This document shows positions 1 to 64,000 of a stretch of 64,000 nt of DNA, in pieces (the first letter of the stretch is position 1; each line of letters starts with the position of its first letter). The position numbers and the translations under genes are program-made. The stretch is from positions 1 through 64,000 of the IMG/VR virus record IMGVR_UViG_3300030419_004471; one strand, 5' to 3'. The notes beneath the pieces are model-generated. The model ran no database searches and was not told where the DNA came from. It saw only the letters and a program-made list of their open reading frames with translations.

Positions 1-140
1 AGAATTTCTTTTGGATATACTCTTTCGTTTTGGTTAGGTGCTCCGGCTCTTTGAAGAATTCCTTTTACAATAGTTCTACCAGATGAATCTTCGTTCACCC
101 TACCTTCGAATAATCTTGTTTCTATTAGTAAATTTTTCAT
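1..140 (-). CDS. Prohead core protease (T4 gp21-like), 5' part only; truncated by window edge
   Basis: Manual translation from ATG at 140: MKNLLIETRLFEGRVNEDSSGRTIVKGILQRAGAPNQNERVYPKEI; the G-I-L-Q-x-A...N-x-N-x-R-V-Y-P pattern is typical of T4-like prohead proteases; lies downstream of portal. Confidence 0.88.
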   Translation of the reverse strand, partial: MKNLLIETRLFEGRVNEDSSGRTIVKGILQRAGAPNQNERVYPKEI

Positions 141-313
141 TATGCTCCCCAACTTTTTCGTTTTTTAAACAGTTCAAAAAATATAGCAGAAACTTCTTGA
201 CGAATAATCTTTCTGATTCTATCTTCATCTGATTCAGAAAGTTCCTCATTAATACCCCATTTAGTATTGATGATTTCTTCTTCTATAATTTGTTTTAACT
301 CTTTTAATTTCAT
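140..313 (-). CDS. Small hypothetical protein (57 aa), putative head-associated
   Basis: Not in ORF track; MKLKELKQIIEEEIINTKWGINEELSESDEDRIRKIIRQEVSAIFFELFKKRKSWGA; TAATG overlap with protease start. Confidence 0.8.
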   Translation of the reverse strand: MKLKELKQIIEEEIINTKWGINEELSESDEDRIRKIIRQEVSAIFFELFKKRKSWGA

Positions 314-319
314 ATCCCA

Positions 320-568
320 TTAAAGTTTTTTAAGTACATCGACATCTGCAGCAACCCAATCCTTACCAGAACCACCCTTCGCATAAAATGCTTTTCTGAT
401 TGCCTCTACCGTGTTCCTAGCTTTTACTCTAACAGGTTTATTATCTAATTCAAGTTTATTAATTCTTTTTCTAGCAAATTTAACTTCCCAAGTTGCAAAT
501 CCTTCACTTAATGTAGTGGGAGTTTCATTTACTGGTTTTAAATCGATAAGTCCACCTAATTTAATCAT
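320..568 (-). CDS. Hypothetical protein (about 82 aa), putative head-internal
   Basis: ORF track 320..637; likely true start is the ATG at 568 (MIKLGGLIDLKPVNE...), overlapping the upstream stop. Confidence 0.7.
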   Translation of the reverse strand: MIKLGGLIDLKPVNETPTTLSEGFATWEVKFARKRINKLELDNKPVRVKARNTVEAIRKAFYAKGGSGKDWVAADVDVLKKL

Positions 569-761
569 CTTTTCTTTTTTCTCCCTTAGCTTTCCAAGCT
601 GCATCGATTTTGTTAAAAAACTTCTTTTTCTCGTCATCAGACATAGATGTAATACTTTTACCAGCTTTTTCTAAAGCTGTTTTGAAGAACTTCTGATATT
701 CAGACTCTTCCATTAATACATCCTTTATTATTTCTTTTAGTCTACTTTTTGTTATTTTCAT
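561..761 (-). CDS. Small hypothetical protein, putative head-internal
   Basis: 66 aa, N-terminal MKITKSRLKEIIKDVLMEE motif; ATGA-coupled to upstream gene. Confidence 0.75.
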   Translation of the reverse strand: MKITKSRLKEIIKDVLMEESEYQKFFKTALEKAGKSITSMSDDEKKKFFNKIDAAWKAKGEKRKDD

Positions 762-1216
762 TGGTCTAACTCCTTTATACTTTGTGCGATGTTAATTAAT
801 CTTTCTTTTACATTATATATATGACGATGGGTTCTTTTCCAATACTTATCTTTTGATAATTCATTCATATTTCTAATCTTATTGTACCATCTAAAAAACA
901 TCTCAACTTCTGCTAATTGATATTTAAGTTCTTTTAAACCAATAGCTAATTTTTGATTTGGTGTTCTAGTCTCATCATTTTTAAGCTCTAACCATCTATT
1001 TACAGGTCTTTTTGGTTTTCTACCTTCACCAACTATCTTCATTCCAAATTGAGTAGCAATTTTTTTCCTCTTTTCTTTGTTTTTTTTCTTACCACCAGTA
1101 AAAGCATGAGGTGTGTCGTAACCATCAATGTTTCCAGTTACGTTTACTTCATCCAATTCTTCTTCAACTTCTTGGACAAGTTTACGAATATATTGTTTAA
1201 GCTTTGTTTCTAACAT
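758..1216 (-). CDS. Hypothetical protein, putative prohead core/internal protein
   Basis: 152 aa, LKQYIRKLVQEVEEELDE N-terminus; located between portal and protease. Confidence 0.75.
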   Translation of the reverse strand: MLETKLKQYIRKLVQEVEEELDEVNVTGNIDGYDTPHAFTGGKKKNKEKRKKIATQFGMKIVGEGRKPKRPVNRWLELKNDETRTPNQKLAIGLKELKYQLAEVEMFFRWYNKIRNMNELSKDKYWKRTHRHIYNVKERLINIAQSIKELDQ

Positions 1217-2072
1217 TTTTTATTTCGTTAATCAATTCGTATGCTATCATCATAGCAGATACTTGATTATCTGAAACCACCCTACCAATCTTTGCGTTTT
1301 TCAATACATTGATAGTTTCTTTTAACTTAATTTTTGTAACCTTGTCTTTAACGACTTTATGTTGACCTACTAAATTGGTAATAACTTCTTTTAATTGTTG
1401 AGTATAGTATTCTTTAAATTTGGAAGTATTACTAACATTATTAATATATTCTCTTAATAATGCTTTCTGAGATTTGTTTAGTGTTTTGTGTTTTTTATTG
1501 AAAGTTTCTAATAAAACTTTTGTAGTTAAGAATCTTTCCTCTTTAGATTGTTGTTTAAATTGCTGAATTGCTTTTTGTTCAACTATTTTATTCTTATTCT
1601 TAACTTCAGTTCCTATCAAACTTTCTACTATTGTGTATTTTGAGTTAAATACATCTTTTATATCATAATTCTTAGCCGATTGAGATTCAAATATCTTATA
1701 AATTGAAGCCATCACCTTATAATTTGATATTGGTGATGATAAAAATTGTTGGATATCGAAAGATTCTTGTATTTTTTTAACTAAATTGTATTTTTCTTTA
1801 ATTAATCTTTTTGAATCTATTCTTTTTCTAGCTTCTAAAATAGTATCGATGAATTTTTCAGCACGATTCTCTGATTTATACTTTTCTTCTGATAATAACT
1901 GGTATAATCTAAGCTCTTTACCGATTTCGGTTTTTTGACTAAAGAATTCCTTTAATATTTTCTGTGCATTTTCTTTCGAATTACCGCTCAGAACCTCTAA
2001 AGTTATTTGTCTAACGAGTAATTCAAACAGAACGCCTGTGTTTTTGAATTTACTGTGTCTTATTTTTTTCAT
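1197..2072 (-). CDS. Hypothetical helical protein downstream of portal (prohead assembly candidate)
   Basis: 291-aa ORF with its own upstream ATATTTATA motif; head-module position. Confidence 0.75.
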   Translation of the reverse strand: MKKIRHSKFKNTGVLFELLVRQITLEVLSGNSKENAQKILKEFFSQKTEIGKELRLYQLLSEEKYKSENRAEKFIDTILEARKRIDSKRLIKEKYNLVKKIQESFDIQQFLSSPISNYKVMASIYKIFESQSAKNYDIKDVFNSKYTIVESLIGTEVKNKNKIVEQKAIQQFKQQSKEERFLTTKVLLETFNKKHKTLNKSQKALLREYINNVSNTSKFKEYYTQQLKEVITNLVGQHKVVKDKVTKIKLKETINVLKNAKIGRVVSDNQVSAMMIAYELINEIKNVRNKA

Positions 2073-2110
2073 TTTTCTCTTCCAATTTTGATAGAATACT
2101 AAATCTCTAA

Positions 2111-2119
2111 TATAAATAT
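2111..2119 (-). promoter_or_regulatory. Putative late promoter motif ATATTTATA
   Basis: Intergenic TATAAATAT on + strand, upstream of the 2072 start; one of 12 copies. Confidence 0.7.
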
Positions 2120-2141
2120 AAAAATATTTATTAAAAGGAAT

Positions 2142-3869
2142 TTAATCGTCTATAATGTTACTTTCATCCAACATATCTGTTTCTTGTAGAAACTTTCTTT
2201 TTGGTGCAACACCATTGACTATATTCTTGATTTTTTCGGCGGAAAACTTATTTTCTTTCTTTACGGCTTTCTTCCTTTCTTCATCTCCGAGAGGGTCTCT
2301 ACCATAAGGATGTTTATCTTTCTTATAAGTATTACCTTCTCTTGGTCTACCACCTTTATCCTTTATCTCTTTTTTTATATTCTCTAAAGATTCTTCAATA
2401 TCTTCTCCTTCGTCCTCCATCGCAGGGTCATTACCCTCATCTTCAATAGAACGATGTCTAAATCTATCTTTTAAATCCTCAATCATTGTTTCTCTTTCTT
2501 TATTGGATTCACCTTTACTTAATTTAAAGATATTATCATAAACCCAATCTTTAGATAACATATTTAATCCTTGAATATCTTGAGCTAATCTAATCTTTTC
2601 ACTCCAAAGATTTACTTTTTCTTGCTCATATATAAACGATGGATTAACTAATGATAATTCAAAATCGGTTAATCTAGCATCAGATATTCCCTGTGAATAT
2701 AAATGAACTATTGCAATCTTACTTAATTCAGATACAACAATTCTTTGTATTCTCTCAATAGTTCTTGCAAATCTAACATCTTCTGCTGCTAATGTTGCTT
2801 TACCATTGATTTGCTCTTCATATCCTAAATATGCCTTTGGAATTTTTAATGCTGCAAATAATTTAGCTTTTAGATAATCAATATCATCTGTATTGTTAAA
2901 TTCTAACCCAGATAAGTTTTCAATATTAGTTCCACTATCACCACCTCTAACAGGAAGATAGAAATCTTCACTAAGGTTCTGCATATTATACTTTAAATTA
3001 TAATCACCTGTATTTTTATCTACAAAAGGTGTTTTTTTCATTTTGTTGATAATCCTTTGCATATAGTTATCAACTTCGTTTGGTGGTATATTACCAATAT
3101 CAATCTTAAAAATTCTTTTTTCAGGAGCTCTCATAATCCTATGAATTAACATAGCATCTTCCATAAGAGATAATTGCTTCCACAATCTTCTACCATTTTC
3201 AATCATAGCTTTACCATATGGTAACCAGTTTGTATCTGCTAATAATCTAAAATGAGCTACCTCATAGTTTTCATAATCCACCTTACCCATATTATCATCT
3301 TCAACGTGGAATTTTACATAATTAGGATTATCTGGTTCTGCTCCTTCTAACCTTTGTGTATTGTAAACTGAAAAAGGACTTACATTTACAATACCTTTAC
3401 CTTCAGCCATTTCTAAACTTAGGAAGAAGTCTCCATACTTACACATATTTCTTACCCAAGGCCAAAGGTTGAATTCGATGTTTAGTACATCATAGAATAA
3501 GTTGTTTAGAATAGCTTGTATCTCTGAATCTTTTGAACGAATTGTTAGTACATCACCATATTCGTTCTTTAATGTAGATTCATCTGCGTATATATCGAGT
3601 GCTGATGCGATAATTGGGTCATTATCCATAGCATCGTAATCTCTGAATATCTCTCTACGAACTTGTTGGTAAGCCATTGATTGTGCTCCCCCAGCTTGTT
3701 CATAGTATGATTTCTGAAGTTTTGTATATCTATCTCTTAGGTGAGATAAATTAGTAATCTGTCTTTCATCGGTATCTGAAACTCTTCTTCTTCCTTTACT
3801 ATCTACTGTTACAATAGCTTGGGCTGAAAAAAGTTTTCTTAATCTACCGAAAAATGAAGTATCTGCCAT
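2142..3869 (-). CDS. Portal protein (T4 gp20-like)
   Basis: Motifs LMEDAMLIHRIMRAPEKRIFKIDIGNIP, EDFYLPVRGG, ALKIPK typical of T4-like portals; adjacent to terminase. Confidence 0.96.
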   Translation of the reverse strand: MADTSFFGRLRKLFSAQAIVTVDSKGRRRVSDTDERQITNLSHLRDRYTKLQKSYYEQAGGAQSMAYQQVRREIFRDYDAMDNDPIIASALDIYADESTLKNEYGDVLTIRSKDSEIQAILNNLFYDVLNIEFNLWPWVRNMCKYGDFFLSLEMAEGKGIVNVSPFSVYNTQRLEGAEPDNPNYVKFHVEDDNMGKVDYENYEVAHFRLLADTNWLPYGKAMIENGRRLWKQLSLMEDAMLIHRIMRAPEKRIFKIDIGNIPPNEVDNYMQRIINKMKKTPFVDKNTGDYNLKYNMQNLSEDFYLPVRGGDSGTNIENLSGLEFNNTDDIDYLKAKLFAALKIPKAYLGYEEQINGKATLAAEDVRFARTIERIQRIVVSELSKIAIVHLYSQGISDARLTDFELSLVNPSFIYEQEKVNLWSEKIRLAQDIQGLNMLSKDWVYDNIFKLSKGESNKERETMIEDLKDRFRHRSIEDEGNDPAMEDEGEDIEESLENIKKEIKDKGGRPREGNTYKKDKHPYGRDPLGDEERKKAVKKENKFSAEKIKNIVNGVAPKRKFLQETDMLDESNIIDD

Positions 3870-3927
3870 TTGTTTTTGTTTTTGTTTTAAATATTTATTA
3901 TCTTTACTAAATAAAACTCCTATATCC

Positions 3928-3936
3928 TATAAATAT
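3928..3936 (-). promoter_or_regulatory. Putative late promoter motif ATATTTATA
   Basis: Intergenic, upstream of portal start. Confidence 0.7.
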
Positions 3937-3950
3937 AATAATTTTATATA

Positions 3951-5531
3951 TTAGTTAATTAACCAAGTTAAATCTTCATCTACATCACCAACTCTTTGTG
4001 TCCAAGGATTATTTTCTAATCCAGATGGAGTTCCTCCATACACTCCACTATGTTGTTGTGATGCTATTCCACCTAACGCTCTTTTGGTTAAATCAATTCC
4101 TTCTTGTCTTAATCTTAAAGCTGTATCTCTAACCCATAATCCGATTGAGAAACTCATAACCAAGTCATCATTATAACTTTTCATTGCTTCTGCTCTATTT
4201 CCCTTCCATATAAATGTAAATAATTCATCTATCAATCTATGAGAACGTACTGTAACTGATTTTTCTCTGAAATAGTCATCTAACTTTGATATTATTAATG
4301 GTCTTGTTTTTTGTGTAGTACTGAATCCAGCAACCATCCCTCTTTCTTCAGCTCTGTATCTGTTAGTCATTTGATGTTCTACATCTACATATTTTAAATC
4401 CTTACTCATATAAAAAAGATTCTTATAAGACCTATCTATTATTTGTTGGATTACCGCCCAACCTATATTTGCGTTCTCCACCACCAATAATGCTTCATTA
4501 TACTCTGTTGCTAATGCAACTAAGAAGTTTCCAAAATCTTTTGTATCTAACTTTCCTTTATATTCTGCAACTTGAGTTGCTTGTTCTATATCTATTACGT
4601 GACAAGCGGAATAATCCGAAGAATCTCCTCGTGCAACGTCAGCCACAACCATATATCCTTTATTATAGTCTGGATATTCCCATTTCCATAAGTTTCCATC
4701 GAATCCTGTCTTTTCTAAAGGGTCTTGACAATATGATTCTTTATAGAATTGTAATAGTTGTGGGTCAATCACTGTATCACCAGAAGAAACGAAATCACAA
4801 TCACATTCTTGAGCTGCTCCTTTTGGTCCTAATAGTTTTTCTTGTTCATCTCTCCAACTTTGGTCTCTTTCAGGATGTACACTCCAATGTAATCTTATAG
4901 TATTAAATGAGTTGTTGTTTTCTTCTGCATCAACCCAAGTCTTATGGAAAAAATTACCAACACCATTTGGAGTCGATAAAATGATTGCATCTCCACCTGT
5001 TGATAGTGTTGATTGTGCTGATACCCATATATCTTCAATGTTATCAATAAATGCTGCCTCATCAAATACCAATAAGGATAGTGCTTCTGAACGTCCTGCA
5101 TCTCCACTGGATGAAGTTGCTTTGATTTGAGACCCATTAGAATATCTTAATGAAAGTTTATTATCTTCTATTGTTGTTTGTTTTAACCAGCTTGGTAAAT
5201 TATCATTCATATACCTAACTTTAGTTACTAAGTTCTTAGCTACCTCTTGTTTGGTTGCAATTACCAATGCATTAAAATCATTATTAAATAACATCTTCCA
5301 TAAAGCATATCCAGCACATAACGTTGATATACCTGTTTGTCTTGATTTAAGAACTATGTTATATCGTTCTTTGTCAAATTCACTAAGTGTTCTTTCTTGG
5401 AATTGATATAAATGAAAAGGTATTCTACCCCGAACAGGGTGTTGTATCATACAATACTTTTTCATAAAATGTATCGGGTCTACCGCACACTTCTGATATT
5501 CTAATTTTATTATATCCTTTAAGGATGCCAT
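3951..5531 (-). CDS. Terminase large subunit (T4 gp17-like)
   Basis: Walker A KSRQTGIST, Walker B LLVFDEAAF, coupling motif STPNG, nuclease motifs ADVARG...D and NDDLVM. Confidence 0.96.
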   Translation of the reverse strand: MASLKDIIKLEYQKCAVDPIHFMKKYCMIQHPVRGRIPFHLYQFQERTLSEFDKERYNIVLKSRQTGISTLCAGYALWKMLFNNDFNALVIATKQEVAKNLVTKVRYMNDNLPSWLKQTTIEDNKLSLRYSNGSQIKATSSSGDAGRSEALSLLVFDEAAFIDNIEDIWVSAQSTLSTGGDAIILSTPNGVGNFFHKTWVDAEENNNSFNTIRLHWSVHPERDQSWRDEQEKLLGPKGAAQECDCDFVSSGDTVIDPQLLQFYKESYCQDPLEKTGFDGNLWKWEYPDYNKGYMVVADVARGDSSDYSACHVIDIEQATQVAEYKGKLDTKDFGNFLVALATEYNEALLVVENANIGWAVIQQIIDRSYKNLFYMSKDLKYVDVEHQMTNRYRAEERGMVAGFSTTQKTRPLIISKLDDYFREKSVTVRSHRLIDELFTFIWKGNRAEAMKSYNDDLVMSFSIGLWVRDTALRLRQEGIDLTKRALGGIASQQHSGVYGGTPSGLENNPWTQRVGDVDEDLTWLIN

Positions 5532-6239
5532 TTATTTTTTCTTCTTAAATGAAAGTTTCCAATACATAGAACCGCCGATATATGGAGTTACATCATTGTT
5601 AGCATTTATTACACCTAAGTCAAGTCCAAATACTTTATCTTTTTTATCTTTGTATAATAAACCAAATTTAGCACTACCAATAAAATCAGTTTTATTGAAA
5701 CCAGCACCTATTCCATAATATAATTGTCTTGTAGGTAATTCTTTAACAATTTTTGTATTGTATATAGTAGGAATCTGAAAGTTCCATTCTATTTTTCTAC
5801 TTATGATTCTATTTTGAGATATCGTATCTGTAAGGAATCCGAATCCAAGAGATGGATTTGGTTTTGTTCCTAATGAATCAATTGTTATTTCAGGACCAAA
5901 ATCATATGTTAGATTTAATGTATCCTTTACTATGTATTTTGCGTAGTAATCTTCAACTACTTTAAGTGAGTCAACATCAGCTGGTACTTCAACTTCAACA
6001 GTCTCTATTTTTGTAATATATTTTGGAACATACTTTGGTACTTCTATTACTTTCTCAACAAAGACTGTATCTATCTTTTGTTCTAATAATTCGTAATCTT
6101 TACCATCTACAGTTACTATATCTTTAGGGTCTGTGGATGAATCTCCACTACAAGCTCTCATCAATAGTATTACAACTATCAATCCTACAATTAGTATCTC
6201 CTTGAAATACTTTCGTAATATACTAAAGAATATGTTCAT
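5532..6239 (-). CDS. Membrane-anchored hypothetical protein with C-terminal amphipathic beta-strands
   Basis: N-terminal hydrophobic helix ILIVGLIVVILLMRAC, V/E/K/P-rich stalk, C-terminal Gly/aromatic strands. Confidence 0.7.
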   Translation of the reverse strand: MNIFFSILRKYFKEILIVGLIVVILLMRACSGDSSTDPKDIVTVDGKDYELLEQKIDTVFVEKVIEVPKYVPKYITKIETVEVEVPADVDSLKVVEDYYAKYIVKDTLNLTYDFGPEITIDSLGTKPNPSLGFGFLTDTISQNRIISRKIEWNFQIPTIYNTKIVKELPTRQLYYGIGAGFNKTDFIGSAKFGLLYKDKKDKVFGLDLGVINANNDVTPYIGGSMYWKLSFKKKK

Positions 6240-6891
6240 AATTTTTTTCTTTTATTCTATCGAAACACTCTTGTCTCATTTCTTTTAATTTTTCTATTTC
6301 TTTCATACTTTTATCTACGAACTCTCTCATCTCTGCTTTCATCTCTTCAACAGGTCTTGGTAATGTGTATGATTCAACTATCTTACCATCTTCACCTATG
6401 TGGTCGTATGTTTGTTTCAAATCACTTATATCTTGCTTAACTGCATCAACTTTTAATAATCCATCCGCAATCATATTACCAAATACTTTATATTTTTCGT
6501 AATCTTCATAAATTCCATTGATTCGAAGTTCTCTTTCCATTTTTTTATTACAATTAATACAAAATCCGGTCTTTCTAATTAATTTTTTATTTGTAGGTCC
6601 GAACTTTCCTACATGGTCACAATCTGGATTCTTACAACGATTTAAATCTTCAAGATACTTTCTTATCTGTTGCATGCTTTCGTGATTCTTACCAGTTTTC
6701 ATAGTATATCCTTCATGCTTTTCGTATCTATTATGCTCATCTTCCCAAACGTCTCCAACCTCTCTCTCTTGCTTTTTGGATTCCCAACCTATTGTTGTAT
6801 TCTTCTCATACTCACCCCCGGTTCTAACCATATCGTGTAGTTTCCTACGGGTGGGATGCATAAATTTTCGTTTGAATTCTTTCTTTGCCAT
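6223..6891 (-). CDS. Hypothetical protein with putative Zn-binding Cys motifs
   Basis: 222 aa; CKNPDC...CINC. Confidence 0.7.
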   Translation of the reverse strand: MAKKEFKRKFMHPTRRKLHDMVRTGGEYEKNTTIGWESKKQEREVGDVWEDEHNRYEKHEGYTMKTGKNHESMQQIRKYLEDLNRCKNPDCDHVGKFGPTNKKLIRKTGFCINCNKKMERELRINGIYEDYEKYKVFGNMIADGLLKVDAVKQDISDLKQTYDHIGEDGKIVESYTLPRPVEEMKAEMREFVDKSMKEIEKLKEMRQECFDRIKEKNYEHIL

Positions 6892-6923
6892 AATAATTAA
6901 TTATTACACATTATATATGTATA

Positions 6924-6932
6924 TATAAATAT
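6924..6932 (-). promoter_or_regulatory. Putative late promoter motif ATATTTATA
   Basis: Intergenic, upstream of the 6891 start. Confidence 0.7.
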
Positions 6933-6959
6933 CACTAAATTGTAAAAACATAATATATT

Positions 6960-9900
6960 TTAAAAGAATATTCCTAATATTTGATTTACAGATGCAAATG
7001 TACCAGTAAGTTTAAAAGTTTTACCTTTATATTGGAATACAATTCCTTCATTTGGTACAATTTTTTTAGCACCTCCGATAGAATTTAATCTCTGAAGTTC
7101 CAGTCTAAGTTTTTCTATCTTTTTAGGGTCACCTGATTTTTTAACATCTTTAGTTGTTTTATCTAATCGCTTCTTTATATCACGAATAGCTTTATCAGGA
7201 TTTACAGTTAGTGCAGATGAAGTAAATTCGAGTACTTCGGCTCCTAATCCTAAGAAAATGTTTTCAAATTTCATTAAGTTATCTTTAGCTATTTTCTTGT
7301 GATTATCTTTTTCATGCTTTTTAGCCCATTCAAGAGTTTTTGCATCTTTAATATTTTTATTATCTAATCTAAACTTCTTATCCATAAATGCCCATCTCTT
7401 AACCAATCCCATTTTGGTTTTATTATCCAATGTAGTTGGAGAATTTTTATCAACCCAATTCTCCCACCAAGATTGATGATATACGGCTACACCATCTGTA
7501 TCTTTTAATTTAAATTCTTTTTGTAGTTTAGAAATTTTAGAATTATACTTTCCTTTTTTAGAAGATAATTTTTGTGATTTAGGTAACTTTACAACTGGTG
7601 GTCCTTGAATTGTATAATTATCTTGAACATCTTTATTCACTTGCTTAATCATACCAGCTAACATTCTAGCTGCTTCTTTATTTTCACCTATTGCATTACC
7701 ATCATCATCATACTCCATAGTTCCGTGGAATATTAATAAAGCTTGTCCATAAGGAATCACATTTACCGAAGTTGGATATATAACTTCAAGGTTCATAAAA
7801 CATGCTCCATCTTTGAACACTTTTTCTCTTTGTTTATCAGTAAGAGATGAGATGGCTTTAGATAAGTCTTTCATTGCGAAGTTATATGCATCACTCAATC
7901 CACCCCTGCCTTGAAACTTATCCGATACTCCCTTTATATCTAAAGCGTTCTCACCTTTGTTTTTAAGGTGTCCCTTATTACGAGCCGCAACCAATCTTCC
8001 ATCCTTCCAACTAATTGCTAATGCTTGCCCGTCTGTTTTTTCTGTTGTTAAATCTAATTCACCATCAAGTGCTCTGTTTACAATATCTTTCAATTGACCG
8101 AAGGTTAAATTTATATCAGTATCAAATGGGTGTGCCATATGTCCATAAGCACCACCTTCGGTAATTATCTCTTCACCCAATCCACTTCTATCGTGTTTAG
8201 AGAATTTACCTAACTTATCAAATGCTCTAAATGCCTTTAACTTCATTACCTTTTGGATTCTCATATTATCTAATTGTTTGAATCTCATATGATTCTTTAC
8301 AATGTAATAAACATTAGCAGTATTACCACCAACTGATTCAATCCAATTTTTATATTTCTTAACTAAATTAGCTGATACCTTTTCGTGTCCAAAGTGTGTG
8401 ATGTGTCCTTTCTTTGGATGGATACCAGCAGTTTCATCTTTTCCAATATCATGCAACATTGCTGCAATTGCAATATCAATATCATCTTCTTTGATTGAAC
8501 GATTTACAACTGTGATTGTGTGTTTAAGTACATTCCCTTCAGGATGTTTATCAACTCTTTGTCCAAAGTTTTTTAAGTTATACACTCTCTTTTGTAAATC
8601 AGAAGGCATTTTCTTAAATAAAGATTTGAAATCTGTGATTCCCATTTCTTTCAATCCTTCTTTTACATATTTATCCTTTTTCAGCATTTTATGTAATTCA
8701 CTACCATCTACTTTACTCCACGATTTATTTGCTCCAAATTGTTTTTTCCAAAGTAATTCAAAAAATGTTTTCTTTTCTTTAGGTGATAATCCTTTTATCT
8801 TTCTATTGATTTCTCCTCTTCGCTTCCAAACATATTTTTTGAAATCCATATAAAAGAATTCATTAACTCTCTCATCTATTTTTTTGTATTGATAATCTTT
8901 ATCTGAATCTGTATTACTTCGTTGGTTATCCACTCTCTTTTTAATTTGAGCCATTTCCTTTTTACCAGGATATCCTAATGATTCTTTACCATCGAACTTA
9001 TCTGCTTCTTTTGCTCTTAATGCTGGTAAGAATCTAAATTTTGCTCTCTTTAAAACTCTTTTCTTTTTTCTTAATACATTTTTATGAACAATCTTTGCTT
9101 GTTGAATCGATAATTCTTTTTTCTTCATACCAGGATATAAGTCTTTCATAAACTCATCATATACTTGTAGGTATGCTTTTTTGTATGCAATCTTTTTAAG
9201 TTTAGCAAGAGGTTTTCTTCTCTTCATCGTTCTTGCTCTTCTTCTTGCTATAGCAGCTCTTTTACCAGCCATCGCTGCTTTCCTTCTAAGTAAATCAGCA
9301 GGTCTTAGTTTACCTTTACTTCTCTCATCTAATTCAACTTCGAATCCTTCTTTCATTAGTCGGAAAGTCACTACCTTCCTTCCATTGATAGTTGGCATTC
9401 CGTGGTCATCTACTCCTATATCTTTAACAACCAATTTCTTATTCTTAAATCTTCCTACCAATATAGTATCACCAATTTCTACTGGTAATGTTATTGCCTC
9501 ATCTAATGATGCTTCAAATTCTTTTTCCAATTCTTTACTATCTTTTGCATCATCACCACTTAATTCTTTTTCTTGTTTTATATCACTCTTATCTACTACT
9601 ACTTCATATCCCACCAATGCAGCTTTACGAGTTACATGCTTATACCAATCTGAATATGCTTGTGATGAATAAATATCTACTTGATTGTTTGGTGTTTTAG
9701 TTCCAATTACACCAGCTGGGAAATATGATACTGAGTTTTGTGGTCCATTAGGATATTCTGGATGTTCGTAATAATCTTCGAACTTTTCATCACCAATCAT
9801 ATTGATAACAGTCCATCCCAATTTTGCTGCTCTCTTCGCAGATACTTTCTTAAATGTTTTATAGTTTGGTATAAAGAAGTTAGGTCCATCATCTACATCT

Positions 9901-10568
9901 GCTCCAGTTAAAGAACCCATAGTTATTTCGTTAATAACATATTCTTCAATTCTTTCTTTAGATACGAATAATCCTTCGTTTAATTTATCTGTAATTATCT
10001 TAAAGATAGTTTTATTAAATTTACCATAAGCAGTATCTTTAAAGAATTTTTCTTTTTGGTCATCTGAACCTAAAGATAATCCTTGTCTAACTGCCGTACC
10101 ACTTATTCCTCCACCTTGTCTTGGTGCTACATAAAGGTATCCTCTATCCTCATATCCTTGTGTTGGATTACCATCCCACTTTTGAAAGTATTTGTGAGAT
10201 AATCTACTTGCATCCTTTTCACCAACAACAGTTACAAATGCTGTTGTATTCTTATTAAACTTTTTAAGTACTTCGGTAGGAGCGTAAGGATTCTTAACTT
10301 GAACTACTTTGTTTTTTGGAATTGGAAACATAGTAGTCATTATTTGTTTCTTTTCTTTGAAGTTGAATGGTGAACGTCCTTTTTCTGTTTTATTGGATGT
10401 TCCTATGAATACATTCTTTTTACCGAATTTTTGTGTAAGATGTTTATAGACAAGATAATGTCCTTTGTGCATAGGTTGAAATCTCCCAACATATACTACA
10501 ACAGTATCTTTTATTACTGATTCCTCTAATAGAATCTGGTCAACTAAATAATTACTAAGTTTGCTCAT
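6960..10568 (-). CDS. 1202-aa multidomain protein: HxGH nucleotidyltransferase (NMNAT/cytidyltransferase-like) + basic region + CCA-enzyme-type HD domain + RNA-ligase-like (KxDG) domain
   Basis: GRFQPMHKGH and ISGTAVR; HPEGNVLKHT...MLHDIGK...GHE; GHMAHPFD...TEKTDG...NEGIVF...FKLTG. Confidence 0.8.
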   Translation of the reverse strand: MSKLSNYLVDQILLEESVIKDTVVVYVGRFQPMHKGHYLVYKHLTQKFGKKNVFIGTSNKTEKGRSPFNFKEKKQIMTTMFPIPKNKVVQVKNPYAPTEVLKKFNKNTTAFVTVVGEKDASRLSHKYFQKWDGNPTQGYEDRGYLYVAPRQGGGISGTAVRQGLSLGSDDQKEKFFKDTAYGKFNKTIFKIITDKLNEGLFVSKERIEEYVINEITMGSLTGADVDDGPNFFIPNYKTFKKVSAKRAAKLGWTVINMIGDEKFEDYYEHPEYPNGPQNSVSYFPAGVIGTKTPNNQVDIYSSQAYSDWYKHVTRKAALVGYEVVVDKSDIKQEKELSGDDAKDSKELEKEFEASLDEAITLPVEIGDTILVGRFKNKKLVVKDIGVDDHGMPTINGRKVVTFRLMKEGFEVELDERSKGKLRPADLLRRKAAMAGKRAAIARRRARTMKRRKPLAKLKKIAYKKAYLQVYDEFMKDLYPGMKKKELSIQQAKIVHKNVLRKKKRVLKRAKFRFLPALRAKEADKFDGKESLGYPGKKEMAQIKKRVDNQRSNTDSDKDYQYKKIDERVNEFFYMDFKKYVWKRRGEINRKIKGLSPKEKKTFFELLWKKQFGANKSWSKVDGSELHKMLKKDKYVKEGLKEMGITDFKSLFKKMPSDLQKRVYNLKNFGQRVDKHPEGNVLKHTITVVNRSIKEDDIDIAIAAMLHDIGKDETAGIHPKKGHITHFGHEKVSANLVKKYKNWIESVGGNTANVYYIVKNHMRFKQLDNMRIQKVMKLKAFRAFDKLGKFSKHDRSGLGEEIITEGGAYGHMAHPFDTDINLTFGQLKDIVNRALDGELDLTTEKTDGQALAISWKDGRLVAARNKGHLKNKGENALDIKGVSDKFQGRGGLSDAYNFAMKDLSKAISSLTDKQREKVFKDGACFMNLEVIYPTSVNVIPYGQALLIFHGTMEYDDDGNAIGENKEAARMLAGMIKQVNKDVQDNYTIQGPPVVKLPKSQKLSSKKGKYNSKISKLQKEFKLKDTDGVAVYHQSWWENWVDKNSPTTLDNKTKMGLVKRWAFMDKKFRLDNKNIKDAKTLEWAKKHEKDNHKKIAKDNLMKFENIFLGLGAEVLEFTSSALTVNPDKAIRDIKKRLDKTTKDVKKSGDPKKIEKLRLELQRLNSIGGAKKIVPNEGIVFQYKGKTFKLTGTFASVNQILGIFF

Positions 10569-10586
10569 AGATATACCTTATCAGTA

Positions 10587-10595
10587 TATAAATAT
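10587..10595 (-). promoter_or_regulatory. Putative late promoter motif ATATTTATA
   Basis: Intergenic, 18 nt upstream of the 10568 start. Confidence 0.7.
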
Positions 10596-10614
10596 AATGA
10601 AAAAATAAAGGGGG

Positions 10615-10722
10615 TTATTTTTTGTAGACAAACGGGTCTCTCTTTTTTAACTCTTTAATTTTCTTTTTATATAGACGTTCCATTTTCCAATCCATATATT
10701 TTCTTTTTATCCAAGCTATCAT
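10615..10722 (-). CDS. Small basic protein (35 aa)
   Basis: Not in ORF track; MIAWIKRKYMDWKMERLYKKKIKELKKRDPFVYKK; ATG 1 nt after upstream stop, fills the gap. Confidence 0.6.
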   Translation of the reverse strand: MIAWIKRKYMDWKMERLYKKKIKELKKRDPFVYKK

Positions 10723-10723
10723 A

Positions 10724-12184
10724 TTAATAAGTAGGTTTAATTATTTTTAAAAGATTCTTTTTAAATTTAGTTGAAATTATTTTATCATAATTTTTTACAA
10801 TATCAAATAAAAATTTTCTATTATACTCAATAATTGGTTTAATATTTTCCATCCATTCTAATTTTTCAGAATCACTTAAATTTGTCAATCTAACTATCTC
10901 TCCCATAATCAGTTCACATCTATCTTCAGCCTTTCTAACTGTATCATATGTTTCATCAATAAAAGGTGAGAATGTTTTAAATCCAATATCTCTTAATTCT
11001 TTTAAAGTTCCTTGACTACCAAAAACTATAAATGGATGACTTTGACCAATCGGTTTAAATACTTTTTCAGAAATATAGTATTCACCAGGATGTGCAGATG
11101 TTTCTGTTACTACTGAAAACATTGAATCATTATAAACCGATGCATCTTCCCAAAACAAACCATCTAATTTTTGTAAATCCTTATGGTCATAATGAAAGCT
11201 TGGTCTATTATCTCTTATATCAAATAAATACTTATCTATAAATTTAAAATCCATCCACTCACGCTTAGCTATAATTTCTAAGTCTTTTGTTTCGTTAATA
11301 TTATCATCTATTGTAAAATCATATGTTACTAAATTTTTTTCTAATAAACCATATTGTTTTAACTTAGCTAATAAATAAAGTCTATGTGTTCTCAATCTTC
11401 TATTAAGACAATTAAAATCATATTTCTTTTTTTCTATAACATATTTCTTTGATATTCTATCAAATTCCTCATTTCTATATTCCTTTAAAAATTCTTCACC
11501 CTTTGCTCTATATACCCAATGGCTATAAAGTACATTCATTGGATTTTCTATTTTATAATGCCCAATAATATATTTCATCCATCTTTCTTGATTGAACCCA
11601 GCAAATGTAAAAATTACTTTATTTGCTGGTATCTTAAATTTTTCTAATAGTTTGTGAAATGAATCGATAGTAGTATGATGCATAATCCCCTCCCAATGAT
11701 AATTTACAAACAAATAAAAGTTTTGTTCATTTTGTAAATAATTTAAAGCTTTCTTAGAAATTTTACCAACTCCTTCATTTCTATAAGATTGTTTACTTGC
11801 TGGATTATCTTCTACTTCTTCTTCTATAGGGTTTAAGAAGTGTTGACCGCTACCATGCAAATCTACAATGTAAAGATATACATTACCATCATTGACTTTT
11901 ATATTAGATATATTTTTATATTCAATTGGTAAATTTTCTAATTCCTTTATAAACGGTATTTTCCTTACAGTATGAGGAATTCCACCATATTTTATATTTA
12001 CATTTTTATCAATTAATTGACTCACTTTCCAATATGCAGGTTCACCATCTGGCCACTGGGCATCAACTTTAGATTTTTTGGAATCCAAGTGTTGTCTCAT
12101 TTCATCTGTATAATTTATAATATCAAATGCATTTGGAAAAGTTTCCCAATCAAATTCATAATCATGCACATAGTAAAACTTCAT
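10724..12184 (-). CDS. Putative glycosyltransferase, GT10 (fucosyltransferase)-like C-terminal domain
   Basis: FSVVTET...YYISEKVFKPI...HPFIVFG...GFKTF; paralogue of 12186..13649. Confidence 0.55.
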   Translation of the reverse strand: MKFYYVHDYEFDWETFPNAFDIINYTDEMRQHLDSKKSKVDAQWPDGEPAYWKVSQLIDKNVNIKYGGIPHTVRKIPFIKELENLPIEYKNISNIKVNDGNVYLYIVDLHGSGQHFLNPIEEEVEDNPASKQSYRNEGVGKISKKALNYLQNEQNFYLFVNYHWEGIMHHTTIDSFHKLLEKFKIPANKVIFTFAGFNQERWMKYIIGHYKIENPMNVLYSHWVYRAKGEEFLKEYRNEEFDRISKKYVIEKKKYDFNCLNRRLRTHRLYLLAKLKQYGLLEKNLVTYDFTIDDNINETKDLEIIAKREWMDFKFIDKYLFDIRDNRPSFHYDHKDLQKLDGLFWEDASVYNDSMFSVVTETSAHPGEYYISEKVFKPIGQSHPFIVFGSQGTLKELRDIGFKTFSPFIDETYDTVRKAEDRCELIMGEIVRLTNLSDSEKLEWMENIKPIIEYNRKFLFDIVKNYDKIISTKFKKNLLKIIKPTY

Positions 12185-12185
12185 A

Positions 12186-13649
12186 TTAAATTGCTTTCTT
12201 TTTCATTTCAGTTATCTCATCAAGTATTTCAGTATCTTCTAATGTATAATCATATGCCATAAAATGATTAAAATTATGTTCGACTATTGGTTTAACATTT
12301 TTCATCCATTCTAATTTCTCTTCGTCAGTTTGATTACATAGTCTTTGTATCTCTGCACCAATAACAGAAAATCTTGCAACATCTTCTTTTATTTCATCAT
12401 ATGTTTCATCTATATATGGGTGAAATGTTTTAAAACCTTTTTCTTTTAAAAATTTTAAGATGCCTGGTTTTGCAAATAAAATAAATGGATGATTGTGCAT
12501 CATTGGTTTTAAAACTTTTTCTGATATATAGTGTACTTTACTTCCTTCAAAGAAATAAGATTCAGAAACTATAGTAAACATAGAATCTTTATATGGTATA
12601 TCATTTTCCATACGCAATCCGTGTATCTCTTCTGTATTTTCTATATCAACTACCTTTTTTGGTTGCTCTATCCATAATTGTGAATATTCTCTCAAATAAT
12701 CCCTCCAGTTGAATGGGTCTTTATCAGAAACAAGTGGATAATCTCTATTTGTATAGTCATTACCTTCTATTAACCAATGCCATCCGTGCTGAAACGTAAA
12801 TCCTAAAGAATGCAAATCATATGATACTAAATTTTTATCTAATAATTTAACCAATCGTAAAAAACATAATAATAAAATTCTATGTGGTCTTATTTGCCTT
12901 AATAAACAATTAAAATCGTATTTCTTTTTTTCTACTTTATATTCTAAATTAAATGATTGATTACTTTCAGAAGTTCTAAATTTTTTATATTCATCAATTA
13001 TAGGTCTATAATAACCTGGCATATATTGTAATGGCCATACATAAGAGATAAAGTTTAATTTTTTGTTTATTATATCTGATTTAGATATCTCATTCCACCA
13101 ATCATCTATATCGTGATTTCCATATACGAAATAAATTTTATCTTCTGGTATTTCATATTTTTTCATCCACTTATAGAGATTTTCCATTTCGCTAGTATAA
13201 ACAATTCCTTCATAAAAATAATTAATCATTAAATAAAAATTGGGAGATGTTTTAACTTCTTCTACTACATCTTTGGTTATTTTATCAAATACCATATTTT
13301 CATAATCCCCAATAGAATTGATTGCTTCAGAATAAAGTGCTATTGGATAGAAAAATAATGTTTTTCTAAACTTAGGTTTTAATTTTTTTTTGTAATGATA
13401 AAAACTTACAGAAGGATGTACTCCTATAAAATTAGGGACTTGATTATATGCTTGTGGTGCGGTTTTATATTTTTTTGAATACCAATCTACATATTGCCCA
13501 GAATCCATTTTTTTTGTATCATCATAATATTCAGCAAAAGCTTCTAAGTTAATACAATTGTGAGTACTTTGATATGCTTCAAACCATTTTGATTCTGGCT
13601 CTACTGATGGGAAGTTGTAGTCATAAACAAGTTGAACATCATAGTGCAT
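12186..13649 (-). CDS. Putative glycosyltransferase, GT10-like; tandem paralogue
   Basis: FTIVSES...YISEKVLKPM..HPFILF...GFKTF; shares EKKKYDFNCL and IDETYD with neighbour. Confidence 0.55.
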   Translation of the reverse strand: MHYDVQLVYDYNFPSVEPESKWFEAYQSTHNCINLEAFAEYYDDTKKMDSGQYVDWYSKKYKTAPQAYNQVPNFIGVHPSVSFYHYKKKLKPKFRKTLFFYPIALYSEAINSIGDYENMVFDKITKDVVEEVKTSPNFYLMINYFYEGIVYTSEMENLYKWMKKYEIPEDKIYFVYGNHDIDDWWNEISKSDIINKKLNFISYVWPLQYMPGYYRPIIDEYKKFRTSESNQSFNLEYKVEKKKYDFNCLLRQIRPHRILLLCFLRLVKLLDKNLVSYDLHSLGFTFQHGWHWLIEGNDYTNRDYPLVSDKDPFNWRDYLREYSQLWIEQPKKVVDIENTEEIHGLRMENDIPYKDSMFTIVSESYFFEGSKVHYISEKVLKPMMHNHPFILFAKPGILKFLKEKGFKTFHPYIDETYDEIKEDVARFSVIGAEIQRLCNQTDEEKLEWMKNVKPIVEHNFNHFMAYDYTLEDTEILDEITEMKKKAI

Positions 13650-13658
13650 ATTGAAGTT

Positions 13659-14207
13659 TTATTGATTATAATATAGTTCTGGATATTCTACTATAATATG
13701 TATCCCACCATCAGATAATGCTTTCTTATATGCTGGGAGTATTTTTTCTACTTTATCTAATTTGTGAATAGTAGAGTTTGTAACTATTTGTTCAAAAGCA
13801 TCTGTATAATCTGCTTTGTGTTGATGACCAGGGTCTAATGGTTTATCACTTCCCTTACCAACTCTTACAATTACATTTGGTTTCCACTCACCATCAGACA
13901 TTGCTTCCAATTTATCTAAATGATTTACTAACTGATTACAAGCGAGAATTAAAAAATCCCAACGTGGATAAAAAGTAACTACTTGATGACCAGCCATAGC
14001 CAATCCCATAGTCATTCCCATTTGGGTTTCTTCCATTACTGGTGTTTCTATCATTCTCTCTTTTGGTAATCCCTCAATGGTTTTACTCATTGGGTTACCA
14101 TAATAAACTATTTGTTGTCCGATGAATATTGTTTTATCATCTTCCATCGTAAGTTTCATTGCTTCAGTTAAAGCATCTAAATAAGGTGTGTATTCTGGGT
14201 TTGCCAT
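13659..14207 (-). CDS. TPP-dependent enzyme beta subunit (E1-beta/transketolase pyrimidine-binding domain only)
   Basis: ETPVMEETQMGMTMGLAMAG, NQLVNH, GHQH motifs; 182 aa. Confidence 0.85.
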   Translation of the reverse strand: MANPEYTPYLDALTEAMKLTMEDDKTIFIGQQIVYYGNPMSKTIEGLPKERMIETPVMEETQMGMTMGLAMAGHQVVTFYPRWDFLILACNQLVNHLDKLEAMSDGEWKPNVIVRVGKGSDKPLDPGHQHKADYTDAFEQIVTNSTIHKLDKVEKILPAYKKALSDGGIHIIVEYPELYYNQ

Positions 14208-15193
14208 TATGGTTTTGAATTTGGGTTATATTCGTGTTTATGTTCTTTGTACCAATCGAGTGCATCTTTCAATCCACTCCTTAAATCGTATTTTGGTTTC
14301 CATCCTAACTTTCTCAATTTCTCATTTGATAATAATCTCTTTGGAATCATAGGGGCTTTGTTGTTTACGAATTCGATAGGATTGTCGTTATCCTCCAATT
14401 CTTTGATAAGTTCTAATACTTCCATTACAGTATGCCCTTTACCGTAACATACATTATAGATATCATATTCATCTACATTCTCTGCTACACATATGAATCC
14501 ACTTACCATATCATCAACGTGAATAACATCTCTAACTTCAGTTCCATCTCCCCAAAGTGGAATAGGATTTAAATTATCTGCTACCTTTCTAATATTAGCA
14601 GGTGTTACGTGGCATTTTTCGAAATCATACTTATCATTTGGTCCGAATGCATTTGATGGTCTTATAATTACGCATTGCATCGGGTTATGTATTTGGTTTG
14701 AGAAGAATTCACAAAGTGTTTCTCCATATCTTTTCATCCAACCTACTGCTTTATATACAGGATATATGTTTGGAGTTTGTACATTCATATCTTCAGTACA
14801 ATATTCATCCCCTACATCAGGATATGTTGTATTTGATGATATAAACATAAATTTACGAACTTTGTTTCTCCAACTTTGTTCCATTAAGTTTACATTCATC
14901 TCTACATTAGGTGTAACGTGTAATAGTGGGTTTACTTTAGTGTCTAATGCATTCGATGTGTTAGCTGCTGCATGAAATACTACATCTACATCTTTAGATA
15001 CCTTCTCACAGAAGTCTGCATCTTGTAGATTACCTATTATATGTTCCGTTTTCCATTTATAGTCATCTCTTAAGTCTCTACTATATGATGTAGTTCTGAT
15101 ATTGGTGTATCCATTATCGTATAACATCTTTACCAACCTCGAACCAATGAATCCACTAGCTCCCGTTACTAATATTTTGTCTTTTTTCTTCAT
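14207..15193 (-). CDS. NAD-dependent epimerase/reductase (GDP-L-fucose synthase-like SDR)
   Basis: VTGASGFIG, RPSNAFGPND, WGDGTEVRD; likely start MKKKDK at 15193. Confidence 0.85.
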   Translation of the reverse strand: MKKKDKILVTGASGFIGSRLVKMLYDNGYTNIRTTSYSRDLRDDYKWKTEHIIGNLQDADFCEKVSKDVDVVFHAAANTSNALDTKVNPLLHVTPNVEMNVNLMEQSWRNKVRKFMFISSNTTYPDVGDEYCTEDMNVQTPNIYPVYKAVGWMKRYGETLCEFFSNQIHNPMQCVIIRPSNAFGPNDKYDFEKCHVTPANIRKVADNLNPIPLWGDGTEVRDVIHVDDMVSGFICVAENVDEYDIYNVCYGKGHTVMEVLELIKELEDNDNPIEFVNNKAPMIPKRLLSNEKLRKLGWKPKYDLRSGLKDALDWYKEHKHEYNPNSKP

Positions 15194-16118
15194 AATGTTT
15201 ATATGTGTTTTTAATTCCTTGTTCAAATCCTAATTTTGGTAATAATCCATATTCCTCTTGTATTTTAGTACTCATTTTTCTCCTCATATCACCGTTGGGC
15301 TTAGAAGTGTCCCAATTTATGTTAATTTCTTTACCACTAACCTTTGAAACGGTCTCAATCATCCTTTTTATTGATATTTCTTCACCACTTCCTAAATTAG
15401 TTGTTATATGTAGTTTATCTTCGAAGCATTTTATACATCCATTAGCTACATCACCAGCATAAATGAAATCTCTTGTTGGTGTACCATCTCCCCATGCTTC
15501 TATTTCACCATCAGAGTCATAAATCTTTCTACAAGTAGCTCCAATAACAGTAGCACCCTCTCCAAAGTTATCATATTCTCCAAATATGTTAGCAGGTCTA
15601 ACAATTGTCCATTTATCATACCCATGCTGAACCTTATATGCTTCTAAATAAAGTTCTGGTATTCTTTTACTCCAAGATGGAAACCAATCATTGGGAGATG
15701 GTAGTGTATTCCAAACCGAATCTTCTACAAATTCTTCTGCGGGTTCATAAACTCCAACTGATGACATAAAAACTAACCAACAATTGTGTTTATGAGAATT
15801 ATCTATAATGTTTGTATTAACTTTTATCGATGGTTCTAAGAAATCTAATGGTTTTTCTTTAGCTCTTATAGGTGAACCCTTTATTCCAAATGCATTAATA
15901 ACTCCATTAAAGTTATAATGGTCAAATAATACATTAACCTCATCAGAATCTCTTAAATCCATATCTTGAAATATAAATCTATCACTATCAGGTAATTCTT
16001 TGGAATATTTTAAATCGACTCCTACAACAGAGTAATCATAATCCAATAATTTATGAACTAAATGAGTTCCAACTAACCCACTACATCCCGTAACTAATAT
16101 TCTTCCTTTTGTTCCCAT
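15156..16118 (-). CDS. NAD-dependent epimerase/reductase (GDP-L-fucose synthase-like SDR)
   Basis: VTGCSGLVG, RPANIFG, WGDGTPTRDFIY, WDTSKPNG; likely start MGTKG at 16118 (TAATG overlap). Confidence 0.85.
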   Translation of the reverse strand: MGTKGRILVTGCSGLVGTHLVHKLLDYDYSVVGVDLKYSKELPDSDRFIFQDMDLRDSDEVNVLFDHYNFNGVINAFGIKGSPIRAKEKPLDFLEPSIKVNTNIIDNSHKHNCWLVFMSSVGVYEPAEEFVEDSVWNTLPSPNDWFPSWSKRIPELYLEAYKVQHGYDKWTIVRPANIFGEYDNFGEGATVIGATCRKIYDSDGEIEAWGDGTPTRDFIYAGDVANGCIKCFEDKLHITTNLGSGEEISIKRMIETVSKVSGKEININWDTSKPNGDMRRKMSTKIQEEYGLLPKLGFEQGIKNTYKHYEEKRQNISNGS

Positions 16119-16759
16119 TAAAATACCACCCATTTACCAGTACCATAATGCGGGTACTTCGATTCATACTTATAATAGATTACATCTTCTGGTATTTCTC
16201 TTTGAATACCACCCCAAGTATCTAATGTTGGTGTATTTGTTGATACACCATTATCTTCTACCACAAAATAAAGTGGTAAATCGTAATTTCTAGCATATTT
16301 GTGTACTTCATAGAAGATTCCACTCTCAAAAGCCATATCTCCTACAAAAACCCATACCTTTTCATCACTTTTTTTAAGTTTAAGTGCCTTTGCAACACCT
16401 AAAGCTATTGGTAATGTACCTGTTACGATTGCAGATGCATAAAATTTACAATCCTTTTCTACAATTGTTATAGATTTACCATCTAATATTTTCTTTTTTA
16501 ACTTTTTTGGTTCTATTCCGTGCAATAATCCGTGGTAATGAGACCTCCAAGTAGAAAAAACCCAATCCGTTGGATGTATTTTTGAAAATATTTTGATTAA
16601 TTGCTCTTCGTTACCATTTGATAAATGAACTGGACCTGTTATTTCTCCGTTTGACCAATGCGTTATGATATCATCTTCGAAATCTATCAAATCTTGCTTT
16701 GACCAATTACCTTCTGTCCATCTATCTTTGTGATAATCTAAATTATTTATCTTTCCCAT
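16118..16759 (-). CDS. TPP-dependent enzyme alpha subunit (E1-alpha-like)
   Basis: HLSNGNEE, STWRSHYH, TPP-binding GDMAFESG...VEDN. Confidence 0.87.
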   Translation of the reverse strand: MGKINNLDYHKDRWTEGNWSKQDLIDFEDDIITHWSNGEITGPVHLSNGNEEQLIKIFSKIHPTDWVFSTWRSHYHGLLHGIEPKKLKKKILDGKSITIVEKDCKFYASAIVTGTLPIALGVAKALKLKKSDEKVWVFVGDMAFESGIFYEVHKYARNYDLPLYFVVEDNGVSTNTPTLDTWGGIQREIPEDVIYYKYESKYPHYGTGKWVVF

Positions 16760-17318
16760 TTTTATCTCTTTTAGAAATTATTGGATTAGCGCAAGGCCAT
16801 TCTATATTGAACTCTTTGCTATTCCATTTTATTGTTTGTTGTTTATCTACATCATTAAATTCACCTTCATATGCCATCTTATAATAAAATATTGAATCCT
16901 TTTCCATTACATAATGTCCATTGGCAAATCCTGGTGGAATTAATACCTGTATTCGTGTTGATGGTGATAAAATAAAGTTCTCCCACTTTCCTGTCTTTAT
17001 ATCTAATACAACTAAATATATCTTTCCACTTAGACACGATACCATCTTCCAAGTCTTATCATCATAATGCAATCCTCTAAGAACATTAAATTCAGATTTA
17101 GAGTATCTATCATGCTTAAATTGTACTCCTCTATCTCGTTCTTCTAATGGAATTAATGAATCGTAATAATCAGAATGATATGTTGTTGAAATTTCTCCTC
17201 GTGATTCGTAATATACCGATGGATTTATTACTGTAACTCCAGGTAATACTTTGGAAGTATAAAATGGAAAATCATTCCACTTTCTTTCTTTATAATATGT
17301 ACTATGTTTGATTTCCAT
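16743..17318 (-). CDS. rmlC: dTDP-4-dehydrorhamnose 3,5-epimerase-like (cupin)
   Basis: SRG, VLRGLHY, IPPGFANGH, YYK motifs. Confidence 0.88.
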   Translation of the reverse strand: MEIKHSTYYKERKWNDFPFYTSKVLPGVTVINPSVYYESRGEISTTYHSDYYDSLIPLEERDRGVQFKHDRYSKSEFNVLRGLHYDDKTWKMVSCLSGKIYLVVLDIKTGKWENFILSPSTRIQVLIPPGFANGHYVMEKDSIFYYKMAYEGEFNDVDKQQTIKWNSKEFNIEWPCANPIISKRDKNGKDK

Positions 17319-18270
17319 AACCTAAAGGGAATCCGTTCCTATATTTTGAACTTAAATCCGATATTAAAATGTTATATGTTTTAATTAATTCTACTATTCC
17401 TCTATCTAAATTAAATTGTGGAGTCCACATTGTTTTTTCCAACTTTTCATTAGATACTATATAATCTCTTTTGTCAGGATCTTGATAATAATCAGAATAA
17501 GTTACTGCAAAATCTGGTATGTATTCTTGTATTTTCTCTACTAACTCTTGCTTTGATAAATTTGCGTTAGATAAACCTACATTAAATACTTCTCCACTAT
17601 ATTTTTCATATCTGTCCATCATAAATACAAATGTATATGCAACATCTCTAATATGAATATAGTTTCTTTTAAAATTCTTTTCAAAAATAGTAATGTACTT
17701 ATCAGTTAATGCTTTATATACAAATTCATTAACCAACAAATCCATTCTCATTCTTTGGGATGAACCAAAGACGGTGGCAAGTCTTAATGAAATGCCACCA
17801 ACTTTCAATACCTCTCGTTCTGCATCAATCTTCGTTATTCCATAATGAGATATTGGGTTTAGAGGACTATCTTCGGTACATATACCATCCTCTCCTATTC
17901 CGTATCCGCTATTTGTATTCGGATATAATATTTTTTGAGTTTTTGTTAGGTTATTACAAATAAATTTTATATGTTTGTAATTAACATCAGTTGCGAGTTT
18001 CTTATCTCTATCACAAGCTGGAAATCCAACTATAGCTGCTAATGGAACAATCACATCAGCTTCTTTTACATAAGGTAGTAGTTTTTTATGGTTTCTAACA
18101 TCACCATTTATAAATTCAAAGTTTGTTCTCCAAGAATGTCCTATTAATGATGTTTGATTGTACATCAAATTATCATATACTGTTAGTTTTGTTATTCCAC
18201 CATTTCTTAATAGAGTTTCAACTAATATTGAACCTAAATAACCTGCTCCTCCTGTAATTAATATCTTCAT
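17302..18270 (-). CDS. NAD-dependent epimerase/dehydratase (extended SDR)
   Basis: ITGGAGYLGS, LAAIVG, YGITK (YxxxK), RLATVFG. Confidence 0.9.
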   Translation of the reverse strand: MKILITGGAGYLGSILVETLLRNGGITKLTVYDNLMYNQTSLIGHSWRTNFEFINGDVRNHKKLLPYVKEADVIVPLAAIVGFPACDRDKKLATDVNYKHIKFICNNLTKTQKILYPNTNSGYGIGEDGICTEDSPLNPISHYGITKIDAEREVLKVGGISLRLATVFGSSQRMRMDLLVNEFVYKALTDKYITIFEKNFKRNYIHIRDVAYTFVFMMDRYEKYSGEVFNVGLSNANLSKQELVEKIQEYIPDFAVTYSDYYQDPDKRDYIVSNEKLEKTMWTPQFNLDRGIVELIKTYNILISDLSSKYRNGFPLGYGNQT

Positions 18271-18668
18271 TCTATAGTAACTTTTTCTTTTTCTTGAACT
18301 TTATCGTAAAAATCTTTTTCGAATTCGTTAAAATCTTTTATATCTTTACCATTTATTTTTATTTTAATATTTCTTTCTGAATTTAATATCCAATTTATTG
18401 TAGTTGGTGATAAATTTTCAATATTACATTCTTTATCATAATCAATTGGGAATATAAATGATTCATTTTCATCATATCCTACTTTATGTGCTTCTAAAAT
18501 ACTCCAACATTTTATATTATTGTTATCATCTTTATATAAATGATTTTTTGTTGGTTCTTCTTTAGATGCTATTGTATTTTTTTTAAACTCATTTAATAAT
18601 TTGTTTTTATCATATCCATTAAGACAATAACCATTTGGTTCTACTATTTCAAATAAAAAATCTATCAT
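18267..18668 (-). CDS. Hypothetical protein
   Basis: 133-aa ORF, ATGA-coupled on both sides. Confidence 0.65.
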   Translation of the reverse strand: MIDFLFEIVEPNGYCLNGYDKNKLLNEFKKNTIASKEEPTKNHLYKDDNNNIKCWSILEAHKVGYDENESFIFPIDYDKECNIENLSPTTINWILNSERNIKIKINGKDIKDFNEFEKDFYDKVQEKEKVTIE

Positions 18669-19402
18669 AACAATTTAACTCTTTCATTTACAACCAAATT
18701 ATATTCTAAGTGCATTGAGTTTCCTGATAAATCCCACACTTTATATTTTGTATGTTCTCTTGGGTTCATAACAAACACTGGATTTTCTAACATTTTCATA
18801 GGAACTCTTGTAGCATTTTTATTTTTCTCTAACATATCTAACACTTCCTGTTCACTGTGTATTGTTGAAAACAATCCACACTCTTTTAAATCAAAACTAC
18901 AAAATCCTATATGTTCTGGGTCAGGAATAATTCCTTCATAATAATTACAAAATCCAAAATGAAATGGCGCTGATGTATAATCGTGCAATTCTCCTTTATA
19001 TATTTGTTTTCTTCTTATAGTATCTCCAGTATATTCATTTCTAACATAAAGTTCAAACTTTTTTTGTTCTGCGTGATGATGTACTATAAAAGTAGCCTCA
19101 TCCCATATAGCTTGTCCAAGATGTTCAGTTGTCATTGTCCAAAAAGTTGGATGGTCTATACCTTCTTCTTGACTCCACCAGTCCCAACTAAAACATCCCC
19201 CATTAAGTTTAGCAAATAAACCATAATGCATTCCTGGTCTAACGAATATACCTTTATTGTATGTGTCCGATGGGTCTCTTAATAATTTAAATCTTATATA
19301 AAATGTAAAATCACCCTGCATAGATGGTCCGCTCATTACATCTGATAGTTCGTATAAACGATTTTGTTCTATGTTCCAAGGCTTTCTATAATTTATAATC
19401 AT
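18665..19402 (-). CDS. LamG/concanavalin A-like beta-sandwich protein (putative)
   Basis: Beta-rich; ends VWDLSGNSMH, similar to DISGNDND and DLSGNKVD at the ends of the LamG-like inserts in the GT7 proteins. Confidence 0.5.
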   Translation of the reverse strand: MIINYRKPWNIEQNRLYELSDVMSGPSMQGDFTFYIRFKLLRDPSDTYNKGIFVRPGMHYGLFAKLNGGCFSWDWWSQEEGIDHPTFWTMTTEHLGQAIWDEATFIVHHHAEQKKFELYVRNEYTGDTIRRKQIYKGELHDYTSAPFHFGFCNYYEGIIPDPEHIGFCSFDLKECGLFSTIHSEQEVLDMLEKNKNATRVPMKMLENPVFVMNPREHTKYKVWDLSGNSMHLEYNLVVNERVKLL

Positions 19403-19406
19403 ATAA

Positions 19407-20969
19407 TTATTTTTGTATATATAATTGTTTATCGTGGTTAAACTCTATGTTACCCCACTTATGATAAAGCTCATCAAATTCAGGAAATACTTTTAAAAAG
19501 TCTGTTCCTCTTCTTTTATCGTGTGCTTTCATAAAGTTATGAAAGTTTAATCTGGTTTTATTTACCCAAGATTCATCTGCTATTTCACCATATGGTTTTT
19601 TGAAATCTCCCTCCATCCAATCGTGAAGTCTTTTAATTTTTTGTATTTCAATATCAGAATATCCAACATAATCATATCCGAAAGATGGAATTCCATAATA
19701 AAACATAAGTTTAGCTTGGTCAAATACTTTTTTGTTCCAAGATTTTGGTAATATTTGTACGGCTTGATGGGGTGGATGTCTTAAATAAGATGTATCTAAG
19801 AAAACAGCTGATTCCCAAAATCTATCACTACTACCATATTCGTGCTTTAGCTGATATACTCCATCAAGTAATTTATGATAACTTGGAACTGATAATGCGT
19901 TGTAAGTACTCATAATAGTAATATTAACTCTTGGACATTTAGTTAATATTGTATTCATATTATTCCAAAATCTATTAAATACTAATCCGTGTCTTGCATA
20001 TTCAGCTTGTTGACCCCATCCATCAACTGAAGTAAATATAATAAATTCTTTTACTCTTCTTTCATCACATATTCTATTTATCTTATCACAAAATTTATCA
20101 ATTAACTCATCGGGTACTCCCAAATTTGAATTTATTGCTAATTGTAATTTTCTATTTGGTTTTGGTTGCTCAATTATATAATCTAAAACTTTCCAAGTAT
20201 CTTTAGATAATAAAGGTTCTCCTCCAGTAATTCTAAAAGTATGTAAATCCCAATATAGGTCAGGCCACCATTTCCAAAATGCTTCTACATAAGGATTATG
20301 TTCTGTTTGTTTTTGAGGCCACTTATCTTCAATCTGATGTTGTTTTATACCATTAAAATCATCAGTAGTTGGATACCCTCCATACTTTTCTATCTCTTGT
20401 TGCCAAGTTGTTGAATATGCAGGTCCACAATATGAACATTTGAAGTTACAAGTATGTGAGAATGATACCTCAACATAACGTGGATTAAAATCTCCTCTCC
20501 AATCAGATTTTCGTATCTCATCATAATGGGGTTTAGACCAACTTTCGTTTGATTTAAATGTCCTATCTGAAAAGTGGTTTGAATTATCCTCTACATTCCA
20601 ACAATAACCACATTCTTTTGGTCTTTTGTTTTCCAACATCTCTTTTCTTCTAAGCTTCTTAAATCTTGTATTGTGAAGTGCAGATGGATTTCTTTTTATT
20701 TCAGCTTCAGATACTTTATGTGTTCCAGGGTGGTGACAGGAATGATTATGTCCTGTCTGCATTTGTATTGTAACTTGTGTCCATTTCGCTAAACAAAATC
20801 CACAACCAACATCATCCAGCTTAGTTTTCATTTCACGGAAGTCTTGATTTTCATATATAAAATCATTTCCTTTAGGAGCAATATCTTTATGTTTCTCTTG
20901 CTCCTTCTTTACCGCATCCCTTTGTTCTTGTGCCGCCTTATCTAAATTCTCTTTTAATGCTTCTGACAT
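19407..20969 (-). CDS. Radical SAM protein with N-terminal twitch/SPASM-like Cys cluster
   Basis: CNFKCSYC (CxxxCxxC), TGGEP; N-terminal CLAKW...SCHH...CGYCW. Confidence 0.9.
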   Translation of the reverse strand: MSEALKENLDKAAQEQRDAVKKEQEKHKDIAPKGNDFIYENQDFREMKTKLDDVGCGFCLAKWTQVTIQMQTGHNHSCHHPGTHKVSEAEIKRNPSALHNTRFKKLRRKEMLENKRPKECGYCWNVEDNSNHFSDRTFKSNESWSKPHYDEIRKSDWRGDFNPRYVEVSFSHTCNFKCSYCGPAYSTTWQQEIEKYGGYPTTDDFNGIKQHQIEDKWPQKQTEHNPYVEAFWKWWPDLYWDLHTFRITGGEPLLSKDTWKVLDYIIEQPKPNRKLQLAINSNLGVPDELIDKFCDKINRICDERRVKEFIIFTSVDGWGQQAEYARHGLVFNRFWNNMNTILTKCPRVNITIMSTYNALSVPSYHKLLDGVYQLKHEYGSSDRFWESAVFLDTSYLRHPPHQAVQILPKSWNKKVFDQAKLMFYYGIPSFGYDYVGYSDIEIQKIKRLHDWMEGDFKKPYGEIADESWVNKTRLNFHNFMKAHDKRRGTDFLKVFPEFDELYHKWGNIEFNHDKQLYIQK

Positions 20970-20993
20970 TTGTTGTTCTTATATTAATATATA

Positions 20994-22436
20994 TTATAAC
21001 TTAACATTTATTAATTTTGCTTTTGGATTTATTTCTTCAACTCCAACTAACTCATATTTTAGTTGTTTAATACCATCCGATTTATAATCCCAATTACCTT
21101 GCTGCATTTCTAAAACGTATCTTCTTTCATTTGCAGCTGTAGTTTCTCCTTTAGCCCATCTATCTTGTCCTTTATCATCGGTAATTAATCCTTCATCTTT
21201 ATGAGGTAAACAAGTCATTCTACCTTCTCTTCTATGTGGTATTGGTGCTTGTGCTATCGTTATCTCATCTTCTCCTGTTATTATAGTATCTACGTTACCA
21301 TCGTTATCATTACCACTAATATCTTTAGCCTCACCCTCATTAAATTCATAATGTAATTTTAATCCGTCTGATGGGATTTCATTCATTAAATTTTTGATTT
21401 CTTCTGTTTCTAATTTTCTGTTCCATAACATAACCTTTGCTATATCACCTTTAAAGAATTTATTTACATCTCTCTCACCAACTGAAGTTGTGTATCCTAT
21501 AGTATATGGTACTGAACCATATCTTTTTAAACTACCTTCATATTTTTGTGGTGAATGAGTTCCATGCCCATGCCTTGCATCTGATTCTCTTCCATTTAAA
21601 TAAAAATGAATAAAATTATTTTCAGTATCAACTGTTAATGTAACCCAACTCCAATAATTTTCGTATCTCTTCATCCATTGATATAAAGCTTCTTTTTTAT
21701 TATTCCATAAAAGTGCAGTATATGCTCTACTATTGTTATAAGATAATCCCCAATCATATCCTGCTCTTCTTATAATTGGATATTCAGTAAATCTTCTATC
21801 ATAATCACCAACTAACCAAATTGGTACTTTGTGTTCTTGTTGATTTGCTCTAACTAAAACTGAAACAGTATGTGATTTAGTAGTAAGGTGAGCTGTATCT
21901 CTATTTGTTGGTATTGTTACTCCAGAATTTATTCCATTAAAAGAAAAGAACTCTTGATGACCTAATTTTGTTTCTTTTACATCCGCCATTCCTTCTAAAT
22001 AACATCTCCAGAATAAATCATCATCTTCCATTCCCCAATCCCAATAATCATTAGAATATCCATTTGTTTTTTCTACTTGTTCTTTAGAAAATATTACTGC
22101 TCCTCCAAAATATTCTTGATATTTTAATTGATAATCCATTTGAGATATGTTCGTTGCAATATGAATTGGATATTTTTCAGGAAAAGAATAATCACATCCT
22201 TCTTCTGGTATCATATCTATATCATGCCAAACAACATAATCACATCCTTCTTTAAATGCCCATTCAGCAGCTACATTCTTCATAGCTCCCCTATTAAAAA
22301 GTTTATCATCTACTTGATGACCAAAATACATACAATAATCTATTCCTTTAGATTCTAAATATGCTCCAACTTTTGGTACAAACTCTTTTAAGTGAGCTTC
22401 TCTATTTCTATATGGTACACAAACTCCTAATTTCAT
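20994..22436 (-). CDS. GT7 (beta-1,4-galactosyltransferase-like) glycosyltransferase with inserted LamG-like domain
   Basis: VPYRNR, FNRG, HDIDM (DxD), YFGG, NGYSNDYWDWGMEDDD; central ConA-like insert. Confidence 0.88.
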   Translation of the reverse strand: MKLGVCVPYRNREAHLKEFVPKVGAYLESKGIDYCMYFGHQVDDKLFNRGAMKNVAAEWAFKEGCDYVVWHDIDMIPEEGCDYSFPEKYPIHIATNISQMDYQLKYQEYFGGAVIFSKEQVEKTNGYSNDYWDWGMEDDDLFWRCYLEGMADVKETKLGHQEFFSFNGINSGVTIPTNRDTAHLTTKSHTVSVLVRANQQEHKVPIWLVGDYDRRFTEYPIIRRAGYDWGLSYNNSRAYTALLWNNKKEALYQWMKRYENYWSWVTLTVDTENNFIHFYLNGRESDARHGHGTHSPQKYEGSLKRYGSVPYTIGYTTSVGERDVNKFFKGDIAKVMLWNRKLETEEIKNLMNEIPSDGLKLHYEFNEGEAKDISGNDNDGNVDTIITGEDEITIAQAPIPHRREGRMTCLPHKDEGLITDDKGQDRWAKGETTAANERRYVLEMQQGNWDYKSDGIKQLKYELVGVEEINPKAKLINVKL

Positions 22437-22439
22437 AAT

Positions 22440-22910
22440 TTAATCTAATTCCATTTTTCGTTCAAAGTATTTTGCATCTTCAATACACTTTGGATTTTGT
22501 TTTATAGTTTGCATTGCTATCATATCTTTCATCTTGGTTGTTGACCAACCATGTGCTCTAGTAGTATATACAATCTTTGGAGGTAAGTCATCACCTGTAA
22601 AGGGTTTACCTATATAATCTTCACCCAAAATTCTTATATCCGGCTTAAAGAACTCAATTAATTTATAAAGTTCTTTTTCGGTTTGATATACATATACTTC
22701 ATCTATATATTTTATAGCCATCAACGTTCTATATCTTTCGTGTAATGGTATAACTGGTTTGTATTTTGATTTCCTATGTTCATTCGGGTCTCTCTGTAAG
22801 AATACTATAAACTTATCACAATGTTCTTTTGCTGCTTCAAAGGTATAAATGTAACCTGGATGAATCAAATCAAAATTACCCGCCGTAAATCCTACTATTT
22901 CTTTTTTCAT
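22440..22910 (-). CDS. Cytidylyltransferase (TagD/glycerol-3-phosphate cytidylyltransferase-like)
   Basis: GNFDLIHPGY, GEDY, RAHGWSTT motifs. Confidence 0.85.
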   Translation of the reverse strand: MKKEIVGFTAGNFDLIHPGYIYTFEAAKEHCDKFIVFLQRDPNEHRKSKYKPVIPLHERYRTLMAIKYIDEVYVYQTEKELYKLIEFFKPDIRILGEDYIGKPFTGDDLPPKIVYTTRAHGWSTTKMKDMIAMQTIKQNPKCIEDAKYFERKMELD

Positions 22911-23065
22911 TTTATTCCACCATTTTCAATTGTGTCTATCATAGTTATTATCTGGTCGTGCCATTTACTATAAGTGTCTCTATCGCCTTCCCAAGTTGCC
23001 TGTTCGCATCTTGTTTTATAAAAATCTCTAATTATTACTAATAATTTAACTATTACGCTCTTCAT
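22907..23065 (-). CDS. Small hypothetical protein (52 aa)
   Basis: Not in ORF track; MKSVIVKLLVIIRDFYKTRCEQATWEGDRDTYSKWHDQIITMIDTIENGGIK; ATGA overlaps at both ends. Confidence 0.7.
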   Translation of the reverse strand: MKSVIVKLLVIIRDFYKTRCEQATWEGDRDTYSKWHDQIITMIDTIENGGIK

Positions 23066-24507
23066 AATTCTGCTACAATATAGTTAACATCTACTGAACC
23101 ATTTTCTACTCCAAATTTTAATTTATTATCACTAACAGTTTTATATTTTAATGTTTCTATACCATCTCTTCTCCAATTAGTTTCACCTTTTAAAACTTCA
23201 TTGTAAAATCTTAATTGGTTTTTTCTTGTTTCGGTATAAATCCATTTGTTTTCATAAAATCCATTATCTTCGTGAAATAATAGTTTAAATTTAGATTCTC
23301 TTCTCCAAGGAACTACTTCTTCTTGATAAGCTTCTGTATGTGGGCTTTGTACTCTATTACAATAATGTACTTTTCCGTCAACTTTGTTACCGCTCAAATC
23401 ATATAATTGATGGTTGGTTGATGCTTTTGCATCGTAAGCTACTTCCAAACAATGTGGAGTTGTATAACCATCATATCCTTCACTAACACCAAGATATAAG
23501 TTATTATAAACTGCTTCAACTTGTCCTGGTTCTAATGAATGATTCCAAACTGCGAATTGATGAATCAATCCCTTAAATCCTCTACGATTATTTGCAGATT
23601 TTGGAAGTGTCTTACCTAAATACATAAATTTCTCATTGTGGTAAGGTAGTAATCTTCCTTTGAATGTTGCTTCATCGATTAATTTACCATCCTGATATAA
23701 TTTTATGAATTTATTATATTGGTCTACAACAACCATTAAAGTTGTTCTGCGTTCAGTTTGTATTGTTGATTTTAAACTTATACATTGTTTACTTGTTGTA
23801 AAAGTTTCGAATTTGTATCTTCTAAAAGAATTAAATGTAAATCCAGTATCGTAACCTGGTACTGCTACAATAGAATATTCATCTATTTCTAAATCTTCTC
23901 TACAATCTATTTTATAAGGTTCGCATTCTAATAGCATAGTGTAATTATCTAAACCAAATTTCATTGGTATTTTAACTTCACTATCCCAACCATTGAATTC
24001 TAAACCTACGGTATTCCAAGTTTTAATTGGTGTTTGTTTTTTATTTAAATCAAAGAAGTTTTCTTTACATCTAAATAATAAGTCATCATCCTCATATCCC
24101 CAGCCCCAATATTCGTTAGAGTAACCATTTATTTTATAATAGTCCATTATAGGAAATAAGGTTACTCCACCAAAATATGAATCGAATATGACTCTCCTCT
24201 CACCAACATCTGATTCGAAGTTTGTAGCAAGGTGTGTAGGTCTATTGACATATGAATAATCTACATCAATAGGTAGCATATCTACATCATGCAGGGCTAT
24301 GTAGGTACATCCTAACTTCTTTGCCTTCTCAACACCAATGTTGAGTAGTTTACCTCTATTAAATGGTTTATCATCAGCTTGTTCAGCAACAATCAATTCA
24401 TATTTGATTTTTTGCTTCTTTAAATGAGATGATATAGATGTTATAAATTGGTTAAGATGTGCCCTACGATTTCTGTAGGGAACAATTATACCAATCTTAT
24501 TTATCAT
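23062..24507 (-). CDS. GT7 glycosyltransferase with inserted LamG-like domain (paralogue of 20994..22436)
   Basis: IVPYRNR, FNRGKLLN, HDVDM, YFGGV, NGYSNEYWGWGYEDDD. Confidence 0.88.
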   Translation of the reverse strand: MINKIGIIVPYRNRRAHLNQFITSISSHLKKQKIKYELIVAEQADDKPFNRGKLLNIGVEKAKKLGCTYIALHDVDMLPIDVDYSYVNRPTHLATNFESDVGERRVIFDSYFGGVTLFPIMDYYKINGYSNEYWGWGYEDDDLLFRCKENFFDLNKKQTPIKTWNTVGLEFNGWDSEVKIPMKFGLDNYTMLLECEPYKIDCREDLEIDEYSIVAVPGYDTGFTFNSFRRYKFETFTTSKQCISLKSTIQTERRTTLMVVVDQYNKFIKLYQDGKLIDEATFKGRLLPYHNEKFMYLGKTLPKSANNRRGFKGLIHQFAVWNHSLEPGQVEAVYNNLYLGVSEGYDGYTTPHCLEVAYDAKASTNHQLYDLSGNKVDGKVHYCNRVQSPHTEAYQEEVVPWRRESKFKLLFHEDNGFYENKWIYTETRKNQLRFYNEVLKGETNWRRDGIETLKYKTVSDNKLKFGVENGSVDVNYIVAEL

Positions 24508-24721
24508 CTATAAACTTCTCTTTCCACATTGATAAATACCACTCAATTCTTGGTCCCCACTCTTCTTTATCGATTTCTTCAAACCATAAAGTAAGCGCGT
24601 CAATTGAATTAGCCATTTTTTCTAAAGCTTTAACTTTTCTCTCTTCTAAAAGAGGGTCAAATCCAGCTCCAGAATCAGCTCCTGAAATTTTAACGTGTCC
24701 TTTTGTCGTTTTTGTTGCCAT
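24497..24721 (-). CDS. Small hypothetical protein
   Basis: 74-aa ORF fitting between neighbours. Confidence 0.65.
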   Translation of the reverse strand: MATKTTKGHVKISGADSGAGFDPLLEERKVKALEKMANSIDALTLWFEEIDKEEWGPRIEWYLSMWKEKFIDDK

Positions 24722-24725
24722 AATT

Positions 24726-25589
24726 TTAAATTTTAATTATTCCTTTTGTTAATCTATTCCAATATTGATAATCCCAATGTTCGTTCTGAAACGGTACTTG
24801 TTGTTCCATTCCGAATGTAGGATTACTAATATCAATTCTACAATCAGATTCTCTGATTGCATTATACATCTTTTTGTATTCTTGCCAAAAAGTGTAATCT
24901 TCTTCTGTTTCTGAAACTTCTTTTAATCTTTCTAAAACAGTAGAATCCCATTTAAAGTGATGGACTTGTATAAACCCTTCACCTCTATTTGGAGGATATC
25001 TAAGAGGATGGGATGCTCCCTCTTCTCCCCAAACATCTTTGTCATCAATGATTGCATAATGTTGTCCAGATGATATTTTTATCTTTCCTTTCATTACACA
25101 AACTTTGTTTGGACAAGCACCACTAAGTGGATATCTAAAGAACCCAGCATATGGAAATAATTCCCATATATTAGAATCTTTTTTAATTACAGGAAATGTT
25201 CCATCATCTCCTATTCTATCTAAAAATCCACCTGTGATAAATTCCCAACCATTTTGTTCACACTCTTCAATCATTGTCTCAATTGGTTTTGGATAAACCT
25301 GAATCTCATCATCATCTGATACTATCCACCAATCGTTTGGTTTAGTCATCTTCACTTCATTATAAAGTTCAGTAACCTTCTCCCAATGAAACTTTGGTTC
25401 AGTAACAACTTTGTAAGGTGTTATACCTAATTCTTCTATTTGTTCCAATATACCATCATCTTCAGATTGTCTATAAACTACGATAAAAATATTATCTTTG
25501 TTTCTAACAATATTCTGATAGTATTCCAGCATATGTGGTAACATAGTGATATTGTGCCCTACTACTGTAACTAAGTTTAAGTTCTGCAT
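24726..25589 (-). CDS. GT-A fold (GT2-like) glycosyltransferase
   Basis: WWIVSDDDE (DxD), SGQH, VHHFKW; likely start MQNLNL at 25589. Confidence 0.7.
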   Translation of the reverse strand: MQNLNLVTVVGHNITMLPHMLEYYQNIVRNKDNIFIVVYRQSEDDGILEQIEELGITPYKVVTEPKFHWEKVTELYNEVKMTKPNDWWIVSDDDEIQVYPKPIETMIEECEQNGWEFITGGFLDRIGDDGTFPVIKKDSNIWELFPYAGFFRYPLSGACPNKVCVMKGKIKISSGQHYAIIDDKDVWGEEGASHPLRYPPNRGEGFIQVHHFKWDSTVLERLKEVSETEEDYTFWQEYKKMYNAIRESDCRIDISNPTFGMEQQVPFQNEHWDYQYWNRLTKGIIKI

Positions 25590-26356
25590 TTTTGTATCAA
25601 TGTTAGTCCAGTCGATGATGGTTTCTCTCTCATCGCTCCGTTGTTCCAAAAATTGAAAAGTTCCCATTCTTTGCTTTCGTTTAATTCTTTTATGAGTTTA
25701 TTAGGTCCATCAAATGGAGCATGATGTTTTTTATCTTTTACATCTTCAGTTACGATGAGTTCTTTCTCAAAAGATTCATCAGTATCGTGAATCGATATTA
25801 CACCATAATCCGATAGGATACTTGAATAAAGAGTAAAATCATTTTTAACATCATCATATGAGTGTCCTGCATCTATATGAAGATAATCTATCTTTATATC
25901 TTCCTTTACAAAGTAATTGTAAAATGCATTTTCTGTAGTATCTAGTATAACTCTACAGTCAAAGTTCTTTCGGAAAAATGAACGTTTGTCTGTCCAATCT
26001 GTATAACCTCCAACTCCGTTATCTGCATCTACTAAGATTGTTGTACCACAACCACCCCACTCCATTTGTTTTGAACCACTAAATATTTTTTGGTCATGCA
26101 AGTCTATTCTAGCTTGCGTCATTATACGAGGAATAAATCCTCCCCCACTACCCAAACATACACATACTTTTGCTCTCATATGTTGGATAATAGAATATAC
26201 TAACAAACCATCACCCAAATGTAAATCAGTTGCTCCGTGAGTCCATCTATATTTGACAGGAACAAATTCATTAAAGAGTTTACCATTTGAATCTCTTTTT
26301 TTGGTTTGATTATTTGTTAAATACTTTTGTGTTAATCCTAAATTCAATAAAGACAT
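25577..26356 (-). CDS. Class I SAM-dependent methyltransferase (Methyltransf_24-like)
   Basis: CLGSGGG, IDYLHIDAGHSY, GVISIHD. Confidence 0.85.
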   Translation of the reverse strand: MSLLNLGLTQKYLTNNQTKKRDSNGKLFNEFVPVKYRWTHGATDLHLGDGLLVYSIIQHMRAKVCVCLGSGGGFIPRIMTQARIDLHDQKIFSGSKQMEWGGCGTTILVDADNGVGGYTDWTDKRSFFRKNFDCRVILDTTENAFYNYFVKEDIKIDYLHIDAGHSYDDVKNDFTLYSSILSDYGVISIHDTDESFEKELIVTEDVKDKKHHAPFDGPNKLIKELNESKEWELFNFWNNGAMREKPSSTGLTLIQKCRT

Positions 26357-26379
26357 TAATCTTAGATTATGGTGTTGTA

Positions 26380-26388
26380 TATAAATAT
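26380..26388 (-). promoter_or_regulatory. Putative late promoter motif ATATTTATA heading the glycan gene run 26356->10615
   Basis: Intergenic, upstream of methyltransferase. Confidence 0.7.
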
Positions 26389-26416
26389 ATGAATATTTAC
26401 AAAACGATAAAAAAAG

Positions 26417-27403
26417 TTAAAAAATATTGATGATTTTTTTCGCCCATCTTTTTTTGTTATTATATTTTTTCATCCAATGTTGTAAGTTTCCGAAATTATC
26501 TAAAATTTCATCAAAAGAATCTGAGGATATTGCTTTTACCATTTCATCGAATTCTTTTTTATTGGATGCTCTATATTTGTAATTTACATCTCCCCAATCA
26601 GAATGTATAATAGGTACTTTTCCATAATCAACGGCTTGGAATATTGAGTACCCAAATGGTTCATTGGTATGACAAGAATGTGATATAGTCCAATTCTTTT
26701 TCATAAACGAATCTAATATTTTTATATCCCATTGATAAAATCTAATCTTATCAAAATTATAATTACTATTTTCTACTATATTTCTCCAATCATATTGCGA
26801 ACTAAGTACACATCCTTGATGATTATCCAAATAGTGTACATTTTTACGAGATTCTATTCGAGAAGTAAATCCAATTTTATTATTTTGTAAATTTTTTAGA
26901 AATATATTGTGTTTAAATTCATAAAAGTTAGGAATTGTTATGGTATTGGAAGGATAATCTTTAAATAATTGTGAATCTGTTAATCCAACCCATACTCTTT
27001 TCTTACAATATCTCATTAAATCATTTACTGCTCCAGTTTCTACCTTTGTTTGAAATTGTCTTTTGGAATCTCCATACTTTAACATATCAGGAAGATATGC
27101 ATGAACGAAAATAGTATCCCATTTATTTCTATGTTTCCATAAATGGTCTCTATAATGATAATTGGAATGTAAGAAGTGTATTTTATCGCACCTATTAAGT
27201 AAACTTTCTGTAGTTGATGGACTTTCATCGTGAAAGTGAAAATTTGTTAATTCACTTTTAAATCCAACTGGTCGTTTTCCATCAACTAAAATATAATAAG
27301 AATCTTTTAATTTCGGTAGAACTAAATCAATAAAATGATTTACCCATATATCCGCACCACCTTGTATAATGTTTCCGAAACCGGTTGTTACTAATAAATT
27401 CAT
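26417..27403 (-). CDS. GT-B fold (GT4-like) glycosyltransferase
   Basis: N-terminal GGA, IPN, SRIESRKN, EPFGYSIFQA (variant of ExFG...E). Confidence 0.75.
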   Translation of the reverse strand: MNLLVTTGFGNIIQGGADIWVNHFIDLVLPKLKDSYYILVDGKRPVGFKSELTNFHFHDESPSTTESLLNRCDKIHFLHSNYHYRDHLWKHRNKWDTIFVHAYLPDMLKYGDSKRQFQTKVETGAVNDLMRYCKKRVWVGLTDSQLFKDYPSNTITIPNFYEFKHNIFLKNLQNNKIGFTSRIESRKNVHYLDNHQGCVLSSQYDWRNIVENSNYNFDKIRFYQWDIKILDSFMKKNWTISHSCHTNEPFGYSIFQAVDYGKVPIIHSDWGDVNYKYRASNKKEFDEMVKAISSDSFDEILDNFGNLQHWMKKYNNKKRWAKKIINIF

Positions 27404-30400
27404 TCAGAACCGCTTATTTGATTTTCTAATTCTGTTACCTTTGTAGATAACTCTTGTATTGCTTTAATCATTGGTGCAATCATTTCATTATATCTTAATC
27501 CTAAGTGAGTATCTACCACTGTAAAGTTATTTATATTCCAACCCTGTGCCTCTATTTCTCTCTTATCACCAATAGCACTACCACTTTGATATATTACATT
27601 TTTAATGTATCCAGCAAAGTTATCTGTATGTACAGAGGATGATGCCAAAGATTCGGATACTTGTTGAGCGGTTAAACCATAATGAGTTCTACTACCCGTT
27701 ATAAAATTATATTTTATTGGGTTAAGGTTATTAATAAATTCTAAACCTAAATCAGAACCACTAATATTTTCTTTTTGATTTTTATCAGATGTTTGAATTG
27801 TTCCATTTGTTGCATAAACATCATCCCATCTTCTACCACTAGTACCTAAATCATCAGAATCATCAGTTGCTGGGAAAAAATAACTGGAGTTTGTTCCATA
27901 TCCTTGATTTGTAATAAAGGGACTTCCTACCTCTCTTATATTATCAAAAGAAGCTGATTGGAAATCTCCAAAGTTTGCCGTTAAATCAGCAGTATTACCG
28001 TCCACACCATCAATTTCAACTTTACCTCCTTTAACTTTTAAAAGGGTTGGTTGAGTTCCAAATCCTGTATCCAATCTTGAAACTTGAACATATGTATTTG
28101 AATCAGTTAAAAGTTGTAATCCCTTTGAAGTTAATTCAACAACATTTGATGGAATTACAATAGTTGCATCTGCCATTACAGAAGTACCACTATAAGCCGA
28201 ATATGCAAATTGGTCTGCTGTATAATTAAACGTTTGGTTTCCAGATGAATCTGTTGTTCTATTATAACCAGAATACACTCCTACTCTAGTTTCATATCTA
28301 AACTTATAAGTTCCTGCTTTAAGATATATTGATTTAGATAATTCAGCTGCATTACCACTATAGTTTGTAGTAGAAGCATTGGTAGTAGTTCCTGAATTGT
28401 AATCCCATGCTAAAGTACCACCTCCTATATCCACAGCCACATAATATGGTGAACTTGTGTAATCTCCTTTATGGTATACTGTTTTAAGAAGTACTCTAGT
28501 TTGAGTTCCTGCATTATCTCCTGTTATACCATCTGCAACAAAATATGTGTATAAATAAAACATAATTGGTTGTGAGTTATTTGACCAAGGATGTTGTTGT
28601 CCTACAAATGATGGATTATAGTTTGGATATGCAGTAGTACCAGCACTTATAGCAGCTGGTTCAGATAATGTTACTGTATGCGCTTGGCGTGCTTGTAATT
28701 CATAAGTACCATCTTGGTCTATTGTGTATGTAGATGTTGTATTTGTTTCGTTAATATATGGACCAAATTGACCACTAGCATTACTTCCAGAAGATGTTGG
28801 TAATGAACCCGATGCTGATAAACTAGCCATTGTATAATCTATACCTGAAATTGATAGATTTCCTCCAGTTGTACTTGACCACTCGGAGGCTGGTTTTAAT
28901 CTTAATTTTGTATCAAGAGTAGTAGAACCAGATTTAAATAACATTTCAGGAGTTGCAGGGTCTAATATTAAACTTGATGAAGCTGCTAATTGTGCACTTT
29001 GTAATGCACCACCCGAACCAGATTCTATTACATGCCACAATCCTACAATACCATCATCAACTGATATTGAACCAGAGATGGTTGCATCTTGAGCTGTCAT
29101 ATTACCATTCTCATCTACACTAAATTTTGGATTGTTTGCATCTGGAATATTAAGTGTACTACCAGCTATAGTTCCACCTTCTATAGATGAACCACTTACC
29201 CTACCGTGTACTAATAAAGAAGATGAACCTGCATTCCATCTTAAAAATCCATCAGTACCATTTAATTCAAAATCACCACTAGATGACATATATGTTTGCC
29301 ACGCCGATGCACTAAAGAATCCTAAATTACTTGCTCCTAAAAATAACCCATCACCATCTGAAGATGATGGTGTTATTGGTTTGTTAAGTTTACCCGAAGA
29401 ACCACTAATTGTAGGTACAGATGATGCTGTAAAATTATTAAGTGGTGTTAAATCAACATCTTCAGAACCATTGGTTAAAACAATAGCTCCTCCAATTTGT
29501 AATGTTTGTCCATCCCATCTAAGATAGTTAGAAGAATTACTACCAGTTAAGAAAAATTGGCCTGCGTTATCCATATAACTATTCCATTTAGATGCACTAT
29601 AAAATCCTAAATTAGTAGAACCTAAATATAATCCATTACTTGAGGGTGCTGGTGCTTTTGTAATAAGACCTGTTGATGGGTCTACTGAACCACTAGCCGA
29701 TGCCGATAAAGCCGCATTAGCTGCAAATGCCGAACCACTCAATACTGAATTATTTCCAGCGAGTGTAGCAGCTGCTGAACCACTTAATACCGCATTATCA
29801 TTTCCAGTTAAAGCTACTGAAGCTGATACTGAACCTGTAAGAGCTGCATTCAATACCCCTGTTTGTAATGAAGCTGTCTCAGCTTGTAATGATGCGGTCT
29901 CAGCCATTAATGATGAGGTAGCTAATTGTAATGATGCGGTCTCAGCTTGTAATGAAGCTGTCTCAGCCATTAATGATGAGGTAGCTAATCGTAAAGATGC
30001 AGTTTCTGCATTTAGTCGGGCTGTTGTACCTTCAAGCGATGCGGTAGATACCGATAATTGTGTTGTTTGGGTTTCCAACGATGCCGTAGCTGCTTCTAAT
30101 GATGCCGTAGCTACTGATAATTGTGTTGTTTGAGTGTCAACCGATGAACTAAATGTAGCTGGATTACCAAGACCTGTAATAGTTGAAATTGTCGATGTAC
30201 CAATTGAAGTCGTTGTAATATTTACAACTCCACCTGCATCTACACTTAATACATCACCAGCATCAGCTACACCCGATGCTGATACCAATACTGCTGTTTC
30301 TAAAATTCTTGATTGATTACCTTTTGTAAATGGTACACTTTGTTCTACTTTGATTGGAATGAAGTTATTATTAATATCATAAAACTCTACTCTAAAATCA

Positions 30401-31986
30401 AATTGTTCTGTTGGGTTTTTTCTTGGTATATCTACAATAGCTGTATATTCATCAGGTGAATACGAAGATTCTTCTGCATTCTTTAATGATAATCTATTAA
30501 AGTAAAATTGTCCTCCACCATTTGTTGTATTTGCTTCCGCTCTAATTTGTGTTTTACCAGTAATATCTGAAAAGAAGTTCTTTGTAGTTTTCTGAATATT
30601 ACCCAATCCATTAGAATTTCTATCATATGAACCACTAACTAAATCTAATGATTGTGTTGTAACAGTACAATTAGTGGTATTGTTGGATGAAGTTACAATT
30701 AAGAATCTTAAACTATCTCCAGCTACAGAAGCTCCTGAACCAGAGTATCTAGCGGAATATGAAAATTGATATTCTGAACCACTTACTACTTCAAACTCTC
30801 CAATAGTACCAGCTGATTCAACACTATGTGAACCACTAACCAATAAAGAGTTTATTAAATGTTCATTATGTATTTGTACACCTGATGATGTTGTATAATA
30901 AACATCTCCTACATCTGATACTATATTTTCTTTTCTTAGTTTACCATAATTAATTACTGTTCTATTGTCTACGGTAAAATCTCTTAGTAATTCTGTTGAA
31001 TCTAATTTGTTTTCTTGTACAACTTGGAAATCTCCTAAATCGTTTCTTGATTTTCTAAATATTTTTATTCTAGCTACATCACCAGTAAATGTGGCTAAGT
31101 TCTCTAATCGTATTTCTGCATATGATGCGACAACATTTGAACCAGTATTTACAGTTGCATCTTCAACCGATTCAAATTCCATTGAATAAGATGTTGCATT
31201 AAATTCATTTACTATATTGTTTACTAAATAAGGCCTTTTAACTAACATTTCATCTTCATTTAGTACTTCTAATACGGAAGATGAATATCCTATACTATCA
31301 ACAATCAACGTTGTGTTTTCATCCATTGATTGTGTAAACTTATTTCCTTCTTGTAGTTTAATTAAATATGAAGATGGTGCAGTCCAATTACTAAAATCAG
31401 AACCAGTATCAGGAGTATTTGCAATACCAATAACTGAACCTGATTTATTTAAAGTCATATTAGATTTAATCAATAAAGATTTTTCTATTTCTGTAACAGA
31501 AAATGTTGGTCTTTTAAAAAATCTAACTTGTGTGGAATTTGGTATCTTTGGATTTACTTTGAAGTTTTGTGTCCAACGAATGTTAGGCCTACCTCTGTAT
31601 TCATTAGGTACTTTCTTAACCTGTCCTTTATCATCTAAACAAGTTTCTAATTCACCTACAATTGAAATACTACCAACACCAATTGGAGTATCATCATATA
31701 TATGTACAGATAGTACTGTGGAATTACCATCTCTAAAAGTTTTTCCATATTTTTTTCCTGGCTCTACATAAATTGTATTTCCTTGAACATCTAATATTTC
31801 AAATAATACCTTAGAACCTTTTTTTAAAAAAGTACTTCCTTCAAATAAAAAGGCATTTTTTCCTCCAGTAAAAGTTTTTGGAAATTCTGTTATATTGAAA
31901 TAAGGTGAGTCTGGATTTTTATCTTCTATAAAAACATCCAGATTTTTCAGACCTAATTTGGGTGAATATTTTTTTACTATTGCCAT
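27400..31986 (-). CDS. Tail fibre protein with coiled-coil repeats and C-terminal S74 intramolecular chaperone
   Basis: LGTSGRRWDDVYA...IQTSDKNQKENI...YGLTAQQV...LRYNEMIAPMIKAIQEL; Ser/Thr/Gly-rich. Confidence 0.9.
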   Translation of the reverse strand: MAIVKKYSPKLGLKNLDVFIEDKNPDSPYFNITEFPKTFTGGKNAFLFEGSTFLKKGSKVLFEILDVQGNTIYVEPGKKYGKTFRDGNSTVLSVHIYDDTPIGVGSISIVGELETCLDDKGQVKKVPNEYRGRPNIRWTQNFKVNPKIPNSTQVRFFKRPTFSVTEIEKSLLIKSNMTLNKSGSVIGIANTPDTGSDFSNWTAPSSYLIKLQEGNKFTQSMDENTTLIVDSIGYSSSVLEVLNEDEMLVKRPYLVNNIVNEFNATSYSMEFESVEDATVNTGSNVVASYAEIRLENLATFTGDVARIKIFRKSRNDLGDFQVVQENKLDSTELLRDFTVDNRTVINYGKLRKENIVSDVGDVYYTTSSGVQIHNEHLINSLLVSGSHSVESAGTIGEFEVVSGSEYQFSYSARYSGSGASVAGDSLRFLIVTSSNNTTNCTVTTQSLDLVSGSYDRNSNGLGNIQKTTKNFFSDITGKTQIRAEANTTNGGGQFYFNRLSLKNAEESSYSPDEYTAIVDIPRKNPTEQFDFRVEFYDINNNFIPIKVEQSVPFTKGNQSRILETAVLVSASGVADAGDVLSVDAGGVVNITTTSIGTSTISTITGLGNPATFSSSVDTQTTQLSVATASLEAATASLETQTTQLSVSTASLEGTTARLNAETASLRLATSSLMAETASLQAETASLQLATSSLMAETASLQAETASLQTGVLNAALTGSVSASVALTGNDNAVLSGSAAATLAGNNSVLSGSAFAANAALSASASGSVDPSTGLITKAPAPSSNGLYLGSTNLGFYSASKWNSYMDNAGQFFLTGSNSSNYLRWDGQTLQIGGAIVLTNGSEDVDLTPLNNFTASSVPTISGSSGKLNKPITPSSSDGDGLFLGASNLGFFSASAWQTYMSSSGDFELNGTDGFLRWNAGSSSLLVHGRVSGSSIEGGTIAGSTLNIPDANNPKFSVDENGNMTAQDATISGSISVDDGIVGLWHVIESGSGGALQSAQLAASSSLILDPATPEMLFKSGSTTLDTKLRLKPASEWSSTTGGNLSISGIDYTMASLSASGSLPTSSGSNASGQFGPYINETNTTSTYTIDQDGTYELQARQAHTVTLSEPAAISAGTTAYPNYNPSFVGQQHPWSNNSQPIMFYLYTYFVADGITGDNAGTQTRVLLKTVYHKGDYTSSPYYVAVDIGGGTLAWDYNSGTTTNASTTNYSGNAAELSKSIYLKAGTYKFRYETRVGVYSGYNRTTDSSGNQTFNYTADQFAYSAYSGTSVMADATIVIPSNVVELTSKGLQLLTDSNTYVQVSRLDTGFGTQPTLLKVKGGKVEIDGVDGNTADLTANFGDFQSASFDNIREVGSPFITNQGYGTNSSYFFPATDDSDDLGTSGRRWDDVYATNGTIQTSDKNQKENISGSDLGLEFINNLNPIKYNFITGSRTHYGLTAQQVSESLASSSVHTDNFAGYIKNVIYQSGSAIGDKREIEAQGWNINNFTVVDTHLGLRYNEMIAPMIKAIQELSTKVTELENQISGSE
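29863..30133. repeat. Intragenic 21-nt (heptad) tandem repeats including a near-perfect 63-nt duplication
   Basis: Units such as ttgtaatga(a/t)gc(t/g)gtctcagc encode (AETASLQ/LATSSLM)n. Confidence 0.85.
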
Positions 31987-31989
31987 ACA

Positions 31990-31998
31990 TATAAATAT
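31990..31998 (-). promoter_or_regulatory. Putative late promoter motif ATATTTATA
   Basis: Only 3 nt upstream of the tail fibre ATG. Confidence 0.7.
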
Positions 31999-32013
31999 GT
32001 AAAAGTAGAATTG

Positions 32014-32835
32014 TTATGAAATAACTGCCCTACCTTTCATATCTAACCAATCTTTGTTACTCCTAACCTCTTCATTTGTTTTTCTTGCAGCCCATAAAAC
32101 ATTGTTTACGGCTCTAAGGTTAATAGCAACATCTATTATAGCTGATAAATCTTTTGGGAAACAATGTCCACCGAATCCAAAATCACCATCTGGTCCCGGT
32201 ACATTCCAATGTGATTTTCCTAATCGTTCATCATCTAATGCGTATTCAATAACTTTATCATAATCTGCCCCAGATTCCTTACATATCTGATACATTTCGT
32301 TAGCAAACGATACTTTTACAGATAAAAATGCATTTGTTAAGTATTTTACTAACTCTGCGGTGGTTGAATCTGTTTTAATTATTTTTGCAGTTGGAAATAC
32401 TTTTGAAAATATTGTTTTTAATTCTGTTGTTGCTGGTATTGGTCCTCCCAATATAATTCTTTTTTGATTTGAGTAATCACTTACTGCGTTTCTTTCTGTT
32501 AGAAACTCTGGATTAAAAACAATTTGTATATTTTCAAATTGAGTTTGCCATCTTGCTACTGTATTTGGTGGTACAGTCGATTTAATAACTACAATTCTAT
32601 TTGTTCCGATTGTATTTAATAATTCTAATTCTTTTTCTACAATATTCGTATGACAACTCCCATCAGCATTCATCGGAGTTGGTAAACATAAAAATACAAC
32701 TTCTTGTCGTTGTACTATTCTCTTTTTAGAGTTACTTAAATTTTTATCTTTATCGTATGTTAGTACTCTAAAAAAATCTCTAAATTTTTCGTGGACTGCG
32801 TTACCAACAAATCCTTGTCCTATAATTCCTATCAT
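32014..32835 (-). CDS. UDP-glucose/GDP-mannose dehydrogenase family protein (short form)
   Basis: GQGFVG, CLPTP, IKSTVPP, NPEFL, AELVKY, GFGGHCFPKD. Confidence 0.9.
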   Translation of the reverse strand: MIGIIGQGFVGNAVHEKFRDFFRVLTYDKDKNLSNSKKRIVQRQEVVFLCLPTPMNADGSCHTNIVEKELELLNTIGTNRIVVIKSTVPPNTVARWQTQFENIQIVFNPEFLTERNAVSDYSNQKRIILGGPIPATTELKTIFSKVFPTAKIIKTDSTTAELVKYLTNAFLSVKVSFANEMYQICKESGADYDKVIEYALDDERLGKSHWNVPGPDGDFGFGGHCFPKDLSAIIDVAINLRAVNNVLWAARKTNEEVRSNKDWLDMKGRAVIS

Positions 32836-33209
32836 TTTATAATTCTATTTATCCAGTTATATCTTTTTCTCATTTTTAAATACATTAAATCTTTATCATT
32901 ATCATAAGCTTCTCTTTCAAATGAAATATTGTAATATGCTTTTGCTCCATAAAAAGGTAATTTTAATATCCACTCCAAAACATATAAAATATAAAATGGA
33001 ATTACTCCTAATTCTAATGCTTGTTGAAAATGAATTGTTTCGTGATTTATAGTTTCAATACCTCTTTGTTTCCAAAAATCATTACCATCTCTATATTTTT
33101 CTCTTAAAATAATAAATGGAAAAAGAGATATTCCGCCTATCCTCATAAACAAGCCTATAGTATCTAAAAACTTATCGTTGTATTTTATAAATGGTTTCCA
33201 ATTTTTCAT
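32832..33209 (-). CDS. Small HExxH metallopeptidase-like membrane-associated protein
   Basis: INHETIH, hydrophobic segment, ISFEREAY. Confidence 0.6.
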   Translation of the reverse strand: MKNWKPFIKYNDKFLDTIGLFMRIGGISLFPFIILREKYRDGNDFWKQRGIETINHETIHFQQALELGVIPFYILYVLEWILKLPFYGAKAYYNISFEREAYDNDKDLMYLKMRKRYNWINRIIK

Positions 33210-34096
33210 AATTGTTCTTTTAAATAATCAAATAGTGTTTTTGTTATTTTTGTTTTGGGGTGGAATTTGCTATTGAGATGATATCTTCTATCATGCCCTA
33301 ATCTATCTTCAACAAATTCATACTTAGGTTCTTTACCTAATATATATCCTATCTCATTTATGATATCAATATTTTGAAGAGTATCCCCACTACTAATGTT
33401 ATAAATTCCAGTATCATCACTTAACATTAATTTTAATATTTGTTTAACATTATCCTCTACCCAAATCCATTCTCTTATTTGTTTTCCATCTCCATATATT
33501 GGAATGTTATTATCTTCTTTTATACTATTAATTATAGTTGGTATAAACTTTTCTTTATTCTGTCTGATTCCAAAGTTGTTACAAGTACGAGTAATTAAAT
33601 AAGGTAACCCGAATGTATGATTACAACTATAAACCAACATATCTGCTGCTGCTTTAGTTGCTGAATAATAAGAAGATGGATATAAAGTATCGTTTTCAAA
33701 AGATGGGCCGTATCCATTATGTCCTTCATCTAAATCTCCATAAACTTCATCTGTAGATATTTGTACAAACTTTTTTAATTTTTTATTTTTTCTAGCTAAC
33801 TCTAATAAATTATATGTTCCTTCTATATTTGATTTAACAAATGGCTTACCATCTTTAATAGAATTATCTACGTGTGATTCTGCAGCAAAATTTACTAAAT
33901 AATCATATTCACCCAAATCCTCTTCAGTTAAATCACAAATATCGGATACTAATAATTCGGTATCCATTGGTAACCAATCTTCATTTGCGGCGTAAGTTAT
34001 TTTATCTACAACCAATACTTCGTGTTGTAGGTTCTTACATAAATCTACGAAAGATGAACCGATAAATCCTAATCCTCCCGTTACTACTATTCTCAT
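33206..34096 (-). CDS. rmlB: dTDP-glucose 4,6-dehydratase
   Basis: TGGLGFIGS, FAAESHVDNSI, ISTDEVYG, YSATKA, DRLGHDRRY. Confidence 0.92.
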   Translation of the reverse strand: MRIVVTGGLGFIGSSFVDLCKNLQHEVLVVDKITYAANEDWLPMDTELLVSDICDLTEEDLGEYDYLVNFAAESHVDNSIKDGKPFVKSNIEGTYNLLELARKNKKLKKFVQISTDEVYGDLDEGHNGYGPSFENDTLYPSSYYSATKAAADMLVYSCNHTFGLPYLITRTCNNFGIRQNKEKFIPTIINSIKEDNNIPIYGDGKQIREWIWVEDNVKQILKLMLSDDTGIYNISSGDTLQNIDIINEIGYILGKEPKYEFVEDRLGHDRRYHLNSKFHPKTKITKTLFDYLKEQL

Positions 34097-34097
34097 A

Positions 34098-37000
34098 TTA
34101 ATATTTTATATTACTAAATCCGTTTACTTTTTTAATTTCAACCAAACTATCTACAACATCTCTCATTGAATCTATGTGTGATATAATCATAACAAAATCA
34201 AATTGAGTTTTTAAATATGCGAACAACATATAAAGAGATGTTAGGTTTTCATTATCCAATGTACCAAATCCTTCATCAATTACTAAGAAGTTAGGTCTTG
34301 GAAGATTACATACGTTGATTAGAGCAATTCTAATTGCTAATCCTGATATGAATCGTTCCATACCACTACACATCTCTAATCCCCACCTCTGGTCATCATA
34401 AACGATAAATGCGTTAACATTCTTACCATCCATCTCTAACTGCATTCCAAAGTCAACAATCTGTCCTAATATATTATTTACTTCACCTTCAATCATTGGT
34501 AGTGCTTTTTGTATCAATTCATATGATACACCATCTCTACCTAATGAATTAAGATAGTATTCAAAGAGATTATGTGTTTCTTCTAAATCTTTAACTTCTT
34601 GTATCCTATCTTCAATTGTTTCTTTTTGATTTTGAAGAGCTGATATCTTTCCATTCATTTTTAAAACATCAGAGTTTATCTTTTTTAACTTTTGTTTAAC
34701 ATTATTCAATGTTTCTCTAACCGAACTTATATTTGCTCTTATTTCTTTATTCTTTTTAATTTGTTTTTCATTTGAATAATATTCTTCAATAAGAGTTTCT
34801 TGTGTAGTTAATTGAGTAGAAATCTTTAATTCTTCAGTTTCGGTTGTTGATAACCTGTTCATAAGTTGAGATATCTCTCTATCTATCTTATCTTCCTTTT
34901 GTTTAGCTTCTTCATAGTTCTTCCACTCTTTTTCATATCCCTTTAAAGATTTTATCTTAACATCGGTATCTGCGTAATCTTTGTTAAGCTTTGATAAGAT
35001 TTCTTCACCGCCTTTAATATTCTCCCCAACCGTACCTTTTTGTTCTAATATAGTTTGGGAGTTTTCCATACAAACATCACACTCTTCATTGTATTTATGA
35101 GAATCTAAATGTTCTTTTCTTTCATACAGAGAATCTAATTTAATTTTAATTTTATCTCTTTCAGATTCTATACCAGACAATTTGATTTTTTGCTCATTTA
35201 ACTCAGCTATACTATTTTCTAATACTTCTTCATCAAATTTATCTAATATTTCATCTAAGGTTATCTGTAGTTCTTCTCGGTGGGTAATTCTATCTTGAAT
35301 TGAATCTTTTTGTTTCTTTAACTCATCATTCTTCTTTTGTAATATATTTCTTCTCTTTTCCAACTCCTCAACCGATACACCACTATCCGCATTTAACTTT
35401 ACAATTTTTTCATTAAGGGATATAATCTTTTTATTTAATTTTTCCTCTTCATCCTTTGTATTCGTTTGTGAACTCTCCAATAATTTGTATTCATCCTTAT
35501 TCAATTTTAATTCGTTTTCGATTTGAGCCAATCGAGTCGTAAAATCGTCAGACTTGAATTTTCTGATTAGTGATGCGTTGTCTCTGTTTTCATCCCATGC
35601 AAATCCATATAGTTTATCAAAGATATCTACTCCCATAAATTGAGCTAATATCTCTTTTCTCTCACTTTGTGATTTATCAATGAATAAAGCATTATCTCCT
35701 TGAAGTGAAAGAGCAGTTAATACAAAATCTTCATACTTACCCAAATATTGAATAATGTTCTTATTCGTATCCTTTCTTTGCTCACCATTAAGTGATTCTC
35801 TTTCTCCTCCATTATCTCTCCAAAAATCAACATCTACTTTTAGATTCTTTCCGTGATTGATTAATCGTGCTCTTCTTTCAATGTAGTAATTTACATCTTC
35901 TATTTGGAAATGTAATTTACACATAAAGTTTTTTCTTCTATTGTTAAGAATGTTCTTAGCAATATATGTTCTACTTGTTTTATCATAGATACAAAATGAT
36001 AGAGCATCGAATAAAGCAGATTTACCACTAGCGTTTGGAGCGAAGATACCAACGATACCATTTGTTTTGGTAAAGTCAATACTATTATCTTCACCATATG
36101 AAAACATATTAGTAAATTCAAATGATTGTGGTATCCATTGTATATTAGGAGTTACATCATCATCTGTAAGTTTAGTATTTATATCTCTATTGATTTGTTG
36201 TATCTTATCTATTGTAGCATCATCTGCTAAGTATTGTCTCTCTAAGTAATCTTTTATGAGTTCATTCTGAAACTCTACATCTCTTACATTACCGATTGCC
36301 AAATTGGTATCGAAATCACCAATTTTCTTTTTAGTTAATGTATCCATTCGAGTTACAGTAAACTCTTGTACTTTATATTTCTTTTTGATTTGAGTTATTG
36401 CCCTTTTGATTTGAGATGGGTCAGTATTTGATATCCTTACTCTTAATCGAGGTTTCTTTGGCATATCAGTTACATTAGGTACTACTCCATTATCTACATC
36501 TAACGTATAGAATCCATAATCATTAGATATATTAAATTCTTCAAATGTACGAGTAGGTACATCCCATAGTAGATATCCGTGCTTCTCTAATGATTCTCCG
36601 TGATTCTGTTGAATCATTGAACCAGCATATGCTATATGATTTCCTCCAATAGTTTGTCTTTTATGAATATCCCCTAATAGAGCCATATCAAACCCATCAA
36701 ACATATCAGAAGTAAATGAGTTAGATGATACAGTATATCCTACATCAGTTTCAGAATCATTTACCGGTCCGTGAAATAAACAGATTGTATTTTCCCCCTC
36801 AACCGTTTTACCATCAGGCCAATTTCGCTTATTATCCATAATAGAATAGACAACGAAAGTAAGGTTGTGAATAGGATAAATGCCAGTATCACGAAGGTAA
36901 TGGATACGAGGATTATTAAGATTTTCGATAATTGGTGTGAGTACATCTAGTCTGTAGTTATTGTTTAAGTTACAATCGTGGTTACCAGTAATAAGTACTA

Positions 37001-37241
37001 CTTCTCTAAGTTTAGAACATTCTGTTAAGAACCAACTTATTTCTTGTACTAATTCAGGTGACATTTCTGTTTTAGCGTGTGCTATATCACCAGCAATATA
37101 AATGATAGAATCTTCTATCTTATCTTTCTTTACTTGTTTTAAAAATTTGTTGAATACTTCTCTGTATTCTTTGTGTCTCTTCAGATTTCTAATATGTAAA
37201 TCTGCTAAGTGATAAATTTTGTTAATTGTTTTATCCGCCAT
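34098..37241 (-). CDS. Fused Mre11/SbcD (gp47) nuclease and Rad50/SbcC (gp46) ATPase
   Basis: LADLH, AGD, GNHD, LGDIH phosphoesterase motifs; APNASGKS Walker A, coiled coil with CDVC hook, CSGME signature, IDEGFGTLD Walker B, ISH. Confidence 0.93.
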   Translation of the reverse strand: MADKTINKIYHLADLHIRNLKRHKEYREVFNKFLKQVKKDKIEDSIIYIAGDIAHAKTEMSPELVQEISWFLTECSKLREVVLITGNHDCNLNNNYRLDVLTPIIENLNNPRIHYLRDTGIYPIHNLTFVVYSIMDNKRNWPDGKTVEGENTICLFHGPVNDSETDVGYTVSSNSFTSDMFDGFDMALLGDIHKRQTIGGNHIAYAGSMIQQNHGESLEKHGYLLWDVPTRTFEEFNISNDYGFYTLDVDNGVVPNVTDMPKKPRLRVRISNTDPSQIKRAITQIKKKYKVQEFTVTRMDTLTKKKIGDFDTNLAIGNVRDVEFQNELIKDYLERQYLADDATIDKIQQINRDINTKLTDDDVTPNIQWIPQSFEFTNMFSYGEDNSIDFTKTNGIVGIFAPNASGKSALFDALSFCIYDKTSRTYIAKNILNNRRKNFMCKLHFQIEDVNYYIERRARLINHGKNLKVDVDFWRDNGGERESLNGEQRKDTNKNIIQYLGKYEDFVLTALSLQGDNALFIDKSQSERKEILAQFMGVDIFDKLYGFAWDENRDNASLIRKFKSDDFTTRLAQIENELKLNKDEYKLLESSQTNTKDEEEKLNKKIISLNEKIVKLNADSGVSVEELEKRRNILQKKNDELKKQKDSIQDRITHREELQITLDEILDKFDEEVLENSIAELNEQKIKLSGIESERDKIKIKLDSLYERKEHLDSHKYNEECDVCMENSQTILEQKGTVGENIKGGEEILSKLNKDYADTDVKIKSLKGYEKEWKNYEEAKQKEDKIDREISQLMNRLSTTETEELKISTQLTTQETLIEEYYSNEKQIKKNKEIRANISSVRETLNNVKQKLKKINSDVLKMNGKISALQNQKETIEDRIQEVKDLEETHNLFEYYLNSLGRDGVSYELIQKALPMIEGEVNNILGQIVDFGMQLEMDGKNVNAFIVYDDQRWGLEMCSGMERFISGLAIRIALINVCNLPRPNFLVIDEGFGTLDNENLTSLYMLFAYLKTQFDFVMIISHIDSMRDVVDSLVEIKKVNGFSNIKY

Positions 37242-38229
37242 ATAATTCTTTTAATATGTTTTTAAGTTTCTTTTTTTGATTTTTTAAAAAAAGTTTTAAC
37301 ATCTTATAATTGTGATTAGAAATATCCGAATATTGATATGCCCAATGTTGAGCCTCATCTCGTGATAATTCACAAATCTTTTTACAAATTTCCATTTGTT
37401 GTGTTCTATGATTTAATCCAAAATAATTTGGAAATATAAATCCATGCTTTTCAAGATAATCGAATGCTTCATTTTGCATTACATTTACCGATGGTCTTTT
37501 GTACATAAATGATTTTAATGTTTTTTCTGTACAACTAATTAGTTTTGGTGTTCCTCCAAAAGTTGAACACCTTGTCTCAACATCTAATGATGCTATACTC
37601 ATAAAATCTTCCTTTGGAAGTCTATATGATTTGAAATCTCCTTTAGCTCCTATTTCAGATTTAAAAGAAACAGAAGGTATATCACTAACACCATATCCTA
37701 TATTATTTATACTAAATACAAATCTATCATAATTTTTTAAAGCTTCATAATATGGTATCTTATCTCCATTAGGTCTACCAAATTTTGAGATTAGATTATA
37801 GTGTGGAGTTTCCTTTTTAAAATCATAATAATCTAAGTATAATTCTGTTATATCACTAAATGCCCCAACAGTTGTAAATGATTTGGATTTTAAGTTAAAT
37901 GGAGATTCATCAGAAAAGAAGTTAAATATAATATGAACATTATCATCTAATAAATCATTTATAGGTTCATCAGTATTACATTCATCCCAATAAATTTCAG
38001 ACATATATAGAATTACTTTTTCATATCTTTTTGATAATCTCTGTTCTTTTATTAATCTTAATGCGTTTAAAACTTTTTCATTTGATTCAATAAATAAAAC
38101 ATATGGATTATCAAAACTTTTTAATTCTTTAATTAATGTTCTGTATCGTTTGTCTCTCTCAAAAAATATTGTATCAATATTTGTTGGCTGTATTAACTTT
38201 ATTTCGCCTGCTCTATGTCTTGCTATCAT
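37231..38229 (-). CDS. Hypothetical protein, divergent GT10-like
   Basis: VET...TEKTLKS...RP...GF pattern resembling the SEK..KP paralogues. Confidence 0.45.
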   Translation of the reverse strand: MIARHRAGEIKLIQPTNIDTIFFERDKRYRTLIKELKSFDNPYVLFIESNEKVLNALRLIKEQRLSKRYEKVILYMSEIYWDECNTDEPINDLLDDNVHIIFNFFSDESPFNLKSKSFTTVGAFSDITELYLDYYDFKKETPHYNLISKFGRPNGDKIPYYEALKNYDRFVFSINNIGYGVSDIPSVSFKSEIGAKGDFKSYRLPKEDFMSIASLDVETRCSTFGGTPKLISCTEKTLKSFMYKRPSVNVMQNEAFDYLEKHGFIFPNYFGLNHRTQQMEICKKICELSRDEAQHWAYQYSDISNHNYKMLKLFLKNQKKKLKNILKELYGG

Positions 38230-39388
38230 TCAGTTTGTTTTTTAAAACTTCAACATAACCATCTGCTAATCTTTCTAAATTTTGAAAATTATTTTCTATT
38301 CTAGGGAGATTAGAACGATATATGTTGTGAACTTCTTGTCTACTCATTTTAGCTATCTTTTTTACATTTTCATATTGTAGCTCAAATCGTTTGATATCAT
38401 TCAACTCATCATCAAAACTCAAATCAAATATATCTTCAAACACATCGAATCCTAATTTCTTTAATACTTTGTATAATCCTGCTACGCCAAAGAATATTGG
38501 TATTTGCCAAGACAAATATGGTTTAAATATTTTTTCTGATGTGTATATTGGATATTGATTTCCCTCACATGCATAGTTAGTACATCCAACAAGATGAAAA
38601 TAACTATTACTCGAATATGGTATTGTGGTTGAATCTTGTCCTACATTACCTTTCCACTCAGTATCTAAAACAATTGGTAAATCTTTTATAATATCTTCAT
38701 ATTCATTATTACTCAATCTATTTGGAGTTAAGGATTGAAAATGGTCTTTATATTTTGGTGTAGATTGTCCTTCCATATCATATCCAAGATAAGAAGTAAA
38801 ACAAGTATTTAATAGTCCATCCTTTTTTAAATATCCATACAATAACGTTCTATGTTCTTTAAACACTCCATTTGTAAATTGAAAATGTTTGTATCTAAGC
38901 ATATCCTGAAACCTAAGACTTAATAATGCATTTAACCACCTATTTCTATTTTTTCCTGTATTGTTTAAATACATATTGTATTGTGATTTGCATTTATTAC
39001 TACTCCATTTAGTATCGTATTGTGGAAATATAAACTCTATATCATCACCACCAGTATCACCAAATCCATTATCAGGATGAAATATTAATATTTTCTTATA
39101 CTTTAATTTTTCTCTTAAAAGTTTATACACATCCCCAATTTCCATTGATACCAGATTGGGTTGTTCAAAAACAAAAGCACTATCCATTAGTAGATAATCA
39201 TCTTCGGTTAAAATACTTTGTAAATAATCAATATTAGATTCTATATATCTTTTATTGTTTATCACATGCTGACCTGTTAGCATATCGTTGACCAAGGTTT
39301 TATATTTTATCCCTGTTCTTTTTAATGTATCTAACCAATCGGTTTCATACATTCCTTGACTATAATCATATTCTAGTGTATAAACCAT
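38213..39388 (-). CDS. Putative GT10-like glycosyltransferase
   Basis: YTSEKIFKPY...PIFFG...LGFDVFEDIFDLSFD. Confidence 0.5.
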   Translation of the reverse strand: MVYTLEYDYSQGMYETDWLDTLKRTGIKYKTLVNDMLTGQHVINNKRYIESNIDYLQSILTEDDYLLMDSAFVFEQPNLVSMEIGDVYKLLREKLKYKKILIFHPDNGFGDTGGDDIEFIFPQYDTKWSSNKCKSQYNMYLNNTGKNRNRWLNALLSLRFQDMLRYKHFQFTNGVFKEHRTLLYGYLKKDGLLNTCFTSYLGYDMEGQSTPKYKDHFQSLTPNRLSNNEYEDIIKDLPIVLDTEWKGNVGQDSTTIPYSSNSYFHLVGCTNYACEGNQYPIYTSEKIFKPYLSWQIPIFFGVAGLYKVLKKLGFDVFEDIFDLSFDDELNDIKRFELQYENVKKIAKMSRQEVHNIYRSNLPRIENNFQNLERLADGYVEVLKNKLNDSKT

Positions 39389-40184
39389 TTATATAGTTGT
39401 AAAGTTTATCTGCTATAATTTTATATCCCTTTATATTTGGGTGTAATGCATTTACATATTTTTTTTGTTTTCCTTGAGTTTTCATCGTTTCTGTAAATTC
39501 ACCTTGCCATATATCATCACCCTCATCTTTAATCTCATCAAAAAGTGTTGAATCTGGTTTGAAGAATGTTTTAGAAAATAATTTTGATGATTGTGATTCA
39601 AATGCATTACATTGTAAAAGTGGTATTTTATAATATGCACAATACTCTTGAATCATCAATTTATAATTTAGTGTTTTGTGTTCAAAGTATGAAGTATCTA
39701 AAAGATTAGATATATAATATTTTTTCCAATAAGCTTCAAATGGTGAACTTGTATTTTGATAAAACCTCTCTTTGTTTTCTATCAAATCATTACTCCAAAA
39801 AATAATTGAAGAATCTCTATCAAACGTATTTGGAAAAAAATCTGCTTGTTCTCTTAATGCCGATGACCATCCTATTATTACTAATGTGTTTTTATCAATC
39901 TTTCCCTCTTGCCTCAATTCCATAAAGAATTGTTGAAATTGATGATTAGCTCCACCAGATACTGCGAATACTTCATATGGTACATTAAACTTATCTGCTA
40001 ACCATCTAGTGTAACTATGTGTGGTTCTGAGTTCGTACAATGCTTTTGGTTGTCCTGCGAATCCGCTACCATCCTTTTCCCAATCGGGGATTTTTGATAA
40101 TTTAACAGCTTCATCTTCGTGGCTTATCCATCCTTCACCAATAGTCCAACTATCACCAATACCTATTATTTTATTAAACTTCAT
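39366..40184 (-). CDS. SGNH/GDSL hydrolase-fold protein (putative O-acyl transferase/esterase)
   Basis: GDSWT block I, VSGGAN, C-terminal HPN. Confidence 0.75.
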   Translation of the reverse strand: MKFNKIIGIGDSWTIGEGWISHEDEAVKLSKIPDWEKDGSGFAGQPKALYELRTTHSYTRWLADKFNVPYEVFAVSGGANHQFQQFFMELRQEGKIDKNTLVIIGWSSALREQADFFPNTFDRDSSIIFWSNDLIENKERFYQNTSSPFEAYWKKYYISNLLDTSYFEHKTLNYKLMIQEYCAYYKIPLLQCNAFESQSSKLFSKTFFKPDSTLFDEIKDEGDDIWQGEFTETMKTQGKQKKYVNALHPNIKGYKIIADKLYNYINGLYTRI

Positions 40185-41122
40185 ATACCCATTAGTTTTT
40201 GAGATATGATATCTTCAAAATCAGTTTTATTTTTTTCTTTTAATATTGAATTAACTTGTGAGAATCCCATCTCACCTGCATCTTTTTCGGTAGGTAAAAT
40301 ATTTGTAACCACTATGCCATTATTCATAAAGTAATTTACATAATATAGTGCTTGTTCCTGTGCATCATTATCCAACAATATTTTAATCTCCTTAACACCT
40401 TTTTTATAAATAGTATCCATTAGGGTTTTTGGGATAAATTTACCCAATAATGGAATTGCATTTCTTTTAATTGCTAAAGCATCAAATACACCCTCACATA
40501 ATGTAATTGGTTGATTCCAGTTTATTTGGTTTTCAAACATTGTAACATTTTTTGAAACTGGTGGATTTTTATACTTAAACTTCTCCTCAACAAATACAGA
40601 CCTTGCGATGAAGTAATTAAGTCTATTATCAGAATCATAAGAAGGAATAATAATCCTATTATTGTAAATACCACCATCACAATAACCGATATTATATCTG
40701 ATAATATCCTCTTTAGTGATTTCCCTATCTTTTGCATATTGTACCACCTTCTTATATAATGGATTCAATCCCTTTGGTTTTACCAATAGTGATTTAAATT
40801 CTGATGGTAACCTTAGTTCTACCCTTTCATCATCAGTAGAAACTGTAGAAACGATATAATCATCTCCATAGATTTCATATACCTTTTTTATTCTTTTATT
40901 ATCAACGTGTAATCTTCGTAAAAGGGTTTGTATTTTTCTTCCCTTTGAATCACAAACCCAGCAATGCCATTGTTGTGTATTTAAGTTTACTTGTAATTTC
41001 TTTTTATGATGATGACAAAATGGACAATGATGTGCTTGTTCATTACCTTTTAGGGATGTTCCTATTCCTAAAACATCATCTAAAATACCGATAATAATCG
41101 ATTTATCTCGTTGAGAAAGCAT
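40181..41122 (-). CDS. DNA primase (Zn finger + TOPRIM)
   Basis: CPFC...HCWVC, RIIIP, KYKNP, EGVFDA, LDND, KDAGE. Confidence 0.92.
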   Translation of the reverse strand: MLSQRDKSIIIGILDDVLGIGTSLKGNEQAHHCPFCHHHKKKLQVNLNTQQWHCWVCDSKGRKIQTLLRRLHVDNKRIKKVYEIYGDDYIVSTVSTDDERVELRLPSEFKSLLVKPKGLNPLYKKVVQYAKDREITKEDIIRYNIGYCDGGIYNNRIIIPSYDSDNRLNYFIARSVFVEEKFKYKNPPVSKNVTMFENQINWNQPITLCEGVFDALAIKRNAIPLLGKFIPKTLMDTIYKKGVKEIKILLDNDAQEQALYYVNYFMNNGIVVTNILPTEKDAGEMGFSQVNSILKEKNKTDFEDIISQKLMGI

Positions 41123-41141
41123 ATTTATTCAATTAACAATG

Positions 41142-41173
41142 TAAATATACGAAAAATATTCGAGAAATCCAAA
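41142..41173 (-). promoter_or_regulatory. Putative Bacteroidota-type (-33/-7) host promoter upstream of primase
   Basis: Minus strand TTTG-N20-TATATTTA; one mismatch to TTTG-N19-21-TAnnTTTG. Confidence 0.55.
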
Positions 41174-41656
41174 TTAAATTATACTTTTTTTTGTATTTAG
41201 TATTGCAAAATGAATAGCATACCTATTTCCTTTGGTTATTTGTGTAACTTCGTGTATATCAGTTCTACTAAATGTAAATAATTCACCAATTTCAATATTA
41301 TTTAGTGTATTTCCTTTTATAATGTAATCCCCACCATCAAAATCTTGATTTAACAAATACCCTGCACTCAAATAAGCATCATATGATGATTGGTCTGTAT
41401 GTGGTTTAAAATAATCTCCTTTTTTATAAACCATAAATGAAACCCAATCAGAAATTTCATAATTTGGATTTAATTTTTTAACATCTTTTTTTAATAATTC
41501 TATAAACCATTTATAATGTTGAGTGGGGCCATAATCAGAATTATGGTGTATCTCTGCTTTAATATGTTTTTTATGAGGTTCATCATATTCTTTCCAGTGT
41601 AATGCTGAATCGTTTATTACTTGAGTTATTAATTGTTTACAATATTTCTTTTCCAT
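41174..41656 (-). CDS. 2OG-Fe(II) oxygenase (prolyl hydroxylase-like)
   Basis: HTD, FDGG, HEV...KGNR motif set. Confidence 0.85.
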   Translation of the reverse strand: MEKKYCKQLITQVINDSALHWKEYDEPHKKHIKAEIHHNSDYGPTQHYKWFIELLKKDVKKLNPNYEISDWVSFMVYKKGDYFKPHTDQSSYDAYLSAGYLLNQDFDGGDYIIKGNTLNNIEIGELFTFSRTDIHEVTQITKGNRYAIHFAILNTKKSII

Positions 41657-42056
41657 CTTCTAAATCTTTTGTAAAGAACTTTCCTAATATATTATCATTC
41701 TTACAAGCAGTATTACCAAGAGCATTGTGTTTTATTTGTTCTTCTAATTCGTAATAAGTCATTGCTTTTTTTGTTTTACAGAATCTTAATATAGTTTTAG
41801 ATATAGTATCTTGTTCCCATTTTTTTACTTCTGAGTTTGATGATTGGTAGTCTTTCCAATCTGTTTCTTTAACTACCTTACGTTTTCTCTTAAATCCTTT
41901 AAGGGGTGGTAGTTTTCTATGTGAATATAGTGATTTTCTTCCGATATAGAATTCGCCTGTAAATTTGTGTTGAATTTTGTAAATGAATCCAATTACATCT
42001 TCAGGCATGTCGGATAGTTCGGTAATCAATTTACCTCCGAATGTCCAAGTTGGCAT
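41637..42056 (-). CDS. GIY-YIG-like nuclease domain protein
   Basis: GFIYKI...FYIGRK...WKDYQSS; likely start ATG at 42056. Confidence 0.65.
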   Translation of the reverse strand: MPTWTFGGKLITELSDMPEDVIGFIYKIQHKFTGEFYIGRKSLYSHRKLPPLKGFKRKRKVVKETDWKDYQSSNSEVKKWEQDTISKTILRFCKTKKAMTYYELEEQIKHNALGNTACKNDNILGKFFTKDLEDGKEIL

Positions 42057-42067
42057 AGTCAAAAATT

Positions 42068-42247
42068 TTATCGTTGAACTGAATCTGAATAAGGTTTTAG
42101 ATTAAGTTTAGCGCCTCTAGCTTTTTCTAAGTTTTTTTCATTTGCTAAATCAACTCCACCATCTACTGAGATAGGTGTTTTATCTGCATCCGATTTTCCT
42201 ATTTTAGAAAATTCTGATTTTTTAAATAAATCTATTATTGAAGCCAT
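42068..42247 (-). CDS. Small hypothetical protein (59 aa)
   Basis: Not in ORF track; MASIIDLFKKSEFSKIGKSDADKTPISVDGG...KPYSDSVQR; preceded by GAGG and the promoter motif. Confidence 0.75.
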   Translation of the reverse strand: MASIIDLFKKSEFSKIGKSDADKTPISVDGGVDLANEKNLEKARGAKLNLKPYSDSVQR

Positions 42248-42263
42248 AATTTTTCCTCTTTTA

Positions 42264-42272
42264 TATAAATAT
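42264..42272 (-). promoter_or_regulatory. Putative late promoter motif ATATTTATA
   Basis: Intergenic, upstream of the 42247 start. Confidence 0.7.
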
Positions 42273-42283
42273 AAGTTTTTTAG

Positions 42284-43567
42284 TTAAACATCAATTCTTA
42301 CAATAAAGTTCACAGGATAATCTGGTAAGTTCTTTATTGGTTTTGGTAATTTAGCTATTCCTAACATTTCATTATCACTATTATATAATCCAATAGTTGT
42401 AATAAATGGTGCTAAATATGAACCAGTTAAATCTGTTGAACCAGAATCCCAATAATCATCCCAACTTCCACTAACCCAATCATTAGTAGCTGAACTTGTA
42501 ACTGAACCAGAGTAATATGGTACTCGTTCTAGTCCAAAATTTTCAGTTATTTTTACTGAACCAGTGTTACCTCCTCTAACTAATGGGGTTGTATGAAAAT
42601 TATATGAACCGCTTGTAAAACTTTTAATTGCCGTTGGGTTTTGTGAGTAATTAAATTCACAATCTCCAACCTCTAAAAAGAATTCATGCTCATATATTGT
42701 ATGTGTAGCTCTATATCTTAATGTATAACCTTTTTCTAATGAAGTACAATTACTATCAGTCATTACAAGTAACCCATCATCATAGAATACATTACCCACA
42801 ATCCATTGTGACCAATTTGTTACATCTTCGAATGGATTATCTTCATCTCCAAATAAGATAATACCACATTGGAAATCCATTGTTAAAATGGATATATCAT
42901 TCATAGCGGTTGCTCTAGTATCTGCTGAACCTTGTGGTACTAATGTTAATACATTTAAAGAACCACTTTCTAAATCAGCGTTATCAGTTGTACCCTTATA
43001 TTGGTTACCGTCAAAATCTTCAAAATTGATTAATCCATTTTCAGCATCAAATAAAGTTATTTTAGCAGCTCTTGATGATGGTAGTAAATTACCATATCCA
43101 TCATCAACAACTTTTAGTTCGTTTGAATCTACTTTTGTTGAGGTTATAGTTAATTCTACTGAACCAGGTTGTATCTCTTCACCAAACTTAGATTGTGAAA
43201 CCGCTAATATTTCTATTTGTTTAGATAATAATCTTTGATTACCATATGCAAATTGTGGATGCTGTCTACCTGCTCCAGTTAATACAGATGATTTATTTGA
43301 TGGATGATAATATTTTGCGTTAATAGAATGATATAATGCTCTTTGAAAAAAGATATCTGTTTTCGATTCATTAATCGGGTCAAATAAAGTATTATTATCA
43401 AAAGCTGGAGTTCTTTGTAGGAATTCGGATTGTGCAGCTAAATCCCAATCTCCTATAGATGCTGATACTGCTGAATATAATGTATAATCACTTTGATTGG
43501 TAACATACGTTTTGTGAGTTACAAACGGTCTTATATTAACATTCTCAAATGGTATTTCTTTTAACAT
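42284..43567 (-). CDS. Putative tail/baseplate structural protein
   Basis: C-terminal FITTIGLYNSDNEMLGIAKLPKPI shared with the neighbouring gene; S/T/G-rich; structural module. Confidence 0.65.
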   Translation of the reverse strand: MLKEIPFENVNIRPFVTHKTYVTNQSDYTLYSAVSASIGDWDLAAQSEFLQRTPAFDNNTLFDPINESKTDIFFQRALYHSINAKYYHPSNKSSVLTGAGRQHPQFAYGNQRLLSKQIEILAVSQSKFGEEIQPGSVELTITSTKVDSNELKVVDDGYGNLLPSSRAAKITLFDAENGLINFEDFDGNQYKGTTDNADLESGSLNVLTLVPQGSADTRATAMNDISILTMDFQCGIILFGDEDNPFEDVTNWSQWIVGNVFYDDGLLVMTDSNCTSLEKGYTLRYRATHTIYEHEFFLEVGDCEFNYSQNPTAIKSFTSGSYNFHTTPLVRGGNTGSVKITENFGLERVPYYSGSVTSSATNDWVSGSWDDYWDSGSTDLTGSYLAPFITTIGLYNSDNEMLGIAKLPKPIKNLPDYPVNFIVRIDV

Positions 43568-43588
43568 ATAGATATTCCTTTTACTTTA

Positions 43589-43597
43589 TATAAATAT
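43589..43597 (-). promoter_or_regulatory. Putative late promoter motif ATATTTATA
   Basis: Intergenic, just downstream of a terminator. Confidence 0.7.
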
Positions 43598-43600
43598 TAC

Positions 43601-43634
43601 AAAAAGAAAAACCCCATTTATAATGAGGTTTTCT
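43601..43634 (-). terminator. Rho-independent terminator
   Basis: Minus strand AGAAAACCTCATT-ATA-AATGGGGTTTTTCTTTTT after the 43659 stop. Confidence 0.7.
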
Positions 43635-43658
43635 ACGTTTGAAATGTGTGCCTACGGT

Positions 43659-44912
43659 TTAAAAGTCTAATTTAACTTTAACTAATACTTCTTTATCGAA
43701 TGATTTTGCGATTGGTTGTGAAGTCTTTGCTACTGCTAGCATTTCGTTTGCGTTATTATACAATCCAATGGTTGTAATATATGTTCTTGGGTCTCTCTTA
43801 AATGATGAAACTGCGAATGTGTTATCTGAACCACTTACGAATGTTGGGTTGTTAGAGAAGTTAAAATCTCTATTCTGTGCCCTTACAAAGTAATGTGATG
43901 TAGATACATTTTCAGTTCTTCTTGCTTCGAAATCTCCTCCACCCTTAATTGCGTTATACAACCAAGTGTGTGCTTTCATATCATCATATACACCAGTAAA
44001 GTTTGAACCAGTTGTTGAGTATCCCTTTTTAGAACCACTATCTATAGAAACACCTACTTCAGCTTCTATAGCGCCAGGATTTAATATTATAATTCCTTGG
44101 TCTGGATAGAATAAACCATATCCTTGTCCTTTTGCGAAGTTAGTTCCTGAACCAGATGTGTATGTTTGTTCAACAGTTGCTTCAGCTGAAGTACCTAAGT
44201 TTAGTGAACCACTAACTACATTAAATACTCTACCTGATTTACCAACAGTGTCTGAAAATTTCTTTCCACTATCATCGATGAATGTTCCGATACCATGCGA
44301 ACCACTTATACTTAGTGACCAGTTACCAGGATCCATCATCTCTTTATATCTAGCTCTTGCTACATTAATAACAAATATATCTTCAGTATTATGACCATCA
44401 TCACCCGATTCTGTTACGAAACTAAAGTGAGAATCTGCTTGTCCTAATAAATAAGAACGATACTGCATGTATGTTGCTTTTGTTGGATTCTTAGCATCAT
44501 CATCAGTTGATAGTGCGACAGAACCACTACCACTAATATGTCCGTATGCTACTGCAAATTGTACTACTTGGTCTCCTAAAGATGCTGTTTGATAAACATT
44601 ATAATAATAATCACCCGAAGATGAAGCTGCTTGAGATGAAGAATGAAATTGTCCTAATGAACCTGTATTCCCCGTCCATAATCCTGTTGTTACTACTTCA
44701 ACCTTCCCAGTTACTTTGTCAAATTCATTGAATTTTTTATATATTCCAGATGCTGCTGATGTTCCTTCATTACTTAGTTGGTCTCCTCCACTTAAATATT
44801 CGTTTATGATTCCTGCTAAATCTTGAGAGTTAATTTCACCATCAGCGTTCTGTAGATACTGCGCCAACTCATTGGTTAACGATGCTCCTTGTTGTCCTGA
44901 TATTTCTGCCAT
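43659..44912 (-). CDS. Putative tail/baseplate structural protein (paralogue of 42284..43567)
   Basis: FNFSNNPT, YITTIGLYNNANEMLAVAKTSQPI. Confidence 0.65.
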   Translation of the reverse strand: MAEISGQQGASLTNELAQYLQNADGEINSQDLAGIINEYLSGGDQLSNEGTSAASGIYKKFNEFDKVTGKVEVVTTGLWTGNTGSLGQFHSSSQAASSSGDYYYNVYQTASLGDQVVQFAVAYGHISGSGSVALSTDDDAKNPTKATYMQYRSYLLGQADSHFSFVTESGDDGHNTEDIFVINVARARYKEMMDPGNWSLSISGSHGIGTFIDDSGKKFSDTVGKSGRVFNVVSGSLNLGTSAEATVEQTYTSGSGTNFAKGQGYGLFYPDQGIIILNPGAIEAEVGVSIDSGSKKGYSTTGSNFTGVYDDMKAHTWLYNAIKGGGDFEARRTENVSTSHYFVRAQNRDFNFSNNPTFVSGSDNTFAVSSFKRDPRTYITTIGLYNNANEMLAVAKTSQPIAKSFDKEVLVKVKLDF

Positions 44913-44926
44913 TTTTATTTACCCTT

Positions 44927-45553
44927 TTATTTTGCTACATATGTTATTGTTACTGGAATAGTTTGTGAACCACCAGTTTCATTACCATATACTGTTATTG
45001 TTGTCTTTATAGTTTCAGTTATATTAGGGTTCGGAATAAACGTAAATTTTAACCCTCCTTCAACTGCTGCTGTTGTAGTAACTTCATCACCTAAGAAAAT
45101 TGGAACTGAACCTGCTGATACTGCCAATCCACTACCAACAATTGAACCAGCGTTTTTATTTGCTAATACAACTGTATATCCAGCGGTAGAATTACCTGAT
45201 GGAGATGTAGTTGGTGCTAACGATACCTCACCACTATTCTGATTAACAGATATAGAAGGAACTCCAAATTCCACTTTAGGAATCTTTGTAGTACCTTTTG
45301 GTAATGTTACTAATTTATATCTTAATACTTGTGTTTCGTCTGGGGATGCTTCTAATATTGGAATTGCTTTGATAGCTGCATCATAATATGCAGACCCTTT
45401 TGGATGAGCTGGTTCGTATAAACCATAATCAATCTCATCATCACCCAAAGCAAATCTAGTAATATTCAATCCCTCGCCTGTTGCGAGCTTCTCTCTACCT
45501 TTTTTGGTAAGAATCGCATCGACTGTTATTTCTGTGTTGTCTAAATATGCCAT
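44927..45553 (-). CDS. Putative baseplate/tail-fibre attachment protein
   Basis: ILTKKGREKLA...ITRFALGD resembles N-termini of fibre/baseplate attachment domains. Confidence 0.6.
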   Translation of the reverse strand: MAYLDNTEITVDAILTKKGREKLATGEGLNITRFALGDDEIDYGLYEPAHPKGSAYYDAAIKAIPILEASPDETQVLRYKLVTLPKGTTKIPKVEFGVPSISVNQNSGEVSLAPTTSPSGNSTAGYTVVLANKNAGSIVGSGLAVSAGSVPIFLGDEVTTTAAVEGGLKFTFIPNPNITETIKTTITVYGNETGGSQTIPVTITYVAK

Positions 45554-45580
45554 AATGTTTATTCCCTATGTTTTACAATA

Positions 45581-45589
45581 TATAAATAT
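45581..45589 (-). promoter_or_regulatory. Putative late promoter motif ATATTTATA
   Basis: Intergenic, upstream of the 45553 start. Confidence 0.7.
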
Positions 45590-45612
45590 AACTATTTTAA
45601 AAAATAATAAAA

Positions 45613-48600
45613 CTATTCTACTTCTAATATCGGTTCTCCACTTCCTCTACCACTATCTGATACTTTTAGAGTGTTAGGATTAGTAGTAAATACCTCTACT
45701 GGAGGTGTTCCATCTAATGTAGTAGCTTGTGTTTGTTTACATCCTTTAAAATATAAATTTTCTAATGCAGTTGGTTTTTCCGATACCAGTTCATAATGAC
45801 CTGGTAATATTCCCTCAGCTGCTGTTACTTGTACAATTGTTCCATCCTCATCTTCTGTTCCTACCATTCCTGATAATGAACTAGTCCAATATTCATTTGA
45901 AGCTGATGGAACAAATGATACTATTGTTTTAAATCTTGATACTGATTCAGAAACTTGTGTACCTATAGATTTATCTTTTGAATCAATATTTATCTTTTGT
46001 TTAAATTTTTTCTCTTTTTTAATAATCCAAACTCTTACATCTTCTTTTTTGTAATTATTAAATTTATCCCTATAGATTCTTTGCCCATATCCATTTTTTA
46101 CAGGCCCCAATCCATATCCTATATTACTAAAGCTATAATCATCTAAACCAATAAATGTTCCAGTAAGTGATTCTAATTCAGATGAAGAAGATTCTGGTGC
46201 ATCTACTACTGTATCTATTGGAACTACAAAACTTCCATCTGTAGAACCAGAGTTTCTTAATATTGATGATTCTAAATTAGTAGTTGCAATATTATCTATT
46301 TCAGTATTATAGTTAAGGAAAGCTGTATCTAAATCTACAGTTGAACTTTCACTAATATATGTTTCATATTGAAGATTATAAGCTTCAAACTCAACTGATG
46401 ATGTTAAGTTTAAGGTACTATCTTTTTGTAGTAATGATAAATCTACGTTAACTACAGAACCCTTAGATACATCAAAATCACCTTGCGATGAAGTCATTAT
46501 TGTTCCTGTAGGTTTTTTTCTTTCTTCTTTACTTCTTTCTAAAAAGTGTGGTTCAATTAATAATCCATCAACTAATTTTGCTCTAGCTGGTATCATTTGT
46601 TTGACTGTTTCAAACAAAGATTTATCTATATATTTAATTAAATTAATATATTCGTAAATATTTAAATTGTATCTTGCAAATACATAATCTCTTAATTCAT
46701 CTAAATCAGGATAAGTATCTTTATACTGATGACCTGGCTCACCGATGTAATCATCTATACTTAAATCAGGTAATGATTTGATGATATCCATATTTAATTC
46801 TTTTGTTGGTGAAACAAATAATCCTAATCTATTAGAATCTTGTGGTGCTAAATCAAATGCCTTTTTAGTTACTCTTTGTTTATATGATAAATTTCCAGTC
46901 AATGATGATGATTCAAATCTAAATTTATCAGCAGGTCCGAATCCCATCGATGGTACTTTAGCAGTAACTTCTCTATCATATACCTCAAAGTGATATGGAT
47001 AAGATGTGTTAGTACTAAATCCACTAGCAGTTGCGTAAGATACATTGTATGAACCACCACCAACTGCAACATTTGATATAGATGTTGAAACATTTAAGTT
47101 TTCAGGATTTTCGAAATCCAATCTAAATTCTAAATCTTCAGTAGATGATGATACGTGATTACCAGATGTTTTATCAGGCATAAAGGAATGGTCTCTTATA
47201 ACAGATGCAGATAATGCTGAACTCCATATTCTAAATTCATCCAATGAACCTGTAAACCCATTACCAACTGATAATTGTGAACCACTAAAATATGAGTTTA
47301 TTGTATTTACTGGTTTAAAGTCAGTAGATGAACTCATTTCCATTCTAATTCTTCCTTGGAAATCCTGCATCGCAACCAATTCAATAGAAGCAGATGCATC
47401 TCCCGTAGATGCTGAATCAAAGTTTGTGTTTATAACTAAGTTTGTAAATTCATCATTAAATAATGAACCCGATTCTGTAATTACACTACCAAATGAAGAT
47501 GAGAAGTTTAATCTACCTACGTTTCCACGCTGATGTTCTAATGTTAGATTCCAATAAGGTTCGTTTGTTATTACTGATTGTGTATGTTGATTAGATGTTT
47601 TAAATCTTAATTCTACTGCGCTTGAAGATGATGCATCATTTTCTAAATTCCAATCTACTAATATCTTTGTATTTTGTTCATCGTTTGGCATCACAACTGC
47701 TGATGTTCTATCATCAAACGTGTATGTAGATGTTTGTGAGGTTTGTTGTCTTGGTCCTCCAAACTCCATAATGGTAAGAAGTGAAGATGGAACTCCATAT
47801 GTGGATAAAACTGCGCTTAATCCTCTTTTAGTTCCTTTATGTTTTAAAAGATATGGTAAGTTATTTAAAATTCTTCTCCAAATTGTATTTTCATAATCTT
47901 TACCAGTTATATTAAGTTGAGATGTTTGAGCGCTATCTCTATATCCTAAAACATATTCCCATAATTTTTTTGTTGATTGTGATGAGTGAGGTATCCAACT
48001 ATAATTTTTTAGAACATGCTTCAGCATATCATCACTAATTCCAACTCTTTTCTTTTCTTCTATTTTAATGTTTTTTGATAATGCTTTCGTATATGCCCAC
48101 AATATATCGAAGTGATGACCAATCATATCTAAGAACAATACAAAATCTTCTTGTTCACCATCGTTTCTAATATATTCAGGTATGTTATTTACTAAGTAAT
48201 TTTCATTTAATGTATCATATGCTGATGATGAAACTAATAATGTATCATACCAAGCTACTGTATCTGTACTTCCTGTTGATTGTAATGTTACACCATCTGA
48301 TTCTTTTGGGTATGCCAATGATGATGTTGAATTATATAAGAATTTTTCGAATCCATCAAAGTTTACTTTAATATCATTTTGTTTCTTAACAATACTTTCT
48401 CTTTCTCTTACTACTGATAATGAACCAGTTGAACTACCACTACCACTATCTATTCTATCTAAACTAGCAGAATATATTTCTAATAAAGATACTTTATAGT
48501 GAAAGTTTCTAGCTCTTTCTTCTGAAGAACCAAAATGTGCAAAGTTTTCAAACTTATAGGTTTCGCCTATTGAGCCATCAACACTATATCCATACTCTGT

Positions 48601-51540
48601 TTCGGCATAATCGTAAGATGAAGATACATATTCTATATCTAATTTCTCAGTATCAATTCCACTTTGTGATACAAATGTATTTATTAATTTAGCTGATGAT
48701 GTTGAACCACTTGATACCAATTCATCTATAAGTTCATATCCCGTATCTGCTGGTGAACCACAAGCATTAACTCCAAAGTTAGGTCCTTGAAGATGAATAC
48801 AAGCTTGTTTAGAATCATCTACAATAGATACCTCATCTATAATTGGTGCAGTTATTATTTTAGAAATCCAAAGTTCTTGATTAGGTTCAACTTCTTTTGG
48901 TAATGGTTCGTACATTTTAAGAACCAATGCATCGTTCTTTCCATTATCAAGTCTTATATTTGGGTCTGGTTGTCCTGTTAGTTTGTCTATTTTATATTCT
49001 GCAAATGTTACATCATCTCTTTCCCAGTTTGCTATTAATTTATTATCTCCTTTACCAAAATGAGCTAAATGTGTTAAATATTTAGAAGTATCATCATCGA
49101 ATAAATTAAAATCAAATTCAAAAGCACTACATAAATCATCTATTACATTTTGTCTTGGAAGGTCTAAATCACTTTTATCAAAAGTTATTTCTAATACTTC
49201 TGTTTTACCAATTACTTCTTTGCTTGTAGAAGTGTTGTGTGGTATTAATAATACATTAAATTTTAAATCACCATTAGTTTCTTTTATTTGATTACCTATT
49301 TTTTTCAATACAGTTAACATATTGAAATCTACACTTTGATTTGGTGAGAATTTTCCATATAGGTTATCTTTACTACCTAAATAAATGTTAACAAAATTTG
49401 TATTTATTGATTGATACTGAATTGTAAAGTTTACATCGTATCCTCTAAAATCTGCTCCTTTAATTAATGAAGGATAACTAATATTTACAATATCTGGTTC
49501 TTCTACTTCAACTTCATTAACAACATTTATATTAAATCTTTGTGGCTCTCCATCTCCATATCCTACATTTGATGGAATCACATAACCAGTATATTGACCT
49601 GCTCCATTTTTGAACATTGTTTTTGATATTTCAAATATACCTGATTCTTCTGTTCTTTCTATTGTTGTTGCTCCTAGTTGAAATCTAACACTATCTGTAT
49701 TTGTTCCATCATATCCCAAAGGTATCTTTTGTGGATTACCTAAATTATATCTAAACGATGTACCGCTTAATCTTACCGATGGGGTTAGAACTTGTGAAAC
49801 TTTTTCAAAGTTTACTAAAAGTGTCATTGGTCCACCAACATCTAATGTTAATTGGTTAGCTGGTATAGTTTCAAACCCAACCGAATCCTCATCTCCTAAT
49901 CTTCCTTTTAATAATTGGAAATCTTTTATTCTATATTGTGAAGAATCTGCTGCTTGTATTGTTATATTAAAAGCTTCTGTTGCTTTGAATGTATTACTAT
50001 CAATTCTTTGTACATCACCACTGGAATTAACTGTAGCTGAATATAATTGAGTAAGTTCAGAACCATCTTCATTATCACCTGCTGGTGTTAGTACTAATAA
50101 TTCTGGTACTGCAACTACTGGGTCTGGGTCACCCAGATCTGGGTCTTGTCTAGCTCCAACCAAATCAAAATACATATCAAATACACCTGATTCAGAAAAC
50201 TCACCTGGATTAGTAATAGTACCATTAACTCTTTTTGTAACTTTAACTTTGAATTTATTTACTGACTGAGTAATGGTTCGTAATTCGTTTCTTATTGTTG
50301 ATGTACCTCTTCCCGAAGAACCTCCCATTCCTGGTCTATCAGGATTATAACCAAATGCTCCTCCGGCTGTACCTCCACCCATTCTTGCTAACATATTAGC
50401 TTCAGGAGAACCCTGTCCACTAAATCTGCCCTGCATCAATGGATTTAATCCTGCTTGCTCAAATGATGATGCCGTTCCTCCACCAAATCTTCTATAGTTC
50501 TCTAACGTATAATCAACTTGTGTTTGTATTCCTATATCATCAAAAACAGGTATCGATACTTGTTTTTCAAATGTTTCTTCAACCATTTTACCTTGTATAG
50601 TATAGGTTGTTGTATTTGTATGTCCAGTTTTTTGAACTGTTATAGTTTTTGCGTTATCTAATATTTCTTTTTTACTAAAGTTTAATACGCCAGGTGTATT
50701 ACCTGCACCAACTGAACGACCATTTACTAAAATTTCTGCATCTGATGGGTCTGATTTAACTCTAACATTTACCAATCCACTTCCTATTGTATCTGAACCT
50801 TTTGGTACTGTTAGTACTTGGTCTTTTGGGGTTGGCATAGGTGGTATAGCTTCTCCAGCTAATATTAATGCTCTATCTCCCGGTGAATCTCCACTAACTA
50901 TTGGAAGTCCTAATTCAGCTCTGTTTACCTCATCATCAAATGCTCTATCACCAGGAACTCCTCTTACTCTCCTATCCGTTTCATCAAATGCTCTTAATCC
51001 TTCTTTCGTTGAAATTCTACTTTTGTTAAGTCCTCTATTTCTAATAGCATCCATAGCACTTATATCTCCAGGTCGTGCTGGTCTTTCGAAATCCTTTCCT
51101 AAAATGATATCTCTAGTACGTTGTGGTACTCCTGATGATACTACATCTGAAAATCCTCTATCTTGTTTAACTCCTCTACCAGGAATTATTGGTTGTACTT
51201 TAGGTTTTGGTGGAGCTGGTTTTGTTTTTGGATATATCTTAATTGGTGCTGTTGGTCTAAATACAGGCGGGTTTACCATCTGTGGTGGGGCTGGTGATGG
51301 TAATGGTGGTTTTGGTGGAGCTGGGAAAACTCTTGGAGTAGATAATATCTTTTGTATGTTTGATAGAATTGGAATAGGTACTGTTGGTGGTTTTACCACT
51401 TTAGGTAATGACACAGGAGTTTTTATCGAACTTAATCGATTCTTAACGCTAGTTGGTATATTCTTCCTTTTTCCCTTAAAAGGATTACTAGCTTTTCTTC
51501 TTTTGGTCATTCGCCTTTTCTTACTTCTTCTAAACGCCAT
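45613..51540 (-). CDS. Large baseplate wedge-like protein (gp7/P2 gpI-like region, LamG-like domain, PEGA-like domain, disordered N-terminus)
   Basis: NNIPEYIR...FLDMIG...LLKHKGTKRGL wedge-type pattern; FTGSLDEFRIW LamG motif; VKSDPSDAEILVNG PEGA-like. Confidence 0.65.
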   Translation of the reverse strand: MAFRRSKKRRMTKRRKASNPFKGKRKNIPTSVKNRLSSIKTPVSLPKVVKPPTVPIPILSNIQKILSTPRVFPAPPKPPLPSPAPPQMVNPPVFRPTAPIKIYPKTKPAPPKPKVQPIIPGRGVKQDRGFSDVVSSGVPQRTRDIILGKDFERPARPGDISAMDAIRNRGLNKSRISTKEGLRAFDETDRRVRGVPGDRAFDDEVNRAELGLPIVSGDSPGDRALILAGEAIPPMPTPKDQVLTVPKGSDTIGSGLVNVRVKSDPSDAEILVNGRSVGAGNTPGVLNFSKKEILDNAKTITVQKTGHTNTTTYTIQGKMVEETFEKQVSIPVFDDIGIQTQVDYTLENYRRFGGGTASSFEQAGLNPLMQGRFSGQGSPEANMLARMGGGTAGGAFGYNPDRPGMGGSSGRGTSTIRNELRTITQSVNKFKVKVTKRVNGTITNPGEFSESGVFDMYFDLVGARQDPDLGDPDPVVAVPELLVLTPAGDNEDGSELTQLYSATVNSSGDVQRIDSNTFKATEAFNITIQAADSSQYRIKDFQLLKGRLGDEDSVGFETIPANQLTLDVGGPMTLLVNFEKVSQVLTPSVRLSGTSFRYNLGNPQKIPLGYDGTNTDSVRFQLGATTIERTEESGIFEISKTMFKNGAGQYTGYVIPSNVGYGDGEPQRFNINVVNEVEVEEPDIVNISYPSLIKGADFRGYDVNFTIQYQSINTNFVNIYLGSKDNLYGKFSPNQSVDFNMLTVLKKIGNQIKETNGDLKFNVLLIPHNTSTSKEVIGKTEVLEITFDKSDLDLPRQNVIDDLCSAFEFDFNLFDDDTSKYLTHLAHFGKGDNKLIANWERDDVTFAEYKIDKLTGQPDPNIRLDNGKNDALVLKMYEPLPKEVEPNQELWISKIITAPIIDEVSIVDDSKQACIHLQGPNFGVNACGSPADTGYELIDELVSSGSTSSAKLINTFVSQSGIDTEKLDIEYVSSSYDYAETEYGYSVDGSIGETYKFENFAHFGSSEERARNFHYKVSLLEIYSASLDRIDSGSGSSTGSLSVVRERESIVKKQNDIKVNFDGFEKFLYNSTSSLAYPKESDGVTLQSTGSTDTVAWYDTLLVSSSAYDTLNENYLVNNIPEYIRNDGEQEDFVLFLDMIGHHFDILWAYTKALSKNIKIEEKKRVGISDDMLKHVLKNYSWIPHSSQSTKKLWEYVLGYRDSAQTSQLNITGKDYENTIWRRILNNLPYLLKHKGTKRGLSAVLSTYGVPSSLLTIMEFGGPRQQTSQTSTYTFDDRTSAVVMPNDEQNTKILVDWNLENDASSSSAVELRFKTSNQHTQSVITNEPYWNLTLEHQRGNVGRLNFSSSFGSVITESGSLFNDEFTNLVINTNFDSASTGDASASIELVAMQDFQGRIRMEMSSSTDFKPVNTINSYFSGSQLSVGNGFTGSLDEFRIWSSALSASVIRDHSFMPDKTSGNHVSSSTEDLEFRLDFENPENLNVSTSISNVAVGGGSYNVSYATASGFSTNTSYPYHFEVYDREVTAKVPSMGFGPADKFRFESSSLTGNLSYKQRVTKKAFDLAPQDSNRLGLFVSPTKELNMDIIKSLPDLSIDDYIGEPGHQYKDTYPDLDELRDYVFARYNLNIYEYINLIKYIDKSLFETVKQMIPARAKLVDGLLIEPHFLERSKEERKKPTGTIMTSSQGDFDVSKGSVVNVDLSLLQKDSTLNLTSSVEFEAYNLQYETYISESSTVDLDTAFLNYNTEIDNIATTNLESSILRNSGSTDGSFVVPIDTVVDAPESSSSELESLTGTFIGLDDYSFSNIGYGLGPVKNGYGQRIYRDKFNNYKKEDVRVWIIKKEKKFKQKINIDSKDKSIGTQVSESVSRFKTIVSFVPSASNEYWTSSLSGMVGTEDEDGTIVQVTAAEGILPGHYELVSEKPTALENLYFKGCKQTQATTLDGTPPVEVFTTNPNTLKVSDSGRGSGEPILEVE

Positions 51541-51543
51541 CTA

Positions 51544-53391
51544 TTATCCTCCTTTCCTATATCCACTAAATGTATTTCCTGGTGTAAACCTATTTTGCAT
51601 TCTACCACCACCCATTATGCCTGAATTTGCAAATGGATTTCCATAATCAGGTCCTGCTGAAACTCCTCCTCCACTTCTTGGTAATCTTGGAGCTGGTGGT
51701 AATTTTATTGTTCCTAAGTTTTTTAATGCACTAAGATTAATTGGTGGAACTTGAAATTTTGTTCTAATTGGTGGAGGTGGTACAACTGGTAATGATTGTT
51801 TAAAATTTTGTACTGCTCCTGCATCCCCAGTAGCACCAGGTGCATATATTGGTCCAATATTAATTTTTGGAAATGCTGGAGTAAATATTGGTGGTAATTT
51901 TATTTCTGGTAAGTCAAATTTTATTTTAGTAAAATCCATCTTCTCCAAATTTCTTTTAACTTCTTCTTGAATCTTGTCTAAATCAATCAATGGTGGAAGT
52001 TCTGGCACTGTTGTTTTTGGTATTATAAACTTAGGTACTGGAGTATTCTCCATACAAAGTTCTTTTTTTACAATAGTAACTCCTGATATTGATGCTTTAA
52101 CAGTTCCTTCTTCTGCACATATTTTTGCGTTTTTACCTTTTGGTATATTAAATGATATTGCTTCTCCTCCCATATTTTTATATTTAACAACAGCCGTATC
52201 TGGAGCGCTAACATTAGTTACTGCATAGTAGTAGTAACAAATAGGTGGAGTAGTTACCTTTACTGGTGGAGATGGTATTGGTTTTTCCTTTTTTGGTTTA
52301 GGTAATGGTGCTGGTGGATTATATACAGCTGCAGCTGAAACAAGAGATTGTGGTTTTACAATTCTTCTTCTTTGAGTTACCTTTGTATCTATACTTTTGC
52401 TTGAATTAAATTTTTGTAATATCTTTTTTACTTTATCTCTTGATTCCAATAATTCCATTGTTGGTAAAGATTTTACTTGTAAATTTCTTAATGGTAAATA
52501 ATAATCTATTACATCACAAACTATTTTATTCGATTTTCTTATTAATCTTCTAACATCTAATCTTTGTGCCGATGGTTTTCTTTTTCTACCTCTACGATTT
52601 TGTTTTCTCTTACCTTTAAATTCAAATACATTGTTAGATAAAGGTTTACCATAATTGTTACTTCTAATATTAAATTCTCTATTAGTAACAAAATAGTTTA
52701 TAGCTTCTCTTGCTTTATCAACCACATCGTTTATAAACAAATCGAAATTATCTATTTTAAATTCTCTTTTAATTTGATTTATATAATCTTCACCAAACAA
52801 AGCTCTTAATTTTTCCTTTACAGTAATTGCGTTTAAAGAATTAGTAAACCCATCTAATCTATTTATAATATCATCTCTAAAATCTCCATTTTCTAATAAG
52901 ATATTATATCTTTCATTTAAATCATTAGCTAATCTTTCATCTGTAGCTTTAATTGGTAATACTCTAATCTCTGTTCTTGATGGTGATATTTCGTGAATCC
53001 AAACTTTATTTTGATTATGTTCACTACCAACTCTTTTATTTAATAATGTTACTTGAGTTCTAAATAATCCGTTACTATATCCAGCCTCATTTATTAATCT
53101 TTCAATATCTACAAAATATTCAGCTGGTTTATTTGATGCTTGTTCTCTTGCTATAAGAATATATTTTCTAATGTTTTCTACATCTGAAATATTTACATAC
53201 CTAACCATCTTTCCTTCTTCACCCTGTGGTAATTGGTTATCTCCTTGGTCATAAAGAATAAATTCGATTGTATCAGTTACTCCTCTACCGAAATAAGAAG
53301 GTAAGACTCCTCTTTCAAAGATTTTTCTATCTTTGATATCAACTCTCTGAGCTACTTTGTTTAATACTTCTTTGTAATTCTTTATAGCCAT
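51544..53391 (-). CDS. Putative baseplate-associated structural protein with Pro-rich C-terminus
   Basis: EISPSRTEIR motif; position within the baseplate gene run. Confidence 0.55.
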   Translation of the reverse strand: MAIKNYKEVLNKVAQRVDIKDRKIFERGVLPSYFGRGVTDTIEFILYDQGDNQLPQGEEGKMVRYVNISDVENIRKYILIAREQASNKPAEYFVDIERLINEAGYSNGLFRTQVTLLNKRVGSEHNQNKVWIHEISPSRTEIRVLPIKATDERLANDLNERYNILLENGDFRDDIINRLDGFTNSLNAITVKEKLRALFGEDYINQIKREFKIDNFDLFINDVVDKAREAINYFVTNREFNIRSNNYGKPLSNNVFEFKGKRKQNRRGRKRKPSAQRLDVRRLIRKSNKIVCDVIDYYLPLRNLQVKSLPTMELLESRDKVKKILQKFNSSKSIDTKVTQRRRIVKPQSLVSAAAVYNPPAPLPKPKKEKPIPSPPVKVTTPPICYYYYAVTNVSAPDTAVVKYKNMGGEAISFNIPKGKNAKICAEEGTVKASISGVTIVKKELCMENTPVPKFIIPKTTVPELPPLIDLDKIQEEVKRNLEKMDFTKIKFDLPEIKLPPIFTPAFPKINIGPIYAPGATGDAGAVQNFKQSLPVVPPPPIRTKFQVPPINLSALKNLGTIKLPPAPRLPRSGGGVSAGPDYGNPFANSGIMGGGRMQNRFTPGNTFSGYRKGG

Positions 53392-53393
53392 TA

Positions 53394-54407
53394 TTATCCT
53401 CTATGATGTGTGTTCTTATAATATAAACTAACTTCAGCGCCAGCTGCTTTTACTCTCAATGTTCCTTTGTAATCATTTTTCTTTCTACCTCTTCCGTTTA
53501 GAGCTTTTTTACCTGCAGGTCCGCACTTTACAATTTTGTTTTCACCTGGTTGTAATGTTACGTCAGGTGGTGGTACTAGCCACTTATCTCCATCTCTTGT
53601 AAAGGTAACAGTTATTGGTTCTGTAAATGTGTTTAGTAATTCAATATTTGGTCCATTTTTCCAACCAGTGTTTCTTGTTCCTCTTCTTGTACTATAGTAA
53701 TATAATTCTGCAGAAGTTGAATCAGATGATTTTGGAGTACAATTAACAGTAAACTTATCTCCACCCGCTTCTGCCCCTGCAGCTAATTGAGCTGTCTTAC
53801 CAGCAACTTGCTCTTCCAATGTACTAACTTGCTTAACTAATGCTTCTTTTTGTGCAGTTAAACCTTCTACTTGTGCTTCCAATGAAACTCTTTCAATTGC
53901 TTCTGCTACTGATTTTGCAATAGCTTGTTGTAAATCTGTTACGGTGTTTGAGTATTTATCTGCTAATGCTTCGGCACTATTTTCTGCAACAGCTACTCTT
54001 AATTCAGCTGAATCTAATTCGGCTTTTAATCCTTCTATTTGTGATTCTAAATCAGATACCTTAGCTCTAAGGTTATCTATTATTGATTGTAATTCTTTTT
54101 CTCTCTCCAAACAAGCATTTAATTGAGCTAAAAGAGAATCATAGTCTTCTTGTAAAACTACTGCAGCTAAATCTTTTGGCTTATCTCCTATAAGTTCATC
54201 TACTACAGTATCAACAGCTAATAGAAGTTGTTCTTCATCGTATTTTTTTCTATGAAGTCTACCGCTCATCTCACCATCCATTGAACCATTCTTTTTCTTC
54301 ATTTGCTCTGCAAAGAAGTTATGCCTTCCATATGGGTCTATGGATTTGATGGCTTGTGAACCGCTTGTGGTAAGTTCGTCTATTCTTGTTTGTTTGTCTA
54401 ATGCCAT
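53394..54407 (-). CDS. Coiled-coil structural protein with C-terminal Ig-like domain (putative)
   Basis: Long heptad region, then a beta-sandwich-like segment LQPGENKIV. Confidence 0.55.
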   Translation of the reverse strand: MALDKQTRIDELTTSGSQAIKSIDPYGRHNFFAEQMKKKNGSMDGEMSGRLHRKKYDEEQLLLAVDTVVDELIGDKPKDLAAVVLQEDYDSLLAQLNACLEREKELQSIIDNLRAKVSDLESQIEGLKAELDSAELRVAVAENSAEALADKYSNTVTDLQQAIAKSVAEAIERVSLEAQVEGLTAQKEALVKQVSTLEEQVAGKTAQLAAGAEAGGDKFTVNCTPKSSDSTSAELYYYSTRRGTRNTGWKNGPNIELLNTFTEPITVTFTRDGDKWLVPPPDVTLQPGENKIVKCGPAGKKALNGRGRKKNDYKGTLRVKAAGAEVSLYYKNTHHRG

Positions 54408-55465
54408 TATTCAGTTACTTCAAATATATAATCATCATCGTGATATTCTATAGAACCACTTCGTTCTATTTTTAATTCTACCTTATAACTTCTGTTTACC
54501 TCAAAGTTTGTTAAATCTAACTTAATCCTACTTTTATTATCATAGGTACTAATCTTAGAGTAATCACCATAAGGAATAATGATATCATTACTTTCATTAT
54601 CTCTAATTTGGTAGAATGATGATGTTGGAAGTAAACTGCCTGTGGAGTATCCGAATGTATTGCTAAATGTTTTTTGTGGATACAATTCTCTTGCGAATAC
54701 CTCTATATCACCTCTCCAACCAAGTTTATAAGATTTTTTTAATCGTTTTAATGATACTTTGTATTCTTCTGCTAGTGCGGTTAATGAACCTGTTTCATAT
54801 TGACTATCATCCCAACCAATTCTAATTTTTGGTTGATATATTGTATGAGTTTCTTTACTGAAGAATTTTAGTTGTCCATAATCAACATCATCATTTTCCT
54901 TAGTTGAACTATGTTTTATGATAAATCCTTCATTTGAATATCCCCCATCTATCCAGAATGATAAAGATGAAGAAACATCTACTATTAAATCCGATGATTC
55001 ATAATCATATGATTGAGTTACTTGAGAACCAGTGTACCACATTCCTCCTTTTCCATCATCAGAACCTGTAGCGCTTCCACTGTTAGGTACACCTGATGGT
55101 AACCAATCTGAACCACTATCTCTATAGTTCCAAGTTACTCCATCAATTGATATGTCATCAAAACGAGTTCCAACTCCCATTTCCCAGCTTTGTGATACTG
55201 GATTTATTTCTAATGAATAATTTAATGCAATTTCTGATGGTTCTGTTTCTCTCATTACCAATTCAGCAACACTCATTGTTACATCCCCATCAACTAAACT
55301 TTGTGATAACGTATTTGTATCGAATTTAACAAGAGAACGGGCAACATCTTTTAACGAGCCATAATAAATTTTAGACACTTCTAATATCTCATCCAACCCA
55401 GTGTTCTGAGTTGGTTGTTGTTGAAATATAGTTGCATCTTTAGATGCTGTTAAAAAATAATACAT
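54407..55465 (-). CDS. Putative structural protein (DNRLRE-like beta domain)
   Basis: KDATI...RSLVKFD...VTW...NEGFIIK...FFSKE...PKI pattern. Confidence 0.5.
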   Translation of the reverse strand: MYYFLTASKDATIFQQQPTQNTGLDEILEVSKIYYGSLKDVARSLVKFDTNTLSQSLVDGDVTMSVAELVMRETEPSEIALNYSLEINPVSQSWEMGVGTRFDDISIDGVTWNYRDSGSDWLPSGVPNSGSATGSDDGKGGMWYTGSQVTQSYDYESSDLIVDVSSSLSFWIDGGYSNEGFIIKHSSTKENDDVDYGQLKFFSKETHTIYQPKIRIGWDDSQYETGSLTALAEEYKVSLKRLKKSYKLGWRGDIEVFARELYPQKTFSNTFGYSTGSLLPTSSFYQIRDNESNDIIIPYGDYSKISTYDNKSRIKLDLTNFEVNRSYKVELKIERSGSIEYHDDDYIFEVTE

Positions 55466-57516
55466 TATACAACCCTCCCCCTTATATCTTTATCTGGATA
55501 TTTAACTTCGAATACACACGGGTCTAACGAAGGATATATTTGTTTATTCTTCGTTGCTGCCAATACATCATATTCATTTACGGAATAACCCGATGCCGTA
55601 CCACATAGATTTTTAAATTCAGTCTTAACAACCGATTGTACTCCTTCTATGTTTCCTATTAACATTTCTACATCTCCAATGTTAATTGGCATATTAAATG
55701 TCCATTTATCTATTTCAAAATATTCTTTAAGAGCAGTAATACAATTAGTTAATACTTCTCTTTTATTATAATCTCCATATACTCTAACATCGAAATCCAA
55801 ACCTATGTTTACTACAAATCCATCAAGGAGATTTACACCATCGGTTAACATTCTATGTTCGCTTAAATATGTTTTTAAATTTTCTTTTACTGCTCTATTA
55901 AGAGAAGCTAATCTTTTGTTTGAATCATATCCTAACACATATAGATTTACTGCAAAAGGATTATTTTTTTCTTTTATGTTTTGTTTTTTGTTTGATAAGA
56001 ATTTAGTTATTGATTCTTTTATCTCACCATCTTCAACCTTTCCATCAGAAACTATATCTTGTACTATTCTGGAAAATTCATCTAATGCGGTTGGTGATGC
56101 TAAAACTGATGATGGTGAATTATCATCCAATCTACCATCAGCTTGTACGAATGCTTTTGTAATATTACCAAACTTAGGTGGCATGGATAATGCTCTTACT
56201 TGATAATCTTTTGCAGTTACTGCTCTATTCTGAGCTCCAAAATTTGCTATTGCATTTTCTCTAATCTCTTCTAATGTTTCTGCTCCTCTACCACCAGTTG
56301 CTGGTTGGTCGTTATCTACTGCTAAAGAGTTCTTTACTGTTGTGTATAAGTTTACTGCTGTTTGGTCGAATGAAGAGGTATCCTCATCATATTCTACTTT
56401 TGTTATTCTTTTTATTGTATTTGCTGCTACATTTGATTTAACTCCACCACCAACTAAATACTTAACAGTCATTGTTGTATTCTTAGGTGATTGTCCATAA
56501 GATTTAGTTAATAAGAAATTTGATGGGTCGAAAGATGCTCCTAACTTATCTATTGAATTTGGTAATCCTAATCCAACATTTTTAAATGTAGGTATCATTA
56601 ACTCATCATTTTTTCCTGCATCCCCACTACCAAATTGAATTGATGTACTTCCATTTGGGTTTGTTACTGCTTTAAATCTTCTAGGAGTTTTTATTACTTT
56701 TAATATTTGTGGTACACTATCTCTAAATTGAAATAAATCTTTATCTTGTCCTTCAGTATTAGAATATTCTACATATACCATTTCTTGTCCCAAATAAGGA
56801 ACTTTGTAATATTTGTTATTGTTAGCATCTCTTACATCAAATATATCAATAACATTATTATCAGGAATATCTATTTTCGCATTTTCAGATTGAGTTGCAC
56901 TAAATGTAATTTCAATCTTTTTCTCTTCGGCTGAAATAACATCAACATATTTTTTTACTAAATAAAATTTAGGATTATTTGTATCTCCATCTCTTTCATA
57001 TATTGTTGTTTCTCTATCTGTTGAATCTGCAAAATCTAACAAATCTGTTGTTCTAAATTGAACACCATCTGCATCCAACTCCATACCTTCTTTAATTCTA
57101 AGGTAATAATCTTCATCTGGCTCAAATGCTAAATCTCCCGATGAGACTGGGTTTGTTAATCTTCTTGATGGTACTAATTGGAACACACTTAGTTTTGTTG
57201 TAGCTGGTGATGTGACTTTTGGTCTGTATCCCATCATCTTTGATAGTTCAAAAATATTTTCTCTATCTTGTGCTGTTGTTAATAATGATTCTCTAAGTGT
57301 ATCATCTATATAATATCCTAATACATCTCCAATATAAGATGCCATCTCTATAAACATCATACCTGGTGATGATTCATTAAAATCATTATATGTAGTAGGG
57401 AAATATGTTTTAGCAAACTCAATTAGATTTTCTCTAAAATCTACAAAGTCTTTATTAAGGTATTTTATATCTCTACCTTTATTCTTAAAATCTTTTATTT
57501 GATTATTTAATGCCAT
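55465..57516 (-). CDS. Baseplate wedge subunit (T4 gp6-like)
   Basis: DFNESSPG, FGSG, YLVGGG, ATGG...ET...QNRAVTAKDY. Confidence 0.92.
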   Translation of the reverse strand: MALNNQIKDFKNKGRDIKYLNKDFVDFRENLIEFAKTYFPTTYNDFNESSPGMMFIEMASYIGDVLGYYIDDTLRESLLTTAQDRENIFELSKMMGYRPKVTSPATTKLSVFQLVPSRRLTNPVSSGDLAFEPDEDYYLRIKEGMELDADGVQFRTTDLLDFADSTDRETTIYERDGDTNNPKFYLVKKYVDVISAEEKKIEITFSATQSENAKIDIPDNNVIDIFDVRDANNNKYYKVPYLGQEMVYVEYSNTEGQDKDLFQFRDSVPQILKVIKTPRRFKAVTNPNGSTSIQFGSGDAGKNDELMIPTFKNVGLGLPNSIDKLGASFDPSNFLLTKSYGQSPKNTTMTVKYLVGGGVKSNVAANTIKRITKVEYDEDTSSFDQTAVNLYTTVKNSLAVDNDQPATGGRGAETLEEIRENAIANFGAQNRAVTAKDYQVRALSMPPKFGNITKAFVQADGRLDDNSPSSVLASPTALDEFSRIVQDIVSDGKVEDGEIKESITKFLSNKKQNIKEKNNPFAVNLYVLGYDSNKRLASLNRAVKENLKTYLSEHRMLTDGVNLLDGFVVNIGLDFDVRVYGDYNKREVLTNCITALKEYFEIDKWTFNMPINIGDVEMLIGNIEGVQSVVKTEFKNLCGTASGYSVNEYDVLAATKNKQIYPSLDPCVFEVKYPDKDIRGRVV

Positions 57517-57517
57517 C

Positions 57518-57949
57518 TTACTCCTCTACTAAAAATGTTACATTTCCTAATTGTTGTTGTCCTTGTTGTTTAAATTTAATACTTACTTTAGCTTGATTAT
57601 TATCTGTATATTCTTTACTAACATCCACATCAATATCTTCTACGATTACATAAGGTAACCACTTTTCTAATGCTTCATTAATTGTATTCTCAACATCTTC
57701 TTCGAATCTCTCCGTAGCTGGGTTGAATAATAAATCGTGTATTCCACTTCCAAACTCAGGTTGAAATATTCTTTCACCTTTTTTAGTAAGTAATAAATTT
57801 TTAATATTAGATTTAACCTGGTCAAAAGTTTGGAAGGATTGTCTAAAGTATCCTGTCTCTCCTTTTTGAATAGGTAGAGTTATCCCTACTGCAAAGTTAT
57901 TGAACTCTTCAGTATCTATTACAATCTTTTTTGATAACTCATATGCCAT
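57518..57949 (-). CDS. Baseplate wedge subunit (gp25/GPW-like)
   Basis: IKNLLLTKKGERIFQPEFGS...WLP. Confidence 0.92.
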   Translation of the reverse strand: MAYELSKKIVIDTEEFNNFAVGITLPIQKGETGYFRQSFQTFDQVKSNIKNLLLTKKGERIFQPEFGSGIHDLLFNPATERFEEDVENTINEALEKWLPYVIVEDIDVDVSKEYTDNNQAKVSIKFKQQGQQQLGNVTFLVEE

Positions 57950-57951
57950 AA

Positions 57952-58515
57952 TTAAGCTCCCGGTCTAAATCTTTCTTTGTTACTCATAGCTTTTACAAGC
58001 TCTGTATTGTCTCTATTTAAAATCTTATCTAATCCTGCTAATCCAGTTTGTACTCCCAATCCTTTAGGACTTGCTCCTCTTCCTTGAGCTTGTAAATCTC
58101 CATAACCCATTTTTTGAGCCATAGAATCTTTTAATCCTAAACTAACACCAACTGGTGCTTCACTTCCCATTGGAACATTGTGTGTACCAAATGATACAGT
58201 TTTATCTATATCTGGTTCTGCAACTGCTGTTTGGTTTAGTACTTCATTCAATATTGCATTCTTAGTATATTTTATTTCTTCAGAAGATTCTGTATTAGAA
58301 TTTTCTGCTCTATCTTTTTCTAAAACTGCTTCAGCTAAAGAAAATGGGTCAACATCTTTAGTTTCTTTTTTAGAAACTTTAGTTTGTTTCATACGTTTCT
58401 TCACTTCTTCCTCTAATATTTTTGGAAAAGTGGTTTTAAGAAATTGTTCTTGCTTCTTAGCAACTTCAACTTCTACAAGTGATTTTATAACTTTTACTAA
58501 TTTTTTAGAATCCAT
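57952..58515 (-). CDS. Hypothetical protein
   Basis: 187 aa; N-terminal LVKVIKSLVEVEV, ILNEVLNQT; own promoter motif. Confidence 0.7.
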   Translation of the reverse strand: MDSKKLVKVIKSLVEVEVAKKQEQFLKTTFPKILEEEVKKRMKQTKVSKKETKDVDPFSLAEAVLEKDRAENSNTESSEEIKYTKNAILNEVLNQTAVAEPDIDKTVSFGTHNVPMGSEAPVGVSLGLKDSMAQKMGYGDLQAQGRGASPKGLGVQTGLAGLDKILNRDNTELVKAMSNKERFRPGA

Positions 58516-58536
58516 AATTTTTCCTTTGTTTACTAC

Positions 58537-58545
58537 TATAAATAT
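58537..58545 (-). promoter_or_regulatory. Putative late promoter motif ATATTTATA
   Basis: Intergenic, upstream of the 58515 start. Confidence 0.7.
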
Positions 58546-58564
58546 ACGTTAATTATATTTTACT

Positions 58565-59353
58565 TTAGATTGGGACACTCCAACATCTTTCTCCGTTCTT
58601 TTCAGGATTTTGGCCTACATAATAGTTTCCTTCAAATTCAATAACATCTCCACTGTTAAATAATCCTCCCTCTTCATATTTTTTTACCGATGTTGAACCT
58701 GGTGGTGGAGTATCTCCTAAACTTTGCCAATCAGAAACAACTGCATCTTCATCATCCTTATCTTTATCTAATCTTGGAGGAAGAGGAATGCCAGGTACAA
58801 CATAAGAATTCCATTTTATAATACCAGGACCCGGAGCCAATGAAGGGCCTGCTGGGTATAGTGATGTAGTATATATCATTCCTTCAACCGAAAGTAAATG
58901 AATTTTACATCCTAGTATAAATAAGTCTATTAAAAATGAAGATTTTAATACTGGTGGTGTTTGGAACTCCATTCCCCATTGGCCTGGATTTACACAAATG
59001 TTTTGTGTTACTGCTATGTTTTGAGCAGCGCCTGGTGCTGGTATTAGAGGAATTGGGAATGGAGTCATTATAGCTCCTCCCCAATAAGCTTTTACTGCTG
59101 CTCCCAATTCTTTTAATAATGGAAAATTTCCACTTTGTTGTGCAAATGCTCTTGCTAGTGTTAATACTACCAAAGATTCCATCAACTCGGTATTTCCCTT
59201 TTGTACCTTACATAGATTTATTGATTGAAACCCTCTCTTTATACACAAATCATATTCCATTACCAATCGTTTGGCATACGCTTGGGGTGAAACAACTCCA
59301 CGAGGATTTGCCATATATCCTAACATATTTGTTCTAAATGTTCCCCAGCTCAT
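58565..59353 (-). CDS. Hypothetical baseplate-hub-associated protein
   Basis: Pro/Gly-rich; translationally coupled (TAATG) to spike gene. Confidence 0.55.
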   Translation of the reverse strand: MSWGTFRTNMLGYMANPRGVVSPQAYAKRLVMEYDLCIKRGFQSINLCKVQKGNTELMESLVVLTLARAFAQQSGNFPLLKELGAAVKAYWGGAIMTPFPIPLIPAPGAAQNIAVTQNICVNPGQWGMEFQTPPVLKSSFLIDLFILGCKIHLLSVEGMIYTTSLYPAGPSLAPGPGIIKWNSYVVPGIPLPPRLDKDKDDEDAVVSDWQSLGDTPPPGSTSVKKYEEGGLFNSGDVIEFEGNYYVGQNPEKNGERCWSVPI

Positions 59354-60615
59354 TATATTGTAAAGTTCTGCGAACTTAAAATTGTTTTTAATCTTGATTT
59401 GATGCTCGTAAAGGTAGCTGCATTTACGGGTGGGCCTGAAGGGCCTGCTGGTGTTGGGTGTGTCATCTGATTGATAGCATCTATAAGTTCTCCTAATATA
59501 TCTACTAAAGTTTCTCCTTTAGCCATCTTCTCTTCATTACTTGAATTACCCAAATGTATTTCACCAGTACCAGATGTTATATTGAAGTCATTGTTATTTG
59601 TGGTTATGAATGTATCATCACCAAATGACATAAATGCTCCTTCTTTATTATCTATTGATATTGCACCATCTGATATAAATCCATAATTACCTTTTGAGTA
59701 AAAAATCATTTCTGATTCTTTTGATGAAATTATAACCCTACCACTATTAATTAAAATTTGGTCTCCTTTTAATTCAGATGGATAATCTCCAAATGATTTT
59801 GGTTTTTGTTTAAAGTTAGTTGAACCACCATCATCTACAACTCCCGGTTGGAATTCTAACTTACGTTCACCTCCTGATAATACGATTACACTACCGTCTT
59901 TGTTTATATCTTCTAGTGTAGTACCGCCATCTTCAGTATCATTTTGTGATTTATTATTTTCTCTGTTTCTTATTATTATAGATGGGTTTAGGGAATCTAA
60001 CTCATTATTATATCCACTAAATCTTATTGATTGCCCAAATCTACTTTCTATCAGAGTGTCTCCTTCATATAATTTTAATTTATGTATAGATTGTGATTTA
60101 TCATCTTCAAACACATCCCCATATCCTGTATCTTCTCCACTATTAGCATCACTTTTATTAGCTATTCCAGTGTTAGCTGTAGAACCATAATCATCTCCTG
60201 TATTTGAATCATCTCCAGTATTTGATATTCCTGAAAAAAATCTTTCTATTGCACTTGGGTCGTTATCTACATTTGGTGTTATATTATCATTACCTCTTCT
60301 ATAAAAGTATCCTGTAGTTGATTTAAAAATGTCTACTTTTTCATTTTTAACTGGGAGGGTTGTAAAATTTTTATCTAATGGTGCAGCATAGTAGTCAGAA
60401 TCCTTTCCTTCTAAAAATCCTTGATTCATTGGTATGAATTTTATATTACCAACCTTTCCAACACCAACTTTTCTTTCTGTAACGAGAGGATGTTGTTCAT
60501 CTAATATGACATCAAGAACAATACCTTTGAATATTTCAGCATCATCACCACCCGGCCTTCTGTTGAAAATAGCTCCTAGTGGTCTAGAGTTAGTTCTTCT
60601 ACGATTAATCCCCAT
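59353..60615 (-). CDS. Baseplate central spike (gp5/gpV-like) without lysozyme domain
   Basis: LPVKNEKV OB-fold-like motif, EGDTLIESRFGQSIRF, beta-helix-like region, apex THPTPAGPSGPP. Confidence 0.7.
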   Translation of the reverse strand: MGINRRRTNSRPLGAIFNRRPGGDDAEIFKGIVLDVILDEQHPLVTERKVGVGKVGNIKFIPMNQGFLEGKDSDYYAAPLDKNFTTLPVKNEKVDIFKSTTGYFYRRGNDNITPNVDNDPSAIERFFSGISNTGDDSNTGDDYGSTANTGIANKSDANSGEDTGYGDVFEDDKSQSIHKLKLYEGDTLIESRFGQSIRFSGYNNELDSLNPSIIIRNRENNKSQNDTEDGGTTLEDINKDGSVIVLSGGERKLEFQPGVVDDGGSTNFKQKPKSFGDYPSELKGDQILINSGRVIISSKESEMIFYSKGNYGFISDGAISIDNKEGAFMSFGDDTFITTNNNDFNITSGTGEIHLGNSSNEEKMAKGETLVDILGELIDAINQMTHPTPAGPSGPPVNAATFTSIKSRLKTILSSQNFTI

Positions 60616-61024
60616 TTTTATCTACCTTCTGTTTTAATTCTTCTACTTCGTTAGTAAGTTCATCAACCTTTGTTTCTGTATCATCTTTTACTTCAGATAC
60701 AGTATCTTCTAATTGTTGTAATAATTGTTCTTTTTCTTTATCGGATAAGAATCCTATATCTCCTTCTGCTTTGTTATCAGATGCTATCATACGTTGTGCT
60801 ATAGCTGCCATCTTAATAAGTGATTCATCGTTTCTAACTGAAGTATCAACTAAATCTTTTATGATTGGACCGATAACTGCCATATCACCAGAATGTCTAA
60901 TAATCTTTTTCATTTCAGCTATTAGTTCTGATATTCTTACTTTTTTAGATTTTGTATTTTCGTAGATATCCTTAAATAATCCGCTTAAATCTTTACCAGG
61001 AAATAATTCAAAATTTGTACTCAT
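60605..61024 (-). CDS. Hypothetical helical protein
   Basis: 139 aa, own promoter motif, C-terminal coiled coil. Confidence 0.7.
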   Translation of the reverse strand: MSTNFELFPGKDLSGLFKDIYENTKSKKVRISELIAEMKKIIRHSGDMAVIGPIIKDLVDTSVRNDESLIKMAAIAQRMIASDNKAEGDIGFLSDKEKEQLLQQLEDTVSEVKDDTETKVDELTNEVEELKQKVDKNGD

Positions 61025-61045
61025 AATAATCCTATATTGGTTTTA

Positions 61046-61054
61046 TATAAATAT
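61046..61054 (-). promoter_or_regulatory. Putative late promoter motif ATATTTATA
   Basis: Intergenic, just downstream of a terminator. Confidence 0.7.
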
Positions 61055-61062
61055 CATAAACG

Positions 61063-61090
61063 AAAAAACCTCACTTTTTATAGTGAGGTT
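61063..61090 (-). terminator. Rho-independent terminator
   Basis: Minus strand AACCTCACT-ATAAAA-AGTGAGGTTTTTT. Confidence 0.8.
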
Positions 61091-61128
61091 CTCTACTTAA
61101 TTGCAATTTTATAAAAGTTTTGTAACTC

Positions 61129-61365
61129 TTATCCTTTATTTTTTAATATGTGGTATAAAACAAATGCTCCTACTAATCCGAGCAACCCTTCATTACTCAA
61201 TCCACCCAAAATACCCATAATATTATCTACTACAGATACATTTGGCCAGAAAGGAATTACTGCGCCTTTAAATAGTACTTCAACCACTACTCCAAGAGCG
61301 ATTACACTTATACCAATTTCAGTTAGTTGATTAGCCCAACCGCCAATCTTTTTTAGAAATTCCAT
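61129..61365 (-). CDS. Small two-TM membrane protein
   Basis: 78 aa, two hydrophobic Gly-rich helices; AGAGGAG upstream; own terminator. Confidence 0.8.
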   Translation of the reverse strand: MEFLKKIGGWANQLTEIGISVIALGVVVEVLFKGAVIPFWPNVSVVDNIMGILGGLSNEGLLGLVGAFVLYHILKNKG

Positions 61366-61511
61366 ACAATTCTCCTCTGTTTTTAGTTAAGTAAAATAAC
61401 TTCTTCCTTAATAAAACGTCGGACATGTCATCAATAACTATAGTATATATGGAATAAAAAACACGCTTTTTGATTTTACCACAAATGTGTAAACAATATC
61501 GAGTGTCAAAT

Positions 61512-61538
61512 AAAAAACCCAACCTTACGGGGCTGGGT
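61512..61538 (-). terminator. Rho-independent terminator
   Basis: Minus strand ACCCAGCC-CCGTAA-GGTTGGGT followed by a T-run. Confidence 0.8.
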
Positions 61539-61580
61539 CTTTTCTTGCTAATCACTTTAAATTACGATTAGTTTGTATGT
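61512..61580 (-). ncRNA. Candidate ~70-nt small RNA
   Basis: Bounded by the ATATTTATA motif and a terminator; contains a CTAATCG/TGATTAG hairpin; no complete ORF. Confidence 0.35.
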
Positions 61581-61581
61581 C

Positions 61582-61590
61582 TATAAATAT
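61582..61590 (-). promoter_or_regulatory. Putative late promoter motif ATATTTATA
   Basis: Immediately after the 61591 stop codon. Confidence 0.6.
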
Positions 61591-62016
61591 CTAAAATTTG
61601 TATTTTAATCGAAATCTGAATGTGTTTGAAGTATCCCATCCTACTCTATATGTAAAATCTTTATAGGGATAATCAATCGCAATAGCTGCATTTTTATTTG
61701 AATTAAACCAAAATTCTTTTTGTATCCATAGTTTAAATTTAGGAAACTTATATAATAGTCTTGGTTCTAATGTAGGTTCGTTCTTCTCTATTTTATAATG
61801 TAAAGGTACGCTTAAATAAAGATTAGAAGTTTCTTTCCAAAAATTATGTCTATAAGTAAATCGATTTTCTAAATCATCACTTCTATGCCTAAGTTCAAAT
61901 CCTTTAAAGGTAACCGCTATATACGATTTACCATTGGTTCTCATTTCGTATCCCATTGATTGAGATAGTAGTGATTGGCTAAATAAGATTAACAATACTG
62001 TCAATAAATGTTTCAT
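61591..62016 (-). CDS. Small outer-membrane beta-barrel-like protein
   Basis: Signal peptide MKHLLTVLLILFSQSLLS, alternating aromatic strands, C-terminal FRFRLKYKF beta-signal-like ending. Confidence 0.6.
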   Translation of the reverse strand: MKHLLTVLLILFSQSLLSQSMGYEMRTNGKSYIAVTFKGFELRHRSDDLENRFTYRHNFWKETSNLYLSVPLHYKIEKNEPTLEPRLLYKFPKFKLWIQKEFWFNSNKNAAIAIDYPYKDFTYRVGWDTSNTFRFRLKYKF

Positions 62017-62942
62017 TATGCAAAGTGTTGAATAGCAATTACAATTGCTACCGAGATTGTAATACCTAATATTAATTTAAGAAAATCTTTACCAATCAAT
62101 GGAAACACCTTTTTGAAGTTTCCAGATGATGAGAATGTACTCAATGCTAATTCCCTACCAGCCAACATTCCAATAAATACAAATGTAGTTGACATTGGTA
62201 TATTGTTATATTGTTTAAAGTAAAGTAATAGGAATGCATAAACTAAATCTATGATTGTTGCTGAACGAACAAACTTGGTGTTGGTTTTTGATATTACTAA
62301 TTGTTGAATCTTACCTCCACCGATTTTAAATACATAACCAAGAACTCCTATATAAAATAATATCATTAAAGAAGTTTCAAGCCAAGTATGTTCTCTTGGT
62401 AAGAATACTGCTATATTTGCATGGTCGTGTTGTAACCATTGAGTCCATAAGAAACCAGTAGAAAACCATTGTCCTATTCTCCACCATTTATCATATTTAG
62501 AATCTGGCTTTGTTTTTTCATCTATAATTTTAGAAATTACAAACCATAAGATATATGCAGTTACAGCTGCTACTCCATATCCTAAAAAACTCTTTACTAA
62601 CATCTTTTCCATTATAAACGATGATGCAAAAGCTGATAGGACTAAGAATGATGTTGATACAGGTATTCCTTTTCTTGTAAGTAGTAGAAGTGCTAGTGGG
62701 GCAAGTACATGCCAAATGGTTGGTTCTATATAAGGTATCTTATCTAATCTACCATATGCAACATCACCCTGAAATTGACCATAGATAAATACTCCTGCTA
62801 ATATAACAGAAGCAAATGCCCATAACCAATACCATTTGATATCTTTATTTGAGTTTAACCAAGTTCCTAAAGTTTGTAGTGAATCGTTTGCAATTACTGC
62901 GTATCCTGCGAGTAAAAAACCTAATAGTGCGAGTGTTTCCAT
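62016..62942 (-). CDS. PiT (PHO4)-like inorganic phosphate transporter, divergent
   Basis: Multi-TM; duplicated signatures IANDSLQT and HDHANI, IPVSTS and IPMSTT; likely start METLALL at 62942. Confidence 0.65.
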   Translation of the reverse strand: METLALLGFLLAGYAVIANDSLQTLGTWLNSNKDIKWYWLWAFASVILAGVFIYGQFQGDVAYGRLDKIPYIEPTIWHVLAPLALLLLTRKGIPVSTSFLVLSAFASSFIMEKMLVKSFLGYGVAAVTAYILWFVISKIIDEKTKPDSKYDKWWRIGQWFSTGFLWTQWLQHDHANIAVFLPREHTWLETSLMILFYIGVLGYVFKIGGGKIQQLVISKTNTKFVRSATIIDLVYAFLLLYFKQYNNIPMSTTFVFIGMLAGRELALSTFSSSGNFKKVFPLIGKDFLKLILGITISVAIVIAIQHFA

Positions 62943-63006
62943 ATGATAGTGTTTTATATAACACACATACATACTGAAACTCGTTCAATTTGATGTTAAG
63001 TTAATA

Positions 63007-64000
63007 TTATCTTTTCTTAAACTTTAATCGTTTTTTCTTAGAAATGAAGAAGTTACCTATCACTAAGTAATCCATATCACACTTTAGGAAGGTTTCGATG
63101 GCTTCTTTTGAGTTTCTTACCATCGTTTGGTCTTTAAGATTAAATGAAGTATTTAATATAATCGGATACTCATTTTCAATCTCAACTTGTTTTAATAATT
63201 TATATATTTTTTCGTTAAAGTTTTTCTTTACAGTTTGTACTCTAGCCGTTCCGTCTATATGTGTGATTGCTGGTAACTTATCTTGATACTCATCTCTAAC
63301 TTGAACAATCTGATTCATATAAGGAATCTCATCGGTTAGATGAAAATATTTATTTCTATCTTTATAAGTAACCATAGGTGCAAACGGTCTGAATCCTTCT
63401 CTTTTCTTAACAACCATATTTACCCTCTTCTTCATTTGTGGGTCTTTTGGGTTTGCTAATATAGAACGATTACCTAATGCTCTTGCACCAAATTCTAATT
63501 TACCATCAACCCACCCAATAATGTTTCCTTTAGAGATTAGTTTAGCTACCTTTTTTATTAATGCGGTTTCGGTCATAACATCATAATCAATGTAGTTACG
63601 ATTTTCGTATATAGAATATAATGCTTCTGTATTGGTTTCTTCTGGTCCTAAAAATGGAGTTTTGTTTTCTTTCCTATCGTTAGTTATATGATTCCAATAA
63701 TTAAGTGCGGCTCCTATCGCAGAACCAGCATCAGATGGAGCTGGTGGAATCCATATATTTTTAAATGGTGTATTTTCTTTTATCTTTCCGTTGGCTGTTC
63801 CGTTATATGCACATCCTCCACTTAAACATAAGTTATCTGATTTGGTTTTGGTGTGTAGTTTGTTTAATAATCTAAAGAAGTGTTTTTCATAAACATATTG
63901 TAATGCAGCTGCAATGTTTTTATGTTTATCATTTAGTGGTTCGTTTGGTAATCGATTTGGAATACCAAATAATTTAGATAGTTTAGTATTAAACATTGTA
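63007..64000 (-). CDS. Carbamoyltransferase (NodU/CmcH/TobZ family), C-terminal part; truncated by window edge
   Basis: LCLSGGCAYN, PAPSDAGSAIGAA, EFGARALGNRSILA, KKREGFRPFAP, HIDGTARVQT, LNTSFN. Confidence 0.93.
   Translation of the reverse strand, partial: TMFNTKLSKLFGIPNRLPNEPLNDKHKNIAAALQYVYEKHFFRLLNKLHTKTKSDNLCLSGGCAYNGTANGKIKENTPFKNIWIPPAPSDAGSAIGAALNYWNHITNDRKENKTPFLGPEETNTEALYSIYENRNYIDYDVMTETALIKKVAKLISKGNIIGWVDGKLEFGARALGNRSILANPKDPQMKKRVNMVVKKREGFRPFAPMVTYKDRNKYFHLTDEIPYMNQIVQVRDEYQDKLPAITHIDGTARVQTVKKNFNEKIYKLLKQVEIENEYPIILNTSFNLKDQTMVRNSKEAIETFLKCDMDYLVIGNFFISKKKRLKFKKR

Follow-up and report, generated by a model that had tools for sequence, protein, structure and literature searches.

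A GT7 glycosyltransferase architecture with a nested laminin-G-like domain in uncultured aquatic phages

The DNA analysed here (the window, 64,000 nucleotides) is part of the complete 214-kb genome of an uncultured, aquatic, T4-like phage, and encodes two paralogous GT7 glycosyltransferases whose catalytic domain is interrupted by a laminin-G-like (LamG) domain. The enzyme family is a known one, but this arrangement, GT7-LamG, is a domain architecture that is new and specific to phages. The explanation that we favour, to which as a whole we would give about an even chance, is that the GT7-LamG transferases build a glycan, with the nested LamG domain holding the acceptor at the active site.

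The three open reading frames picked out in a preliminary description of this DNA, two GT7 genes and a free LamG-like gene, are present on the minus strand where that description placed them (Table 1), and their motifs are as it described: HDIDM/HDVDM, WDWGMEDDD/WGWGYEDDD, and DISGN in GT7-B or DLSGN in GT7-A and the free protein. It had also read the architecture correctly, in that Pfam, AF2 modelling and hhalign together show a GT7 domain split by a ConA-like/LamG beta-sandwich in two paralogues, plus a free LamG-like protein. Both GT7 sequences exceed the gathering cut-offs of three Pfam families: Glyco_transf_7N (77.7 bits for GT7-A and 55.7 bits for GT7-B; cut-off 27 bits), Glyco_transf_7C (54.8 and 69.2 bits; cut-off 23 bits), and Laminin_G_3 (38.1 and 46 bits; cut-off 27.6 bits), with the Glyco_transf_7C match covering the model only to position 60–62 of 78 in either protein. 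The paralogues share 30% identity over their full length, including the insert (E 2e-60). In GT7-A, the DLSGN motif lies at residues 370–374 and is followed by strands leading back into the catalytic domain.

Table 1. Positions in the window of the GT7-LamG genes, their parts and the other cassette genes.
Feature	Coordinates	Strand	Description	Basis
Free LamG-like protein	18665..19402	-	245 aa; homologue of the GT7 inserts; DLSGN 224–228	
Radical SAM enzyme, N-terminal twitch domain	19407..20969	-	520 aa; NF033640 E 5e-102, 341.9 bits against a cut-off of 170	
GT7-B	20994..22436	-	480 aa; beta4GalT-like glycosyltransferase with nested LamG domain	Pfam, AF2, structure comparison
GT7-B C-terminal catalytic part	20997..21248	-	Residues 397–480; invariant L410, H412; DG..LKY	
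GT7-B LamG/pentraxin-like insert	21249..21974	-	~Residues 155–396; DISGN at 372–376; Laminin_G_3 at 169–348	
GT7-B N-terminal catalytic part	21981..22436	-	Residues 1–152; HDIDM, YFGG, WDWGMEDDD	
Cytidylyl/adenylyltransferase-like (RfaE domain II / TagD-like)	22440..22910	-	156 aa; PF01467 53.4 bits; between the two GT7 genes	
GT7-A	23062..24507	-	481 aa; beta4GalT-like glycosyltransferase with nested LamG domain	Pfam
GT7-A C-terminal catalytic part	23065..23313	-	~Residues 399–481; aligns to GT7-B C-part; family-invariant L..H, DG..LKY	
GT7-A LamG-like insert	23314..24045	-	~Residues 155–398; Laminin_G_3 at 225–330; aligns to GT7-B insert	
GT7-A N-terminal catalytic part	24052..24507	-	~Residues 1–152; DxD (HDVDM), YFGG, WGWGYEDDD	
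GT2-like protein	24726..25667	-	313 aa; PF13704 E 5.8e-5, below cut-off; 76/80 loci	
Methyltransferase (Methyltransf_24)	25577..26356	-	259 aa; PF13578 37.2 bits; 74/80 loci	
Possible GT-B glycosyltransferase (lead only)	26417..27403	-	328 aa; first cassette gene; 62/80 loci	

The AF2 model of GT7-B (pLDDT 88.5, pTM 0.77) contains a complete GT-A catalytic fold, C-terminal part included, which superposes on bovine beta4GalT1 (1tvy_A) with Z 27.7 and an rmsd of 1.9 Å over 213 residues, model residues 1..480 spanning chain residues 180..398. Together with beta4GalT7, also of CAZy family GT7, the comparison gives Z scores of 27.7 and 26.7, rmsd values of 1.9–2.0 Å and 30–32% identity over 206–213 residues; the DxD, YFGG and WGxEDDD motifs are conserved, and the C-terminal part has a conserved His. 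By sequence profile, the match to beta4GalT1 reaches E 1e-42, with query residues 2–150 falling on bovine ~180–332, and the family DxD and WGxEDDD motifs align to DVD and WGWGGEDDD of the bovine enzyme. Invariant among 37 family members are D72, D74, Y109-FGG, W132, W134-G, E137-DDD, L410, and H412. Viral ESM Atlas clusters with the same three Pfam families supply independent models (TM 0.90 over 460 residues). The phage enzymes differ from beta4GalT1 in lacking a signal anchor and stem, the chain starting at bovine ~180, and in the 240-residue nested LamG domain.

That the GT7 fold resumes after the insert, as had been proposed, is established by both structure (Z 27.7 over model 1..480) and sequence profile: the profile of GT7-B residues 397–480 matches the C-terminal 60–70 residues of insert-less bacterial GT7-like ORFs. 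A phmmer search of PDB with the C-terminal 86 residues of GT7-B gave no beta4GalT match, and MAFFT left the C-terminal parts of phage and insert-less bacterial enzymes unaligned across the insert, whereas a separate C-terminal profile aligned them. In beta4GalT1, bovine ~332 is followed by M344 and H347, which are ligands of Mn, and by the long loop 345–365; on closing over the donor, this flexible loop creates the site for the acceptor, and its hinge strand carries the metal-binding His. Judging from the range of the structural alignment, invariant H412 may be the equivalent of bovine H347; the LxH pattern is conserved in insert-less homologues as well. Within the favoured explanation, GT7-A and GT7-B would be soluble enzymes of the cytoplasm, namely inverting GT-A glycosyltransferases of the beta4GalT type that depend on Mn; the donor is probably a UDP-sugar, from which a beta-linked hexose would be transferred.

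The preliminary description regarded the insert as a ConA-like module, and the model does show a beta-sandwich (Z ~21, ~195 residues). The ~240-residue insert of GT7-B (model 159–396) matches LG and pentraxin domains with Z 18–21.5 over ~190–200 residues; its best fold matches are the PAPP-A LG domain, BACOVA_03559 (4dqa, a putative carbohydrate-binding protein), and pentraxins. Its sequence profile finds the sialidase NanC (CBM40, E 3e-6) and CRP (E 5e-4). Identity to PAPP-A LG, 4dqa, pentraxins and the pneumococcal sialidase lectin domain is 13–19% within the shared fold, and none of PAPP-A LG, 4dqa, the pentraxins or CBM40 is nested in a glycosyltransferase. The position of DxSGN at its C-terminal end had suggested that the insert might be a circularly permuted LamG domain; when aligned by structure to LG domains and pentraxins, the insert runs in sequential order from end to end. 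The N-terminal catalytic part ends at bovine ~332 and the insert sits between bovine ~332 and ~340, entering at most 12 residues ahead of the metal-binding hinge of the acceptor-forming loop. Insert-less bacterial GT7-like enzymes (~216–300 aa) are 45–50% identical to the phage enzymes over residues 2–150 and have a homologous C-terminal part, without LamG. Because those of ~218 residues join the same two halves directly, the C-terminal part beginning at most 10 residues after the N-terminal part, the phage arrangement represents a true nested-domain insertion.

An acceptor-recognising lectin, as the preliminary description proposed by analogy with polypeptide GalNAc transferases, is a plausible role for the insert, given its entry close to the metal-binding hinge and its rapid divergence. 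Sequence divergence is greater in the insert than in the catalytic halves, above all between paralogues: its identity is 63% against 86/75% for the halves among B-type enzymes, and 25% against 45/29% between A and B. Faster divergence is to be expected of any non-catalytic domain, and proteins are ligands of LamG/pentraxin folds no less often than glycans are. We also considered that the nested LamG domain could instead be a scaffold or docking module that stabilises the flexible loop, oligomerises, or assembles the cassette enzymes, leaving specificity to the GT7 core. Several observations are consistent with this: (i) the free homologue is predicted by complex modelling to dock on a radical SAM enzyme through its DxSGN strand, (ii) DxSGN in the GT7 enzymes lies at the exit from the insert into the catalytic domain, (iii) the pTM of 0.77 and the TM of 0.90 between independent models suggest fixed inter-domain packing, and (iv) the matched PAPP-A LG domain and pentraxins are modules that bind proteins. 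However, ~240 residues would be a large cost for a brace, and the insert is kept, with paralogue-specific sequence, in two to three diverged paralogues per genome; on balance we rate a role as scaffold or docking module in place of acceptor recognition as rather unlikely. The two roles are not mutually exclusive, since docking by one edge leaves another face for a ligand.

Relatives of GT7-LamG occur in at least 578 IMG/VR loci, and a word search with a region of GT7-B as query returned 967 relatives. Outside viral contigs the family is essentially absent. Full-length matches in MAGs look phage-derived where checked: the 248-kb contig with locus L010 also carries TerL, and another of the MAG bins has four TerL genes on other contigs. 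Since tblastn of both GT7 proteins against 50,697 deposited phage genomes gave no match, a cultured representative of the family is not available among these. BFVD (UniProt viral models) contained no protein with both GT7 and LamG parts, and our literature searches found no description of the GT7-LamG architecture. Insert-less GT7-like genes are present in ~100 bacterial species genomes, and giant viruses (Megaviridae, Mimivirus) encode GT7-like proteins that match the catalytic part. The earlier statement that it is from eukaryotes that GT7 is best known thus needs qualifying, in that bacteria and giant viruses also hold GT7-like genes.

All 80 loci examined contain one colinear cassette with two to three tandem GT7-LamG genes, in the order GT-B-like, methyltransferase, GT2-like, GT7-LamG, N-twitch radical SAM, and free LamG. 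The radical SAM gene is present in 77 of these loci, and the cytidylyl/adenylyltransferase-like gene (phrog_7878 E 6e-31; NCBIfam matches below equivalog cut-offs) in 16. For the 328-aa protein, atlas feature neighbours are GT4/GT1 at 0.97 and Glycos_transf_1 gives E 0.011; phmmer searches of PDB with the u328, GT2-like and u486 proteins were negative. RmlB/RmlC-like proteins, Fcl-like SDRs and a nucleotide-sugar dehydrogenase are encoded alongside the cassette. A tail-fibre gene adjoins the cassette in the window; it was not retained as a pointer to a virion acceptor, because the upstream neighbour is not conserved among loci (elsewhere SbcC or small ORFs). Elsewhere in the genome, TerL is nearest to those of Flavobacterium and Microcystis phages. 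A Tet/JBP search of the genome returned no match, and the control of that search likewise gave no signal.

The cassette could alternatively remodel a host envelope glycan (LPS, capsule or S-layer) during infection, working from the cytoplasmic side of the membrane on lipid-linked host intermediates, with LamG recognising the host glycan. The nucleotide-sugar genes are typical of O-antigen and capsule loci, and insert-less GT7-like genes are common in bacteria, which favours such a role. However, no initiating phosphoglycosyltransferase, flippase or polymerase was found in the cassette, and none of its enzymes has a TM-like segment, so that the pathway would rely wholly on host machinery; moreover, the GT7-LamG family is essentially confined to viral contigs, with the checked MAG matches appearing phage-derived. 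Envelope remodelling is accordingly quite unlikely in our estimation. Under the favoured glycan-building explanation, the acceptor would be reached in the cytoplasm, because the cassette encodes no membrane protein, and a phage (virion) protein is our preferred guess for its identity.

The free LamG-like protein belongs with the GT7 inserts, as first described: its family profile matches the insert in hhalign (probability 99.2%, E 2e-19), and seven of 41 relatives match Laminin_G_3 (PF13385). The protein itself has no Pfam match, and BLASTP against the GT7 inserts was not significant, so the kinship is seen only by profiles and folds. Its model has a mean pLDDT of only 57, although the core reaches 70–93 and matches only ConA-like, LamG and pentraxin folds plus neurotoxin Hc-N (Z 10–12). 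The gene was found by profile in 66 of the 80 loci, and by BLASTP in only 13. In 72 of 74 cases it lies directly behind a radical SAM gene, the stop of one and the start of the other often overlapping, and in loci such as L118 and L124 both genes have been duplicated together. The radical SAM enzyme itself carries an invariant CX3CX2C motif, CNFKCSYC (C174, C178, C181).

A complex model pairing the radical SAM enzyme and the free LamG protein gave an ipSAE of 0.67 (median of three runs), compared with 0.00 for the best of three controls; the runs agree in at least 83% of contacts, with a partner pLDDT of at least 85. Such a model shows its own confidence, not binding, and while 58 of 80 solved complexes attain the ipSAE mark, so do 2 of 110 mismatched pairs; these figures apply only approximately here, our own alignments having been used. 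The modelled set comprised this pair and its three controls. The free LamG protein is thereby predicted to bind the adjacent radical SAM enzyme, and would dock through its N-terminal residues 14–19 and the C-terminal DLSGN strand. The predicted interface includes the most conserved positions of the family: K221, D224 and SGN of LamG, and G436, E441, K444 and R447 of the radical SAM enzyme.

These results bear on the suggestion, made in the preliminary description, that the free protein may be a partner subunit of the GT7 enzymes. In that case it would be a regulatory or specifier subunit, as alpha-lactalbumin is for beta4GalT1. It shares the cassette with them and is homologous to their inserts, and its presence across most loci would fit. 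However, the gene is coupled to radical SAM, the pair duplicates together, the complex model with its controls favours the radical SAM enzyme, and the GT7 enzymes already carry the module in cis; because of the adjacency and the complex model, the free LamG protein is more likely the partner of the radical SAM enzyme, and a GT7 subunit is very unlikely. Instead, it may represent the same module used in trans. By extension, LamG could be a shared, exchangeable targeting adaptor, in cis in the GT7 enzymes and in trans to radical SAM, directing the enzymes to one acceptor, most attractively a virion protein; this extension is speculative, and we regard it as unlikely.

Glycosylation of phage DNA (hypermodified bases) by the GT7-LamG enzymes is extremely improbable: it is common for phage glycosyltransferases and would suit a T4-like phage with all enzymes cytoplasmic, but the sole thymidylate-synthase homologue of the genome scores as canonical ThyA (343.8 against an equivalog cut-off of 327 bits) and lies 45 kb away, the methyltransferase is a Methyltransf_24 and not a C5-DNA methyltransferase, and known DNA GT-A enzymes are JGT-like, not GT7 (10.1101/2023.12.21.572611).

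Among known systems, the ppGalNAc-transferases are GT27 enzymes with a C-terminal ricin-type beta-trefoil lectin appended on a linker. The likeness is one of concept only, a GT-A transferase with a lectin-like module steering acceptor choice; the phage module is ConA-like and nested, and its catalytic domain belongs to GT7 rather than GT27, making this a predicted functional analogy only. PF02709 falls in the same GT-A clan. In lactose synthase, the acceptor specificity of beta4GalT1 is set by alpha-lactalbumin, a separate lysozyme-fold subunit near the flexible loop, whereas the phage module has a LamG fold and is covalently nested, and the free LamG protein seems to serve radical SAM instead. 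Phage-encoded sets of multiple glycosyltransferases are likewise known from mycobacteriophage virion glycosylation. Moraphages, aquatic phages of 200–307 kb whose predicted hosts are Bacteroidota, have four core orthogroups of putative glycosyltransferases (PMC12619734). By these described traits they resemble the present phage, whose cassette has four GT-like genes; PMC12619734 describes no GT7-LamG architecture.

We propose that the ancestor was a minimal GT7-like enzyme of ~218 residues, and that a LamG/pentraxin-like sandwich entered the short segment that links the helix following WGxEDDD to the strand with the metal-binding His, before the A/B duplication. The two (elsewhere three) paralogues would probably extend a growing glycan by one beta-linked hexose after another, taken from UDP-sugars, with each nested LamG domain probably holding a paralogue-specific acceptor, glycan or protein, beside the active site.

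GT7 enzymes are textbook animal Golgi enzymes, and the present family adds a large, essentially phage-only branch of at least 578 viral loci, with two to three copies per genome in the loci examined. The predicted radical SAM–LamG heterodimer is directly testable with recombinant proteins. If the shared-adaptor extension were true, widespread aquatic jumbo phages would encode a protein glycosylation system of their own that is guided by lectins. Acceptor recognition by the insert would amount to natural specificity engineering by domain insertion at the hinge of a GT-A acceptor-forming loop. The cassette, with at least four GT-like genes, a radical SAM enzyme with its LamG partner, and unusual nucleotide-sugar genes, marks a conserved glycan pathway in abundant uncultured aquatic phages, and its product, which may be a glycan on the virion or an altered host surface, could bear on host range and phage–host recognition.

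GT7-A (481 aa) and GT7-B (480 aa), the two beta4GalT-like paralogues of this virus, are, by domain match, fold and the DxD and WGxEDDD motifs, members of family GT7 with a nested LamG_3 domain. Glyco_transf_7N, Glyco_transf_7C and Laminin_G_3 all exceed their Pfam cut-offs in both proteins, with the Glyco_transf_7C match ending at model position 60-62 of 78, immediately past WGxEDDD, and the paralogues align over their full length, insert included (30% identity, E 2e-60). A 37-sequence profile of the GT7-LamG family matches beta4GalT1 over residues 2-150 (E 1e-42), with a second, weak match at residues 429-468 that covers the C-terminal DG..L.Y motif. In addition, the AlphaFold2 model of GT7-B (mean pLDDT 88.5, pTM 0.77) was superposed using VIA-align on bovine beta4GalT1 (1tvy_A; Z 27.7, rmsd 1.9 Å, 213 residues) and on beta4GalT7 (Z 26.7), and its residues ~159-396 on the PAPP-A LG domain, BACOVA_03559 and pentraxins (Z 18-21.5, ~190-200 residues); the model thus has a whole catalytic domain into which a whole LamG/pentraxin-like beta-sandwich is set. 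Viral clusters with the same three Pfam families have independent ESM Atlas models, which reach TM 0.90 to the whole GT7-B model. The preliminary description of both paralogues as GT7 enzymes split by a LamG-like insert is thus borne out jointly by domain matches, full-length identity, model and superposition, and its assignment of a GT7 C-terminal part after the insert by the span of the beta4GalT1 superposition (model 1..480, chain 180..398). The family-invariant residues include both Asp of DxD, Y109-FGG, W134-G, E137-DDD, L410 and H412; judged by sequence, the enzymes look catalytically competent.

Insert-less relatives were sought by scanning one genome per prokaryotic species. Approximately 100 prokaryotic loci match GT7-B residues 2-150 only, in ORFs of mostly 216-300 aa with 45-50% identity across these residues. 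A profile of GT7-B 397-480 matches the C-terminal 60-70 residues of the insert-less ORFs, starting at most 10 residues past the N-terminal match, and the G.Y..L.H and DGL..L.Y motifs correspond by eye between insert-less and phage enzymes. Specifically, the junction of the two parts spans ~245 residues in the phage enzymes versus at most 10 in the insert-less ORFs, and the LamG domain of the former is, on these alignments, a true insertion. By construct arithmetic, the N-terminal part ends at residue ~332 of bovine beta4GalT1. The bovine enzyme has Mn ligands at M344 and H347 and then a long flexible loop (345-365), which closes upon donor binding to form the sites for acceptor and alpha-lactalbumin. 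We take these ligands and the loop to come directly after the entry point of the insert, which would place the insert where the acceptor-forming loop hinges.

Divergence is greatest in the insert, both within orthologues (63% identity versus 86/75% for the catalytic halves) and between paralogues (25% versus 45/29%). This divergence and the position at the acceptor-loop hinge agree, and fit an insert that acts as a paralogue-specific acceptor binder. Much the same figures would be seen if the insert were no more than a scaffold. Among solved structures, the neighbours of the insert at sequence level include pentraxins and, at E 3e-6, the lectin domain by which pneumococcal sialidases bind sialic acid, which is compatible with a lectin role for the insert rather than proof of it. 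The parallel drawn earlier with ppGalNAc-transferases stands as a functional analogy and falls as family membership, these enzymes being GT7 with nested LamG_3. A D(I/L)SGN motif occurs at the C-terminal end of the LamG modules, past the end of the Laminin_G_3 match (GT7-B 349-396, GT7-A 339-398, free LamG 200-240). A similar DxSGNGN motif usually stands before LamG_3 domains, and the modules are possibly circularly permuted; in structure comparison, the alignments of the insert to pentraxins are sequential.

The free LamG protein had no match in Pfam and PHROG searches, and BLASTP against the GT7 inserts gave nothing significant. The matches of an exhaustive profile search group into 67 clusters at 50% identity and are almost all free-standing proteins (230-260 aa), and Laminin_G_3 directly matches 7 of 41 family members. 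The family profile aligns to GT7-B 181-388 with 99.2% probability (E 2e-19, 194 columns, among them those of the C-terminal D.SGN strand). The structure model is mediocre (pLDDT 57 overall, core 70-93), and its core matches ConA-like, LamG, pentraxin and neurotoxin Hc-N folds only (Z 10-12, ~150 residues). The protein is a free homologue of the GT7 insert, and profile and fold confirm its initial labelling as LamG-like.

The further suggestion that this protein is a partner subunit of the GT7 enzymes is not supported. Free LamG genes were found by profile search in 66 of 80 viral loci, 72 of 74 such genes begin at most 150 nt downstream of a radical SAM gene (frequently with stop/start overlap), and in L118, L124 and related loci the two genes have been duplicated together in tandem. 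The radical SAM enzyme matches NF033640, the N-terminal-twitch family, with 341.9 bits against a cut-off of 170. Prediction of its complex with free LamG gave an ipSAE of 0.67 (median of three runs; best of three controls 0.00), with at least 83% contact agreement between runs and partner pLDDT of at least 85. Of 80 solved complexes, 58 attain this mark, as do 2 of 110 mismatched pairs, counts that are only approximate here because self-made alignments were used. The predicted interface, comprising free LamG 14-19 and 218-237 (the DLSGN strand) and radical SAM 416-446, contains the positions that are best conserved in each of the two families, and the model supports binding of free LamG by the radical SAM enzyme. 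Gene adjacency, pair duplication and the complex model together indicate that free LamG probably goes with this enzyme, and a likeness to lactose synthase, with its free specifier subunit for a GT7 enzyme, is not supported here. In the GT7s, the DxSGN motif sits at the return of the insert to the catalytic domain; by analogy, LamG domains of this type may generally dock through this strand.

Mean column identity of paired orthologues (alignments of loci L088-L167, A4/A5) is 64% for the radical SAM enzyme and 26% for the adjacent free LamG, a strong rate asymmetry of the kind expected for a specificity-determining adaptor. In some related phages (L111:8779-18720 and L112:2908-9597), the GT7-LamG genes adjoin an array in which five to seven diverged N-twitch radical SAM paralogues stand in tandem, and free LamG was not detected in these arrays. 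The 133-aa ORF after the free LamG gene has no BLASTP homologue among the 80 IMG/VR loci; on the two nearest contigs, ORFs of similar size follow free LamG in L003 (133 aa) and in L005 and L006 (131 aa).

Conserved cassette, in gene order, and other features of the window
Feature	Cassette position	Coordinates	Strand	Remarks
328-aa protein	1			possibly GT-B (weak evidence)
Methyltransferase	2			Methyltransf_24
GT2-like protein	3			
GT7-LamG genes	4	23062-24507 (GT7-A), 20994-22436 (GT7-B)	-	two in 52 loci, three in 28
Radical SAM	5	19407-20969	-	520 aa; one to seven genes
Free LamG	6	18665-19402	-	245 aa
Nucleotide-sugar genes	7			SDRs, RmlC-like epimerase, split TPP-dependent E1-like enzyme
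E1-like, alpha-like		16118-16759	-	E1_dh
E1-like, beta-like		13659-14207	-	Transket_pyr
Two paralogues, ~486 aa each		10724-12184, 12186-13649	-	in 42/80 and 23/80 related loci
1202-aa protein		6960-10568	-	N-terminal cytidylyltransferase-like domain, HD domain
133-aa ORF		18267-18668	-	4-nt overlap with free LamG stop; without family match
Fibre-like protein, 1528 aa		27400-31986	-	Peptidase_S74 intramolecular chaperone C-terminus; directly upstream of cassette
Nucleotide-sugar dehydrogenase ORF		32014-32835	-	spans model ~67-297 of 413 only
125-aa ORF		32832-33209	-	precedes dehydrogenase, 4-nt overlap; two hydrophobic windows, without Pfam match
1975-aa protein		45613-51540	-	weak Laminin_G_3 match 47197-47601 (22.6 bits, under cut-off)

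Cassette order is conserved across the 80 viral loci, and no TM-like segment was found in any cassette enzyme. The split E1-like genes lie amid RmlB/RmlC/Fcl-like nucleotide-sugar genes and are kept in many related loci; the pair suggests an unusual deoxysugar, possibly branched or two-carbon-extended. The ~486-aa paralogues have no Pfam, NCBIfam or PDB match, and their C-terminal ETS...YISEKV...P motif is reminiscent of fucosyltransferase-type GT motifs. The greater part of the 1202-aa protein has no domain assignment; the protein was not detected in the 80 related loci, where it may lie past the 10-kb flank. The dehydrogenase and 125-aa ORFs may together be a split or degenerate UGDH.

The source record (213,601 bp, 100% complete by CheckV, the window being its first 64 kb) encodes a T4-type portal, large terminase, baseplate wedge protein and SbcC-like nuclease; the terminase is nearest (56-57% identity) to those of Microcystis phage Mel-JY01 and Flavobacterium 'immuto' myophages. 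Within the window, G+C is ~30%, the minus strand carries almost all genes, and the GT7/LamG genes sit in a sugar-metabolism block (~7-34 kb). A word search found 967 GT7-B relatives; the 120 listed are all metagenomic, with no name or the automatic name 'beta-1,4-galactosyltransferase 1', and nearly all full-length relatives among the matches listed carry the same three Pfam families. The GT7-A search added 62 relatives, IMG/VR holds at least 578 loci, and ESM Atlas clusters with the architecture are 100% viral. Full-length matches in 'bacterial' MAGs comprise eight loci, for which phage contamination is the likeliest explanation. Specifically, a 248-kb 'Flavobacteriaceae' contig (G001:C1, L010) carries GT7-LamG genes and a T4-like terminase gene, and the Flavobacteriales MAG G005 (L014, L015) has four different terminase genes on other contigs. 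The L010 terminase is only 32% identical to that of this genome, so two or more distantly related T4-like lineages carry the cassette. The architecture was found neither in deposited phage genomes (tblastn, 50,697) nor in UniProt viral models, and a literature search returned no paper on it; the architecture, its phage specificity, its use in two or three tandem copies and the pairing of radical SAM enzyme and LamG all appear to be undescribed. Four core putative glycosyltransferase orthogroups are reported for 'moraphages', aquatic phages of 200-307 kb whose predicted hosts are Bacteroidota (PMC12619734), and these may be the present cassette genes.

With respect to the acceptor, a host lipid-linked glycan is possible. 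Phage DNA is unlikely, because the sole ThyA homologue of the genome is a canonical thymidylate synthase and known DNA GT-A enzymes are of a different lineage (10.1101/2023.12.21.572611); a Tet/JBP search gave no match, but its own control also failed to register. The tail-fibre gene is not a conserved cassette neighbour. Overall, we weakly favour a cytoplasmic protein, such as a virion protein, as the acceptor of these enzymes.
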